Source of the DNA: a virus
Strand: one strand, 5' to 3'
DNA: 41,494 bases
Virus record (IMG/VR): IMGVR_UViG_3300045988_005695
Positions within the stretch are counted from its first letter, which is position 1. Each line of letters opens with the position of its first letter. Made by a program: the position numbers and the translations under genes. Shown one piece after another: positions 1 to 41,494 of this stretch. The notes below the pieces were generated by a model. The model was not told where the DNA came from. It saw only the letters and a program-made list of their open reading frames with translations, and searched no databases.

Positions 1-99
1 GAGGCAAGATGAAAGTACTCGAATTGTTTGCAGGGACGCGAAGCATCGGGAAAGCATTTGAGGCACGAGGGCACGAAGTGTACTCAGTGGAGTGGGACA
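1..99. repeat. Terminal overlap, identical to 41396-41494 (circular assembly signature)
   Basis: Direct read-off: gaggcaagatgaaagtactc...agtggagtgggaca occurs at both ends. Confidence 0.95.
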
Positions 100-719
100 A
101 AGACTTTGAAAACATCGACCTATACGCCGACATCCTGACGGTAACGGCGAAAGACATCTTGGATAAATTCGGACATCCGGATGTGATATGGGCAAGCCCG
201 GATTGCACGACATTCTCCATCGCTGCAATCTCACACCATCGACGCAAAAATCCGGAAACGGGGAATTTGGACGCGGTGAGCGAGTACGCAAAGTTCTGCG
301 ACAAGGTGGACCAGCATGTCCTGGCACTCATCAAAGAGCTAAACCCGAAATTTTATTTTATAGAAAATCCCCGTGGCGGGATGCGGAAAATGACGTGGAT
401 GCAGGATCTGCCTCGCTACACTGTTACATATTGCCAGTATGGCGACACCAGAATGAAGCCGACAGATATATGGACAAACCATCCAGATCCCAAATTTAGG
501 CCGATGTGCCACAACGGCGACCCGTGCCATATCGCCGCGCCGCGCGGAGCAAAGACCGGTACGCAGGGGCTGAAGGGGAGCAAGGAGCGATCAGTGATTC
601 CGAAAGCGCTATGCGAGCATATCGTGGATATCTGCGTGGCGGATCTGGGCCAGATCATGCTGGCCAAGCTGACACCGGGGAGGGAGGACGGCAATGGACT
701 TAGAACAAACCGCGATTGA
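9..719 (+). CDS. DNA (cytosine-5)-methyltransferase, compact orphan type
   Basis: Motif I ELFAGTRSIG, motif IV ASPDCTTFS (catalytic Cys), motif VI FIENPRG, QYGDTR (motif VIII-like) and SVIPKALCEHI (motif X-like). ATGA overlap with the upstream ORF across the circular junction. Confidence 0.85.
   Translation: MKVLELFAGTRSIGKAFEARGHEVYSVEWDKDFENIDLYADILTVTAKDILDKFGHPDVIWASPDCTTFSIAAISHHRRKNPETGNLDAVSEYAKFCDKVDQHVLALIKELNPKFYFIENPRGGMRKMTWMQDLPRYTVTYCQYGDTRMKPTDIWTNHPDPKFRPMCHNGDPCHIAAPRGAKTGTQGLKGSKERSVIPKALCEHIVDICVADLGQIMLAKLTPGREDGNGLRTNRD
635..694. repeat. Direct repeat copy A (partner at 41344-41402) at the 3' end of the MTase gene
   Basis: The 60-nt copy aligns to the 59-nt copy with 2 substitutions and one 1-nt indel. 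Each copy includes GGGAGGGAGGA and ends at a start codon. Confidence 0.9.
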
Positions 720-1563
720 GCGGCTGCGGATGACTTCGGATATGAGCCTGCGCCTGTACAAGCAGCCGCTGGTGGTCACGTATTCCGGGGGGAAGGACTC
801 GGACGTGCTGCTGCATCTGGCGGAGGCAAGCGGGATCCCGTTTGAGGCCCTACATAGTCTCACAACGGCGGACGCGCCGGAGACCGTCTGGCACGTGCGG
901 GATACCTTCCGGCGGTTGGAACTGACCGGCGTAAAATGCGACATCGATACGCACCGGACGCCGGACGGCGGAAACGTGACGATGTGGAATCTGATTCCGA
1001 GAAAGCTCATGCCGCCGACACGTCTCGTGCGATACTGCTGTGCAGAACTCAAGGAGACCAGCGGCCGCGGGAGGTGGATCGCGACCGGCGTCCGGTGGGC
1101 CGAATCGCAAAAGCGCAAATCCCGCGGCGTTATGGAAGCGCTTCATAAGAATAAGGAAAAGCGGCTGACGCTGATGAATGACAACGACGAAAGCCGAATG
1201 ATGATGGAAAACTGCCAGCTAAAGGGGACCCGGACAGTCAACCCGATCATTGACTGGCAGGATGCTGACATCTGGGATTACTGCACGGAAGAAAAGATCT
1301 CGATGAATCCGCTTTACGCCTGCGGTTTTGAACGCGTGGGTTGTATCGGCTGCCCGATGGCAGGCAAGCACCGGAAGGTGCAGTTCGCGCGTTACCCAAA
1401 GATCAAAGCGGCGTATGTCCGGGCGTTTGACAGGATGCTTGGAGAACGTCGCAAGCGAGGCTTGCCTTGCGACTGGCAAACAGGTGAGGATGTGATGCAC
1501 TGGTGGATGGAGGATGGCGTTTTGCCGGGACAGATGGTTCTTGAAGGAATGGAGGATATATGA
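694..1563 (+). CDS. Phosphoadenosine phosphosulfate (PAPS) reductase family / PP-loop ATPase-like protein
   Basis: PP-loop motif VVTYSGGKDS. C-terminal Cys cluster CGFERVGCIGCP. Start overlaps the end of the MTase gene. Confidence 0.8.
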   Translation: MDLEQTAIERLRMTSDMSLRLYKQPLVVTYSGGKDSDVLLHLAEASGIPFEALHSLTTADAPETVWHVRDTFRRLELTGVKCDIDTHRTPDGGNVTMWNLIPRKLMPPTRLVRYCCAELKETSGRGRWIATGVRWAESQKRKSRGVMEALHKNKEKRLTLMNDNDESRMMMENCQLKGTRTVNPIIDWQDADIWDYCTEEKISMNPLYACGFERVGCIGCPMAGKHRKVQFARYPKIKAAYVRAFDRMLGERRKRGLPCDWQTGEDVMHWWMEDGVLPGQMVLEGMEDI

Positions 1564-1934
1564 CAGACAAAATCGCGCAGGCGCTGCGGTGCTGTGCAGA
1601 GGGCGAGTGCAAAGGCTGCGCCATGCATGAGGATAAGCAGCGCTGCCAAGAGAATTTATTGGCCAAAGCCGCTGAAGCCATCGAGCGCCTGACCGCCGAG
1701 AACGCGAAGGCAGAAGCCGAGAGGGACGCTCTAATCGAGCAGATAAAAGAGCGGCATGATTGCCTGGACTGCAAGCATAACGATTTTTGCGAATATGACG
1801 GTGCGGACGATGCGATTGTCTTTGACTGCATGAACTGCGTGCAGGAAGGATGCCCATGCGCCGGGTGCTGCGATTCCAGCCGCTGGGAATGGCGCGGATT
1901 GCTGGAAACGCCGGAGGAAGGAGAAAAGGCATGA
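1560..1934 (+). CDS. Cys-rich hypothetical protein
   Basis: ATGA-coupled start. Many CxxC-type pairs flank a coiled-coil stretch. Confidence 0.6.
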   Translation: MTDKIAQALRCCAEGECKGCAMHEDKQRCQENLLAKAAEAIERLTAENAKAEAERDALIEQIKERHDCLDCKHNDFCEYDGADDAIVFDCMNCVQEGCPCAGCCDSSRWEWRGLLETPEEGEKA

Positions 1935-2482
1935 TAGCTGTTCTAATCAGCGTCCGCCCGAAGTGGTGCGAGAAGATCATAAGCGGAGAGAAAACGATCG
2001 AGGTGCGCAAGACGAAACCGAAACTCATTCCGCCGTTTAAGTGCTACATCTACTGCACGCAGAGCGCTGATATGCTTTGGATTTTGAAGGAAGGGGAACG
2101 GTCTCTCCATCCTGATAAAATAGCGGATGTTTTCAAGGCTGCTAAATGCGGAGGAGCATATCGGGGGAATGGCAAGGTTATCGGGGAGTTTACCTGCAAC
2201 AGGGTAACGAACCTTTTTTCAAACAGCAGATTTTGGCTGGACGAGGATGATGTTTTACACACGTGCTTGTCTGCTGCGGAAATGCGAAAATACGCAAATG
2301 GCGCAAATGGATTGTACGGCTGGCACATCTCCAACCTCAGGATTTACGACACCCCGCGCGAACTGCGGGAATTTTACGCTGTGCCAAATGAGGTAGAGGT
2401 AGCGCTCAAGGTAAAACCCAAGCCAATCACCCGCCCGCCGCAGAGCTGGCGGTATGTGGAGGAAGAGACATGGAACGACTGA
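1931..2482 (+). CDS. ASCH domain-like protein
   Basis: The internal ATG at 1931 overlaps the upstream stop (ATGA). N-terminus MIAVLISVRPKWCEKIISGEKTIEVRK matches the ASCH pattern. Confidence 0.6.
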   Translation: MIAVLISVRPKWCEKIISGEKTIEVRKTKPKLIPPFKCYIYCTQSADMLWILKEGERSLHPDKIADVFKAAKCGGAYRGNGKVIGEFTCNRVTNLFSNSRFWLDEDDVLHTCLSAAEMRKYANGANGLYGWHISNLRIYDTPRELREFYAVPNEVEVALKVKPKPITRPPQSWRYVEEETWND

Positions 2483-3042
2483 CAAGACCTAATATCAACG
2501 TAGACCCGGGCACCGACCGATTTCTGCACGCCGCGATCGGCGGCAAGGAAATCGACTGGAAGCAGAGCCGGGACAGCACGCTCAACGTGCTGATCAACGG
2601 CCCAACGAGCAACGGCTTTGGCAAGGATATTTTCCGCAAGATGGCCCGCGATCTGTACGGACGGCTGAAAGCCTACGAGGATAAGGGGTGTGAGCCGGAG
2701 AAAGTCCTGCCGAAAGATAAGGCAGACGAGATCGCGCTGAAGCTCATGCGTCTTGCTGATTTGGAGAGCATTTGCAGTTATACCCGCCTCCGCGAGCTTG
2801 CCGAGGCCGACAAGGACGGGCGCGTGGTCGTGCTGCCGTGCAAGGTCGGTGACACGGTGTACCGAGTGTTCACGGTAGACGGACGAGAACCCGTGATACA
2901 GGCAACGCAGGTCAAGACGTTCGGCCAAGCCGCTGACCTTATAGGCCGAATTGGAAAGTTGAGTAAGCTGGTCAGTGTATTCCGCACCCGCGAGGAAGCG
3001 GAGCGGGCGATGCAGGAGATGGAGGGCAAGAAGGATGGTTGA
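2470..3042 (+). CDS. Hypothetical phage protein
   Basis: Long ORF in the operon, with an overlapping start. Confidence 0.6.
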   Translation: MERLTRPNINVDPGTDRFLHAAIGGKEIDWKQSRDSTLNVLINGPTSNGFGKDIFRKMARDLYGRLKAYEDKGCEPEKVLPKDKADEIALKLMRLADLESICSYTRLRELAEADKDGRVVVLPCKVGDTVYRVFTVDGREPVIQATQVKTFGQAADLIGRIGKLSKLVSVFRTREEAERAMQEMEGKKDG

Positions 3043-3250
3043 ACTGAAACCGTGCCCGTTCTGTGGCGGTGAAATCGATGGGCCAAATTCCGTGCAGTGC
3101 AATTATGGGAAGAAGATTATCACGCTTGGCCTGATCTGCACAAAATGCAGAACCGGATTTAAGTTCCGGGCAACGTTTGTAGAAGATCCGTACACGGAAG
3201 CTAGAGAGGCTTGGAACAGGAGGGCGGCGGATGGGCCAGCACAAACATAA
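3035..3250 (+). CDS. Lar-family restriction alleviation-like zinc-ribbon protein
   Basis: MVELKPCPFCGG ... CTKC ... AREAWNRRA matches the Lar-family signature. The ATG at 3035 overlaps the upstream stop. Confidence 0.6.
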   Translation: MVELKPCPFCGGEIDGPNSVQCNYGKKIITLGLICTKCRTGFKFRATFVEDPYTEAREAWNRRAADGPAQT

Positions 3251-3431
3251 TCCTACAGCCATTGCGGCCAAGAATGGTGAGCTGCCGCCGAAGAAGCGGG
3301 AGCGGCGGCTGACCAAGCGACAAACGGAGCGGCTTTTGAAAACAGAAATCCTGAGTAGATGCACACCGCTTTACGCCCTTCCGCCAGAGTTGCAAAACAG
3401 AATCAGAAGGGAGTATATGGATTATGACTGA
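3231..3431 (+). CDS. Small basic hypothetical protein
   Basis: ORF in the operon with an overlapping start. K/R-rich. Confidence 0.45.
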   Translation: MGQHKHNPTAIAAKNGELPPKKRERRLTKRQTERLLKTEILSRCTPLYALPPELQNRIRREYMDYD

Positions 3432-3478
3432 TTATATCAGCCGCGAAGCGGCGGAGAAAGCATTGGAGGGGATGAAGG

Positions 3479-3670
3479 ATGGATATTGAAAAGAAAAAGG
3501 CTGAACTGTTTGCGATTCTTGCAGAAGTGGATGCCGAGATTCAAACCATAAGTGATCGCATCGCAAAAGCGCGTGAGGATTTGACGAACGTTTACACGGT
3601 GGACGATGTGGAACGATTTCGCGAGAACTGTGACCTTGAGAAGGGCCTAGAGCACATTCTACTGATTTAG
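3479..3670 (+). CDS. Hypothetical protein
   Basis: ORF in the operon context. Confidence 0.5.
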   Translation: MDIEKKKAELFAILAEVDAEIQTISDRIAKAREDLTNVYTVDDVERFRENCDLEKGLEHILLI

Positions 3671-3681
3671 GAGGGCGGACA

Positions 3682-3786
3682 ATGGCTGAATACATTGACA
3701 AGGAAGCGTTGTTCGCCAAATTTGATCGACTGGGGTTAGGCGAACACAGCATTATGTGCGGGCGGAAATTTCGGAGGGATAAATGA
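3682..3786 (+). CDS. Small hypothetical protein (34 aa, MAEYIDKEAL...)
   Basis: GGAGGG RBS lies 5 nt upstream of the ATG at 3682. The stop overlaps the next start. The N-terminal motif is shared with neighbouring ORFs. Confidence 0.3.
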   Translation: MAEYIDKEALFAKFDRLGLGEHSIMCGRKFRRDK

Positions 3787-4061
3787 TGGACGATTATATC
3801 AGCCGCGAGGCGGCGCTGACAGCGCTGCAGGACTCGGACCTTTTTAACACTACGGAGCGGCAGCTGCGGGCTATTCGTGAACTTCCCGCCGCCGACGTTG
3901 CGGAGGTGGTGCGGTGCAAGGACTGCGCCGCCTGGAAAAGAAACGTTGGCATTGTCGACGGCCCGAACGGACACTGTTTCGAGCACGATATTGATACAAA
4001 CGGGCAGGATTTTTGCAGCTACGGAGAATATCAGACAAATACGGGGGGTGTGACCAAATGA
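3783..4061 (+). CDS. Hypothetical protein (N-terminal DYISREAA motif, Cys-rich C-terminus)
   Basis: ORF with a coupled start. Confidence 0.55.
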   Translation: MMDDYISREAALTALQDSDLFNTTERQLRAIRELPAADVAEVVRCKDCAAWKRNVGIVDGPNGHCFEHDIDTNGQDFCSYGEYQTNTGGVTK

Positions 4062-4105
4062 GCGGGCTGCGGTTTGCACGCGGTAGCGCGAAAGGAGGAA
4101 AACTG

Positions 4106-4279
4106 ATGCAAGATTGCTGTTTGACCTGCAGGAATCTGGAATACAGGAAGAACTACGTTTACCCGTATCGGTGCTTGAAGCACAAGGCGGAACGGTTCTC
4201 CGAGAAAGACCTGGAGCACATGTGCTTTTCCGGTGAGGAATGCAAAGATTACGAAGACATGGATAGGAGGCAGACATGA
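4106..4279 (+). CDS. Small Cys-rich hypothetical protein
   Basis: Strong RBS AAAGGAGGA at 4091-4099, then the ATG at 4106. An alternative coupled ATG lies at 4058. Confidence 0.45.
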   Translation: MQDCCLTCRNLEYRKNYVYPYRCLKHKAERFSEKDLEHMCFSGEECKDYEDMDRRQT

Positions 4280-4830
4280 TCGTCAAACTTTTGAAGTACC
4301 CCACCGATGAGGACTGGGCGCTGGCCAAGCAGTGCGCTTTAGTTACCATTGGAAAAGAGATGAAGACAGCCCCGGACATGGCGTGGAAACACGCCATTCT
4401 CCGGGCAAAGCATAGCCCCATCCGGACGCTGCAGTTTGCGTTTTATCTCGAGGGCGTGCCGTACTGGGTAAGCACCCACTTAGCCCGCCACGTCCATGCA
4501 CAGCCGTTTATCCGCAGCCAGCGGAATGACCGGCAGGACGAATACGACCGGAACGCAGCACGGCAGGACGCGCCCGTGGACATGATTTGGTACATGAACG
4601 CGGAAGAGCTGATGACGATCATGGAAAAGCGGTTGTGCCATCTGGCGGCGAAGGAGACACGCAAAGTCGCCAAAAAGATCCGCGAGCTAGTGATTGAGCA
4701 ATGCCCGGAGTTTGTCGACCTTTTGGCCCCTCCGTGTGTGCAAACGCTCGTTTGCAGGGAAATGTACCCGTGTAAATACGAAAACGTTCTGACATGGAGG
4801 GTACCATATGGGAACAATTCTTGCGATTGA
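4276..4830 (+). CDS. ThyX-like (flavin-dependent thymidylate synthase family) protein with a degenerate signature
   Basis: THLARHVHAQPFIRSQRN has the same spacing as the canonical ThyX RHRxxSxxxxSQRY motif, but reads RHV..Q. At 184 aa it is short for the family. Confidence 0.5.
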   Translation: MIVKLLKYPTDEDWALAKQCALVTIGKEMKTAPDMAWKHAILRAKHSPIRTLQFAFYLEGVPYWVSTHLARHVHAQPFIRSQRNDRQDEYDRNAARQDAPVDMIWYMNAEELMTIMEKRLCHLAAKETRKVAKKIRELVIEQCPEFVDLLAPPCVQTLVCREMYPCKYENVLTWRVPYGNNSCD

Positions 4831-5317
4831 CCCCGGCAATATTCAATCCGGCTATGTAATCGTAGAGCATGACGGCGAAGAGATCCGCCGCGTGCTGGAT
4901 GCCGGGAAGATCGAGAACCGCAAAATGCTGCAGCTGCTGGAGCAGAAACTTCGGTGGAACTGTCAGCAAGTTGTAATCGAAATGATAGCCGGTATGGGCA
5001 TGACAGTCGGGCAGGAAGTGTTCGACACCTGTGTCTGGATCGGCCGGTTCTGGCAAATCGTGCTGTGGGAAACAGGCTATGAGCCGACGCGGATCTTCCG
5101 CCGGGAAGAAAAGCTTGATCTGTGCGGCTCACTATCGGCCAAAGATGCAAACATCCGGCAGGCCCTCGTCGACCGCTACGCGCCCGGCCAGCCGAACTTC
5201 GGAAAGGGGACGAAAAAGGATCCCGGTTTCTTTTATGGGTTTTCGGCGGACATGTGGGCGGCTATGGCGGTAGCTGTGACGTATTTTGACAAGTACATAA
5301 GGGGGATACAGTTATGA
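4808..5317 (+). CDS. RuvC-like Holliday junction resolvase
   Basis: N-terminal ILAIDPGNIQSGY, internal VVIEM, and C-terminal Asp residues are consistent with an RNase H-fold resolvase. GGAGGG RBS is present. Confidence 0.6.
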   Translation: MGTILAIDPGNIQSGYVIVEHDGEEIRRVLDAGKIENRKMLQLLEQKLRWNCQQVVIEMIAGMGMTVGQEVFDTCVWIGRFWQIVLWETGYEPTRIFRREEKLDLCGSLSAKDANIRQALVDRYAPGQPNFGKGTKKDPGFFYGFSADMWAAMAVAVTYFDKYIRGIQL

Positions 5318-6132
5318 ATGATAACTGCATTTGCGCGCATTTATACGGAGACGGTAGCAGGGATTGTAGGTTAAGAGCAGAGTACATCCGCTGCAACCGC
5401 GCCGAGGAATGCTCTGCCTATAAAAATGGAAAGTGTTTTTGCGTAACAACACTATTTGGCGTCAGATGCCCAAACGGTGAGATCACAATTGTGGATGGTG
5501 GAACAAAACAGTCAAAGAAGTTTTTACGGGTTCAGAAAGAAGCCCGAACAAATCCCGCTTACGGGAAATTACGATATCCATCAACCAATTTGATTACACG
5601 CATAGGAGAAGACGCTTTCCTCACCGTTCCTTATACATGGTTGGAGGAATTTGGCGGGGAAATCCGTTGCGATAACCCGCATCTTGGCACTAACAGACTG
5701 TACATAAGCGCCGATAAACTCACGCCTGAAAACATTAAGAGAATTTGCGATTTTATCCCGCGCGCAATAATGGGCGGCGTCATTCGGGATTATCAGGACA
5801 AAACCGTTCCGATGTTTTTGCATCAGCTACGGGGTTTATTCCCGGAAAAGTATGCAGCATTCCAGGAAGCGTATCCTGATTACAAAATCAAAGCTCCGGA
5901 TTGGAAGGGACGATGGGCAAAGCTTTCAACCTGCAACAGGAATGCAGAGTACAAGGACTGCCACAAAAACACGTTCCGTTTTGATGGAGACTACATTGTA
6001 TGCGACTGCTATAACTCGTCATTTGCGCCATTTTGTGCAAAACGGGCAGAAATCCGGGTGAAACTATCGGACGAAATGGAGGTGGAGATCACAGACAACT
6101 TACAAGTTACTGATGAAACTGTTTTTTTATGA
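5314..6132 (+). CDS. Hypothetical protein, Cys-rich N-terminus
   Basis: 272-aa ORF with an ATGA-coupled start. Confidence 0.6.
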   Translation: MNDNCICAHLYGDGSRDCRLRAEYIRCNRAEECSAYKNGKCFCVTTLFGVRCPNGEITIVDGGTKQSKKFLRVQKEARTNPAYGKLRYPSTNLITRIGEDAFLTVPYTWLEEFGGEIRCDNPHLGTNRLYISADKLTPENIKRICDFIPRAIMGGVIRDYQDKTVPMFLHQLRGLFPEKYAAFQEAYPDYKIKAPDWKGRWAKLSTCNRNAEYKDCHKNTFRFDGDYIVCDCYNSSFAPFCAKRAEIRVKLSDEMEVEITDNLQVTDETVFL

Positions 6133-6165
6133 GATTTTTAGATTAGCAAGGGGGGTAAAGCTGCA

Positions 6166-6501
6166 ATGGCAAATATCACGGCGACATGCCCGGTTTGTGG
6201 GAAAATATTCACCCGGCCCTGCAAGCCGCGCGCGGATGGCCGGTATCTCTGCAGCCGGGCATGTGCAGGGGCATGGCGCAAACTGCATCCCATCTGCACG
6301 GGCAAGCGGCGCGATCGCGCATGGGATGAGGTACGGGTCCAGATCACGGCGATCATCCCGGTCTATCCCGCCATGCGTCCGCGCATGGGCGAAGTGTACG
6401 ACGCGGAAAAATATGAATACGTCAGCAGCATGCCCGGATATGTTGTGCGCGTCGGAGACAAACGGGTCTGTGTGAGGGTAGACGAATGCAGGGAGATTTA
6501 A
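6166..6501 (+). CDS. Zinc-ribbon hypothetical protein
   Basis: CPVCG ... CSRAC. Confidence 0.55.
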   Translation: MANITATCPVCGKIFTRPCKPRADGRYLCSRACAGAWRKLHPICTGKRRDRAWDEVRVQITAIIPVYPAMRPRMGEVYDAEKYEYVSSMPGYVVRVGDKRVCVRVDECREI

Positions 6502-6719
6502 GAATCAGCCCATATTCCGCTCCGTGCGGCGACTGTCCCGAAAAGGGCTGCGGGGCAAAGCATACGACCTGCGAGGCGTACATAGCGTTCCGCAAGGCTG
6601 CGGACGAGTACAACAAAAGCAAGGTAGAGCGCATAGAGCGCGGGATGGAAACAATCGGCAAGTCCGCCAGAGCGCGGAAATACGATCGGGCAAAACGCGA
6701 AGGGAGGGTACACTATTGA
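6486..6719 (+). CDS. Hypothetical protein
   Basis: ORF overlapping its neighbours at both ends. Confidence 0.5.
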   Translation: MQGDLRISPYSAPCGDCPEKGCGAKHTTCEAYIAFRKAADEYNKSKVERIERGMETIGKSARARKYDRAKREGRVHY

Positions 6720-7168
6720 TGGAACAGATCAAGGGCGCAAAGTACGACGATGGGAAGCCGAGGCCGTCGCTCGTGCCGGTAGAGGCGATCGAGGCGATCA
6801 TGCAGGTGCGGGAGTTTGGAAAGGCAAAATACGCCGACGCGGAGGACTGGCGCAAGGTGCCGCGCGAGAAGTGGCTGGACGCCCTTCTGCGCCACGTTCT
6901 GCATATGTGGGATAATTCGATGCATATCGACGAAGAATCCGGCCTGCCGTCTCTGTGGCATGTTATAACTAATGCTGCGTTTCTGTGCGCGGCGTACAAA
7001 GATGAACTGGACAAAGCGCGCGGGGAATGGGCAAAGGATGTGCTGGACGAAAAGGCAGTTGATGGGTGCGAGAACTCACAATGTGCGTATTCCTCTACCA
7101 CATGCGGGTGTATCCGGTATAATGATGTAAGCCACTGCAAGAAAAGGAAGGGAGTGCGCCGTGAGTAA
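6719..7168 (+). CDS. dATP/dGTP diphosphohydrolase N-terminal-domain-like (MazG-related) protein
   Basis: KYDDGKPRPSLVPVEAIEAIMQVREFGKAKY ... LLRHVLHMW ... ESGLPSLWHVITNAAFL matches this domain pattern. TGATG-coupled start at 6719. Confidence 0.6.
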   Translation: MEQIKGAKYDDGKPRPSLVPVEAIEAIMQVREFGKAKYADAEDWRKVPREKWLDALLRHVLHMWDNSMHIDEESGLPSLWHVITNAAFLCAAYKDELDKARGEWAKDVLDEKAVDGCENSQCAYSSTTCGCIRYNDVSHCKKRKGVRRE

Positions 7169-7451
7169 GCCGCGCTACGGCTGGTGGCCATATGCAAAGT
7201 GGATGATCCGCAACTATAAGGGCGGCGGGCTGATGACGAAGGCCGAGCGCGCTGCCGTTGAGGAGGCAATCGCGGAGACGGAACAGCTCGTTGACGGCGC
7301 GGAGCGACTCCGGATCATAGACTTGGTTCTTTGGAAGCGGACGCACATGCTGCAGGGGGCCGCGCTAGCGTGCTACGTCTCGGAGCGTACTGCGCAGGAG
7401 TGGCACAGGCAATTTATTCGCCTTGTGGGGCAAAAAAGAGGGCTTTTATGA
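7161..7451 (+). CDS. Late-gene transcriptional activator-like protein (RinA / sigma region 4-type HTH)
   Basis: Last gene before the packaging module. C-terminal HTH-like GAALACYVSERTAQEWHRQFIRLV. Confidence 0.5.
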   Translation: MSKPRYGWWPYAKWMIRNYKGGGLMTKAERAAVEEAIAETEQLVDGAERLRIIDLVLWKRTHMLQGAALACYVSERTAQEWHRQFIRLVGQKRGLL

Positions 7452-7492
7452 AAAAGTCTGCGCCCCAGAGCCAAATTTAACATTTACTATAA

Positions 7493-7522
7493 GGGCGTAG
7501 AGACCAACTCTACGCCCTTTTT
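7493..7522 (+). terminator. Rho-independent terminator
   Basis: GGGCGTAGAG-ACCAA-CTCTACGCCC followed by TTTTT. Confidence 0.65.
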
Positions 7523-7561
7523 CATCGGCACCGCAGCGTCCTGCGGAAACCTCCTCCTCCT

Positions 7562-7619
7562 GTTCTCGTGTTCTCCGGTGTGAATAAATATATTTATTCA
7601 CACACGGAGACACGAGAAC
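7562..7619. repeat. 58-bp imperfect palindrome centred on AATAAATATATTTATT
   Basis: GTTCTCGTGTTCTCCGGTGTGAATAAATA / TATTTATTCACACACGGAGACACGAGAAC. The arms match except for small indels. Confidence 0.8.
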
Positions 7620-7646
7620 GAAAGAATGAGGCAGAAAGGAGCGGCT

Positions 7647-7883
7647 ATGGCGAGTTTGCGCGCCCTTGCACACAAGCTGCAAACAGCGCTCTTGTACAAC
7701 GGAATCAAAATAAAAATCAATCAAATGCAGACTTATTCCGCAAAAAATGACAGGATGGTGACGAAATACATGGTTTACGAATATCGACCTGATGAAAAGC
7801 CGAAGAACGTCACTCTGCTGGAAACGTACCAGATTGCGGATGTGGTGAAGCTGCTGGCCGGACTTTACAGCGATGGCGGATGA
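7647..7883 (+). CDS. Hypothetical protein upstream of terminase
   Basis: AAAGGAG RBS at 7635-7641 precedes the ATG at 7647. The ORF maximum starts at 7626. Confidence 0.5.
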   Translation: MASLRALAHKLQTALLYNGIKIKINQMQTYSAKNDRMVTKYMVYEYRPDEKPKNVTLLETYQIADVVKLLAGLYSDGG

Positions 7884-8289
7884 AAAGCTTACGCCGAAGC
7901 AGAAACGATTCTGCGAAGAATATTTAAAATCCGGCAATGCCACAGAAGCGGCGAAAAAAGCAGGGTATAAAGAAAAGGCAGCGCACAGCATGGGCGCGGA
8001 AAACCTTAGAAAACCTGCAATTTCTGCATATATCAAGCGCAGAACGGACGAACAAGAGGCTGCGCTTGTCGCAGATTCCAACGAAATTCTGAAATTTTAC
8101 ACTGCGGTCATGCGCGGGGAGGTCAAAGACCAGTTCGGCATGGACGCATCGCTGTCCGACCGGTTGAAAGCCGGTGACAGTCTTATGAAACGCTACGCAG
8201 CTGCTTCCGACCGCAACAGGACGACAATGGAGAAGCTTGACTCGATGCTGAAGGAGTTCCAAGATGCTGTTAAGTCCGAAACAACGTGA
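7873..8289 (+). CDS. terS: Terminase small subunit
   Basis: LTPKQKRFCEEYLKSGNATEAAKKAGY is the classic TerS HTH. It lies directly upstream of the large subunit. Confidence 0.85.
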   Translation: MADEKLTPKQKRFCEEYLKSGNATEAAKKAGYKEKAAHSMGAENLRKPAISAYIKRRTDEQEAALVADSNEILKFYTAVMRGEVKDQFGMDASLSDRLKAGDSLMKRYAAASDRNRTTMEKLDSMLKEFQDAVKSETT

Positions 8290-9520
8290 ATTTGTAAAAT
8301 ACGGGACGCATCGATGGAACTTCAAGGGCGGAGCCACCAGAAGTGGGAAGACTTACCTCGATTTTCGATGGATCATACCGATCCGGATTCGTGAGCGAAT
8401 CGGGAAAGATGGTCTGGCCGTCATTCTCGGCGTAACAAAATCCACGATTGAGCGAAATGTGCTGGAGCCGATGCGGAACATTTACGGGGACGAGCTTGTC
8501 GGCACGATCTCAAGCGACAATACGTCATGGATATTCGGAGAGAAATGTTACTGCCTCGGCGCCGAGAAGGTTTCCCAAGTTTCCAAGATTCGCGGTGCGT
8601 CGATTAAATATTGCTATGGGGACGAAGTAGCTGATTGGTCGGAAGAAGTATTCGCGCTGCTGAAAAGCCGCCTTGACAAAGAATACTCCTGTTTCGATGG
8701 GACATACAATCCGCAGTATCCGAATCACTGGCTGAAAAGATTCTTGGACAGTGACGCGGACATTTTCAGCCAAACATACACGATAGACGATAACCCCTTT
8801 TTGCCGTCTGCGTTTGTAGAAAATCTGAAACGCGAGTACGAAGGAACCGTTTACTATGATCGCTACATCCGTGGGATCTGGGTAGCCGCGGAGGGTATTG
8901 TTTACAAGGACTTTGCTAACGACACAGAAAAGTATCTGATTGATGATCCTATAAAATGGGCGGAAGAAAACGATACAAAATTTTCTGTTATTTCCATTGG
9001 CGTTGACTTCGGTGGAACGAAGTCTGCAACGAAATTTCAAGCTACCGGGATTACAAAAGATTTCCGGGTTGTGGCGTTGGAAGAAGAATACATCAAAAAC
9101 GAAGAAATTGACCCAGATGCGTTAAACCGGCGTTTTGCTACGTTCTGTCAACTGATAACATCAAAGTATGGTTACAGCCAGACACGAGCGGATAGCGCGG
9201 AAACGGTGCTTATACGAGGTCTAGATCACACGGCGCAAAAACTCCGGCTGGGTACCCAGGTCAAGAACGCGCTGAAAATGCAGATCACAGACAGGATCAG
9301 GCTTGTCGTGCTTCTGATGAAGCAAGGCAGGCTCAAGGTTTCGCGGAACTGCCCGCATTTGATCGATGCGTTCCAATCAGCCATTTATGACCCGGATAAG
9401 TTCGAGGACGAGCGTCTTGACGATGGGACATCCGATATTGATAGCCTCGATGCGTTTGAGTACAGTATAGAGCCTTATTACAAAGACCTGGAACGCGCCG
9501 GGCATATGATAGGACGGTGA
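8264..9520 (+). CDS. terL: Terminase large subunit (PBSX/XtmB-like)
   Basis: Walker A GGATRSGKT. Size and position fit. A nuclease-half acidic motif is present. Confidence 0.92.
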   Translation: MLLSPKQREFVKYGTHRWNFKGGATRSGKTYLDFRWIIPIRIRERIGKDGLAVILGVTKSTIERNVLEPMRNIYGDELVGTISSDNTSWIFGEKCYCLGAEKVSQVSKIRGASIKYCYGDEVADWSEEVFALLKSRLDKEYSCFDGTYNPQYPNHWLKRFLDSDADIFSQTYTIDDNPFLPSAFVENLKREYEGTVYYDRYIRGIWVAAEGIVYKDFANDTEKYLIDDPIKWAEENDTKFSVISIGVDFGGTKSATKFQATGITKDFRVVALEEEYIKNEEIDPDALNRRFATFCQLITSKYGYSQTRADSAETVLIRGLDHTAQKLRLGTQVKNALKMQITDRIRLVVLLMKQGRLKVSRNCPHLIDAFQSAIYDPDKFEDERLDDGTSDIDSLDAFEYSIEPYYKDLERAGHMIGR

Positions 9521-9524
9521 AAGA

Positions 9525-10928
9525 GTGAACATACGCAGAGCATTAAAGGAGCTGGGCTTCGATACAGTTGGCATTGATTTCTACAAGCTGATCGGCGTGT
9601 GGGGAGACTGGTACGAAGGGAATGTCGAGGACTTCCACAGTTACACGGTATGGAATGGCATTGAGGAATTGGAATGCCACAGATATTCCGTAAGCATGGC
9701 GAAAAAGGTCTGCGAGGACTGGGCAAACCTGCTGATGAACGAGCGGGTAAACATCACGCTCGAGGGGAAGAAGGAGCAGGAGTTCGTAGACACGATTCTC
9801 TCGGAAAACAATTGGAAGATCAAGGCGAACGAATCGCAGGAGCGAAAAGCAGCGATTGGAACGATCGCGTATGTTCCGGTCATTGAGGGAATGTCCGTCA
9901 ATCCGGACACTTCCGAAATTGTTGATCCTGGGCGCATCCGTATCAACTATGTCAGCGCGACGAACATTTATCCCCTGACATGGGACAATGGAATCATCAG
10001 GGAGTGTGCGTTTGCCTCCACAAAAAAGGTTGACGATACAGAGTACACATACATCCAAGTTCACAGGCTGAACGGCGGCGAGTACGACATCGAGAATCAT
10101 TTGTATGATTCCGAAGAAGTCCCTCTGACCAGTGTAAAGGGCTTTGAAACAATCCCGCCTGTTGTACACACAGGGAGCGACAAGCCGCAGTTTGTCATTG
10201 ACAGACTGAATATCGCGAACTCCGATGAAAATAACCCACTTGGCGTGGCGGTGTTCGCATATGCCATCGACCAGCTCAAGAGCGTTGACATCACCTATGA
10301 TAGCTATGTGAACGAATTTGTGTTGGGCAAGAAGCGCATTGTGGTGCAGCCGGAGGCAACCAAGAGCATTGACGGCCGGCCAGTGTTTGATAAGCGTGAG
10401 ACCGTTTATTATGTACTTCCGGAGGACAGAGGCGGCAACGGCAACATCTTGCAGCAGGTCGATATGTCGCTGCGGACGGCGGAGTTCAACACCGGTATGC
10501 AGGATATGCTGAATATTCTTTCCAGCAAGTGCGGCTTCGGTGAAAATCATTACAAGTTCGATCAGGGAAGTATTGCTACAGCGACGCAGGTTATCAGCGA
10601 GAACAGCACCATGTTCCGAACGATCAAGAAGCATGAGATTTTGCTTGAACAGGCAATCACAGAGCTTTGCAGGACGCTGCTCCGCATGGGGAACAGGTAC
10701 ATGGAAGCTGGCCTGAATGAGGAAGTACAGATTTCCGTAGACTTTGACGATTCAATCATTGAGGACAAGCAGACGGACTTCTTGCGCGATATGCAGCTTC
10801 TCAGTGCAGGCATCATGAACGACTGGGAGTTTCGCATGAAGTGGATGAACGAGGACGAGGCGACCGCAAAGGCGGCGCTGCCGAAGGCGCAGGACATGTT
10901 GACTGAACGGCAACAGGAGGTAGAGTAA
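9525..10928 (+). CDS. Portal protein (SPP1 gp6-like)
   Basis: 467 aa, immediately after TerL. Typical size and order. Confidence 0.85.
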   Translation: MNIRRALKELGFDTVGIDFYKLIGVWGDWYEGNVEDFHSYTVWNGIEELECHRYSVSMAKKVCEDWANLLMNERVNITLEGKKEQEFVDTILSENNWKIKANESQERKAAIGTIAYVPVIEGMSVNPDTSEIVDPGRIRINYVSATNIYPLTWDNGIIRECAFASTKKVDDTEYTYIQVHRLNGGEYDIENHLYDSEEVPLTSVKGFETIPPVVHTGSDKPQFVIDRLNIANSDENNPLGVAVFAYAIDQLKSVDITYDSYVNEFVLGKKRIVVQPEATKSIDGRPVFDKRETVYYVLPEDRGGNGNILQQVDMSLRTAEFNTGMQDMLNILSSKCGFGENHYKFDQGSIATATQVISENSTMFRTIKKHEILLEQAITELCRTLLRMGNRYMEAGLNEEVQISVDFDDSIIEDKQTDFLRDMQLLSAGIMNDWEFRMKWMNEDEATAKAALPKAQDMLTERQQEVE

Positions 10929-11056
10929 TGGGAGATGAAAAAGTTCCTGCGGGAACGACATTCTGGGTAAACGCCGGTGACGCCGCTGCGCCAGAATGGA
11001 GAGTATTCGGAACAACAGCTGACGATGCTGACGATAAAGAATCAAACGGAACATGA
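10928..11056 (+). CDS. Small acidic hypothetical protein (42 aa)
   Basis: Coupled to its neighbours at both ends (TAATG and ATGA). Confidence 0.3.
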   Translation: MGDEKVPAGTTFWVNAGDAAAPEWRVFGTTADDADDKESNGT

Positions 11057-12246
11057 GCCATTACCCATTTACGCCTGCCTTGCTCGACGCACTCCCAGAA
11101 GAACTTGCCGAACTATTCCGGGGGCTGGAAGATACGCTCCTCGATGAGATATGCAGTAGGCTTGCACTGAAAGATCAGCTGAACGAAGTGACTGTTCAAG
11201 CAATCCGGGCGCTTCGCTCGCATGGTATCGACACGAAAGAGATTGAAAAAGCAATCCGCAAGACCTCCGGAATCGGTGAGAAGAAGCTCAAGGAGCTTTT
11301 CGACGATGTTATTGCCAGAAACCAGAAGTATTACACATCGGTTATCGACATGGCAGGGCTGACACAGCCTGATAGTCTGGTGAACGCTGCGACTATCGAA
11401 GCGATCAGAACGCAGACGCTTGATGAATTTCACAACATCACGCAGTCTATGGGATTCTTGGTGGGCAAAGGCAGGACGATGCTCCCGCCCGCGCGTGCGT
11501 ATCAGTGGTCGTTGGATTCTGCTGTTATGCAGATTCAGAGCGGGGCGATCAGCTACAACCAAGCGATCAAGTCTGCGGTGCAGCAGCTTGCAGGTGGCCT
11601 GAAAGTCGTGAACTACGAAAGCGGACACGCTGACAACATCGATGTTGCTGTTCGGAGAGCTGTCATGACCGGCGTGAATCAGATCTGCGACCAGTACACG
11701 AACCAAAGCGCAGAGTACCTTGATACGAGATACTTTGAAGTGTCTGCGCACTCTGGGGCGCGTGACAAGCCGGGTGCTTCGCCGTGGTCAAGCCACAAGG
11801 ACTGGCAAGGGAAAGTCTATTACCAGAGCGAAAGCGGCGAGCCTGACCCGCTGGGGCTTTACGATGACCTTGTGGAAACGACCGGTTACGGATATGTTGA
11901 CGGTCTGACGGGTGCAAACTGTAGGCATCACAAATACCCGTTTATTCCGGGAGTTTCGGAGCGAACTTACACAGACGAACAGCTTGAGCATATCGACGAT
12001 GGTCTTGGCTGCACGTTTGACGGAAAGACTTACACAGCCTATGAAGCGACGCAGATGCAACGCCGAATAGAACGGCAAATCCGCGCGCAGAAGAAGCTTA
12101 GAAACGCATACAAAGAAGCTGGGCTTCCCGAAGACGCGACCGCCGCAAACATAAAGCTTCGGCGGCTGAGCGCAAAATATAGCAAATTCAGTAAGGCGGC
12201 AGGATTGCCGGAGCAACCAGAAAGAACAAAAGTTTTCTACAAATAA
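11053..12246 (+). CDS. Head morphogenesis / minor capsid protein (SPP1 gp7 / Mu F-like)
   Basis: Position after the portal, and size of 397 aa. Confidence 0.7.
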   Translation: MSHYPFTPALLDALPEELAELFRGLEDTLLDEICSRLALKDQLNEVTVQAIRALRSHGIDTKEIEKAIRKTSGIGEKKLKELFDDVIARNQKYYTSVIDMAGLTQPDSLVNAATIEAIRTQTLDEFHNITQSMGFLVGKGRTMLPPARAYQWSLDSAVMQIQSGAISYNQAIKSAVQQLAGGLKVVNYESGHADNIDVAVRRAVMTGVNQICDQYTNQSAEYLDTRYFEVSAHSGARDKPGASPWSSHKDWQGKVYYQSESGEPDPLGLYDDLVETTGYGYVDGLTGANCRHHKYPFIPGVSERTYTDEQLEHIDDGLGCTFDGKTYTAYEATQMQRRIERQIRAQKKLRNAYKEAGLPEDATAANIKLRRLSAKYSKFSKAAGLPEQPERTKVFYK

Positions 12247-12255
12247 TTTACAGGT

Positions 12256-12281
12256 AAAACCCGCGAGGCACTGCGGTTTTT
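12256..12281 (+). terminator. Weak terminator-like hairpin
   Basis: AAAACCCGC-loop-GCGGTTTTT. Confidence 0.35.
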
Positions 12282-12331
12282 ATACAATCTATCGCCGCGA
12301 CGAACTGCGGACAAAGGAAAGGAAGATAAAA

Positions 12332-12925
12332 ATGGCACTGACCAGAAAATTACTGAAAGGCATGGGACTCACCGACGAACAGGTGGACACCATCATTGAA
12401 GCACATACCGATACCGTAGACGGCTTGAAGGCTGATGTCAGCAAGTACAAGTCTGATGCGGAGAAACTGCCCGACGTTCAAAAGCAGTTGGACGACCTCA
12501 AGGCGGCGGGCGATGGCGGATATAAGGAGAAGTACGAAAAGGAACACTCGGACTTCGAGGCTTATAAATCCGGCATTACAGCAAAGGAAAGCAAGGCGGC
12601 AAAGGAAAAGGCTGTTCGGGCTTACTTTGAGAGCAAAAATATCACAGGCGCAAATCTCAATCTTGCCATGCGCGGCTGCGGTGAGGAAATGACCGCATTG
12701 GAGATGGACGGTGAGAAAATCAAGGACACAAAGAGCCTTGATGCACTTATCGAAGGAACTTACAAGGGGCTTGTCTCCAAACCTTCTGTCCGTGTGGACA
12801 TGGGCGCACGGCTCAGCGACGGCGGCAAGGCGATGACGAAAGACGAGATCATGCAAATCACTGACAGAGCGGAGCGGCGCGCTGCAATCGCCGCAAATAT
12901 GGATTTGTTTAGAAAGGAAGAATAA
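12332..12925 (+). CDS. Scaffolding protein
   Basis: Charged, coiled-coil-rich protein immediately upstream of the major capsid gene. Confidence 0.7.
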   Translation: MALTRKLLKGMGLTDEQVDTIIEAHTDTVDGLKADVSKYKSDAEKLPDVQKQLDDLKAAGDGGYKEKYEKEHSDFEAYKSGITAKESKAAKEKAVRAYFESKNITGANLNLAMRGCGEEMTALEMDGEKIKDTKSLDALIEGTYKGLVSKPSVRVDMGARLSDGGKAMTKDEIMQITDRAERRAAIAANMDLFRKEE

Positions 12926-12927
12926 AA

Positions 12928-13794
12928 ATGGCTGTTGATCCTAAGCTGATTAAAAAAGCTGATCTTGCGCGAGTTCGCGAGATCGAATTTACCGAAATGT
13001 TCGGCTATTCCATCAAGAAGCTGATGGAGGTTCTTGGCGTTACCCGCAAAATCGCAAAGCAGGCTGGCACCGTGCTCAAGAGCTACAAGGCTACCGGCAC
13101 GCTGGAAGATGGTGCTGTGGCGGAAGGTGAAACCATTCCCCTGAGCAAGTACAAAACGGAGCCCGTGAACTATCGGGAGATCACGCTCAAGAAGTGGAGA
13201 AAGGCAACGTCTGCGGAGGCTATCACTGACCGTGGCTACGATCAGGCGGTGGAAATGACCACAGACGAAATGCTCAAGGACGTGCAGAAGGGCATCCGGA
13301 AGGACTTTTTTACGTTCCTCGCCACCGGCACAGGAACGGCAACGGGCGCGACCTTCCAGGCTACCCTTGCGCAGGCGTGGGGGCAGTTGCAGGTTCTGTT
13401 CGAGGACGACGAGATCGGTGCGGTTTATTTCCTGAACCCTCTGGATGTGGCAGACTACCTCGCAACGGCGAACATTACCTTGCAGACCGCTTTCGGAATG
13501 ACCTACGTGGAGAATTTCCTCGGTCTTGGCACTGTAATCTTCAATTCCAGTGTTCCGAAGGGTAAGATCTACGCTACGGCGAAGGACAACATTGTTCTGT
13601 ATTATATCCCCGTGAACGGCGCAGATCTTGGCGAAGTGTTTGACTTCACCACCGACGCAACCGGCTATATCGGCATCCATGAGGAGCCGGACTACACCAA
13701 CATGACCGCCTCCGATACCGTTATCAACGGTATGGCGCTGTTTGCAGAGCGCATGGACGGCATCGTAGTCGGCACGATCTCGTCGGGGGGTTAA
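12928..13794 (+). CDS. Major capsid protein
   Basis: 288 aa, following the scaffold. Strong codon bias. Confidence 0.8.
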   Translation: MAVDPKLIKKADLARVREIEFTEMFGYSIKKLMEVLGVTRKIAKQAGTVLKSYKATGTLEDGAVAEGETIPLSKYKTEPVNYREITLKKWRKATSAEAITDRGYDQAVEMTTDEMLKDVQKGIRKDFFTFLATGTGTATGATFQATLAQAWGQLQVLFEDDEIGAVYFLNPLDVADYLATANITLQTAFGMTYVENFLGLGTVIFNSSVPKGKIYATAKDNIVLYYIPVNGADLGEVFDFTTDATGYIGIHEEPDYTNMTASDTVINGMALFAERMDGIVVGTISSGG

Positions 13795-13841
13795 ATGAAC
13801 TGTTGAGAGCGCCTGCCTCTGAACCGCCCACGTTTTCCGGC

Positions 13842-13949
13842 ATGACGAAAGCGCAGCTTCTTGATTATGCTGAGGAAAACGGGGTGGAAGGGGTCAACAG
13901 TTCCATGAAAAAGGCTGAAATTCTGGCTGTTCTGGAAGGGGTGGAGTGA
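13842..13949 (+). CDS. Small HeH/Rho-N-like domain protein
   Basis: MTKAQLLDYAEENGVEGVNSSMKKAEILAVLEG matches the SAP/HeH pattern. A possible TTG start lies at 13803. Confidence 0.45.
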   Translation: MTKAQLLDYAEENGVEGVNSSMKKAEILAVLEGVE

Positions 13950-14389
13950 TGATCTACGCTGATTATGAATACTACTGCGGCACTTACATGGGAACTGTAG
14001 ACGCGGATAGTTTTTGCAGATTGGCGACACGCGCCAGTTCCTTCCTCGACTACTACACGCAAAACCGAGTAAAGAATTTTGCGGAGCTGGATGCTGTAAA
14101 AATGTGCTGCTGTGCCTTAGTCGACCAGTATATGCTGATCGACACGGCACAGGAACTTGCCAGAAAGAATGTGTCCGCCGGGCTTGCATCTGACGAAGGA
14201 GAATTGCAGAGCGAGACTGTAGGCGGCTATTCCCGGACGTTTCGCAGCGGCGGCGATTCTTCCGTAGCTGCATTGAAAGCGGCTTCGGAGGCGAAGAACG
14301 CACTTGCAAGCGTAGCGCGTGAATATCTGGCCCATACCGGGCTTCTCTACAGAGGCAGGTGTTTTGCATGTACGCCCCACACACTGTAA
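13949..14389 (+). CDS. Head-tail connector (gp6-like adaptor), putative
   Basis: Position and size fit. TGATG-coupled start. Confidence 0.5.
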   Translation: MIYADYEYYCGTYMGTVDADSFCRLATRASSFLDYYTQNRVKNFAELDAVKMCCCALVDQYMLIDTAQELARKNVSAGLASDEGELQSETVGGYSRTFRSGGDSSVAALKAASEAKNALASVAREYLAHTGLLYRGRCFACTPHTL

Positions 14390-14823
14390 CCATCTACAAC
14401 GTCACGCAGGAGCAAGACCAGGACTTTAAGGACACGCAGAAACGCTATATCACAGTGATTCGCGGCGTAATGCTCCAAGCATCGAAAGCCGCCAATGTCC
14501 GCGCGAGCGGGCTTGAAGGAGCAGACGCGGTGAATCTGTACATTCCGTTTTCTGCGGCTGCTGTAGACGGCGTGACAGGTGCGGAAAAGCGCTACGTCGG
14601 CCCGCAGGAATTCTGGCGATCAGCCGATAAAAGCGGCCTGTGGACGCTTTCCACGGACGGCAACGGCGGCACGACATTTTTTATCAAGGGCGAAGTCGTA
14701 GAGCCGGACAAAACCGAGCAGACGCTAGAAATGCTCTATGACGACGTTTACAAGGTTACGAAGGTCGACCGGAAGGACTACGGCAGCGCCGACATGAGAC
14801 ACTTTGAGGTCGGAGGAGCCTGA
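14368..14823 (+). CDS. Head-tail joining protein, putative
   Basis: Assigned by gene order only. Confidence 0.45.
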   Translation: MYAPHTVTIYNVTQEQDQDFKDTQKRYITVIRGVMLQASKAANVRASGLEGADAVNLYIPFSAAAVDGVTGAEKRYVGPQEFWRSADKSGLWTLSTDGNGGTTFFIKGEVVEPDKTEQTLEMLYDDVYKVTKVDRKDYGSADMRHFEVGGA

Positions 14824-14824
14824 T

Positions 14825-15235
14825 ATGCTGAAATTCAGCGTAAAAGCAGACGGATTTGACGCGCTGCAGGAAAAGATCGCGCAGGCCTGCACCAAAGCAG
14901 AGCATATTGTTGCAACGCAGGTGCGGAAGGACACAAGCCCATATGTGCCGTTCCTGACTGGGTCTCTCGACGAGAGGACGCAGGTTGTGGGAAATTCTGT
15001 TGTCTACCCCGGCCCGTATGCGCGATTTTTGTACTATGGGAAAGTCATGGTAGATCCGGAGACCGGTAGCACATACGCGCCGAAGGGCGGCACGAAAGTG
15101 CTAACCGACAAAAACCTTGTGTTTAACAAATCCGGACACGCACAGGCGCAGGCGCACTGGTTCGAGGCGTCCAAGGCCGAAAACCTTGATAAATGGATCC
15201 GTGTTGCGGATAAGGCGGTGAAAAATGGCCTCTGA
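14825..15235 (+). CDS. HK97 gp10-like / minor capsid-type tail-head joining protein
   Basis: DTSPYVPFLTGSL ... YARFLYYG matches the family pattern. Gene order fits. Confidence 0.55.
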   Translation: MLKFSVKADGFDALQEKIAQACTKAEHIVATQVRKDTSPYVPFLTGSLDERTQVVGNSVVYPGPYARFLYYGKVMVDPETGSTYAPKGGTKVLTDKNLVFNKSGHAQAQAHWFEASKAENLDKWIRVADKAVKNGL

Positions 15236-15680
15236 AAAGCAAAGAAAACTGGTATCCGCAAAGGAAGAGCAGGACATTGCCCGAAAAATGATGATCTGGG
15301 CAAACGCCTTTTCCGATGACGACATGCCAGCTGCAACGATCAACTATGAATTTCTTGCTGCGGATTCTGCAAGTATGGCGCTGTCCACTATTCAGGGCAC
15401 GTATATCACGCAGAAATACATCCTCGGCGGGCATGAAGCGGAATACCAATTTAAGATCATCGCCCGCATTATTCCCGGAAACAGCAACGACAAGCGCCTG
15501 AAATGTGACGCCATGCTGAATCGTTTTGGGGACTGGGCAATGCAAAACTACCCGTCTCTTGGCGATGGGATGCGCGTCAGGCGCGTGGAAGCGTCCAGCC
15601 GCGCGGCAATGTTCGCCCGGTACGAAGATGGCTCGGAAGACCATCAAATTCTTATGAAACTGACATATGAGGTGATTTAA
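15225..15680 (+). CDS. Tail completion / terminator protein, putative
   Basis: Assigned by gene order, directly upstream of the major tail gene. Confidence 0.45.
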   Translation: MASEKQRKLVSAKEEQDIARKMMIWANAFSDDDMPAATINYEFLAADSASMALSTIQGTYITQKYILGGHEAEYQFKIIARIIPGNSNDKRLKCDAMLNRFGDWAMQNYPSLGDGMRVRRVEASSRAAMFARYEDGSEDHQILMKLTYEVI

Positions 15681-15682
15681 TT

Positions 15683-16216
15683 ATGGCAGACATGACCTTT
15701 AATACCACTGCTGGCCAGACCATTGACCGCGAATTGCTGATCGCATACCTGAATACCGGCGAGGCGTCTACGCCTGTCTGGTCTCCGTTCGGCAAGCGCG
15801 TCACAGATTCCAGCATGGAGTACGACTGGCAGGAGGATTCCAGTAAGGATATCCTCGGCACTACAAGAACCACCATGAAGAAGCCCATCATCACGCAGAG
15901 CTTTGACCCGTGCGAGCTGGACGCAGGCGACGCGGCGCTTGTCAAGCTGTGGAACCTGGCTATCAAAGACCAGGACGCAGCAGCACTGGCGAATCAGGAC
16001 GTTCTTATCGTTCATTTTTACGCAGGCACAGCCAAGACAGCAGTCTTCGCGGAGCGTTACGACAGCACAATGGTCAAGTCCGTACGCCTCGGCGGTGAGG
16101 GTGGCGGTTTTGTTGGCATGCCGTTCGATGTGACGCTGGGCGGTACGCGCACGACCGGAACGGCTGCGGTCGGCAGCAACGGTGCAGTTACGTTCACGGC
16201 TGATTCTGCTGCGTAA
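15683..16216 (+). CDS. Major tail protein
   Basis: Position upstream of the chaperone pair and the tape measure. 177 aa. Confidence 0.65.
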   Translation: MADMTFNTTAGQTIDRELLIAYLNTGEASTPVWSPFGKRVTDSSMEYDWQEDSSKDILGTTRTTMKKPIITQSFDPCELDAGDAALVKLWNLAIKDQDAAALANQDVLIVHFYAGTAKTAVFAERYDSTMVKSVRLGGEGGGFVGMPFDVTLGGTRTTGTAAVGSNGAVTFTADSAA

Positions 16217-16229
16217 GGAGGGGCTATAA

Positions 16230-16655
16230 ATGGCAGATATCAGATTTGATACTGGTGTACAGTCCTTCCAAATTAACGGCGGCGTGAGTGTAGAGTTCAA
16301 CCCTACGGACAGCGAATTCGCGAAAAAGCTGTTTTCGCTGTTCGAAGAGTTGGAATCCAGACAGCATGAATACGCAAAACGCGCCGAAAACGAGACGGAC
16401 CCGAAAAAAATTCTCGATTTGGCAGATCAGTTCGACACGGAGATTCGCGAAAAAATCGACGGAATTTTTGGAAAGCCGATTTGTACTGAAGTGTTCAGGA
16501 CAAACGTAATGGCGCTTGCAAATGGTCTGCCGGTATGGGCGAATCTTATGCTTGCTGTCATCGACGAGATGGACGCTGGTTTCGATCTCGAAAAAACCAG
16601 ACTGAGCCCAAGAGTAAAACAGTATACGGACAGATGGGCGAAAAGAAAGCGCTGA
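16230..16655 (+). CDS. Tail assembly chaperone (gpG-like)
   Basis: Position fits. The downstream ORF overlaps it in the -1 frame. Confidence 0.6.
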   Translation: MADIRFDTGVQSFQINGGVSVEFNPTDSEFAKKLFSLFEELESRQHEYAKRAENETDPKKILDLADQFDTEIREKIDGIFGKPICTEVFRTNVMALANGLPVWANLMLAVIDEMDAGFDLEKTRLSPRVKQYTDRWAKRKR

Positions 16656-17209
16656 TCTACGCGCTCCCGACGTCAGCCGAGATAAACGGCAAAACATATC
16701 AGATTGAATCAGATTATAGAGCGGTGCTGGATATCCTCGCCGCTCTTTCTGATAAAGATTTGACGGAAGAGGAGCGCGCCATTGCCGCCCTTGAGATATT
16801 CTACCCTGACTTTGACGATATTCCGTTTTCAGATTATGAGGAAGCACTGCGGAAATGTTTCAGGTTTATTGACCACGAGCAAGACCAAAAGGAGCAAAAA
16901 AAGAAGCCGACGTTGATGTCGTGGGAGCAGGACTTTGAGATGATTGTCGCACCCATCAACAGAATTGCAGGATGTGAAATCCGCGCACTAGAATATCTGC
17001 ACTGGTATACTTTTTTGTCCTATTATCAGGAAATTGGGGACTGCCTGTTCGCCCATGTGGTAAGTATCCGGGACAAGAAATCTCGCGGGAAGCCTCTTGA
17101 CAAGCAGGAACGAGAGTTCTACAGGCGAAACCGTGAAATTATTGATTTGAAAACGAATTACACAGACGCAGAAAAGGATATTCTGGCAGCGTGGGGCATC
17201 TCAAAATAA
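16634..17209 (+). CDS. Phage Gp15-family / gpT-like tail assembly protein
   Basis: Position between the chaperone and the tape measure. The open frame extends upstream to 16535 and overlaps the gpG-like ORF. Confidence 0.55.
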   Translation: MGEKKALIYALPTSAEINGKTYQIESDYRAVLDILAALSDKDLTEEERAIAALEIFYPDFDDIPFSDYEEALRKCFRFIDHEQDQKEQKKKPTLMSWEQDFEMIVAPINRIAGCEIRALEYLHWYTFLSYYQEIGDCLFAHVVSIRDKKSRGKPLDKQEREFYRRNREIIDLKTNYTDAEKDILAAWGISK

Positions 17210-17221
17210 GGTGGTGAGAAA

Positions 17222-19504
17222 ATGGCAGATGGAAGAATCGTTGTTCAAGCGGAGGTCGACGCAAAAAACGCGCAGAAGGAGCTTGATAAGCTGACGGCGA
17301 AAATCGACAAGATGGAAGCCGAACTGAAGAAAAGCACCGGAGAGCAAAGTGGGCTGAAATCTCAGCTTGACGCAGCGAAAGAATCTGCAAAACAGGCAGA
17401 AAATGCGCTGAAATCGTTGCGCGCTGAATCCGAGCGGCTTCGGAAGATCACGTCCGGCGAGGTGTCTGCATCTCCCGATGCGTATATTTCTGCATATAGT
17501 CGGCAATCCGAAGTCGCTGCACAGATTAAGGAACAGGAAGCACTTCTGAAAGAGCAAGACAAGATCGTTGAGAGCCTGGACGGAAAGTACGCAAAAATTA
17601 CGGACAAGGTAATGGAGCAGACCTCCGCGCTGGACGCGGCGAAGACACGCGCAGGAGAGCTTACGCGAGAGATTACAAGCGCAAGCGGAGCGTCCGAACG
17701 AATGGAGCATGCCGCAAAAAGTGTTTCCGACAGCATGGACACGTTCAGCAAGCGTGTTTCTGGGCTTTTTAAGCGTGTCCTTGTATTCTCTCTGATTACT
17801 AGAGCGCTGCAAAGCCTGCGGACATGGCTCGGGAAAACAATCATGCAGAATGAGGAGGCGCGTGCAGCGGTTGCGCGGCTTAAGGCGGCGTTTTTGACGC
17901 TGGCCCAGCCGATTCTTCAAGTCGTGATCCCCGTTTTTGTGAAGCTTGTGGACATTCTGACACAGGTTGTTACAGCTATCGCAAAGTTTTTCGGCATGCT
18001 GTCCGGCAAAAGCTGGGGCGCGCAGGTCGCAGCGGCAAAAGGGCTGAATGCGGAAAAAGAAGCAATCGAGGGGGTAGGCTCCGCAGCTGAAGACGCCAGC
18101 AAGAGCATGGCGAGCTTCGACGAGATCAACCAGATTACCAGCAATCAGGCATCTGGAGGCGGTGGCGGCGCAGGCGGGGCGGCGTCTACGGATATCGCGC
18201 CGGATTTCTCAAACCTCGACATGGCGGAGGATAAACTCCACGATATTCTCGGCCTAGTAGGTGCGATTGCAGCCGGGCTGCTCGCATGGAAAATTGCAAG
18301 CATGTTTACAAACGATTTGAGCAAGATTGCCGGGATCGCTCTTGCAGCAGCTGGTGCGTTTGCACTTGTGTATTTCTGGCTAGACGCGTGGAAGAACGGA
18401 ATTGATTTACAAAATTTCCTCGGAATGCTTGCGGGGCTTGCCGCGCTTGCTGCCGGACTTGCAATCGCATTTGGCCCGATAGCGGCAGGCATTGCGCTTG
18501 TTGTGGGCGGTCTTGCGATGCTTGTTGTCGGAATCAAGGATGTCATTGAAAATGGCTTCAATTTAGTAAATACGCTTACGATCATCGCGGGGATACTTGC
18601 CGCCGGTATCGGCATCTCGCTTCTGACGGGTAGCTGGATTCCACTCCTGATTGCGGGATTTGTCGCCGCTCTGGTTGCACTTGTTTCCTTTACCGGACAT
18701 GGCGAAGAACTAATCGAAGGCCTGAAAAATATCATAGACGGATTCGGGAAATTCTTCAAGGGTGTGTTTACGGGAGACTTAAAGCTTGCCGCAGAAGGCG
18801 CGAAACAAATTTGGGAAGGGCTTAAGCAGACGTGGAATGCCATCATAAACTCCATCAAATATGCATGGGATATGTTCATTACATGGCTACAATCAAAAAG
18901 CCCCATGCTCGCGGCGATTTTCCAGACATACGGAAACTTTATATCCGGCCTATTCAACAGTATAAAGCAATGGCTAAGCGGAATCATCGAGTTTATCAGC
19001 GGCGTTTTTACCGGAGACTGGACAAAGGCGTGGGAAGGCGTAAAGGATATATTTAAGGGAATCTGGAATGGAATCATTACCGCTGTTGAATATGCGATAA
19101 ACTTTATCATCAACGGTATAAACCTCCTAATCTCCGCGCTGAATACCATTCATTTCGAGGTCCCTGATTGGGTTCCTCTAATTGGCGGTAGGTCTTTCGG
19201 AATTAGCATTCCCCTAGTGAGCAACGTTGCGCTTCCCCGTCTCGCGCAGGGCGCAGTCATTCCACCGAACCGCGAATTTCTCGCCGTTCTCGGCGACCAG
19301 AAGAGCGGGACAAATATTGAGACGCCGCTTGCTACGATGGTGCAGGCGTTCAAGCAGGCCATGAATGAAACGGGCGGAATGGGAGGCCGGAGCATTACAG
19401 TCGTGATGCAGGTCGATAAGCGCGAGTTTGCCCGCGCGGTATATCAGGCGAACAACGACGAGACGCAGCGTGTTGGCGTTCGTTTGGCGGGGGTGAGAAC
19501 ATGA
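17222..19504 (+). CDS. Tape measure protein
   Basis: 760 aa. Coiled-coil N-terminus, a Gly run, and a long hydrophobic Gly/Ala-rich core. Confidence 0.9.
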   Translation: MADGRIVVQAEVDAKNAQKELDKLTAKIDKMEAELKKSTGEQSGLKSQLDAAKESAKQAENALKSLRAESERLRKITSGEVSASPDAYISAYSRQSEVAAQIKEQEALLKEQDKIVESLDGKYAKITDKVMEQTSALDAAKTRAGELTREITSASGASERMEHAAKSVSDSMDTFSKRVSGLFKRVLVFSLITRALQSLRTWLGKTIMQNEEARAAVARLKAAFLTLAQPILQVVIPVFVKLVDILTQVVTAIAKFFGMLSGKSWGAQVAAAKGLNAEKEAIEGVGSAAEDASKSMASFDEINQITSNQASGGGGGAGGAASTDIAPDFSNLDMAEDKLHDILGLVGAIAAGLLAWKIASMFTNDLSKIAGIALAAAGAFALVYFWLDAWKNGIDLQNFLGMLAGLAALAAGLAIAFGPIAAGIALVVGGLAMLVVGIKDVIENGFNLVNTLTIIAGILAAGIGISLLTGSWIPLLIAGFVAALVALVSFTGHGEELIEGLKNIIDGFGKFFKGVFTGDLKLAAEGAKQIWEGLKQTWNAIINSIKYAWDMFITWLQSKSPMLAAIFQTYGNFISGLFNSIKQWLSGIIEFISGVFTGDWTKAWEGVKDIFKGIWNGIITAVEYAINFIINGINLLISALNTIHFEVPDWVPLIGGRSFGISIPLVSNVALPRLAQGAVIPPNREFLAVLGDQKSGTNIETPLATMVQAFKQAMNETGGMGGRSITVVMQVDKREFARAVYQANNDETQRVGVRLAGVRT

Positions 19505-19893
19505 CAAGCGTATTGAGTCTTGATGGGAAAGCGTATCCGAATCTGCACGTCGTGAGTCTGAAACGTTCGTTTTCCGTGCTCGACGGCGACAATGCCGGGC
19601 GCGTGATGACCGGCGCAATGACGCGCGACATCATCGGCACCTATTACAATTACAGCCTGGAAATTGATTCAGTGACATCGAACCCCGAGGAATACGACGA
19701 GTTTTATGAAACGATCTCCGCACCGGCAGACAGCCACGTACTGACAGTCCCCTATGCGCAGACGACCATGACGTTCGACGCGTATGTTGCAAATGGCGAC
19801 GACGAGCTGGCGTCCAGCTATGCCGGGAAAAACAGCTGGCAGAACCTGACCGTCAATTTCGTTGCCATGAAACCGAAGAGGACCCCGGCATGA
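19501..19893 (+). CDS. Distal tail protein-like, putative
   Basis: First gene after the tape measure. Confidence 0.4.
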   Translation: MTSVLSLDGKAYPNLHVVSLKRSFSVLDGDNAGRVMTGAMTRDIIGTYYNYSLEIDSVTSNPEEYDEFYETISAPADSHVLTVPYAQTTMTFDAYVANGDDELASSYAGKNSWQNLTVNFVAMKPKRTPA

Positions 19894-21353
19894 GCGTAAG
19901 AGTGGTATATGAAGACGTCGCGGTCGGCGCAGCAGATGCGTCGACGGTAACGACGACGGCGAAGAAAGACTTTGCCAACCCTGCCCTGCTCCCCTACGGC
20001 ACGGACGCCGGGCTGCTGGCGTCCTGCGAGCAGAACCAGTGGGTCCTAGACGGGACGCGCGGCCTGCTCGGGAGCAAACGGGCCGCGTTCTGGTCTGCGG
20101 AGCAGAGCAAAGACGACTGTACCTTCGATGCAGCGCCGACGATCACGATTTCCCTAAACGGTCAGTTCTCGTCCCCGGGCATTTTCTTCTACTTCGACGG
20201 CTCGGAGGGCGATTATTGCAGTGAGATCGTCCTGACGTGGTACAACGGCGAAGAACAGCTTGCGAGCAAGACCTTCACGCCGAACTCGTACAAGTATTTC
20301 TGCGAGCAGCAGGTCGACTTATACAACAAGCTCGTCGTGCAGATCAATAAGACCCACCTGCCGAACCACTACGCGAAGATCTCGCAGATCTTCTTCGGAA
20401 TCGTCCGGGAGTTCGAGCGGGGAGAGCTGCGCTCCGTCCGGGTCACGGAGGGCATGAACATCATTTCTGACGATCTGGAGATCAACACGCTCGACTTCTC
20501 GCTGGACAGCGCGGACGATATCGACTACGTCTTCCAGCAGAAGCAGCCCGTCAGCGCGTATGACTCAGACCACCTGATCGGCGTGTTTTATATCGAATCG
20601 TCCTCCCGGAAAAGCGTGAGCGTCTATGATATTTCCTGCATCGACGCCCTCGGCGTCATGGACAGCGAGCCGTTCGCGGCTGCGATCTATTCCGGCGCGT
20701 CTGCGAAGACGCTGATCCAGACGATCCTCGCCGGGCACTTTACGCTGGAATACGACTCTTCGCTGGATGACGCAAAGGTCACGGGCTACATCCCGGACTG
20801 CACGAAGCGCGAGGCACTGCAGCAGATCGCATTTGCCATCTGCGCCACCATCGACACCAGCGGGACGCGCGGAATCAAGGTGCGAAAGCTCGCGTCGGAC
20901 GAGGCGGCGGAGATCCCGCTTGACCGGCTCTATACCGGCGGCAGCGTAGAAACGTCTTCCCCGGTGACGGAGGTGCGTGTGACGGCGCATGCGTACAAAA
21001 CGACCGGCAGCGGCGACAGCGTGGAGGTCGACGGCACGACGTATTACCACACGACCACTGTCACGACAAAGACCAATCCGAAGGTCACGGCCACGACGAA
21101 GCCAAACGTCGTCGAGGTCAGGGACGCCACACTGGTCAGCAGCAGCAACGTCGCCGCGGTCACCCAGCACGTCTACGACTATTACATGCGCCGTCAGACC
21201 CACAGCGTGCGGATCGTCATGGACGGCGAGACCCCCGGCGATTACGTCAAAACGACGACGCCGTGGGGCGGCACGATCACCGGCACGATCACCAGCATGA
21301 GTATTCTCCTCAGCGGAATCGCGGCGGCAGAATGCAAGATTATCGGCACATAG
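19890..21353 (+). CDS. Tail tip / baseplate hub (Tal-like) protein, putative
   Basis: Second gene after the tape measure. 487 aa. Confidence 0.5.
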   Translation: MSVRVVYEDVAVGAADASTVTTTAKKDFANPALLPYGTDAGLLASCEQNQWVLDGTRGLLGSKRAAFWSAEQSKDDCTFDAAPTITISLNGQFSSPGIFFYFDGSEGDYCSEIVLTWYNGEEQLASKTFTPNSYKYFCEQQVDLYNKLVVQINKTHLPNHYAKISQIFFGIVREFERGELRSVRVTEGMNIISDDLEINTLDFSLDSADDIDYVFQQKQPVSAYDSDHLIGVFYIESSSRKSVSVYDISCIDALGVMDSEPFAAAIYSGASAKTLIQTILAGHFTLEYDSSLDDAKVTGYIPDCTKREALQQIAFAICATIDTSGTRGIKVRKLASDEAAEIPLDRLYTGGSVETSSPVTEVRVTAHAYKTTGSGDSVEVDGTTYYHTTTVTTKTNPKVTATTKPNVVEVRDATLVSSSNVAAVTQHVYDYYMRRQTHSVRIVMDGETPGDYVKTTTPWGGTITGTITSMSILLSGIAAAECKIIGT

Positions 21354-21360
21354 AACGGAG

Positions 21361-21666
21361 GTGCGGCATTTGGTACAGGGAGATTCGTATAACCTTAGTG
21401 TTACCATCAAGAATAAAGGGCAGCCGCTGGACGTTGCAAGCGTTGAAAAGGTGGAAATTTCTCTGCTTTACCTGCAAAAGAGCTATCCGGGAGAGATCGG
21501 ATACGAGGACGGAAAGTTTCTGTTTCCCCTCACCCAGCAGGAGACCTTTCGGCTCCCGAAGCTCTGCCAGATGCAGGTGCGCGTGAAATTCAAGAGCGGT
21601 GACGTGATTGGCTCGGAGATCAAGCAGATCGACGTTGCGCACGCGCTTTCAAAGGCGGTGTTGTGA
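21361..21666 (+). CDS. Hypothetical structural protein
   Basis: GGAGG lies upstream. The start may be the TTG at 21370. Confidence 0.45.
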   Translation: MRHLVQGDSYNLSVTIKNKGQPLDVASVEKVEISLLYLQKSYPGEIGYEDGKFLFPLTQQETFRLPKLCQMQVRVKFKSGDVIGSEIKQIDVAHALSKAVL

Positions 21667-21863
21667 TGGGCGGCATTGAATTTGGACTCAAGAACCGCGA
21701 TCCGATCGACGTTTCCTTTAACGTTTCCGTGCGTGCTGGCGGCGGCTCTGGTGGCGGGGGCATCCAGTCGGCACAGATCGACGCGATCCTCGTGATGACA
21801 AAATCCGAATATGACGCGCTGGACAAAAAGGACGCGCGGACACTGTATCTGTTGGAGGGATAA
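21663..21863 (+). CDS. Hypothetical structural protein (Gly run, C-terminal TKSEYDALDKKDARTLYLL fibre-like motif)
   Basis: Coupled ORF. Confidence 0.45.
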   Translation: MMGGIEFGLKNRDPIDVSFNVSVRAGGGSGGGGIQSAQIDAILVMTKSEYDALDKKDARTLYLLEG

Positions 21864-21864
21864 C

Positions 21865-22008
21865 ATGCTGGCAGTTGGACTCAAACGCATTCTGGAGCTG
21901 TTCATCGGCTCCATGGGCATCAAATCCGCCCACCTGGGCACGAAAAACATCTACGAAAGACCGGGCGGATTTTTGTACATTGAACTCACAAGCGAAGAAA
22001 GGGGATAA
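21865..22008 (+). CDS. Small hypothetical protein (47 aa)
   Basis: ATG at 21865, right after the upstream stop. Confidence 0.3.
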   Translation: MLAVGLKRILELFIGSMGIKSAHLGTKNIYERPGGFLYIELTSEERG

Positions 22009-22014
22009 ATCCAG

Positions 22015-22677
22015 ATGGCAAGTTTTTTCAATCTGACACTTGATACGCTGGCACCTGCCGGCCTATCGCTGATCCTGAACGACGGTGCACAGTACGCGAC
22101 CAGCGCGACCGTCACGGCGAAGATCTCTGTCTCCGACGAGACAACGACGGGCTACCAGATGAAGATCTGGGGCACGAAGACGGCGGAGACCGAGGCGGAA
22201 GCGTCGTGGGAGACATTCGCCACGACAAAATCCATCACGCTGCCCGACGGCGACGGCCTCAAGACGATCTATGTCAAGATGCGCGACGACGTCGGCAACG
22301 AAACGGCCGCAGTCAGCGACACGATCACGCTCAACACGTCGATTCCTGCCGTGACCATCACCGGCCCCGACAAGAGCCGCATTTCCAAGGTAACGGGCTA
22401 CGACGCAGCGGCGTTCTCCTTCGTCTGCGACGTGGACTTCGAGGAATACACCGTCCGCGTCGTCCCGGCGACGAGCAGCCTGCACACGGCGGGCACGCAG
22501 ATCCCGGCGACGGGCGGCTCCACGAACGTCAGCGGCACGGCAGGCGGCTACAAGAAGAACACCGCTATCAACGTCACCGTCAAGGGCGCAGACCTCGAAG
22601 CAGCGTCCTCCGGCGACGGCGTGAAGATCGTGAAGGTCTTCGTCAAGAACGCCGCCGGGACGTGGAGCGCAGCGTAA
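22015..22677 (+). CDS. Tail-associated protein with Ig-like repeats, putative
   Basis: Ser/Thr-rich beta-type sequence. The C-terminal half is paralogous to the next ORF. Confidence 0.5.
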   Translation: MASFFNLTLDTLAPAGLSLILNDGAQYATSATVTAKISVSDETTTGYQMKIWGTKTAETEAEASWETFATTKSITLPDGDGLKTIYVKMRDDVGNETAAVSDTITLNTSIPAVTITGPDKSRISKVTGYDAAAFSFVCDVDFEEYTVRVVPATSSLHTAGTQIPATGGSTNVSGTAGGYKKNTAINVTVKGADLEAASSGDGVKIVKVFVKNAAGTWSAA

Positions 22678-23054
22678 TGGCCGCGCCGGAACTGACATTC
22701 TCCATCACTGGAAATAAGATCTCGGCAGTGGCCGGGTACGACTCCATCACCGTCACATTCTCGTCGGATATCGCCTATACGGCCTTTGAGTGCCGCGCGA
22801 CGAAATCCGGCGAGGACTGGGGGCGCGGAAAGGGCGCGCTCATCGCGTCCTTCTCCCAGACCCCCGCGGGGACGCAGCGCACCTTTGAGGTATACGACGA
22901 TTTCCTGCTTTCCGGAGACGGAGAATACAGAATTTCGCTGTTCGCGCAGGGCGCGGACAGCAGCTGGAATGACAATTATGGATTTATCCCGTCCGGACAG
23001 TCGCAGACCATGAAAACGGCTGACGGAGAGGATTTCCTGTGCATGAAGGAGTGA
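22677..23054 (+). CDS. Tail-associated Ig-like domain protein, putative
   Basis: TAATG-coupled ATG at 22677. The longer ORF from 22206 is an out-of-frame shadow. Confidence 0.5.
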   Translation: MAAPELTFSITGNKISAVAGYDSITVTFSSDIAYTAFECRATKSGEDWGRGKGALIASFSQTPAGTQRTFEVYDDFLLSGDGEYRISLFAQGADSSWNDNYGFIPSGQSQTMKTADGEDFLCMKE

Positions 23055-23058
23055 TCGC

Positions 23059-23421
23059 ATGGCGTACAACAGCCAGTATACCGGCGCGCAGATCGACGAG
23101 GCCATCGGCGACGTGCGCAGAAACAAAGCCGAATGGAGCGGCAAGCAGGACGTGCTTTTGCCTTCTGGGGCGAAGGTCGGCGACCTTATCAAGGTTAAGG
23201 CGGTCGACGCAAATGGCAAGCCGACGGCGTGGGAGGTCGCCGCCGCAGGCACAGACTACCTCAAGACCGCCCCCGTCACCAGTGTCAACGGCAAAACCGG
23301 AGCTGTCACGGTTCGCGAAGTGCCGTCTGTCACGGCTTCGGACAATGGAAAATTCCTGCGAGTAGTAAATGGGGCATGGACAGCTGTAGAGATCGCAAAC
23401 GCGAATGGAGGTAGCTTCTGA
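23059..23421 (+). CDS. Tail fibre-like protein
   Basis: The N-terminal YTGAQIDEAI motif is common in phage fibre proteins. Confidence 0.5.
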   Translation: MAYNSQYTGAQIDEAIGDVRRNKAEWSGKQDVLLPSGAKVGDLIKVKAVDANGKPTAWEVAAAGTDYLKTAPVTSVNGKTGAVTVREVPSVTASDNGKFLRVVNGAWTAVEIANANGGSF

Positions 23422-24404
23422 TGGCGGAGTATCTGACAAACACGGCTGACCTTACAGCGGTCGCCGACGCGATCCGCGCGAAGGGCGGGACGTCCGCGCA
23501 GCTGGTGTATCCGGTGGGCTTCGTGTCGGCTATTCAGGCAATCCAGACCGGTGCTCCGATGCAGATCGTCGTCACGACCAGCGCGGGCGCAACAGTTACA
23601 GCTACAAAGGGCAACAAGACAGTTTCCGGCACAGCTGATGCGAGCGGGAACTGTACGTTGACGGTTGATGAGGTTGGAACATGGGCTGTGACAGCTGCAT
23701 CGGGAAGTATGTCTAAATCTATCGATGTAGTTGTTGGATCTGTCGAAGCTACGCTGAACCTGATTGACCCTGTTTTTGGCAATAACGACTGGTCGACTAT
23801 TATTGCTGCGTGTCAGTCTGGCAGTGTTCCCGATGCTTGGGCTGTCGGTGACAGCAAAGAGATGACAATCAGCAATAAAGCATACCAGATCGACATCATC
23901 GGCAAGAACCACGATGACTACGCTGACGGTTCGGGCAAGGCTCCGTTAACGTTCCAGATGCACAAGTGCTATGCGACAGAGTACAAGATGAATAACTCTG
24001 ACAGCAACACCGGGGGCTGGGCAGACTGTCTGCTGCGGACGACTGGTGGTTTCAAAACGATCAAATCGAAAATGCCGAAAGAGGTCGTGGCTGCAATGAA
24101 GGAAATAGTAAAGAAGACTGCAGCCGATGGCTACAGCTCGACTATCAGCACAACGAAGGACACAATGTTCCTGTTGTCGGAGATCGAAGTGCAGGGCACG
24201 CAGACGCATTCTTACTCGGGCGAGGGCACGCAGTATGAGTATTACAAGACGGCGGCCAATCGAGTGAAGAACGACACGACATGGTGGCTGCGTTCGCCGA
24301 GGGCTAGAAGCTCTTCCTGCTTCTGTGGAACTAGATTCGACGGTACGGCAAATTGGTACGTCGCGTCCGAAACGAATGGTGTTGCGGCGGCATGGTGTTT
24401 CTAA
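23421..24404 (+). CDS. Tail protein with C-terminal DUF6273-like domain (putative receptor-binding)
   Basis: DTMFLLSEIEV ... WWLRSP ... NGVAAAWCF resembles the DUF6273 pattern. Confidence 0.5.
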   Translation: MAEYLTNTADLTAVADAIRAKGGTSAQLVYPVGFVSAIQAIQTGAPMQIVVTTSAGATVTATKGNKTVSGTADASGNCTLTVDEVGTWAVTAASGSMSKSIDVVVGSVEATLNLIDPVFGNNDWSTIIAACQSGSVPDAWAVGDSKEMTISNKAYQIDIIGKNHDDYADGSGKAPLTFQMHKCYATEYKMNNSDSNTGGWADCLLRTTGGFKTIKSKMPKEVVAAMKEIVKKTAADGYSSTISTTKDTMFLLSEIEVQGTQTHSYSGEGTQYEYYKTAANRVKNDTTWWLRSPRARSSSCFCGTRFDGTANWYVASETNGVAAAWCF

Positions 24405-24467
24405 TCATGTGGATATGATCTTTAAGGTCATTCTGATAAACAAGCCGACGGGCGTTAAGGAGCTTCT

Positions 24468-24956
24468 ATGAGTACGATTATTGACACCCTAATCACCGAC
24501 CGAACGGCAGCGGACGTCGCACGCGTGCACGAGTTGGCCGTGAAGGGCTACGCGGGCATGACGGCGGCGGAGCTGGCGGAGTGGCTGGCGGGGATGAAGG
24601 GCGCATACAACGCCGTTGACCTCAACCGCGTCGGGGCGGCGCTGAACTACCTCCGCGACCTCCTGACCGGCGTCTGCGGCAGGGATATCACGTGGCAGGC
24701 GAAGACAGATTGGGCTATGACGGACGTTATAACAGTCGCACAGGGCAGCGCATACCATGGCCAGATCAGCGACGTCCGCGCCGCGCTCACCTACCCCGCA
24801 AATTCCCCGGATGTGCCGGAGATCGCGCTGCTGACGTATGCTGGCGCAAACGATATCGAGCGCATCCTGACTATCTGCGAGACGCTGGTCGACAATGTGA
24901 TAAATGCGTTTCGCTACACCGGCGCGGCGGAGTGTGCCGCGGGAGGATTACTATGA
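24468..24956 (+). CDS. Hypothetical tail fibre-associated protein
   Basis: AAGGAG RBS. Position fits. Confidence 0.5.
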   Translation: MSTIIDTLITDRTAADVARVHELAVKGYAGMTAAELAEWLAGMKGAYNAVDLNRVGAALNYLRDLLTGVCGRDITWQAKTDWAMTDVITVAQGSAYHGQISDVRAALTYPANSPDVPEIALLTYAGANDIERILTICETLVDNVINAFRYTGAAECAAGGLL

Positions 24957-26389
24957 CAGACCGACAACCGACACAGGTACTGACGAACGGGGCCATCCGC
25001 TATGGCATCTACCGCGCGGATGGCACGCTTGACCATTACGAATATCTCCGGCGCGAGGACGCGCCGACCGTCGAGGGAACGCCGCTCAGCAAGGCAAATC
25101 TTCTCTCGGACGCCACAGCTTCGAAGCTCTGGCCCGGCAGCAACAAACCGGAGGACCCAACTGTCAACCAGGCATTTGAAAAGCTATCGAAGGGTATGCA
25201 CCTCGTCGGCGATATCGAGCTGACGTCCAGAGCCGCACCGTCTTCTGCATGGCTTCCGTGCGATGGCCGCTACGTCTCGCAAGAAGACTATCCTGAGCTG
25301 TTTGACGTTCTGCGAACATCTGCAAGTCAGGGTAACTGGGAAACTCAGGTTGTAAATGCAGATACCAGTAACAGTAAACTCGGAGATGTGATATCATACG
25401 CAAATGGTGTCTGGTTTCGTTCTAGAGCCTGGATTGGTACGCAACATTCCGAAGAGTATATTACAGCTAGAATGTGGTATTCGCTCGATAACATGAACTC
25501 GTGGCATGAAGTTGCAGTTCAGAATAATGTGCTACAAATAAATACCATACACTACTACGCGCAGAAATACGTAGGCGTATGTTTGAAGTACGTGAGTAAC
25601 AGGTACTATGTCTGGTATATATACTATGCAGATCAGCCATCAGGACCATGGAAATTATCAGCGCAAGTTGGAGAGCAATCGGGGGACATTTCGTCTAAAG
25701 CATTCGTCGCCGACATAATCTCTGACGGTGCAATGTACTATATCGTATGGGAAGAGCAGAATAGCATTGTGTACTCTTCAAATCTACTTGCATCGACGTG
25801 GACAACTGTAGATGATATAGGTTTTATTCGAAGTCTGACATACAACGAAGACGACGGGTACTTTTACGGGGCGAAGGGGTCTGAAAACTATGAAAATGAT
25901 AAACAGATAGTACGGGCTCGCACTCCAACCAGTAAATCGGCATGGCAAACGATCTACTCGACTGAAGGTTCGTATAAAAAAGTATGCGCTTCCGGAAACA
26001 TCATTTATGCTGCAAATGCAGGTACCGGCTCATACGCGTATGTGTATTCGACAGATGGTGGTGCAACATTCAAACAAGCAACTCACTCGAAAATTACAGG
26101 TAAGCCAATTATATCAGATGGAATTGTAGTGCTGTCTGCAGCCGACAGCTCTGGGGCAAATCCGGTCTTGCTATACTCAGACGATCTGGATAGTGGCTTT
26201 ATCTCTACAAGTGCTCCTGCTGTGGCAAGCTTTGCAGGGAATGGCTCCGGCCTAATAGTTGGCGCGCTTGCATCTAACGGTGGTAGTACGCAGAACATCT
26301 ACCGTGATTTTGCGTATGATGCAAAGAAAATCCCGAAAATCGTACCCGATAGCCGGAGCCATGCCTACATCAAGGCCGTGGAGGAATGA
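24953..26389 (+). CDS. Tail fibre: collar-like motif plus C-terminal Asp-box (BNR) beta-propeller-like module
   Basis: GGGAGGA RBS with an ATGA-coupled ATG at 24953. WLPCDGRYVSQEDYPELF is a collar-type motif. YSTDGGATF fits the SxDxGxTW/F Asp-box, and degenerate copies are present. Confidence 0.7.
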   Translation: MTDRQPTQVLTNGAIRYGIYRADGTLDHYEYLRREDAPTVEGTPLSKANLLSDATASKLWPGSNKPEDPTVNQAFEKLSKGMHLVGDIELTSRAAPSSAWLPCDGRYVSQEDYPELFDVLRTSASQGNWETQVVNADTSNSKLGDVISYANGVWFRSRAWIGTQHSEEYITARMWYSLDNMNSWHEVAVQNNVLQINTIHYYAQKYVGVCLKYVSNRYYVWYIYYADQPSGPWKLSAQVGEQSGDISSKAFVADIISDGAMYYIVWEEQNSIVYSSNLLASTWTTVDDIGFIRSLTYNEDDGYFYGAKGSENYENDKQIVRARTPTSKSAWQTIYSTEGSYKKVCASGNIIYAANAGTGSYAYVYSTDGGATFKQATHSKITGKPIISDGIVVLSAADSSGANPVLLYSDDLDSGFISTSAPAVASFAGNGSGLIVGALASNGGSTQNIYRDFAYDAKKIPKIVPDSRSHAYIKAVEE

Positions 26390-26392
26390 GCC

Positions 26393-26821
26393 ATGCGGGA
26401 CAGAAAAGGGACGAACGATCTGGCGAACGGCGCGGTCTGCTACGGGGCCTATGACGCGGCGGGGAATCTGCTGCGTCAGGTCTGGCTCCGGCTGGAAGAC
26501 GAACCGCTGGCCGAGGGAACACCGCTTGTCAAGGCGAATCTGCTGACCGACGAAACTGCCGCCCTCCTCTGGACGGCGGGCGACGCCCCGGCCGACCCGA
26601 CCATCAACGACGCGCTGGACAAGCTCTCCACGCCGCAATACAAGATCGGCGATCTACTCGTCACCGTGCGGGATCTGGCCGCCCCGTGGCACGCCTGCGA
26701 CGGCTCGGCCTTCTCGCAGACGGACTACCCGGAGCTTTATAACCAGCTCGGCGGCGATACGCTACCAAACGTCAGCTATTCTGACGACACGGTTACTTAC
26801 ATCAAAATGGCCAACGACTGA
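26393..26821 (+). CDS. Short tail fibre paralogue (collar-like motif only)
   Basis: About 120 aa are colinear with the N-terminus of the 24953 protein (EGTPL.KANLL, WxxCDG....DYPEL). Confidence 0.55.
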   Translation: MRDRKGTNDLANGAVCYGAYDAAGNLLRQVWLRLEDEPLAEGTPLVKANLLTDETAALLWTAGDAPADPTINDALDKLSTPQYKIGDLLVTVRDLAAPWHACDGSAFSQTDYPELYNQLGGDTLPNVSYSDDTVTYIKMAND

Positions 26822-26852
26822 CCGTTGGGAAATACATAAAAGAGGTAAAAAC

Positions 26853-27194
26853 ATGGATGCTGGAACCATCACGATTATCTGCGCCGTCCTCGGCTCGTCC
26901 GCGCTGACAACGGTCATTCAGGCCATCGTCGGCACAGCGCAGAAGAAGAAAACACAGGCAGACTCCCAGGGCGACCATCTGGCCGAGATCGACAAAAAGC
27001 TCGGGAAAATGCAGGAGCATCAGGACGAGCAGTATCTGGCGATCCTCCGGCTGACCATCATGTCGGAGGAAATGCCAATGGCCGAGCGCCTGATTGCCGG
27101 GCAGAAATACGTCACACTCGGCGGGAACGGCGACGTGAAGAAGTTTTTACACCAGCTGGAGGCGCAATGCGGGCATAGCAATGGAATTCAGTAA
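26853..27194 (+). CDS. N-terminally membrane-anchored protein (holin-like / lysis accessory)
   Basis: One N-terminal TM segment (ITIICAVLGSSALTTVIQAIV). First gene of the lysis region. Confidence 0.4.
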   Translation: MDAGTITIICAVLGSSALTTVIQAIVGTAQKKKTQADSQGDHLAEIDKKLGKMQEHQDEQYLAILRLTIMSEEMPMAERLIAGQKYVTLGGNGDVKKFLHQLEAQCGHSNGIQ

Positions 27195-27438
27195 AAAGTG
27201 GCTGATTTGCAGCGCGCTCGTCAGCCTCGCGCTCATCATCGCCTGCGCGGCAGGCGCAGACCTGACGGAGATCACTCTTGCGGTGCTGGCTGAAACGACG
27301 GCTTCCAGCGGGTTTTATCTCTGGAAGGCCAAGAACGAGAACCGCGCGAAGTACGCGCAGAAGTACATGGATAAATGGGCTGAAAAATACGGCCCGGAAG
27401 CGGCAGCACGCATCGCGGAGATCGTGCTGAAAGATTGA
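27181..27438 (+). CDS. Small membrane protein (holin-like)
   Basis: One or two hydrophobic segments and a charged C-terminus. Confidence 0.4.
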   Translation: MEFSKKWLICSALVSLALIIACAAGADLTEITLAVLAETTASSGFYLWKAKNENRAKYAQKYMDKWAEKYGPEAAARIAEIVLKD

Positions 27439-27450
27439 AAGGAGTTACTT

Positions 27451-27750
27451 ATGAAAAAACTGTTTATCTCTCAGCCTATGAAGGGAAAGACCAACGAGGA
27501 AATTCGGAAAGAACGTGAAGATGCGGTCTTCTGCGCAAAGGAGCTGATGGGCGATGAAATCGAAGTGATTGACAGCTTCTTTGAAAACGTTCCGGCGGAG
27601 GCAAGGCCACTGTGGTATCTTGGCGAATCGCTGAAACTGCTGTCTACGGCTGACGTTGCGTACTTCGCCTCCGGTTGGAAGAACGCCCGCGGCTGCAAGA
27701 TCGAGCATATCTGCGCGGAACAGTACGGCATCAACATCGTGGAAGCGTGA
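27451..27750 (+). CDS. DUF4406 / nucleoside 2-deoxyribosyltransferase-like protein
   Basis: LFISQPMKGKT ... LLSTADVAYFASGWKNARGCKIEHICAEQYGINIV fits the DUF4406 pattern. Confidence 0.5.
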   Translation: MKKLFISQPMKGKTNEEIRKEREDAVFCAKELMGDEIEVIDSFFENVPAEARPLWYLGESLKLLSTADVAYFASGWKNARGCKIEHICAEQYGINIVEA

Positions 27751-27765
27751 AAGGAGTAATTACAT

Positions 27766-27990
27766 ATGGAAAACATCAAGAAGCGGCTCGGCAATCTGCT
27801 GAGCGTCAAATCCATCGTTACACTTGGCCTGACCATCATCTTCGCCGTCCTCGCCCTGCGGGGCGATATCTCCGGCAAGGACTTCCTGACCATCTTCCTG
27901 ACGGTCATCACCTTCTACTTCGGCACGCAGAGCCAGAAGGTGCAGGACGCTATCGAGGGCGGAAGCACGAAGGAGGATGCGCAGAAATGA
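27766..27990 (+). CDS. Holin (two TM segments)
   Basis: 74 aa with two hydrophobic helices and a charged C-terminus. ATGA-coupled to the endolysin. Confidence 0.55.
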   Translation: MENIKKRLGNLLSVKSIVTLGLTIIFAVLALRGDISGKDFLTIFLTVITFYFGTQSQKVQDAIEGGSTKEDAQK

Positions 27991-28685
27991 GTGTCATGAA
28001 AGCGTCTGAACTCGTCAAAAAGCATATCGACGTCGCGAAAAACTACAAGACCGTCTACATGTGGGGCTGCTTCGGCTCGCCGGTGGGCGAGGGTATTATT
28101 TCCGAGAAAGCGAAGCAGTACCCGGACTGGTACACTGCAGCGAAGCAGGCCAGATACCGCGGCCTCATCGGCAAGGGATACTTTGGCTTTGACTGTGTGA
28201 ACCTGACAAAGGGCATCCTATGGGGCTGGAAGGGCGACAAGAGCGCCTACCACGGCGGCGCGCGCTATGCCGGAAACGCCGTCCCGGACGTCTCTGCCGA
28301 CGGCATGATCGCCAAGTGCAAGGACGTATCGTCCACCGGCTGGGATAAACTCGTGCCGGGCGAAGGCCTGTGGATGCCCGGGCATTGGGGCCTGTACATC
28401 GGCGACGGTCTGGCCGTTGAGTGCACGCCCATCTGGGAAGACGGCGTGCAGATCACTTGTGTTGGCAACATCGGCCTCAAAGGAGGCTACAACAGCCGCA
28501 AGTGGCAGAAACACGGGAAACTGCCGTGGGTCGACTACGACACCGAAACGGTTGACAAGACCGTCGAGGACGCCAAGAAGACCATCAAGGCAAAGGCCGG
28601 TCTCACCGACAACACCATCAAGTATCTCGCCGACTACAAGTACGGCGAAGATCTGCTGAAAAAACTGGCTGCAGCCATGAAGTAA
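27987..28685 (+). CDS. Endolysin, NlpC/P60-like cysteine peptidase
   Basis: GFDCVNLTKGILWG (Cys) and PGHWGLYIGDG (His). Start ATG at 27987. The ORF extension back to 27675 is spurious. Confidence 0.65.
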   Translation: MSVMKASELVKKHIDVAKNYKTVYMWGCFGSPVGEGIISEKAKQYPDWYTAAKQARYRGLIGKGYFGFDCVNLTKGILWGWKGDKSAYHGGARYAGNAVPDVSADGMIAKCKDVSSTGWDKLVPGEGLWMPGHWGLYIGDGLAVECTPIWEDGVQITCVGNIGLKGGYNSRKWQKHGKLPWVDYDTETVDKTVEDAKKTIKAKAGLTDNTIKYLADYKYGEDLLKKLAAAMK

Positions 28686-28698
28686 GGGGGGCGGGCCT

Positions 28699-28947
28699 AT
28701 GTCACCGCAGGCGCGCGCTAAGCTGCCGCCGGAGCTGGGCGGCCTGACGCGGAAGGACATGGAAGCCGTGATCTATCAGGCCAATCTCGGCCGCGAGAAC
28801 GCGCAGATTGCGCAGCTCTATTTCGTGGATAAGCTCCCGCAGGTTGATGTTGCGACAGAACTGTATCTCGGCCGCGCCACCGTGCAGCGGCGCTTGCCGG
28901 AGATCATGGCGAGGATGAAAGCCGCGTCCGGGAATCTCCCGAGCTGA
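28699..28947 (+). CDS. Sigma-70 region 4-like HTH protein
   Basis: NAQIAQLYFVDKLPQVDVATELYLGRATVQRRL resembles sigma region 4. Confidence 0.5.
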   Translation: MSPQARAKLPPELGGLTRKDMEAVIYQANLGRENAQIAQLYFVDKLPQVDVATELYLGRATVQRRLPEIMARMKAASGNLPS

Positions 28948-29033
28948 ACAAAAGTGATGCCGGTCTGATGCACAACTGAGGCACAAGGAATCGAAAAAAA
29001 GCCCATACTGGACACATCAAAGGAGTGTTCGGT

Positions 29034-29420
29034 ATGGGCTTTTCTTATTTCAATCCAAATCCCACCGGGCGGCAGGTCGGTGACTGCACCGTTCGAGCAA
29101 TCGCAAAGGCGACGGGAAATAGCTGGGATGAAACATATATCGGGCTGTGCTTGCAAGGCCTAATCTTGGGCGATCTTCCGAGTGCGAACAGTGTCTGGGG
29201 TGCGTACCTCCGGCAGCAGGGATTTACCCGGAACGTTGTGCCGGACACCTGCCCCGACTGCTACACGGTTGGTAAGTTTGCCGACGAGCACCCGCGTGGA
29301 ACGTATATTCTCGCCCTCTCCGGTCATGTGGTCTGCGTGCAGGATGGTGTAATTTACGACAGTTGGAACAGCGAGAACGAAATCCCGCTTTATTACTGGG
29401 TCAAAGAAACGGAGGAATAA
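29034..29420 (+). CDS. Hypothetical protein, possible papain-like Cys/His fold
   Basis: AAAGGAG RBS lies 8 nt upstream. GDCTVRAI (Cys), SGHVVCV (His) and DSWN are present. Confidence 0.4.
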   Translation: MGFSYFNPNPTGRQVGDCTVRAIAKATGNSWDETYIGLCLQGLILGDLPSANSVWGAYLRQQGFTRNVVPDTCPDCYTVGKFADEHPRGTYILALSGHVVCVQDGVIYDSWNSENEIPLYYWVKETEE

Positions 29421-29422
29421 AC

Positions 29423-29866
29423 ATGGCATATCCCTATTTCAATCCTTATTATCCGCAGCCGATGCCAGATAACCTCATGCAGATGCGGCAGATGCAGCAG
29501 CCACAGATGCAGCCCATGCAGCAGCCTATGCCGCAGCCAGTGCAACAGAACCCCATTGCGCAGGGCGGTGTGCAGTGGGTCAATGGCGAGCAAGAGGCGA
29601 GAGGTTATCTCATCGCGCCCAACTCTGCCGTTGCTCTGTGGGATTCCAGCGCGCCGACGGTGTACCTCAAACAGTCCGACGCAAGCGGCAAGCCGACGCT
29701 AAAGATTTATGACCTCGTAGAACGCGCAGAAACGGCTTCTAACGCGCCGCAAAAGCCGGGCGTGGAATTTGTCACCCGCGAGGAGTTTGACCGTCTGGCG
29801 GCGCTTGTAGGCGAAATAAAGGGCAAGAAGAAGCGCAAGGTTGAGGAGGACGAGGACGATGAATAA
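29423..29866 (+). CDS. Q/P/M-rich low-complexity protein with a globular C-terminal domain
   Basis: GGAGGA RBS. N-terminus YPQPMPDNLMQMRQMQQPQMQPMQQPMPQPVQQ. Poly-K/E tail. Confidence 0.5.
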   Translation: MAYPYFNPYYPQPMPDNLMQMRQMQQPQMQPMQQPMPQPVQQNPIAQGGVQWVNGEQEARGYLIAPNSAVALWDSSAPTVYLKQSDASGKPTLKIYDLVERAETASNAPQKPGVEFVTREEFDRLAALVGEIKGKKKRKVEEDEDDE

Positions 29867-30059
29867 TCCCTTTTTCGGTGCGCTCGGCGGCGGGAACGGC
29901 TTTATGCAAATGATGCAGCAGTTTCAGCAATTCAAGGCAAATTTTCAGGGCGACCCCAAAGCGGAGGTCGAAAAGCTCTTGCAAAGCGGCAAACTCTCGC
30001 AGGCGCAGTTAAACCAGCTACAGCAGATGGCAAAGCAATTCCAAAGTCTGATGCAATAA
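29859..30059 (+). CDS. Small Q-rich protein
   Basis: MNNPFFGALGGGNGFMQMMQQFQQFK...QLNQLQQMAKQFQSLMQ. Confidence 0.45.
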   Translation: MNNPFFGALGGGNGFMQMMQQFQQFKANFQGDPKAEVEKLLQSGKLSQAQLNQLQQMAKQFQSLMQ

Positions 30060-30142
30060 TTAAATATTTATAGCGTTTTCTTTAATTCTTTATCGTGGCC
30101 ACGATTTAGATAAAACTGACTTTAATTCAAAGGAGTGATACT

Positions 30143-30919
30143 ATGTCTCTTTCTGACGGCGGCGTTCAGGCCACTATGCCTGTTGCGCCAACCGGCATGA
30201 TGAACAGCGGCTTTGGCGGCTTCGGCGGCGATGGCGCGTGGTGGATCATCATTCTTTTCCTGTTTGTTTTCTGCGGCTGGGGAAACAACGGCTGGGGAAA
30301 CAACGGCAACAGCGGTGCTGCTGACAATTACGTCCTTGCAAGCGATTTTGCCACTCTTCAGCGCCAGATCGACAGCGCAGCATCGACGATCGAACGTAAA
30401 AGCGACATTACGCAGCAGGGCATCTGCGATGGCTTCTACTCCATGAACACTACGCTGCTGAACGGCTTTGCGGGCGTCAATCAGAACATGAACAGCGGTT
30501 TCCAGAATGCCGAGCTTTCCCGCTGCAACCAGCAGGCAGCTCTCATGCAGCAGCTCAACGCCATGCAGATGCAGGCCGCAGATTGCTGCTGCGAAAACCG
30601 TGCAGCTATCGCCCAGGTGCGCTACGACATGGCGACGCAGGCGTGCGACACGCGCAACACCGTGCAGAACGCCACGCGCGACATCATTGACGCGAACAAC
30701 CAGAACAGCCGCGCCATCCTCGACTTCCTGACGCAAAGCAAGCTGTCCGACCTCCAGACCGAGAATCAGAATCTGAAGCTGGCGGCATCTCAGGCCGCGC
30801 AGAACAACTATCTGATCTCGCAGCTGCGTCCGTGCCCTTCGCCTGCCTACATTACTTGTAACCCGTGGGCAGGCAGCGGTTACGGCGGCTGTGGCTGCAA
30901 TCAGGGTTGTGGCTGCTGA
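30143..30919 (+). CDS. Membrane protein with Gly-rich N-terminus, N/Q-rich coiled coil and Cys/Gly-rich C-terminus
   Basis: AAAGGAG RBS. GFGGFGGDGAWWIIILFLFVFCGWGNNGWGNNG is a TM segment. An internal CCC is present. The C-terminus is GSGYGGCGCNQGCGC. Confidence 0.6.
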   Translation: MSLSDGGVQATMPVAPTGMMNSGFGGFGGDGAWWIIILFLFVFCGWGNNGWGNNGNSGAADNYVLASDFATLQRQIDSAASTIERKSDITQQGICDGFYSMNTTLLNGFAGVNQNMNSGFQNAELSRCNQQAALMQQLNAMQMQAADCCCENRAAIAQVRYDMATQACDTRNTVQNATRDIIDANNQNSRAILDFLTQSKLSDLQTENQNLKLAASQAAQNNYLISQLRPCPSPAYITCNPWAGSGYGGCGCNQGCGC

Positions 30920-30988
30920 CAACTGCATAGCATAGCTTTTTCGTGACCTCACGAAAATGGTCGGCCCCGTGCCGATACTAACAACAAC

Positions 30989-31023
30989 GCGGCGGGGCAA
31001 TAGCCCTGCCGCTGTATTTTTAT
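30989..31023 (+). terminator. Rho-independent terminator
   Basis: GCGGCGGGGC-AATA-GCCCTGCCGC followed by TGTATTTTTAT. Confidence 0.6.
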
Positions 31024-31038
31024 GAAAGGAATGATTTT

Positions 31039-31461
31039 ATGGCTGAATTTACATCATCCGGGATTCAAACTGTCACCGCTGGGCAGAACGTCCCTCTGAT
31101 CTCCACGGCGGCTTGTGGAAAGCCGTGCATCGTACATCGCGAAGGCAGCGGGCTCGTTACGCTGCGCGGGCTTACGCAGCAATGCAAGGCGAAGTTCCGC
31201 GTATCATTTGGCGCGAATATCGCCGTCCCTACAGGCGGAACAGTAGGTGCCATTACCGCTGCGCTCGCAATCAACGGCGAACCTCTGAGCAGCGCCACAG
31301 CGACCGTAACCCCTGCGGCTGTTGAGAACTATTTCAACTTCTTCGTTTCCACATTCGTGGAAGTCCCGCGCGGCTGCTGCCTGACTGTAGCGGCGAAGAA
31401 CACCAGCGCGCAGGCGGTCAGTTTCGCAAATAGCAATATGATCGTCGAGCGCGTATCGTGA
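31039..31461 (+). CDS. TNF/C1q-like jelly-roll protein resembling the BclA C-terminal domain
   Basis: The alternating beta pattern, ALAINGEPLSSATATV, and the ending NSNMIVERV resemble the BclA-C family layout. No collagen repeats are present. Confidence 0.45.
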   Translation: MAEFTSSGIQTVTAGQNVPLISTAACGKPCIVHREGSGLVTLRGLTQQCKAKFRVSFGANIAVPTGGTVGAITAALAINGEPLSSATATVTPAAVENYFNFFVSTFVEVPRGCCLTVAAKNTSAQAVSFANSNMIVERVS

Positions 31462-31475
31462 AAGGAGGATGCAAT

Positions 31476-31847
31476 ATGTACGATTTGAGAAACCTGCGTG
31501 AAATGCTCTGCAAGGAGCTTGACGAAATCGCCGCCAAGCGCGAAATGTCTGTGGGAGATCTGGACGCGATCCAGAAGCTGACGAGTTCCATCAAGAATAC
31601 CTACAAGATCGAGATGGCTGAAGACGGCGGCTATTCCCGCGATAGCGAGTGGGAGGCGGATATGCGCGGTACTTACGGCCGGGGCAGCTCTTACCGTGGC
31701 CGCCGCCGTGACGCAATGGGCCGCTATACCCGCGCTGATGCCCGCGAGCATATGCGCGCGCAGCTGGACGATATGATGCGCGACGCGGATGACGATAAAA
31801 CCCGTGACGCGATCCGGCGCTGCATGGAGCAGATCGAGCGGGCATAA
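31476..31847 (+). CDS. Hypothetical charged protein (Arg/Asp-rich)
   Basis: AAAGGAGG RBS, then the ATG at 31476. Confidence 0.5.
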   Translation: MYDLRNLREMLCKELDEIAAKREMSVGDLDAIQKLTSSIKNTYKIEMAEDGGYSRDSEWEADMRGTYGRGSSYRGRRRDAMGRYTRADAREHMRAQLDDMMRDADDDKTRDAIRRCMEQIERA

Positions 31848-31858
31848 GGAGGCGCGAT

Positions 31859-32215
31859 ATGCTGGATAAAGCCGAGATCCGCAAGGAGATAGCGCGGCTG
31901 GAATATGAGGAATCCAGCTATCCAAACTATGCCAAACTCGCGAATCTGTACACGATCCGCAAGCAGATGCAGGAGGAAGAACAGGGCGCGCAAAACATAG
32001 CCGCTTTTGCTTATTCCGGCGATCCTGCACCAGCCCCTGTTTCCGAGCAGCCAGAAACAATAAGTGAGTACGGTGATAGCGATTTCCTGCGCACCGTAGC
32101 CGGAAAGGATCCTGCACGCGTCTGGCCAATCATGGACGAGTTGATGGATACAGTATTGCTTGTCAAGCGAAGCGTGTATGATTCCGTTATGCGGAAGATA
32201 TCCGATACAAGATAA
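31859..32215 (+). CDS. Hypothetical protein
   Basis: AGGAGG lies upstream. Last + strand ORF before attP. Confidence 0.5.
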   Translation: MLDKAEIRKEIARLEYEESSYPNYAKLANLYTIRKQMQEEEQGAQNIAAFAYSGDPAPAPVSEQPETISEYGDSDFLRTVAGKDPARVWPIMDELMDTVLLVKRSVYDSVMRKISDTR

Positions 32216-32219
32216 AACC

Positions 32220-32240
32220 GGTTACACTCTTATTACACTC
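32220..32240. repeat. Direct repeats GGTTACACTC / TTACACTC (candidate integrase arm sites, left)
   Basis: Two copies here and two at 32428-32449, all in the same orientation, flanking the tRNA-like core. Confidence 0.5.
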
Positions 32241-32299
32241 AAAAGCAAGAAAAACCGTTGAAATTACTGCGTTTTTTATTGAATGGGGTTCAAGAGGCC

Positions 32300-32327
32300 G
32301 CTGGTTCGAATCCAGTCACTCGGACCA
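32300..32327 (+). other. 3' fragment of a tRNA (T-arm, acceptor 3' strand, ACCA) = probable attP core
   Basis: GCTGG-TTCGAAT-CCAGT-CACTCGG-A-CCA. No matching 5' acceptor strand (CCGAGTG) occurs upstream, so this is not a complete tRNA. Confidence 0.65.
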
Positions 32328-32344
32328 ATGTAAAACGGGAAAAG

Positions 32345-32375
32345 CCCTGAAACTGCAAAGGTTTCAGGGTTTTTT
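32345..32375 (+). terminator. Rho-independent terminator downstream of the tRNA fragment
   Basis: CCCTGAAAC-TGCAAAG-GTTTCAGGG followed by TTTTTT. Confidence 0.65.
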
Positions 32376-32427
32376 CTTTTCTTCTCCGTAAAGGAAAAAT
32401 CACGCCAGATTTCGAGAAATCACGCTG

Positions 32428-32449
32428 GGTTACACTCCCGGTTACACTC
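32428..32449. repeat. Direct repeats GGTTACACTC x2 (candidate integrase arm sites, right)
   Basis: Tandem copies at 32428-32437 and 32440-32449. AAATCACGC is also repeated, at 32397 and 32417. Confidence 0.5.
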
Positions 32450-32460
32450 CACTTTTTATC

Positions 32461-33579
32461 CTAGATCGCGTTTATGATTTTCTTCAAGTCTTCCAGATTC
32501 ACGTCTTGGTAGTACCGGAGCATCTCAGGGCTTGCGTGGCCGATCAATTTCATTTTATCCTTGTCGGGCGCAACAACTTTTTTCATCAATGTCGCGAATG
32601 TGTGCCTGCATGTATGCGGCGAATATTTGTGGATTCCGTTTACCATTGGGTTTTCAATGCCGACGGCTTCTAGTGTGGGGTAAAAAACAGCGTCCCGGAA
32701 TCTATCATAGGAAAATTGGTTACCTTTTTCATCGCAGAACAACGCGCTGGACGCTTTTCCTGCGTAAAGACGATCAATAATGGGCTGGATCTTCGGGCTG
32801 ATGGGAACGACACGATTTTTTCCAGCCTCCGTTTTCGCACCACCGGTCAGCGTTTTTTTATTCGCATCGTAGCTGTCAACGCTCAGGGCCAGCAGTTCTG
32901 ACGGTCTGAAGCCGAGATAGCACATTGCATAAATATAATCCGCGAACGGAATTACGCCGACAGCGTCTCGTATTCTTTCAATCTGTTCTTGCGTAAAGCT
33001 TTCCCTCGCCGCTCCGAACTCTCCGCTGACAATCAGATATTGCCCTAAATTCAGTTCTGCGTAGCCGCGCGGAACTGCGTACTTGTACATAAGCCCTGCT
33101 AACGCTTTCATGTTTTCTTTTGTTCTTCTTCCTCTCGGGCATTCGTCCATGCATTCCTGCAAATCATCTATTTCTATATCTTCCAGTTTCCAGAACTCAA
33201 CTTGATAAAAGTATTTTTCGGCTGATTTGTAGCAATCAATTGTGGATTTCCCGGCTCTGTGAGTGGGGAGCCACATTTCGTAGAGTTCACGCCATGTAAT
33301 TGCTTTTTCACGCTTCTTCTGCCCGGCCAACATCGGCAGGTAGTCAAGCGCTTCTTTTTTTGTGCGGAATCCGCATTTCCGAGCGACAACGCGCTTTACA
33401 GATCCGTTTTCTTCTCGGTATCCCTTTGTTATTTCCGCTACCCATTTATCGTTGCGCCGGTATACCGAGCCCGTGCCGTTCCCGCGCTTTGTGGCCCTTT
33501 TTGTTTGCTGTTTTTTTCCGCACCAGCAACAGTAGGGCGCGCCGTCGGGGATTTCTTTTTTACACTTGATGCACTCCAT
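32461..33579 (-). CDS. int: Tyrosine recombinase / integrase with N-terminal zinc ribbon
   Basis: MECIKCKKEIPDGAPYCCWCG. C-terminal HTCRHTFAT ... LIGHAS ... LRYY. The ORF maximum start is 33609. Confidence 0.9.
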   Translation of the reverse strand: MECIKCKKEIPDGAPYCCWCGKKQQTKRATKRGNGTGSVYRRNDKWVAEITKGYREENGSVKRVVARKCGFRTKKEALDYLPMLAGQKKREKAITWRELYEMWLPTHRAGKSTIDCYKSAEKYFYQVEFWKLEDIEIDDLQECMDECPRGRRTKENMKALAGLMYKYAVPRGYAELNLGQYLIVSGEFGAARESFTQEQIERIRDAVGVIPFADYIYAMCYLGFRPSELLALSVDSYDANKKTLTGGAKTEAGKNRVVPISPKIQPIIDRLYAGKASSALFCDEKGNQFSYDRFRDAVFYPTLEAVGIENPMVNGIHKYSPHTCRHTFATLMKKVVAPDKDKMKLIGHASPEMLRYYQDVNLEDLKKIINAI

Positions 33580-34135
33580 GTTTCCCCCCACGTTCTTTTC
33601 GGATTGCATAGAAAGTAATTGCCGAAGCCAGCGCTGAACCTACAATCAGGGCAATGCAACCCCATGCAGCTACGGACAAATCTCCGTCGCGAATGAGACC
33701 TACGCTCCGAATCTGTGCATCCGTCGCAAGGCAGGCAATCAGAGAAAAAGAGAGCAGCATACAAAACAGGGCGAGAACGTAACACATTGTATGTGTAGAC
33801 CTTATCTGTGCGCTCTGCGCGGCTGTTGTTGCCTCCAGCTTGGCGTTTTTGATCTCGACATGATGAATCTGCTTGGTCAGTTCTTCCGGGATTTCTGCGG
33901 GTTTGACAAGCCCGCACAGCTCATCCAGCGACAGCCCGAGAACGCGGCATAGCGCGGCAGAATTGTACAGTTTCGGGTCTTGCTGTGTTCCTGCGCAGAG
34001 CTTCGTCACAGCCGATCTGGAAACGCCGGATTCTTCGACAAGCCTGTCGATGGTGTAATGCTGATCTTCCTTCGCCCGCTTTATGTTCCTCTGATATGCA
34101 GAAAGATATGGGGCGAGTTCCTGAATCGCCGACAT
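33560..34135 (-). CDS. Membrane-anchored XRE-family HTH regulator
   Basis: TIDRLVEESGVSRSAVTKLCAG is an HTH. Two C-terminal TM segments. GGAGG RBS. Confidence 0.7.
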   Translation of the reverse strand: MSAIQELAPYLSAYQRNIKRAKEDQHYTIDRLVEESGVSRSAVTKLCAGTQQDPKLYNSAALCRVLGLSLDELCGLVKPAEIPEELTKQIHHVEIKNAKLEATTAAQSAQIRSTHTMCYVLALFCMLLSFSLIACLATDAQIRSVGLIRDGDLSVAAWGCIALIVGSALASAITFYAIRKERGGKHGVHQV

Positions 34136-34254
34136 GATATACCTCCATTTTCACATATATTTCGCTGATTCTTCTGCTATGGGTATGGTTTTACCAATTT
34201 GAGGGTGGACATTTCTACCCACTTTGCTATGCTGGTTACAGGCGCGTGAGAAAG

Positions 34255-34282
34255 CCCCACCGCCGGTGGAGCGACGGTGGGG
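34255..34282 (-). terminator. GC-rich hairpin, possible - strand terminator
   Basis: CCCCACCG ... CGGTGGGG. The - strand has only a short CTTTCTC tail. Confidence 0.3.
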
Positions 34283-34431
34283 CGATCTTAAACATTCCAT
34301 TATACAAAATAGTCTGTCCCATAATTGCCGCTTACGAGGGTTACCGGACGAAGAAAATACAAGGTGTTCTTTGTGGAAGATTCCAAATTGAAATTCTTGA
34401 ACAGACGTTCTAAAATATGGAGGTACACAAA

Positions 34432-34614
34432 ATGCAGAGCATCAATATTCGCTTTGAAAACGGGAAAGTAAACATCATCGTCGACGGCGCGCTGTTTCGG
34501 GATGTGCATAGTCTCAGCCTTGATTATATCAAGGGGCTGCCTATGCTATTTTCCTGCGTCTCAGATGTGGGTGAGGAGCATGACAAACGGCGGGAGCCGC
34601 GGATCCTGCACTAG
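34432..34614 (+). CDS. Small hypothetical protein
   Basis: GGAGG lies 8 nt upstream of the ATG at 34432. It is an isolated + strand ORF in the lysogeny module. Confidence 0.3.
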   Translation: MQSINIRFENGKVNIIVDGALFRDVHSLSLDYIKGLPMLFSCVSDVGEEHDKRREPRILH

Positions 34615-35303
34615 TCATAGTACTCCATGCGCATAGACGGTATTGTGACCTGGTTGCCAAGCACAGCAATATAAGTTTGCACGCCCTTGCATTCACCGTA
34701 GCACGTGATCTGATCGTTCTCCAAAATGCGGCTTTCTCCTTCTGGCCTTGAGTATGTTACATACCAGATCCCAAAAGGTGTTTGCACGCGAAGCGTGACG
34801 GAGTTCAGGAATCCCTCTTGAACTTCAATGACGGTTCCGCTTATTACAACTTTTCTCCCCTTGTAATCGTCCGGATCTCTTGAAATCGCGGAATAAGAAA
34901 GATCCTCACATTGCGCGATGTATTCTTCGCGAGATAGCTCTTTCGGCTTGTCTTCTTCGCTTGCAAGTACATACTCGGTGCCTGTGTTCTCCGTTTGCTT
35001 TTCGAGTTCGTTTTTTGGGTCATAGTTTTGCGACGAAGATGGAGATACCGAAATCATGCTTGATAAGCTGACAACACACAGAGCGCACAGAATCGCGACA
35101 AGCACTTTTCCGAGCGGGGACAACTTCTTTTTGTTTTTCGCTCCGCAAGCCGGGCAACGCTTTACCTTCGCGTTGATCTGCGCACCGCACGTCTTGCATA
35201 CGATTTTTCTGTTCAGAGTCTGACAGTACGGGCAGAATTTCTCTCTTTCGTCAAACTCTTCCCCGCACCGCGGGCAGGTTACGTGATAGATCTGCTTCTG
35301 CAT
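34611..35303 (-). CDS. Zinc-ribbon / single-TM membrane protein with an extracytoplasmic domain (candidate superinfection exclusion)
   Basis: CPRCG..CPYC..CKTCG..CPACG, then TM LGKVLVAILCALCVVSLSSMI, then a beta-rich domain. GGAGGG RBS. AT-richer than the flanking DNA. Confidence 0.6.
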   Translation of the reverse strand: MQKQIYHVTCPRCGEEFDEREKFCPYCQTLNRKIVCKTCGAQINAKVKRCPACGAKNKKKLSPLGKVLVAILCALCVVSLSSMISVSPSSSQNYDPKNELEKQTENTGTEYVLASEEDKPKELSREEYIAQCEDLSYSAISRDPDDYKGRKVVISGTVIEVQEGFLNSVTLRVQTPFGIWYVTYSRPEGESRILENDQITCYGECKGVQTYIAVLGNQVTIPSMRMEYYD

Positions 35304-35325
35304 ACAACATCGCCCTCCATATATT

Positions 35326-35352
35326 TTGGTAATACTTGTATGGTATCACCAA
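35326..35352. promoter_or_regulatory. Inverted repeat TTGGTAATAC-N7-GTATCACCAA upstream of the 35303 gene
   Basis: 9 of 10 arm positions are complementary. It lies 23-49 nt upstream of the start codon on the - strand. Confidence 0.3.
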
Positions 35353-35427
35353 AACGAAACAGCCGCAATGCCGAACATGCACAAAAATAGACGTTGAAAT
35401 TTGGAAGCTTGGAGATAGGAGTCTAAA

Positions 35428-35592
35428 ATGGTAGATAATTTGCAGGAAATGTGCTACAATAAAAGTGAAGAAATAACGCTAACAGATAGCGATTTTCGGT
35501 ACTTATTAGATCTTACAGTCGACGAGAGGCGGCAGCTTATTAAAATGTGGAAGGAGCGAAACAATGTTTCTGAGCAGAGAAAAGTACGATAA
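35428..35592 (+). CDS. Small hypothetical protein (54 aa)
   Basis: AGGAG RBS, then the ATG at 35428. Confidence 0.3.
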   Translation: MVDNLQEMCYNKSEEITLTDSDFRYLLDLTVDERRQLIKMWKERNNVSEQRKVR

Positions 35593-35809
35593 CATTATGT
35601 TGCAGCTGAGCAGAATCAGAACTGAAATTTCTACAAAAGATGAGTGCGGAGAAGCGTGCCGGATGTGCGAACACGCGATCGGCGCGACCAGCCCCGGCGG
35701 CGACATCGTGCTTGTTTGCAAAAAAAAGCTTAAAGCAGTTTGCAGCGACTTTAGCCCTCGGATCCTGACAGACATTTGTTCAGGAAATTCCAGAAATGTT
35801 CAGACGTAA
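35564..35809 (+). CDS. Small Cys-containing hypothetical protein
   Basis: GGAAGGAG RBS lies 7 nt upstream of the ATG. Confidence 0.35.
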   Translation: MFLSREKYDNIMLQLSRIRTEISTKDECGEACRMCEHAIGATSPGGDIVLVCKKKLKAVCSDFSPRILTDICSGNSRNVQT

Positions 35810-36140
35810 GCAGCCCGAGCAGGAATGAGATTATTGCAATCACTAGGTCGTGGATGCGCCTAGTCCTTGCGGACTTCTTGCGCTGATCAATATACGCCAA
35901 GTAGTCCTTCCCGCGTTCTTCTATTCCAATTGCGCAGGACGCGCCAAACGATAACACAGGGACACCATCTTTGCTGGGGATTGGGTGCAGATTTGCAAGT
36001 CCAAAATGTTTCAGCCTATTTGCGGTCTGGAAAATATCATCCGTCGCAAATATTCTGCTATCTGCCAACGCTTTAAGCATTTTTCTTTCATCTTTGTTTA
36101 ATTCGATTTCCGAAAACGGAAGGTTGCTTGCATCATCCAT
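35751..36140 (-). CDS. Hypothetical protein with C-terminal TM segment, co-transcribed with the repressor
   Basis: The start overlaps the repressor stop by 8 nt. HDLVIAIISFLLGLLT is a TM segment. Confidence 0.5.
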   Translation of the reverse strand: MDDASNLPFSEIELNKDERKMLKALADSRIFATDDIFQTANRLKHFGLANLHPIPSKDGVPVLSFGASCAIGIEERGKDYLAYIDQRKKSARTRRIHDLVIAIISFLLGLLTSEHFWNFLNKCLSGSEG

Positions 36141-36483
36141 TCTGCTTTCTCCGGTTCTTTAGCATACGCGCCATTTCGAGCAAATCACGGCGCTCATTTT
36201 CATCCGCAGAATTCCAGATCTCACGGAGTTCTGCGGCTTCTTTATCTTCTCCACTCAGCGTCCCGCCCTCGGCGGGGCGCTCTTTTTTTATGCCTTTGCC
36301 CATCAGTTCTTCTACTGTTACGCCGAAGTAGTTTGCTACTTTCATCGCCGTTGCATATCTCGGCTTGACACCGGACTTCCATCTAGTAACGGATGGTTTC
36401 CCAATCTTCAACTCGATAGCCACAGCGGACGGCGATTTATTGATCTGGTTGCACAGCTGTACATAGTTTTCGTAAAAAGTCAC
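36133..36483 (-). CDS. CI-like XRE-family HTH repressor
   Basis: AGGGAGGGA RBS, then the GTG at 36483. SPSAVAIELKIGKPSVTRWKSG is an HTH. The ORF maximum extends to 36537. Confidence 0.7.
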   Translation of the reverse strand: MTFYENYVQLCNQINKSPSAVAIELKIGKPSVTRWKSGVKPRYATAMKVANYFGVTVEELMGKGIKKERPAEGGTLSGEDKEAAELREIWNSADENERRDLLEMARMLKNRRKQNG

Positions 36484-36543
36484 AGTAAATCCCTCCCTAT
36501 TTTGTGCAATACATAGAAAGGTTTCTTTTGTTATCACAACGCC

Positions 36544-36572
36544 TTGACAGTTACGTTTGTTAACGCTATAAT
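36544..36572 (+). promoter_or_regulatory. Consensus sigma-70-type promoter (rightward, lytic)
   Basis: TTGACA, a 17-nt spacer, then TATAAT. This is an exact match to the consensus. Confidence 0.6.
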
Positions 36573-36658
36573 GACACTACAAGTTGCATATGGTAACACA
36601 AAACCAGACCCCAGCGAAACCGCTCGTGTCAAAAAGTTGTTATGTATCTCGCAAATCC

Positions 36659-36687
36659 ATAATAACACAATGTGTTAACGTTTGCAA
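36659..36687 (-). promoter_or_regulatory. Candidate leftward promoter for the repressor operon
   Basis: On the - strand: TTGCAA, a 17-nt spacer, then TATTAT. Confidence 0.4.
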
Positions 36688-37081
36688 CCTTGAATTTCAA
36701 AAGTTGACTGCGGCGAAAAGAAAAGCCGCCCGTGGTTCGTTCACGAGCGGTTTCCCCCAGAGTTGCTTACCAGAACGCGCTGCACAGGATGGCCGTATGC
36801 GTTACCTTGCATCCGTCCGAATTGATGGAGTTCCTTCCATCGGCTCGGCAATGCCACCCTGACACAAAACGAACTTGCGCTTCTATGACGCGCCGCTCAC
36901 TTTGGCAGTTCTGGCGCTGCCCCTTGCCCTAACGCATTACGCCGTTTCTTTGGTCTGGAACTGGCAAGTTCAAAAGTTTGGTCGTGGCAACCACCTCCTG
37001 AATTTACCTAAAAGGGCTAATGGCAGTATAGCACGTCCGGGGCGTTGCAGTCAACAATTTTAACAGAATGGAGGTGTGTAT

Positions 37082-37282
37082 ATGCCTGAAAAATGGACAG
37101 GCGTACTGATCGGGAAAATGCACAATGCGCGTGTTTCATACGACGATCTTGCCGCAGAGCTTGGACTTACAAAAGGCTATCTGTCCATGATCTTGAACGG
37201 GAAAAGAAATCCGCCGGGCGCGAGGAAGCGCTTGGAAGACGCGGTTAAGGCCGTGATCGAACGCAGAAGGGAGGAAAAATGA
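37082..37282 (+). CDS. Cro-like HTH protein
   Basis: GGAGG RBS, then the ATG at 37082. YDDLAAELGLTKGYLSMILNGKR is an HTH. Confidence 0.6.
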   Translation: MPEKWTGVLIGKMHNARVSYDDLAAELGLTKGYLSMILNGKRNPPGARKRLEDAVKAVIERRREEK

Positions 37283-37485
37283 CGCTGGACGATATCCGGG
37301 CAATGTCAAAGCCTACGATCCTCGCAAGCGAAGCGGCACAGGTGCTCGGCTGCGATCCGCAGTGGATCCGCCTAATGGCGCGGGAGCGGCCTGAAAAGCT
37401 GGGCTTCCCGGTCTGCTGCACAAGCAAGCACAGAGTGAAGATCCCGAGAGAACCATTCATTAAATTTGTTGGAGGAGAGCTATGA
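37279..37485 (+). CDS. Excisionase-type / MerR-like HTH DNA-binding protein
   Basis: EAAQVLGCDPQWIRLMARE...GFPV...RVKIPREPFIKF. Confidence 0.5.
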   Translation: MTLDDIRAMSKPTILASEAAQVLGCDPQWIRLMARERPEKLGFPVCCTSKHRVKIPREPFIKFVGGEL

Positions 37486-37694
37486 GAGAGGAAACCACTG
37501 AAGAGCGTCAGGAACGGCTGTGGGACGAGCTGCAGTACCGCAAGACAATGCTGCGCGTGATCAAGAGTATGTGCCTGTGGATCGGCGGTGCGGCGCTGAT
37601 GCTGTCCGTGCTGGCCTGCGGGGCGGACATGACAAATGAAGCAGTCGTGACCGGCGCGATCGCGCTGGGGACAACGCTGTTCGGGCTGCTGTGA
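37482..37694 (+). CDS. Small membrane protein
   Basis: Two hydrophobic segments. Coupled start. Confidence 0.45.
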   Translation: MREETTEERQERLWDELQYRKTMLRVIKSMCLWIGGAALMLSVLACGADMTNEAVVTGAIALGTTLFGLL

Positions 37695-37876
37695 TGGACA
37701 TCAAAGAAAAGGCGCTGCTGATGACGCCTTGCGAGGTCTGCGAGATACTGGGCCAGAAGCGCGGATGCCGCCCGGAAGACGACTGCTACACCTGCGGCAT
37801 TTACGCCGAGATCATGTTTGCGCAGTGGGACGCGACCTGCAGGCTTATCCGGGAGCGCACGGGCAAAAAGAAATGA
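37691..37876 (+). CDS. Small hypothetical protein
   Basis: Coupled start. Confidence 0.4.
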   Translation: MMDIKEKALLMTPCEVCEILGQKRGCRPEDDCYTCGIYAEIMFAQWDATCRLIRERTGKKK

Positions 37877-37956
37877 CCCCTGCCGCGCTGCAACGCGACA
37901 GAGGCCGAAATGAAAGGACATTATGTCGGCTTCTATTATAAGCCAGAAAGGAACCT

Positions 37957-38298
37957 ATGTCAAGTTTAACGGATTCCCGCGTCCGGCACGGCGCGAAAGC
38001 CTGTGTCGAGGCGGTTCGGGCCGACTACCCGAAGTTCAACAAATGCCTGCTTTCGCAGTGCGAAGCGCCGGAGAAATACGGCGTTCAGCTCGTGCCGGAG
38101 GCTGCGGCCTCCATCAAGGCGCTGGACGCGCCGAAGAACCGCGTTGAGCGCAGGAAGAAGACGAACCGGTATTATTTCCGGCTGACGGACGCGCAGGCGA
38201 AGCAGCTGGACAGGCTTCTGAAAAAGCTAGGCTATTCTACGGTTCAGAGCTTCTGTGAAGCGCTGATCCGCCAGGAGGTGAGCCGGAATGGCGTATGA
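37957..38298 (+). CDS. Hypothetical protein
   Basis: AAAGGA RBS. ORF in the operon. Confidence 0.45.
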   Translation: MSSLTDSRVRHGAKACVEAVRADYPKFNKCLLSQCEAPEKYGVQLVPEAAASIKALDAPKNRVERRKKTNRYYFRLTDAQAKQLDRLLKKLGYSTVQSFCEALIRQEVSRNGV

Positions 38299-38422
38299 TG
38301 GCGAAAATCTGTACTTGAGCATTCCGGAGCCGGAGTACGAGCCGGACGAGCCGGAGGACGAAGATCGTTATTTATTCCCGCCGCTGTGGCTGGTGGGAAA
38401 GATGAAACAGGAGGAAGGATAA
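38288..38422 (+). CDS. Small highly acidic peptide (44 aa)
   Basis: Overlaps the upstream stop and ends 1 nt before the next start. EPEYEPDEPEDED. Confidence 0.25.
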   Translation: MAYDGENLYLSIPEPEYEPDEPEDEDRYLFPPLWLVGKMKQEEG

Positions 38423-38423
38423 A

Positions 38424-39383
38424 ATGGCAATCAAGAAACCCGCTGAACTGGATTTCAGCAACAAGAAATTCATGTGCATCATTTCCGGACAGCCCGGATT
38501 AGGAAAGACGACGCTGGCCCTTTCGGCCCCGAAACCGTTTTTGTTTGACACAGATAACGGCATTGCCCGTGTCAGGCCGGAGCAGCGCGGCGTGACCTCC
38601 GTTGTGGAATCCTACGAGGAAATGCTTGGCGATATGGATTCCGACGAATACAAGGCGGCTGAATCCGTTGTAATCGATACCGGCGGCATGCTGGTGCAGC
38701 TGATGAAGGATTGGGCGAAGAAGCAGGACAGCAAGGCCGCAAAGGATGGCCGCGCGATGTACGGCGTGATCAAATCCGAGTTCGACCGGCTGTGTTATCA
38801 GATCCGCGCAAAAGACCGGAAGCATTTGATCGTGGTGTTCCACACGACGGAACAGCAGAAGGGCGACACCATCCAGACACGCCTGTCCTGCGAGGGCGGC
38901 GCAAAGGATATCGTTTGGACGCCTGCGGACTTTGGCGGCTATATGTTCATGATGGGAAACAAGCGCATGATCGGCTTTACACCGACAGACGAATACTTTG
39001 CAAAAGGCTGCTTCGGTGTGCGCGGCGTGATGCAGCTGCCGGAGCTCAAGCCCGGCCAGAAGTCCACATTTTTGACGGATTTGTTCCGCAAAGCGCAAGA
39101 GGACATCAACGCACAGGCCGAGATCTATAGCGGCGAGAAAACCGCATATGACGTGGCGATGCAGGAAGGCCGCGCGTTCATTGCGCTTGTCGGAGATCCC
39201 GACACGGCGTTAAAGGCGCGGGAAGGGCTGGCAAAGATCCATCACGCTCTGACTAGCGCCGCCGAGCTTGGAACAGAGTTCAAGCGCAAGTGCAAGAAAC
39301 TCGGTCTGAAATACGATAAGGAGATAAAAGCCTATGTATTGGCTGACACAAAGCCTGCTGAGCAGCTGGAAGCACTTTCTTGA
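38424..39383 (+). CDS. Sak4-like / AAA_24 RecA-fold ATPase (recombination)
   Basis: Walker A GQPGLGKT and a Walker B-like VVIDTGG. Confidence 0.7.
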   Translation: MAIKKPAELDFSNKKFMCIISGQPGLGKTTLALSAPKPFLFDTDNGIARVRPEQRGVTSVVESYEEMLGDMDSDEYKAAESVVIDTGGMLVQLMKDWAKKQDSKAAKDGRAMYGVIKSEFDRLCYQIRAKDRKHLIVVFHTTEQQKGDTIQTRLSCEGGAKDIVWTPADFGGYMFMMGNKRMIGFTPTDEYFAKGCFGVRGVMQLPELKPGQKSTFLTDLFRKAQEDINAQAEIYSGEKTAYDVAMQEGRAFIALVGDPDTALKAREGLAKIHHALTSAAELGTEFKRKCKKLGLKYDKEIKAYVLADTKPAEQLEALS

Positions 39384-39963
39384 TGCGGATGATGCGTATG
39401 CAGACGCGGCGCTGTCCTCCTTCCTCTCTACGCTTCGGCGTGAAGAGAAGGAGACAACGCAGGCGATGCAGGCTGGCATTGACTTCGAGGCGGCGATCAA
39501 CAGCACGGTTGCGGGCATACCAATTGAGCCTGTCAGCGAGAAATACGACCGGGCTGTAGCAAAGTTTTCCCGTATCTGTACAGGAGGTCAACCGCAAGTG
39601 CCGGTTGCCGGGCGGCTTCGTATGGCGGGCTTGGATTTTCAGCTATACGGCGTATGCGACTATGTAAAGGCTGGTGTGATCTACGATATCAAGCGTGTAC
39701 AGCGGTACGAATACGGCAAGTACCTGCACAGCCCGCAGCATCCGATGTATCTGCATCTGCTGCCCGGCGCGTCAAAATTTACATACCTGATCTTCGACGG
39801 CGCGAACACTTACGCGGAAACGTACCGGCGCGGCGATTTCGAGCCTATCGAAGATACGATTTCATGCTTTATCAACTGGCTTTTGGCAAACGGTTATATC
39901 AACGATTATTTTACACATTGGGAAATGAACACTGAAAGGATGGACAAGATAGATGGGATTTAA
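39334..39963 (+). CDS. PD-(D/E)XK nuclease-like protein
   Basis: GVCDYV ... IYDIKR resembles the D...(D/E)xK core. It sits between the ATPase and the SSB. Confidence 0.5.
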   Translation: MYWLTQSLLSSWKHFLDADDAYADAALSSFLSTLRREEKETTQAMQAGIDFEAAINSTVAGIPIEPVSEKYDRAVAKFSRICTGGQPQVPVAGRLRMAGLDFQLYGVCDYVKAGVIYDIKRVQRYEYGKYLHSPQHPMYLHLLPGASKFTYLIFDGANTYAETYRRGDFEPIEDTISCFINWLLANGYINDYFTHWEMNTERMDKIDGI

Positions 39964-40408
39964 AGCAGTAAAGAATGATGGCGGTCTGATGAAGGCTGGC
40001 GATTATGAGTGCTATTTGAAATCGTGCGGCTACGGCGTAACGAAGAACGGAAACGAATGCATCAAGTTCGATTTCGTTGTCCGTGAGGACGTCGAGCAGG
40101 AATACCAGAAGAAGCACATCTTCAAGAACTTCTGGCCCGACCGCGACACTGGGGAGTACGACGCCGACAAGATCGGCAAATATGCAAACGCGCTTGGCAT
40201 TGAGCCGGGCACCGATTTTGAACTTGACGATCTGGTAGGCCGCAACTGCATTTTGCACATGGAGCCGTTTGAGGGCAATGACGGTGTAACGCGCGACTGT
40301 ATCCGGTATCTCAAGCCCAGCAAGGCAGACTCCTTTGTAACGCCCGCACCGGCCAGCGCAGAGGAGTTCAAACAGCTTGACGAAGGCGATGACGAGCTGC
40401 CGTTCTGA
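39953..40408 (+). CDS. DUF669-type single-stranded DNA-binding protein
   Basis: The C-terminal acidic tip EGDDELPF is typical of SSB tails. Position after the Sak4-like gene. Confidence 0.6.
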   Translation: MGFKAVKNDGGLMKAGDYECYLKSCGYGVTKNGNECIKFDFVVREDVEQEYQKKHIFKNFWPDRDTGEYDADKIGKYANALGIEPGTDFELDDLVGRNCILHMEPFEGNDGVTRDCIRYLKPSKADSFVTPAPASAEEFKQLDEGDDELPF

Positions 40409-40418
40409 GGGCTGAAAT

Positions 40419-41240
40419 ATGCCGAACAGAATTATTCGGGAAAGCATCTGCACAAGCGATAGCGTCGACAAACTCTCGTGGTTTGAAGAAGTTCTGTTTT
40501 ATCGGCTCATTGTAAACTGTGATGATTTCGGACGCTTTGACGGGAGAGCGGCGGTAGTGAAAAACCGCCTCTTCCCGCTGAAAGAAAACCTCACGCTCAA
40601 AACTGTAGAAAATGCTCTTCATGGGCTGGCGAGTGCTGGATTGATTGCTCTGTATGTGTTTGAGGGCAAGCGCTTCCTTTACCTACCAACATGGGGCAAG
40701 TATCAGACGCAGCGTGCGAAGGTAAGCAAATTCCCGTCGCCTGATGAAGGGAAACAAGCGGATGAAATCATTTGCAAGCAAATGCGTGCAGATGTTCCCG
40801 TATTCGAGAATCGAGAATCGAGAATCGAATTCGCTATTCGAGATGCGGAAGATAGCGCGGAGCCGCAAGCGGCATCCACGCCGCCAGCAATCTCTCTGCC
40901 GCTGAATGATGGAACGGGATATTCCGTTTCCGTGGAGCAATGCCAGGAATGGGCGGGCTTGTACCCTGCTGTCGACGTGATACAGCAGCTGCGAAACATG
41001 AGGGGCTGGTTGGACGCAAATCCGGCCAAACGGAAAACAAAGCGCGGGATCAATGCGTTTATTGTCCGCTGGCTGGCGAAGGAGCAGGACAAGGGTGGGG
41101 CGGCCGTGAACAGGGCGATGGGGCCTATATCGAAGGGCGCTGCTCGGATGCAACATGGCGTACAGTGCCACGGGGATGAGTTAGACGCATACCAGCTAGC
41201 CGCAATTGGGAAAATGCTGAACGAGGAGGACGAATTGTGA
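40419..41240 (+). CDS. Replisome organiser / DnaD-domain-like replication initiation protein
   Basis: N-terminus LSWFEEVLFYRLIVNCDDFGRFDG matches the phage replisome-organiser pattern. The gene contains internal iteron-like repeats. Confidence 0.65.
   Translation: MPNRIIRESICTSDSVDKLSWFEEVLFYRLIVNCDDFGRFDGRAAVVKNRLFPLKENLTLKTVENALHGLASAGLIALYVFEGKRFLYLPTWGKYQTQRAKVSKFPSPDEGKQADEIICKQMRADVPVFENRESRIEFAIRDAEDSAEPQAASTPPAISLPLNDGTGYSVSVEQCQEWAGLYPAVDVIQQLRNMRGWLDANPAKRKTKRGINAFIVRWLAKEQDKGGAAVNRAMGPISKGAARMQHGVQCHGDELDAYQLAAIGKMLNEEDEL
40804..40831. repeat. Tandem 7-bp repeats (TCGAGAA x3 plus a degenerate copy), candidate ori iterons
   Basis: Read directly from the sequence. TATTCGAGA also recurs at 40801 and 40835. 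Confidence 0.8.
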
Positions 41241-41407
41241 GATTTGTTTGCGATTGCTGCAACGATCTAACGAACATCGAGGCCGACCGGATGGAGATCC
41301 AGGGTGACAAGCTGATGGTGTACAGCCGCGGGCGGCTGGTGTACGTGGCGGATCTGGGCCAGATCATGCTGGCGAAGCTGACGCCGGGGAGGGAGGAGGC
41401 AAGATGA
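41237..41407 (+). CDS. Small hypothetical protein (56 aa) whose 3' end is duplicated inside the MTase gene
   Basis: GTGA-coupled GTG start. It ends in ATGA at the MTase start. The C-terminus VADLGQIMLAKLTPGRE also occurs at the MTase C-terminus. Confidence 0.4.
   Translation: MRFVCDCCNDLTNIEADRMEIQGDKLMVYSRGRLVYVADLGQIMLAKLTPGREEAR
41344..41402. repeat. Direct repeat copy B (partner at 635-694)
   Basis: See copy A. Confidence 0.9.
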
Positions 41408-41494
41408 AAGTACTCGAATTGTTTGCAGGGACGCGAAGCATCGGGAAAGCATTTGAGGCACGAGGGCACGAAGTGTACTCAGTGGAGTGGGACA
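41404..41494 (+). CDS. 5' part of the MTase gene repeated by the circular overlap (same gene as 9-719)
   Basis: Identical to 9-99. Confidence 0.9.
   Translation, partial: MKVLELFAGTRSIGKAFEARGHEVYSVEWD

Follow-up and report, generated by a model that had tools for sequence, protein, structure and literature searches.

What do eight co-oriented genes (g1–g8) lying between the endolysin gene and the attachment site of a phage genome encode: cargo that alters the host, or part of the phage's own equipment? The question arises from a 41,494-nucleotide stretch of viral DNA, hereafter the window, for which an earlier note had proposed a lysogenic-conversion island that remodels the host cell or spore surface. 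Our analysis leads to a different answer. Genes g2–g8, usually found after a small helix-turn-helix (HTH) gene like g1, very probably form a self-contained, dispensable cassette of phages whose hosts are strict anaerobes from animal guts, which most likely acts in lytic growth and is phage equipment rather than host-converting cargo.

The open reading frames of the window include a plus-strand frame for each of the eight genes, each with a Shine-Dalgarno-like sequence ahead of it, so the eight co-oriented genes described between endolysin and attP stand as called. Independent gene calls recover the same eight in four public contigs with an identical g5 (82, 128, 147, 66–70, 258, 140, 123 and 114–123 aa for g1 to g8). 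For g2, the ATG at 29034 chosen by the earlier reader is a better fit than the GTG at 29025. The features of the locus are as follows.

27987-28685: endolysin gene (match to PHROG 'endolysin', E=1.5e-11)
28699..28947, plus strand: g1, 82-aa HTH protein of sigma-70 region-4/KorA type, from weak, consistent matches
29034..29420, plus strand: g2, 128-aa divergent papain-like Cys-His-Asp protein (phrog_3754), from invariant residues and an AF2 model
29423..29866, plus strand: g3, 147 aa (phrog_21718)
29859..30059, plus strand: g4, 66-aa small Q/M-rich helical protein (phrog_22984)
30060..30142: AT-rich g4–g5 gap, 28% GC, holding the palindrome TCGTGGCCACGA at 30093-30104
30143..30919, plus strand: g5, 258 aa, the signature protein (phrog_16490)
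30941..30954: second copy of the palindrome, TCGTGACCTCACGA, in the g5–g6 gap
30989..31022, plus strand: terminator-like hairpin (30989-31012; 10 pairs, 9 of them G-C) and T-run, in the g5–g6 gap
31039..31461, plus strand: g6, 140-aa TNF/C1q-type jelly roll (phrog_20016), from AF2 and Foldseek
31476..31847, plus strand: g7, 123 aa, helical ends and a central R/G/S/Y-D-rich low-complexity stretch
31859..32215, plus strand: g8, 118-aa acidic helical protein
32289-32330: tRNA-3'-end-like sequence, typical of attP, in the g8–integrase gap
32337..32377, plus strand: terminator-like hairpin closing the cassette, taken to precede attP/integrase
32461-33609, minus strand: tyrosine integrase

The composition of the cassette is like that of the remainder of the phage. 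With g1 starting 13 bases past the endolysin gene, transcription of the cassette together with the late genes is probable.

The matches of g1 are weak but mutually consistent (Sigma70_r4, E=0.004; TIGR02937, E=8e-4; PHROG 'sigma factor', E=0.0014; and, in the PDB, the SorC HTH, E=8e-4), in keeping with the sigma-region-4-like HTH first noticed there. We regard g1 as a candidate regulator ahead of the cassette, with an HTH of the sigma-70 region-4/KorA/SorC type. Related phages carry 0.5–2.5 kb of variable cargo between g1 and g2, and in 34 rumen loci an analogous 88-aa sigma-r4-like ORF lies ~100 bp upstream of g2. The suspicion that g2 is a papain-like Cys/His protein is strengthened by a confident AF2 model (pLDDT 91.9), in which a helix begins at C21, and H101 and D112 lie on strands next to each other; these three residues are invariant, as are N12, P13, D20, R24 and W114. 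Its fold matches are all weak and all papain-like: Josephin-2 (E=0.1), then AvrPphB, interpain, PaTox and CHAP. Bacillus Tsamsa-like phages have stand-alone homologues that bear the annotation 'putative peptidase'. At 128 aa, g2 is apparently a minimal, new branch of papain-like proteins and a predicted peptidase.

The signature protein g5 consists, in order, of an acidic, Gly-rich N-terminus, one hydrophobic anchor (residues 27–45, Kyte-Doolittle 1.78), a helical Cys-bearing stalk, the motif ASQxAQNxYLxxQLRPxPxPAY and a Cys/Gly tail. It has 13 cysteines, with C95, CCC148-150 and C168 in the stalk. The Gly-rich N-terminus and GCGCNQGCGC tail noted previously are both present; the coiled coil is a prediction solely from helical periodicity (3.6 residues across residues 59–236). 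No other protein of the eight has a hydrophobic export or anchor segment. The family comprises ~1,800 clusters at 50% identity, with full-length members in phages of C. perfringens and Bacteroides, in crAss-like phages and in viruses assigned to Methanomassiliicoccales, and depositors have named some of them 'viral fiber' or 'spike'. Across the range from phages of Clostridia to crAss-like phages, no architectural feature of g5 is better conserved than the hydrophobic segment with its Gly-rich flanks. Nearly all g5 matches in a collection of 50,697 phage genomes come from faecal or rumen samples or from gut bacteria (one stems from mouse tissue of an unspecified kind). Since these gut-derived matches span phages of Clostridia and Bacteroidota as well as viruses assigned to methanogens, g5 appears to follow environment rather than host phylum.

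The AT-rich gap with palindromes and the terminator of the earlier note, the latter given as 30989-31023, are borne out at the sequence level. The palindrome TCGTG-N-CACGA has just two copies in the window, one on each side of g5, and across 179 loci (2.08 Mb) 162 of its 168 copies occupy these two sites, every one in a window-like locus. The g5–g6 hairpin is not kept in Butyrivibrio phage Ceridwen, where the gap between the two genes is 12 bases. In Dulem virus 33 and CPD1 the g4–g5 junction is interrupted by HNH endonuclease genes; homing endonucleases have invaded the cassette repeatedly.

The AF2 model of g6 (pLDDT 77.6, pTM 0.72) and Foldseek uphold the proposed TNF/C1q-like jelly roll resembling the BclA C-terminal domain. 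Its best fold matches in the PDB are the C-terminal domains of F-BclA and BclA, BxpB (TM 0.75), ExsFA, EDA-A1, 4-1BBL and C1q; the fold is also like that of knobs on phage fibres and spikes, among them the phi812 central spike and the cyanophage A4 tail, and of phage proteins that carry the label fibritin or tail fibre. Homologues form at least 7,877 clusters at 90% identity. Cysteines are conserved in g6 (C30, C49, C113 and C114) as in g5.

The remaining proteins are small and compositionally biased, as their residue counts confirm for both the Q/M/P-rich pair and the charged pair described before. In g3 (Q 12%, P 11%; no match among PDB sequences) a Y/P/Q/M-rich N-terminus precedes a conserved central domain, beta-rich by eye, and an acidic helical tail. 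The smaller g4 (Q 23%, M 9%) has a homologue in Ceridwen and, in C. perfringens phage CPD1 and Dulem virus 39, mutually related counterparts that are like it in make-up. Among its 123 residues g7 has 25 K+R and 27 D+E; analogues by make-up are crAss gp42 (RGG tail), C3_41T2LP 7798-8031 and Dulem virus 39 8435-9178. The 118 residues of g8 include 15 K+R, 21 D+E and the motif YGDS(D/E)F...DELM(D/E)T, and Ceridwen has a homologue of it, as do CPD1 and 17DYC, in which it is joined to a g7-like N-terminus. Such sequences raise the idea of a g5-tethered cytoplasmic scaffold or condensate of g3, g4 and g7 that organises phage DNA or particle assembly, like phi29 p16.7. It would draw on the low complexity of g3 (Y/P/Q), g4 (Q/M) and g7 (R/G/S/Y, acidic blocks) and of their Bacteroidota-phage analogues, on an Arg/Gly-rich g7 that could bind nucleic acid, and on the recombination and replication genes near the cassette in C. 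perfringens and B. uniformis phages. This argument is purely compositional, however, no DNA-binding fold was detected, and the TNF-like trimer, the conserved cysteines and the peptidase are left unexplained; the cassette, moreover, usually follows lysis genes rather than sitting among early genes. We consider a scaffold quite improbable.

Family searches agree with the earlier statement that the combination matches no described system. No cassette protein has a significant match in Pfam, NCBIfam or PADLOC, the significant PHROG matches of g2–g6 all fall in families without an assigned function (g7 and g8 reach such families only weakly), and literature searches returned no description of the cassette. 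A single hint towards PHROG 'virion structural protein' is a coiled-coil match, in a Bacteroides-phage partner (E=1.4e-8).

Whether the genes travel together could be read from their neighbourhoods. The order g2-g3-g4-g5-g6-g7-g8 is strictly collinear in ~160 of 182 fetched viral loci, with two permuted exceptions, and these loci fall in two distant phage clades, from human gut and rumen. Recurrence of one order across roughly 160 independent viral loci puts the eight-gene arrangement far outside what chance would give. In the window (g6), Ceridwen, CPD1, crAss cr115_1 and C3_41T2LP, the gene right after g5 encodes a small Cys-bearing protein that looks beta-rich; in Dulem virus 39 a 76-aa gene separates the two. 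The proteins of CPD1 and crAss show no sequence relation to g6. Dulem virus 39 has an HExxH zincin and C3_41T2LP a depositor-named PolyVal metallopeptidase. A protease would seem, from these sequences, to be a recurring partner by non-homologous replacement, filled by the papain-like g2 in the window's clade.

This distribution does not fit a self-regulated module that, through lysogenic conversion, would alter the surface of host cells or spores. Such a module would account for the BclA-CTD/BxpB fold of g6 and for the position beside attP in this phage; some hosts of this phage group are Oscillospiraceae, which include spore formers, and coats built in the mother cell typically contain Cys- and Gly-rich proteins that lack signal peptides. 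Ceridwen, however, carries the cassette, has no integrase, has been observed in lytic growth alone and has a Butyrivibrio host that does not sporulate, and the g5 core occurs in crAss-like and Bacteroides phages of non-sporulating Bacteroidota. The cassette has no collagen-like repeats and no match to CotY/ExsY, BclA_C or other spore-coat families, a role at the vegetative-cell surface would lack an export signal, and the cassette abuts the endolysin gene with phage-like composition. The conversion reading is largely refuted by distribution, and we regard it as highly improbable.

Position instead suggests a role late in infection. It comes directly after lysis genes in 57 rumen-phage loci, regardless of endolysin family (many are unrelated); lysis genes also precede it in the window, Dulem virus 33 and Ceridwen, and in crAss cr115_1 it lies between holin/LysB-like genes and tail genes. 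In C. perfringens phages it is a few kb past the lysis genes, beside antirepressor and recombination genes, and in these and B. uniformis phages recombination and replication genes are near. Carriage by lytic Ceridwen, the 13-base endolysin–g1 gap, the many endolysin families upstream, the phage-like composition and the crAss cr115_1 position all argue for a lytic-cycle role. A rival reading is a membrane-anchored, non-virion complex of the last infection stage that would tune or complete lysis or egress: g5 in the cytoplasmic membrane would recruit g3, g4, g6, g7 and g8, on the inner face or after holin holes form, and act for example in lysis timing, membrane break-up or release from debris. 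The conserved Gly-flanked hydrophobic segment would suit this, as would the lysis genes upstream in the loci just listed, and the cytoplasmic membrane is the only envelope layer common to all inferred hosts. Accessory lysis genes such as T4 rI/rIII are typically dispensable in the laboratory, which the absence of the cassette from phiCP13O-like phages (below) would fit. Yet in Firmicutes siphophages the end of the late operon adjoins the lysis genes, so position is weak evidence; the cassette has no similarity to holin, antiholin or spanin families of PHROG or Pfam; crAss cr115_1 already has a separate spanin-like gene; and we know of no lysis accessory approaching seven genes with a TNF-like trimer and a peptidase. 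A lysis or egress complex is in our judgement possible but unlikely.

Variation within the cassette is uneven. Genes g2–g5 form two linked allele classes among phages whose g6 and g7 are 90–99% identical; g3 varies in step with g5, and g6 is 96–99% identical across phages whose g3 and g5 differ by 40–60%. The phages phiCP13O, 34O, 9O, 39-O and 26F match about half of the 17DYC module region at ~96% identity, and in phiCP13O, the sole one checked gene by gene, g3, g4, g5 and the post-g5 small protein are absent and a g8-like remnant is kept. These phiCP13O-like C. perfringens phages apparently lost the cassette by deletion, and its clean absence between flanks ~96% identical makes it dispensable, the sense in which the earlier term 'accessory' holds. 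Discrete alleles in otherwise near-identical phages would also suit a membrane module for conflict between phages or with the host (superinfection exclusion, counter-defence or an exclusion toxin), in which variable g2–g5 would set specificity and conserved g6–g7 carry the effect. Gain or loss as a unit, the adjoining g1–g2 cargo hot spot and attachment site, and repeated homing endonuclease invasion are consistent with it, and virulent phages also encode membrane exclusion proteins (T4 Imm, Sp). Known exclusion and anti-defence genes, however, are single, small and usually early or prophage-expressed, whereas g1 abutting the endolysin gene suggests late expression. Synteny kept across clades only 30–45% identical is unusual for fast-turnover conflict genes, PADLOC gives no match, and no protein looks like a nuclease, NADase or pore toxin. 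We find a conflict module improbable.

One of our leading readings is a virion appendage, and the earlier remark that none of the eight looks like a virion or lysis protein cannot be turned into an exclusion from sequence. The fold that g6 shares with BclA-CTD, BxpB, ExsF and phage knobs, the 'viral fiber' and 'spike' labels and the conserved cysteines suggest, at low confidence, a protease-matured, Cys-rich stalk (g5) with a TNF-like trimer (g6). The cassette would build this stalk-and-trimer appendage in the cytoplasm of the infected cell, in a layout like the BclA/BxpB nap of the Bacillus exosporium; cytoplasmic assembly, as for virions, is suggested by the confinement of a hydrophobic segment to g5. 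The helical stalk g5 would carry a hydrophobic, Gly-flanked N-terminal anchor and a Cys-rich tip, and g6 would be a TNF/C1q-type trimer serving as socket or knob; near-constant g6 and g7 beside two linked g2–g5 classes suggest a conserved socket and a variable stalk. Met/Gln-rich g3 and g4 may hold the hydrophobic end of g5 in solution, g2 (a zincin in other lineages) may trim a component, and g7 and g8 may be charged adaptors. The product would be a non-essential appendage on released virions or membrane fragments, of benefit in the gut and not on a plate. As a whole this model is tentative. The strongly hydrophobic g5 segment of ~18 residues is unusual for a soluble fibre and points to a membrane protein at least as much, and the cassette sits outside the head-tail block. 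In receptor-binding fibres the knob is usually the most variable part, whereas the putative knob g6 varies least; carriers of sipho-, podo- and possibly myovirus type would, besides, need one common docking site.

Comparison with known systems places these proposals in context. Like Clan CA peptidases (Josephin, YopT/AvrPphB, C39, CHAP), g2 carries its invariant Cys at the N-terminal end of a helix, with His and Asp on adjacent strands and an invariant Asn upstream, and its weak top fold matches are solely to these; unlike them, it has no fold match at E<0.1 and no Pfam or PDB sequence match. Two-component spanins (Rz/Rz1) recall g5 in their N-terminal anchor, long helical domain with conserved cysteines and Pro-rich C-terminal motif, and the cassette, like lysis accessories, lies near holin and endolysin genes. 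However, it lacks an o-spanin lipoprotein and matches no spanin or holin family, its carriers include phages of single-membrane Clostridia, with no outer membrane to fuse, and its crAss-like carrier has its own separate LysB/FtsL-like gene.

Dispensable phage appendages (PRD1 P5 spike, phi29 head fibres, T4 fibritin, lambda side tail fibres) differ from the cassette, which lies outside the head-tail block, has a membrane-type segment in the putative stalk and a conserved rather than variable putative knob, and comprises seven genes including a predicted peptidase and low-complexity proteins. The resemblance would lie in a stalk bearing a TNF/C1q-type or other trimeric knob, in being dispensable in the laboratory with deletion in some lineages, and in the g6-like folds at the tips of fibres and spikes. 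The BclA/BxpB (ExsFA) nap and anchor of the B. cereus-group exosporium, with the F-ENA tip/anchor, differs in that g6 identity is just 12–15% with no Pfam match, and in that the cassette has no collagen-like repeats or CotY/ExsY lattice protein, is phage-borne and occurs with non-sporulating hosts; the g5 stalk is helical with a hydrophobic anchor, where BclA has a collagen triple helix. Nevertheless, BxpB, the ExsF-peptide complex and the C-terminal domains of F-BclA and BclA all superpose with the g6 model; BxpB, like g6, is a stand-alone TNF-like protein of ~140 aa; and both systems would pair it with Cys-rich partners without signal peptides, which would assemble in the cytoplasm, and with a filamentous partner (here g5) bearing a conserved N-terminal peptide.

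Genes g2 to g8 of the window form an undescribed, very widespread and dispensable phage cassette with unusual proteins. The window is a complete temperate siphophage genome, circularly permuted, in which a CI-type repressor and the early genes share the strand of the integrase, opposite to the late genes. Together with the gene in front of it, g1, the cassette makes up an island between endolysin and integrase:

8264: terminase
9525: portal
12928: capsid protein
17222: tape measure
24692: tail fibre with collar domain
27987-28685: endolysin (PHROG endolysin, E=1.5e-11)
28699-28947, plus strand: g1, HTH-like protein
29034-29420, plus strand: g2, putative papain-like protein
29423-29866, plus strand: g3, Q/P/M-rich protein
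29859-30059, plus strand: g4, Q/P/M-rich protein
30143-30919, plus strand: g5, Cys-rich protein with a hydrophobic segment
31039-31461, plus strand: g6, predicted jelly-roll protein
31476-31847, plus strand: g7, highly charged protein
31859-32215, plus strand: g8, highly charged protein
32289-32330: tRNA T-arm/acceptor 3'-end-like sequence GGTTCAAGAGGCCGCTGGTTCGAATCCAGTCACTCGGACCA
32461-33609, minus strand: tyrosine integrase

The same eight genes were called on four public contigs with an identical g5, and each has a ribosome-binding site (the best start of g2 being the ATG at 29034), which bears out the eight co-oriented reading frames that the earlier note had described here. The gap between g8 and the integrase holds a terminator-like hairpin and the tRNA-3'-end-like sequence, in which ARAGORN did not find a tRNA. 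It probably forms the core of an attP by which the phage integrates into a host tRNA gene; a sequence of this kind is what one expects of an attP with that target. The Rfam scan gave no match inside the island; in the early/lysogeny region it returned a full-length FuFi-1 RNA (RF02986; 36720-36943, minus strand), scoring 96.3 bits where the gathering score is 59.6. Small hydrophobic protein genes also lie in the endolysin region, and among them, just upstream of the endolysin, a 99-aa open reading frame (27451-27750, plus strand) matches a PHROG 'nucleoside 2-deoxyribosyltransferase' (E=9e-18), odd company for lysis genes. A 230-aa double-zinc-ribbon (DZR) protein (34611-35303, minus strand) is encoded between the repressor and the early genes, a position kept in relatives.

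Pfam, NCBIfam and PADLOC scans of the eight proteins gave nothing above curated cut-offs; matches to PADLOC-DB models were at chance level alone (E≥0.015) and place none of them in a known anti-phage defence system. Strong PHROG matches of g2-g6, and weak ones of g7 and g8, are all to function-unknown families. Profile searches of the PDB with g6, g2, g3 and g8 yielded no significant match, and tblastn with g3 and g8 against the phage collection returned unannotated gut-virome sequences alone. No description of the cassette was found in the literature on carrier phages, the crAss 'spike protein', DUF7841, phage BclA/C1q and the B. uniformis host strain. The combination is thus unlike described systems, as first supposed, and the initial descriptions of the single proteins were good overall. 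Composition is the sole basis for reading the cassette as a membrane-tethered scaffold or condensate, which we consider highly improbable.

The signature protein is g5, whose N-terminus is acidic and rich in Gly. It has a single strongly hydrophobic segment (the only one among the island proteins), 13 cysteines, a helical region suggested by 3.6-residue periodicity and a Cys/Gly tail. Its family comprises 1,797 clusters at 50% identity (E≤1e-3), nearly all of 200-340 aa and with a single architecture; at 90% identity, the g5 and g6 families each count at least about 7,900 clusters. Full-length homologues share the Gly-rich/hydrophobic N-terminus, a CCC motif, an ASQxAQ...RPxPxPAY...NP motif and the GCGC tail. 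Three familiar identities for g5 were rejected. Spanins work with an outer-membrane lipoprotein in hosts that have an outer membrane; most carriers infect single-membrane Clostridia, no lipobox-bearing small reading frame was called in or beside g5 as a lipoprotein partner, and there was no spanin PHROG or Pfam match. For a holin g5 is too large, and it matches no holin family. Its tail does not mark a bacteriocin or ranthipeptide precursor, the protein being 258 aa long and a maturase absent.

The AF2 monomer model of g6 is an all-beta jelly roll (pLDDT 77.6, pTM 0.72) that Foldseek aligns in the PDB with 9h38, 8d02, 1wck, 1rj7 and 4qq2 (E=3e-6 to 5e-5, TM 0.65-0.75). The best matches are the F-BclA and BclA C-terminal domains, BxpB (TM 0.75), ExsFA, EDA-A1, 4-1BBL and C1q, with further matches to the knobs of a cyanophage tail and of the phi812 central spike; a viral structure library adds small phage proteins, among them some called 'BclA protein', as well as C1q/collagen fibre tips. 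As modelled, g6 has the compact jelly-roll beta-sandwich of about 130-150 residues typical of the C1q/TNF-like superfamily, and the proposed resemblance to the BclA C-terminal domain is right. BclA-type exosporium glycoproteins, however, carry a targeting motif and collagen-like GXX repeats before that domain, whereas in g6 (140 aa) the jelly roll occupies the entire chain and a collagen or BclA_C Pfam match is absent at E<1. An Ena-type spore pilus was also rejected, since a DUF3992 match is absent and the top Foldseek matches are TNF-like.

For g2, an AF2 model built on a 71-sequence alignment (pLDDT 91.9) indicates the residue layout of papain-like (clan CA) enzymes. C21, H101 and D112 are invariant in the 71 sequences; by DSSP, C21 starts a helix (21-30), and H101 and D112 lie on adjacent strands (101-106 and 109-112). 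The best Foldseek match, Josephin-2, is not significant (E=0.1, probability 0.77, TM 0.48), and AvrPphB, interpain, PaTox and CHAP follow as further weak ones, the best of these weak matches all being papain-like enzymes; Pfam and PDB sequence matches were not found. The layout upholds the suggestion of a papain-like Cys/His protein, with weak matches in fold. Stand-alone g2 homologues occur in Bacillus Tsamsa-like phages (as 'putative peptidase'), Geobacillus GBK2 and Lak megaphages. The 82-aa g1 gives weak, consistent matches to region-4-type HTH models, below their cut-offs, and its PDB profile matches are the HTHs of the SorC and KorA repressors. Because it lacks region 2, g1 is by its sequence an HTH regulator and not a sigma-70 family sigma factor, for which it is also short; the sigma-region-4-like HTH first described for it agrees with these weak matches.

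We fetched 182 loci from window-like human-gut phages, prophages of Oscillospiraceae MAGs and rumen phages related to Ceridwen, a lytic Butyrivibrio phage. Iterated profiles found g5 in 179, g6 in 172, g2, g3 and g7 in 163 each, g4 in 155 and g8 in 132, counts to be read with many loci cut by contig ends in mind. The order g2 to g8 is kept in all loci but two and is collinear in about 160, confirming that the genes travel together outside this genome. The attachment of g1 is looser, with 0.5-2.5 kb of variable cargo between g1 and g2 in many relatives. Insertions at this junction (28948-29033 in the window; for example 6250-7916 in locus L002, and in L006 and L025) occur in many otherwise collinear relatives, and it is this junction that, rather than the cassette, seems to be the true cargo hot spot. 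Although g1 is loose, 34 rumen loci carry a different 88-aa region-4-like HTH gene about 100 bp upstream of g2, so that a small HTH gene in front of the cassette is a recurring feature.

Across 57 rumen loci, most of the nearest large reading frames upstream are endolysins, which belong to many unrelated PHROG families, and holins also occur; the cassette keeps its position behind the lysis genes while the lysin is swapped. This linkage, like the near-invariant hydrophobic segment of g5, favours the main rival to the appendage that we propose below, a membrane-bound accessory to egress or lysis, which we regard as rather unlikely.

Allelic variation was compared among 80 IMG/VR phages (L004-L083) whose g6 and g7 are 96-99% and 90-99% identical to those of the window. 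Here g2-g5 fall into two discrete linked allele classes, with identities to the window for g2, g3, g4 and g5 of about 92-96, 90, 77-82 and 98-100% in class one and about 76-79, 37-46, 62 and 57-61% in class two. Throughout the 80 phages g8 is 61-71% identical and most integrases about 30-35%; both are swapped independently. Discrete alleles, and gain and loss of the cassette as a unit, would suit a conflict module, an explanation that we judge improbable. The palindrome TCGTG-N-CACGA is present twice in the window, in the gaps on both sides of g5 (0.39 copies expected). In a scan of 179 loci (2.08 Mb), 162 of 168 copies occupy the two g5-flanking positions, all in window-like loci, and the rumen clade has none. 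The palindrome may serve as an operator, perhaps for g1, or as an RNA element.

Full-length g5 homologues occur in Clostridium perfringens phages (CPD1, XP41-N3, 17DYC, HMD-PC1, PMQ04 and CPQ4), in many crAss-like Suoliviridae, where depositors named them 'spike protein' or 'viral fiber', in the cultured Bacteroides uniformis phage C3_41T2LP and in two viruses whose assignment to Methanomassiliicoccales is that of the database records. Almost every g5 match in a collection of 50,697 phage genomes comes from faeces, rumen or gut bacteria, a habitat confounded with host taxonomy. In Caudoviricetes sp. vir335 (locus L100, 5650-6573) and vir215, both recorded with Methanomassiliicoccales as host, g5-family genes (phrog_16490) adjoin tail-fibre-like genes. 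The C. perfringens phages also retain g3-, g4- and g8-like genes. Bacteroidota phages retain similarly built analogues: the g5 homologue is directly followed by a small, beta-rich-looking, Cys-bearing protein, and the others are a protein whose N-terminal half seems beta-rich and whose tail is a coiled coil, one rich in R/G/D/Y and one with DUF7841; a sequence relation of these analogues to g6 or g8 was not detectable. With hhalign, the g6 profile showed no relationship to the small post-g5 proteins of the crAss-like phage cr115_1 and CPD1, indicating that other families fill the g6 slot there, and the g8 profile showed none to DUF7841. A peptidase recurs by replacement: here it is the papain-like g2, in Dulem virus 39 an HExxH zincin and in C3_41T2LP a metallopeptidase that depositors named PolyVal. 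The g5 block of cr115_1 lies between holin/LysB-like genes and tail genes; several genes in this stretch (locus L098, 1586-6631), including the g5 homologue, have in-frame stops under the standard bacterial code, consistent with stop-codon recoding, which is known in some crAss-like phages.

The cassette has been invaded by HNH homing-endonuclease genes on at least four occasions: in Dulem virus 33, CPD1 and C3_41T2LP they precede g5, and in Ceridwen the insertion separates g6 from g7. HNH/I-HmuI-type genes lie inside or beside the cassette of four unrelated phages:

L001, 8168-8719, minus strand: HNH/I-HmuI-type endonuclease gene
L097, 4047-4670: HNH/I-HmuI-type endonuclease gene
L099, 5006-5626: HNH/I-HmuI-type endonuclease gene
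L084, 9518-10312: HNH/I-HmuI-type endonuclease gene

Although they occupy different junctions, the copies of CPD1 and Ceridwen share 44.5% identity (E=1e-40).

The earlier note had proposed a lysogenic-conversion module that remodels the cell or spore surface, and in this main point it was wrong, as Ceridwen, the Bacteroidota phages, base composition and the late-gene position indicate. To our knowledge, neither Butyrivibrio fibrisolvens, the host of Ceridwen, nor Bacteroides forms spores. A spore coat or exosporium module should be confined to spore-forming hosts and include CotY/ExsY-type lattice proteins; the cassette reaches a Butyrivibrio phage and g5 reaches crAss-like and Bacteroides phages, beyond such hosts, and Pfam and NCBIfam gave no coat-protein family match for any island protein. 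Since g5 alone has a hydrophobic segment, the other island proteins cannot reach the surface of a living cell. Ceridwen carries g2-g8 directly after its endolysin, has neither integrase nor excisionase and has been seen only in lytic growth; its authors concluded that it is virulent. Nor does the island resemble a moron, which would be patchy, limited to temperate phages, atypical in composition and equipped with its own promoter and terminator, independent of the late genes: with a G+C of 0.55-0.59 it is like the remaining phage genome (roughly 0.47-0.61 over the other parts of the window), and g1 starts 13 bases past the endolysin stop. One trait does recall a moron: phiCP13O-like phages have lost the cassette as a unit. 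We find the spore-surface idea barely credible.

This loss bears on dispensability. C. perfringens phages phiCP13O, 34O, 9O, 39-O and 26F match about half of the 17DYC module region at ~96% identity. Compared gene by gene, phiCP13O lacks g3, g4, g5, the small post-g5 protein and the next small gene, another stretch with another antirepressor gene standing in their place, and its gp41 is the 3' remnant of a g8-like gene (94.6% identical over 92 aa). This part is annotated in phiCP13O-like phages as a 78-aa 'hypothetical protein'; the stretches compared are 3455-6359 of locus L189 and 1143-2516 of L190. Because these phages are plaque-forming isolates, laboratory replication, assembly and lysis can do without the cassette. 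17DYC or CPD1 against phiCP13O or phiCP39-O is a natural plus/minus pair, and Ceridwen is a further cultured test bed.

Based on these observations, the cassette is very probably an accessory of gut-anaerobe phages that acts in lytic growth, and not host-conversion cargo. Its mechanism is much less certain. We tentatively propose a protease-matured, Cys-rich stalk-and-trimer appendage that would end on particles or membrane fragments. The g5 protein would supply a helical stalk that bears cysteines and a hydrophobic anchor, and g6 a candidate TNF/C1q-type trimer; the putative g2 protease and low-complexity or charged helpers would complete a structure-like part list.

More speculatively, and with still less confidence, the g5-centred cassette could be an undescribed phage apparatus, built on a new membrane-anchored family, that serves life in the anoxic animal gut and not one host envelope, and would for that reason be common to viruses of Clostridia, Bacteroidota and gut methanogens. 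A thiol-rich, protease-matured appendage might fasten particles to mucus or particulate matter; alternatively, it might cross-link on oxygen exposure and protect particles between hosts. Sequence alone cannot yet show a new kind of mechanism. If the function is tied to the gut environment and not to the host envelope, phage ecology would gain a new theme; a virion appendage or lysis accessory would still bring new families, namely a papain-like peptidase of minimal size, a phage trimer similar to BxpB and an anchored stalk rich in cysteine. Most gut-phage genes have no known role, and of this unknown the cassette forms a sizeable and coherent part. It is a fixed seven-gene set carried by numerous phages whose genomes come from human, primate, rodent, pig and rumen samples, and its g5 extends across group borders, from Clostridia phages to crAss-like Bacteroidota phages and to viruses that are assigned to gut archaea. 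With tractable test systems at hand, it is worth experimental follow-up.

Among known systems, BclA/BxpB offers by analogy a concrete picture of the proposed appendage, in which a conserved trimeric g6 socket, perhaps with g7, would hold a variable g5 stalk; this picture fits the conserved g6 and g7 and the variable g5 alleles. In its capacity for loss the cassette resembles non-essential phage appendages such as the side fibres of lambda, fibritin and Hoc of T4, and the phi29 head fibres.

Follow-up and report, generated by a model that had tools for sequence, protein, structure and literature searches.

The closest described system is the BclA/ExsFA (BxpB)/F-Anchor exosporium nap of the Bacillus cereus group. 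There, a long trimeric rod-like protein is joined to a TNF-fold trimer by a Pro-rich peptide, and clefts in the ExsF trimer receive the Pro-rich leaders of BclA and F-Anchor (PMC12357932). The components of this system carry no signal peptides. Cys-rich, low-complexity partner proteins are also involved. Among phage systems, some likeness is found in morons, in the P22/Sf6-type tail needle (gp26 family) and fibre knobs, and in Rz-type i-spanins.

The locus described here lies in a temperate siphovirus of Oscillospiraceae (IMG/VR record IMGVR_UViG_3300045988_005695). "The window" is the whole stretch of DNA that was analysed, 41,494 nucleotides long. Its gene X encodes a putative rod, and the gene after it encodes TNF140, a 140-aa protein predicted to have the same TNF/C1q jellyroll fold as the exosporium proteins. 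As in the exosporium system, the partner proteins come without signal peptides. There are also differences. The predicted stalk is an alpha-helical hendecad rod and not a collagen triple helix, and it has a hydrophobic membrane anchor and no exosporium leader. TNF140 is only 10-14% identical to the exosporium proteins and has no match to Pfam BclA_C. Finally, the module is encoded by phages, including those of hosts that do not form spores.

The gene block around X

X lies in a series of genes with a conserved order: a sigma-r4-like HTH protein, a papain-like Cys/His/Asp protein, a PQ-rich and a Q-rich protein, X itself, the 140-aa protein and two R/D/Y-rich helical proteins. In the window, this module is located between the lysis genes and the integrase. 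Its features, with the evidence for each, are:

28699-28947, + strand: sigma-70 region-4-like HTH protein of 82 aa, encoded 14 nt downstream of the endolysin gene (weak profile matches)
28994-29046, no strand assigned: terminator-like inverted repeat, 22-nt arms, 86% complementary (inverted-repeat scan)
29025-29420, + strand: putative papain-like hydrolase, 131 aa, phrog_3754 (E 1e-32; alignment)
29423-29866, + strand: PQ147, phrog_21718 (alignment, synteny)
29859-30059, + strand: Q66, small G/M/Q-rich protein, phrog_22984 (PHROG match, synteny)
30092-30105, + strand: dyad ATCGTGGCCACGAT (identical in the window, L004, L010, L012, L013 and L015)
30143-30919, + strand: X, 258 aa, phrog_16490 (PHROG profile match, alignment, AF2)
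30938-30957, + strand: HP1, TTTTCGTGA-CC-TCACGAAAA, first hairpin of the spacer between X and the 140-aa gene (RNA folding)
30961-30975, + strand: HP2, UCGGC-cccgu-GCCGA, with conserved flanks AUGgUC and GAUACU (RNAalifold)
30989-31023, + strand: HP3, GC-rich intrinsic terminator with T-run (terminator scan, RNAalifold)
31039-31461, + strand: TNF140, predicted stand-alone TNF/C1q jellyroll, phrog_20016, invariant GCC motif (AF2, Foldseek, synteny)
31458-31847, + strand: R129, helical, R/D/Y/G-rich centre (syntenic in the window's clade; weak phrog_28802 match)
31859-32215, + strand: H118, helical, last module gene (syntenic in the window's clade)
32337-32377, + strand: strong terminator with 18-bp stem that closes the module (terminator and inverted-repeat scans)

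The order around X persists over about 120 loci, with 3-6 partner genes. The most constant partner is PQ147, which precedes X in 112 of 120 loci. The gene immediately before X belongs to the Q66 cluster in 24 of about 120 loci and to the Q74 cluster in 56. TNF140 comes directly after X in 95 of 120. In about 15-20% of lineages, X is followed by a different partner with a Cys-rich N-terminus; hhalign reveals no profile similarity between this protein and TNF140 (probability 0.5%), and profile and sequence searches of the PDB returned nothing meaningful for it. The embedding of PQ147, Q66 or Q74, X, and then TNF140 or the alternative partner is kept down to about 30% X identity.

The module occurs in phages of gut Clostridia and in crAss-like phages, which are very divergent lineages, and phages with unrelated morphotypes carry it. 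Oscillospiraceae and other Clostridia, mostly monoderm, make up the bulk of the hosts, but hosts that do not form spores are included (crAss, Negativicutes). In C. perfringens phages, the module sits among KilA and recombination genes, and in some phages it abuts early replication or recombination genes. The GC content of X, 0.56-0.60, is that of the flanking phage DNA. The locus is best explained as an accessory module, conserved and autonomous, which lies where the block of late and lysis genes ends and has X as its central cistron. Since the module is common in human-gut phages, and its gene order is kept across a range that reaches from prophages of Oscillospiraceae to crAss-like phages, it very likely serves a general, as yet undescribed step of phage biology.

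At least 65 of 120 loci have an HTH gene of similar size ahead of the module. The 82-aa protein in the window has weak matches to Sigma70_r4 (E 0.004), TIGR02937 (E 8e-4) and phrog_3512/36, and is a candidate for a regulator dedicated to the module. In the 131-aa protein, the alignment shows invariant Cys21, His101 and Asp112. Its cysteine-protease matches are sub-threshold only (Peptidase_Prp, C23), and sequence and profile searches of the PDB gave no match. In PQ147, a conserved core of about 55 aa lies between an N-terminus rich in P, Q, Y and M and a charged tail; this protein, too, has no match in the PDB.

No lipobox or signal peptide was found in any module protein, and the partners of X are without hydrophobic or signal segments. 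None of the eight module proteins matches a PADLOC defence model. An Rfam scan of 28600-32500 gave a single sub-threshold match, to Thr_leader at the terminal terminator, which is taken as chance.

Protein X and its TNF-like neighbour

X starts 8 nt after a ribosome binding site AGGAG. The phrog_16490 HMM matches it with an E-value of 2.1e-45, aligning X residues 1-227 with profile positions 1-224 of 286. This is a large unnamed family of about 1,800 clusters at 50% identity, whose members have a uniform architecture. A 90%-identity protein search gave at least 8,000 candidates for the X family, and at least 8,000 for TNF140 as well. Neither family is named, and neither has a Pfam domain. A literature search on both families, including PHROG identifiers and DUF7841, found nothing relevant.

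The first-pass annotation could not assign X to a known family, and this stands: searches of Pfam, NCBIfam, PADLOC and PDB sequences delivered no named family, and sub-threshold noise at most. Against PDB sequences, there is nothing at E<=1. The same annotation called the start of the protein YjcZ-like, for which there is no Pfam match at E<=1 and no NCBIfam match at E<=0.1. YjcZ-like peptides also have only about a fifth of the length of X. The homologue search could have brought up tail or lysis annotations, and the homologues carry neither. A crAss homologue, located just upstream of tail genes, is annotated as 'spike protein'.

From its N-terminus on, X is modelled as an acidic tail, a hydrophobic anchor, a hendecad rod, a Pro-rich motif and a GCGC tail. 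The N-terminal tail is poor in K and R, and the positive-inside signal is absent. The anchor is flanked by Gly and Trp and covers about residues 32-46. The rod, residues 69-228, has conserved cysteines at C95, C148-150 (CCC) and C168. The Pro-rich motif, about residues 230-243, contains a conserved RPxPVPAYxxxNPY. There is no C-terminal TM segment, and NCBIfam shows no match to the exosporium leader TIGR03720.

The rod had earlier been described as a coiled coil. It is better described as one long helix of roughly 160 residues, with an 11/3 periodicity, constant phase and a single apolar stripe: the power is 56.5 at 3.67 residues versus 4.5 at 3.5, so this is a hendecad rod and not a heptad coil. 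Within the CCC motif, C149 is on the apolar stripe, and C148 and C150 are on opposite flanks. The AF2 model has a TM helix at 34-43 and a helix at 69-228, with a pTM of 0.27. This model is poor over residues 69-155 (pLDDT 47-59), so that the single rod and its oligomeric state are putative. A class I viral fusion protein or 'spike glycoprotein' was also considered for X. This was rejected on the lack of a PDB match at E<=1, the lack of a C-terminal TM segment and the single hendecad rod.

For TNF140, the AF2 model is far better, with a pLDDT of 89.9 and a pTM of 0.83. Foldseek aligns it with BclA-CTD, BxpB, ExsF/ExsFA and F-BclA at TM scores of 0.68-0.78 and a probability of 1.0 (structures 9h38, 8d02, 9h3d, 7r1m and 1wck). 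There are matches to BFVD structures too, many of them tail-fibre entries. We are confident that the predicted structure is a TNF/C1q jellyroll, closest to BclA, BxpB and ExsFA. On the level of sequence, there is no match to Pfam (including BclA_C), NCBIfam or PDB sequences, and there are no GXY repeats.

A proposed assembly and its alternatives

The preferred reading, to which we give a probability of about 0.4, is that X forms an anchored rod with a TNF-like trimer as its cap, within a conserved accessory module with bracketing hairpins. Several chains of X, probably three, would run in parallel to form a rod of about 24 nm, fixed to the membrane by the N-terminal anchor. Inter-chain cysteines would staple the rod, with C149 of the CCC motif doing so on the stripe and C148 and C150 on the flanks; in strictly anaerobic hosts, such disulfide stapling is uncertain. 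By analogy, the distal Pro/Cys-rich end could dock onto the TNF-like trimer and cross-link it. This analogy is drawn because of the leader-peptide precedent of ExsF and the conserved RPxPVPAYxxxNPY motif. Assembly may proceed at the cytoplasmic face of the membrane (N-out, C-in); alternatively, the complex may become exposed only when the cell lyses. Exosporium proteins, too, are produced without signal peptides. The roles proposed for the Q/P-rich proteins and the Cys-His-Asp hydrolase are in assembly or maturation. As a working guess, the module acts at or after lysis at the cell envelope, for example in masking or adhesion.

There is a more far-reaching version, which is tentative. In it, gut phages of many lineages, Clostridia siphoviruses and crAss-like phages included, have a self-assembling module in which a membrane-tethered, Cys-stapled hendecad rod and an exosporium-type trimer cap form a new envelope structure, with no characterised counterpart. 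This version also includes prion-like Q/P-rich proteins and a novel Cys-His-Asp hydrolase that aid assembly, plus control of expression by a dedicated sigma-r4-like protein and structured RNAs around the rod gene.

The first-pass annotation took X for a self-contained moron. As a lysogenic-conversion gene, X would be expressed from its own promoter in the lysogen, governed by the palindromes and a phage regulator, and would give the host a surface or membrane trait. The module does occupy the classic cargo slot from lysin to attachment site, beside the integrase. It also has the AT-rich gap with a -10-like box after the dyad (a perfect TGnTATAAT in some lineages), a strong terminator directly after X and a small HTH gene upstream. 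X is however never alone: it is always part of a fixed multi-gene block, with no compositional difference from the phage. The module is also present in crAss-like phages and beside early replication or recombination genes, its partners lack export signals, and the supposed operators vary independently and behave like RNA hairpins. A moron is therefore unlikely. An accessory fibre or needle of the virion is another improbable reading, in which X is the trimeric rod, the TNF-like protein is the distal knob and the Gly-rich hydrophobic end is a membrane-active infection tip. For this, there is the precedent of the Sf6 needle (PMC3741392), in which a TNF-like knob is combined with a coiled coil. 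Structural matches of the TNF-like fold include the A-1(L) fibre, the central spike of phi812 (9eul) and the BFVD tail-fibre entries; the module genes are co-oriented with the late genes, and the crAss 'spike protein' next to tail genes points the same way. In the P22/Sf6 needle, rod and knob are however not the separate polypeptides found here, and the N-terminus of the X rod is hydrophobic and Gly-rich. The module follows holin and lysin and is not part of the structural block; in C. perfringens phages, KilA and recombination genes surround it. It comes with an HTH gene of its own, and PDB searches show no sequence similarity to any solved virion protein. Given that phages of unrelated morphotypes share the module, an autonomous function fits better than a fitted virion part.

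It is rather less plausible that X is an accessory of lysis or egress, a spanin-like or envelope-disrupting anchored coiled coil that acts with the holin and endolysin. The N-terminal anchor, long Cys-bearing helix and Pro-rich C-terminus recall the Rz/Rz1 spanins, as does the location: the module comes after the lysis cassette both here and in crAss cr115_1, and the HTH gene directly adjoins that of the endolysin. Yet the mostly monoderm Clostridia have no outer membrane to fuse, no o-spanin lipoprotein partner is present, and cr115_1 already has a LysB/Rz-like gene. The helix of X is much longer than that of an i-spanin, and is a hendecad. Spanin systems also have no counterpart to the seven-gene complexity or to the TNF-fold and Q/P-rich partners. 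Of very low probability is a released, receptor-targeted, membrane-active factor, whose double-glycine-type leader is cut by the Cys-His-Asp protease and which has the TNF-like trimer as its targeting head. The N-terminal family consensus is LSLADIAAVTGG, and cleavage would bare a Gly/Trp-rich hydrophobic peptide. Much of the X family has this leader-like consensus. In the papain-like protein, the spacing of Cys, about 80 aa, His, 11 aa, Asp is similar to that of C39, and there are the weak cysteine-protease matches. Against this, the X of the window lacks the Asp and GG positions of the consensus, Pfam and the PDB give no C39 match, presence of the protease is uncorrelated with N-terminal subtype, and there is no transporter gene. 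Among 19 members of the 131-aa family, Pfam C39 is absent at E<=1, and the likeness is one of Cys/His/Asp order and spacing only. Maturation of the C39/double-glycine type was rejected, as neither the HMMs nor the window's own N-terminus fit it.

For the anchored rod with its TNF-like cap, the fold link to the exosporium and the rod architecture provide testable hypotheses on complex formation, localisation and Cys cross-linking. Should the module turn out to be an ordinary accessory fibre or exclusion factor, this would still annotate thousands of 'hypothetical' phage genes.

Sequence elements on both sides of X

The first-pass annotation had placed the ORF, gap, palindromes, repeats and terminator correctly, and its quoted protein segments were likewise confirmed. 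The gap before X is 83 nt long (30060-30142) with a GC content of 28%. It holds the dyad ATCGTGGCCACGAT, directly followed by an AT-rich -10-like box at 30107-30115. Such a box is found after the dyad in most lineages. A consensus scan for sigma-70 promoters in this gap found none. At the dyad position, other lineages have symmetric sequences that differ from it, contain T·G wobbles and have a centre of 0-12 nt. The dyad may be a conserved hairpin or an operator. A role as operator or promoter stays under consideration because the hairpin energies are modest (median z about -1.1) and the -10-like box resembles an extended -10.

After X, all 15 lineages compared form HP1 at an identical position, and their stem sequences differ. 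In HP2, RNAalifold finds pairs with compensatory and G·U changes. The stem of HP3 (30989-31012) is 10 bp long with 9 GC pairs, and nine pairs show compensatory changes, which bears out the earlier call of a strong terminator directly after X. In the downstream element, 7 of 14 pairs are changed on both sides. The IMG/VR clade has an analogous terminator after X. HP3 likely acts as an attenuator ahead of the genes that follow X. A 22-codon ORF starts from a conserved ATG before HP2; it was rejected as coding because its length is not conserved.

Both palindromes share a TCGTG/CACGA core, which had been taken to suggest that one DNA-binding protein controls the unit. The pattern TCGTG-N0-6-CACGA occurs only twice in 41.5 kb, on either side of X, where 0.39 is expected; at least two occurrences are found in 4 of 100 shuffles. 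Palindromes with 9-nt arms and a 2-nt centre are observed 2 times in the window versus 0.2 expected. Perfect 14-nt palindromes are not unusual there, at 3 observed versus 3.0 expected. The palindromes matter because their position is conserved across related loci, and not because of such statistics within the window.

The shared core is specific to the lineage. Both palindromes are conserved in position and not in sequence, and they vary independently: L010 and L012 have an identical upstream palindrome and unrelated downstream hairpins, and in L001 and L007 both differ. A single binding protein does not agree with this. What survives of the earlier claim is a conserved element just upstream and a conserved terminator just downstream; the same sequence on both sides does not. 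Because of this independent variation, with compensatory and G·U changes, the best reading is that the palindromes are RNA hairpins that bracket the X cistron. This bracket would consist of one hairpin on the 5' side and a 3' set of HP1, HP2 and the terminator. It may stabilise the X segment of the mRNA and attenuate read-through, and the proposal is that X would therefore be made in excess over the downstream gene products. The conserved hairpins around X are candidates for new cis-regulatory RNA elements.

The TTTAATTC direct repeats have copies at 30081 and 30121, and there are 3 in the window versus 0.4 expected. They are probably chance, since the gap is AT-rich and the repeats are missing from the near-identical prophage L004.

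At the start of the module, the inverted repeat at 28994-29046 parts the lysis and HTH genes from the rest, and its 3' arm extends into the beginning of the gene that follows. The terminator scan places a terminator-like site here on the - strand. Beyond the closing terminator, the integrase gene is convergent (32461-33609, - strand). The exact sequence of the window is present on more than 400 contigs.

The X family and its gene module

The window looks like the complete genome of a temperate siphovirus, with genes for a terminase, an SPP1-type portal, minor capsid protein 2, a tape-measure-sized protein and the tail. After the tail genes come small membrane proteins and a lysin, then the region around X (a Gly/Cys-rich protein with a hydrophobic N-terminal segment), and then a tyrosine integrase. 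The relevant features are:

30060-30142: gap upstream of X, 83 nt, 28% GC
30081 and 30121: direct repeats TTTAATTC
30092-30105: upstream palindrome ATCGTGGCCACGAT
30143-30919, + strand: ORF of X, 258 aa; AGGAG ribosome-binding site 8 nt upstream
30938-30957: downstream palindrome TTTTCGTGA-CC-TCACGAAAA
30989-31023: terminator, GC-rich 10-bp stem and T-run
32461-33609: tyrosine integrase, convergent to the module

All features described in the first-pass annotation, which read X as a self-contained moron, are indeed found at their positions.

A close relative of this phage is integrated within a 173-kb contig. The host MurA gene next to it shares 84% identity with a protein of an Oscillospiraceae MAG. 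In the window, the integrase is overlapped by a gene on the minus strand (33560-34135) whose N-terminal domain is HTH-like and whose C-terminal segments are hydrophobic. Its product is probably a membrane-anchored repressor-like protein, which would be unusual for a lysogeny switch.

X matches phrog_16490 in PHROGs, whose function is not named, with an E-value of 2e-45. Since the family is already there as 'unknown function', the gene itself is not new to databases. X has zero matches in Pfam, NCBIfam, PADLOC and the PDB sequences. A 90%-identity protein collection gave at least 7,984 matches, for 8,000 candidates scored, and among those listed none carries a name or a Pfam domain; the exact X sequence is on 404 contigs. 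An exhaustive search of 50%-identity representatives yields 1,797 clusters at E<=1e-3, of which 898 reach E<=1e-10; their lengths are nearly always 230-300 aa. The family is carried, among others, by phage contigs from the human gut, by gut phages of lemurs and rodents, and by C. perfringens and crAss-like phages. Clostridia make up most of the genomes that carry it, besides a few Negativicutes and others.

The homologue in crAss cr115_1 is annotated as 'spike protein/glycoprotein', and has the hydrophobic N-terminus of X and the PCPVPAYLTCNPF motif. In this gene (L002, 3406-4326) an in-frame stop must be read through to reach the conserved GYGY...GCGCGC tail. Partner genes in a Christensenella MAG (L019, 1538-1957) and a Mollicutes MAG (L024, 6784-7206) also have in-frame stops under table 11. 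Together these stops suggest stop-codon recoding or an alternative genetic code in these carriers. In Clostridium phage CPD1 (L120, 3047-4294), the position of X is filled by two adjacent genes of ~206 aa, CPD1_038 and CPD1_039; the rod gene may have been duplicated in tandem here.

Every neighbour of X matches its own PHROG, again of unnamed function. The order 131-aa, 147-aa, 66-aa, X, 140-aa, 129-aa, 118-aa is kept in most sufficiently long loci (39 loci, from genomes and phage records), and persists even at ~30% X identity. Unbiased clustering of ORFs around X covered 120 loci, many of them redundant. The PQ-rich 147-aa family (PQ147) is in 112 of these and the 140-aa family in 95. The two small Q-rich families occur in 56 and 24 loci, and at least 65 loci have a small sigma-r4-like HTH. 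The core order of PQ147, Q-rich protein, X and partner is without exception.

The accessory genes vary: some modules have the 129-aa and 118-aa proteins R129 and H118, others a DUF7841 protein, and the papain-like gene (131 aa) is either before or after the core. Some modules also have a small HExxH protein. Such variant modules (L014 7929-8243, L016 8378-8803, L018 7954-8178; 3' of X in L025, L033, L036 and L037) encode the HExxH protein, with weak Peptidase_M78/ImmA-like and SprT-like matches, and DUF7841-domain proteins, often fused to long R/D/Y/G-rich low-complexity regions. Tail or lysis genes usually precede the module. C. perfringens phages have it between a KilA/antirepressor gene and recombination genes; in CPD1, one of these, it does not follow the lysin. 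In some contigs it abuts primase genes.

Architecture of X and its partners

An alignment of 42 diverse members confirms that the three parts earlier recognized in X are kept across the family. The N-terminal part consists of a Gly-rich segment, WW, a hydrophobic stretch of ~15 residues and GWGNNGFGG. The YjcZ-like label given to this part is unsupported, as the YjcZ model has no match to X in the Pfam and NCBIfam searches. The long region carries GLCDGFY (C95), CCC(E/D)N (C148-150), NYNxAxxxC (C168), TRDIIDNQNANTRAILD and LAASQAAQNxYLxxQLRP. The C-terminal end has P(V/S)PAYxxxNP(Y/W) and GCGC.

The AlphaFold2 model of X (mean pLDDT 60, pTM 0.27) is helical at 34-43 and, as one single helix, at 69-228, with high confidence only at residues 160-230. 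Over residues 69-228, the family-averaged hydrophobicity has a power of 56.5 at 3.67 residues, versus 4.5 at 3.5. This 11/3 phase is nearly constant, leading to one narrow L/A/I/M stripe, and inspected insertions, of for example 7 and 18 residues, fit the hendecad repeat. From sequence, the region appears to be a hendecad rod and not a heptad coiled coil. C149 is on the apolar stripe, with C148 and C150 on opposite flanks, a geometry that would suit inter-chain disulfide rings of a parallel bundle. The N-tail is acidic, with hardly any K or R (means: K+R 0.45, D+E 2.7), and there is no positive-inside signal to indicate the topology.

The 140-aa protein has a confident all-beta model (pLDDT 89.9, pTM 0.83) that Foldseek places in the TNF/C1q jellyroll class. 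Its best matches are the exosporium proteins F-BclA-CTD, BxpB, ExsF/ExsFA and BclA-CTD, with probability 1.0, TM 0.68-0.78 and 10-14% identity. Matches to phage spike and fibre knobs are weaker. Its nearest neighbours in BFVD are phage proteins of 130-145 aa that stand alone, and some of them carry the label 'BclA protein'. A GCC motif is invariant in the family. X is followed, in ~15-20% of lineages, by a gene for another protein of ~130 aa starting MxCxxxCxxC, in which similarity to the TNF-like protein or any PDB entry was not detected.

Cys21, His101 and Asp112 are invariant in the 131-aa protein, which suggests a putative papain-like hydrolase; its cysteine-protease matches are sub-threshold only. 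A search for hydrophobic segments and signal-peptide-like N-termini in the partners found none.

Probable RNA hairpins around the X cistron

Inside the window, the palindrome statistics are weak. There are 3 perfect 14-nt palindromes, where 3.0 are expected by chance. The rarer type with 9-nt arms and a 2-nt centre occurs twice, against 0.2 expected. Both copies of TCGTG-N0-6-CACGA are the sites flanking X (expected 0.39; two or more in 4 of 100 shuffles). The TTTAATTC repeats are treated as chance, because they are in AT-rich sequence and absent from a near-identical prophage.

Downstream, 15 lineages of the window's clade have a spacer of ~120 nt between X and its partner. All share one layout: HP1 (the downstream palindrome), a second hairpin HP2 (30961-30975), the GC-rich terminator with its T-run, and a GAAAGGA ribosome-binding site. 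HP1 forms at one position in 15 of 15 lineages, with stems that differ: CGUG/CACG, CCCC/GGGG, GUCG/CGAC, UUCC/GGAA and UCGC/GCGA. The HP2 flanks AUGgUC and GAUACU are conserved. RNAalifold recovers HP2 and the terminator, with changes on both sides in 7 of 14 pairs, and also G·U pairs. A more distant clade has a different but analogous hairpin pair, and in a minority of lineages X and its partner gene are just 15-30 nt apart.

An ATG is conserved just before HP2, replaced by TTG in some lineages, and GTC comes next; in the window this opens a 22-codon ORF (30956-31028). This is more likely an RNA motif than a peptide, because the length varies (3-8 to >25 codons) and the stem changes are non-synonymous.

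In nearly every lineage, the upstream dyad abuts a -10-like box, T[G/A]nATATAA and sometimes a perfect TGnTATAAT, ~25-40 nt before the X start codon. Six loci have ATCGTGGCCACGAT unchanged, and in four of them X is only 52-65% identical to that of the window. Elsewhere the dyad has other symmetric sequences, whose centres span 0-12 nt; three lineages show T·G wobbles. Its folding energies are modest (median z ~-1.1).

That one protein binds both palindromes, as had been suggested, is unsupported, since the upstream and downstream elements vary independently. In L010 and L012, for example, the upstream sequence is kept and the HP1 stems are unrelated. Judging from these sequences, the more economical reading is that the palindromes are RNA hairpins bracketing the X cistron. 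For the upstream element, an operator overlapping an extended -10 promoter is a possible alternative.

Two other repeats in the window deserve mention. At 7494-7520 there is a terminator-like hairpin, and after it a large inverted repeat whose arms, TTCTCGTGTTCTCCGGTGTGAATAAATAT and ATTTATTCACACACGGAGACACGAGAA, measure ~27 nt. The whole element (7494-7620) lies just 5' of the small gene preceding the terminase, also includes TCGTG and CACGA half-sites ~40 nt apart, and could control the late operon or the packaging region. A second inverted repeat (28994-29046), with 22-nt arms that are 86% complementary, separates the HTH gene from the papain-like gene. Its 3' arm overlaps the start codon of the papain-like gene, so it may act as a terminator or in translational control.

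Assembly model and alternatives

The analysis shows the anatomy, the synteny, the partner fold and the hairpin conservation. Beyond these, X chains would lie in parallel and form a rod ~24 nm long, probably a trimer stapled by Cys, with the Gly/Trp-flanked anchor fixing it to the membrane. The conserved Pro-rich motif and the GCGC tail of X would bind to the TNF-like trimer and become cross-linked to it. Such docking has a precedent in the ExsF trimer, whose inter-subunit clefts take up three Pro-rich leader peptides of trimeric F-Anchor/BclA (PMC12357932). Because none of the partners is exported, assembly would be on the cytoplasmic side, or the complex would be exposed only at lysis. The hairpins and a leaky terminator would make X the unit's most abundant product. 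We put the probability of this anchored, Cys-stapled rod docked to a TNF-like trimer at roughly 0.4. An envelope function at or after lysis is a working guess; the tests run favour no single role.

A moron for lysogenic conversion would explain the anatomy, which X does share with morons, but the defining independent single-gene insertion is missing: X is embedded in a multi-gene order, at a GC of 0.56-0.60 that equals that of the remaining phage. The spread over unrelated phage types and the dedicated HTH point to an autonomous accessory function rather than to a part tailored to the virion or a single-gene moron gained in recent times. We regard the moron as improbable, and equally so a virion fibre or needle bearing a TNF-like knob, to which the weaker knob matches could be credited. 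A spanin-like lysis accessory is less probable still. Least probable is a released membrane-active factor matured by the module's putative protease. None of the tests run places it among YjcZ peptides, spanins, class I fusion proteins, C39 systems or known defence systems.

In a literature search, the module, its architecture and its cis-elements are undescribed. By analogy it is rated as a putative stalk-plus-TNF-head assembly; a phage-built envelope structure of a new kind is the rather unlikely reading. The closest known system in fold and architecture is the BclA/ExsFA/F-Anchor assembly of the exosporium nap. In contrast to the nap, the predicted stalk is helical and membrane-anchored, and has neither exosporium leader nor collagen repeat. 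The two systems share negligible sequence identity. The module's genes are viral, also occurring in phages of non-spore-forming hosts.
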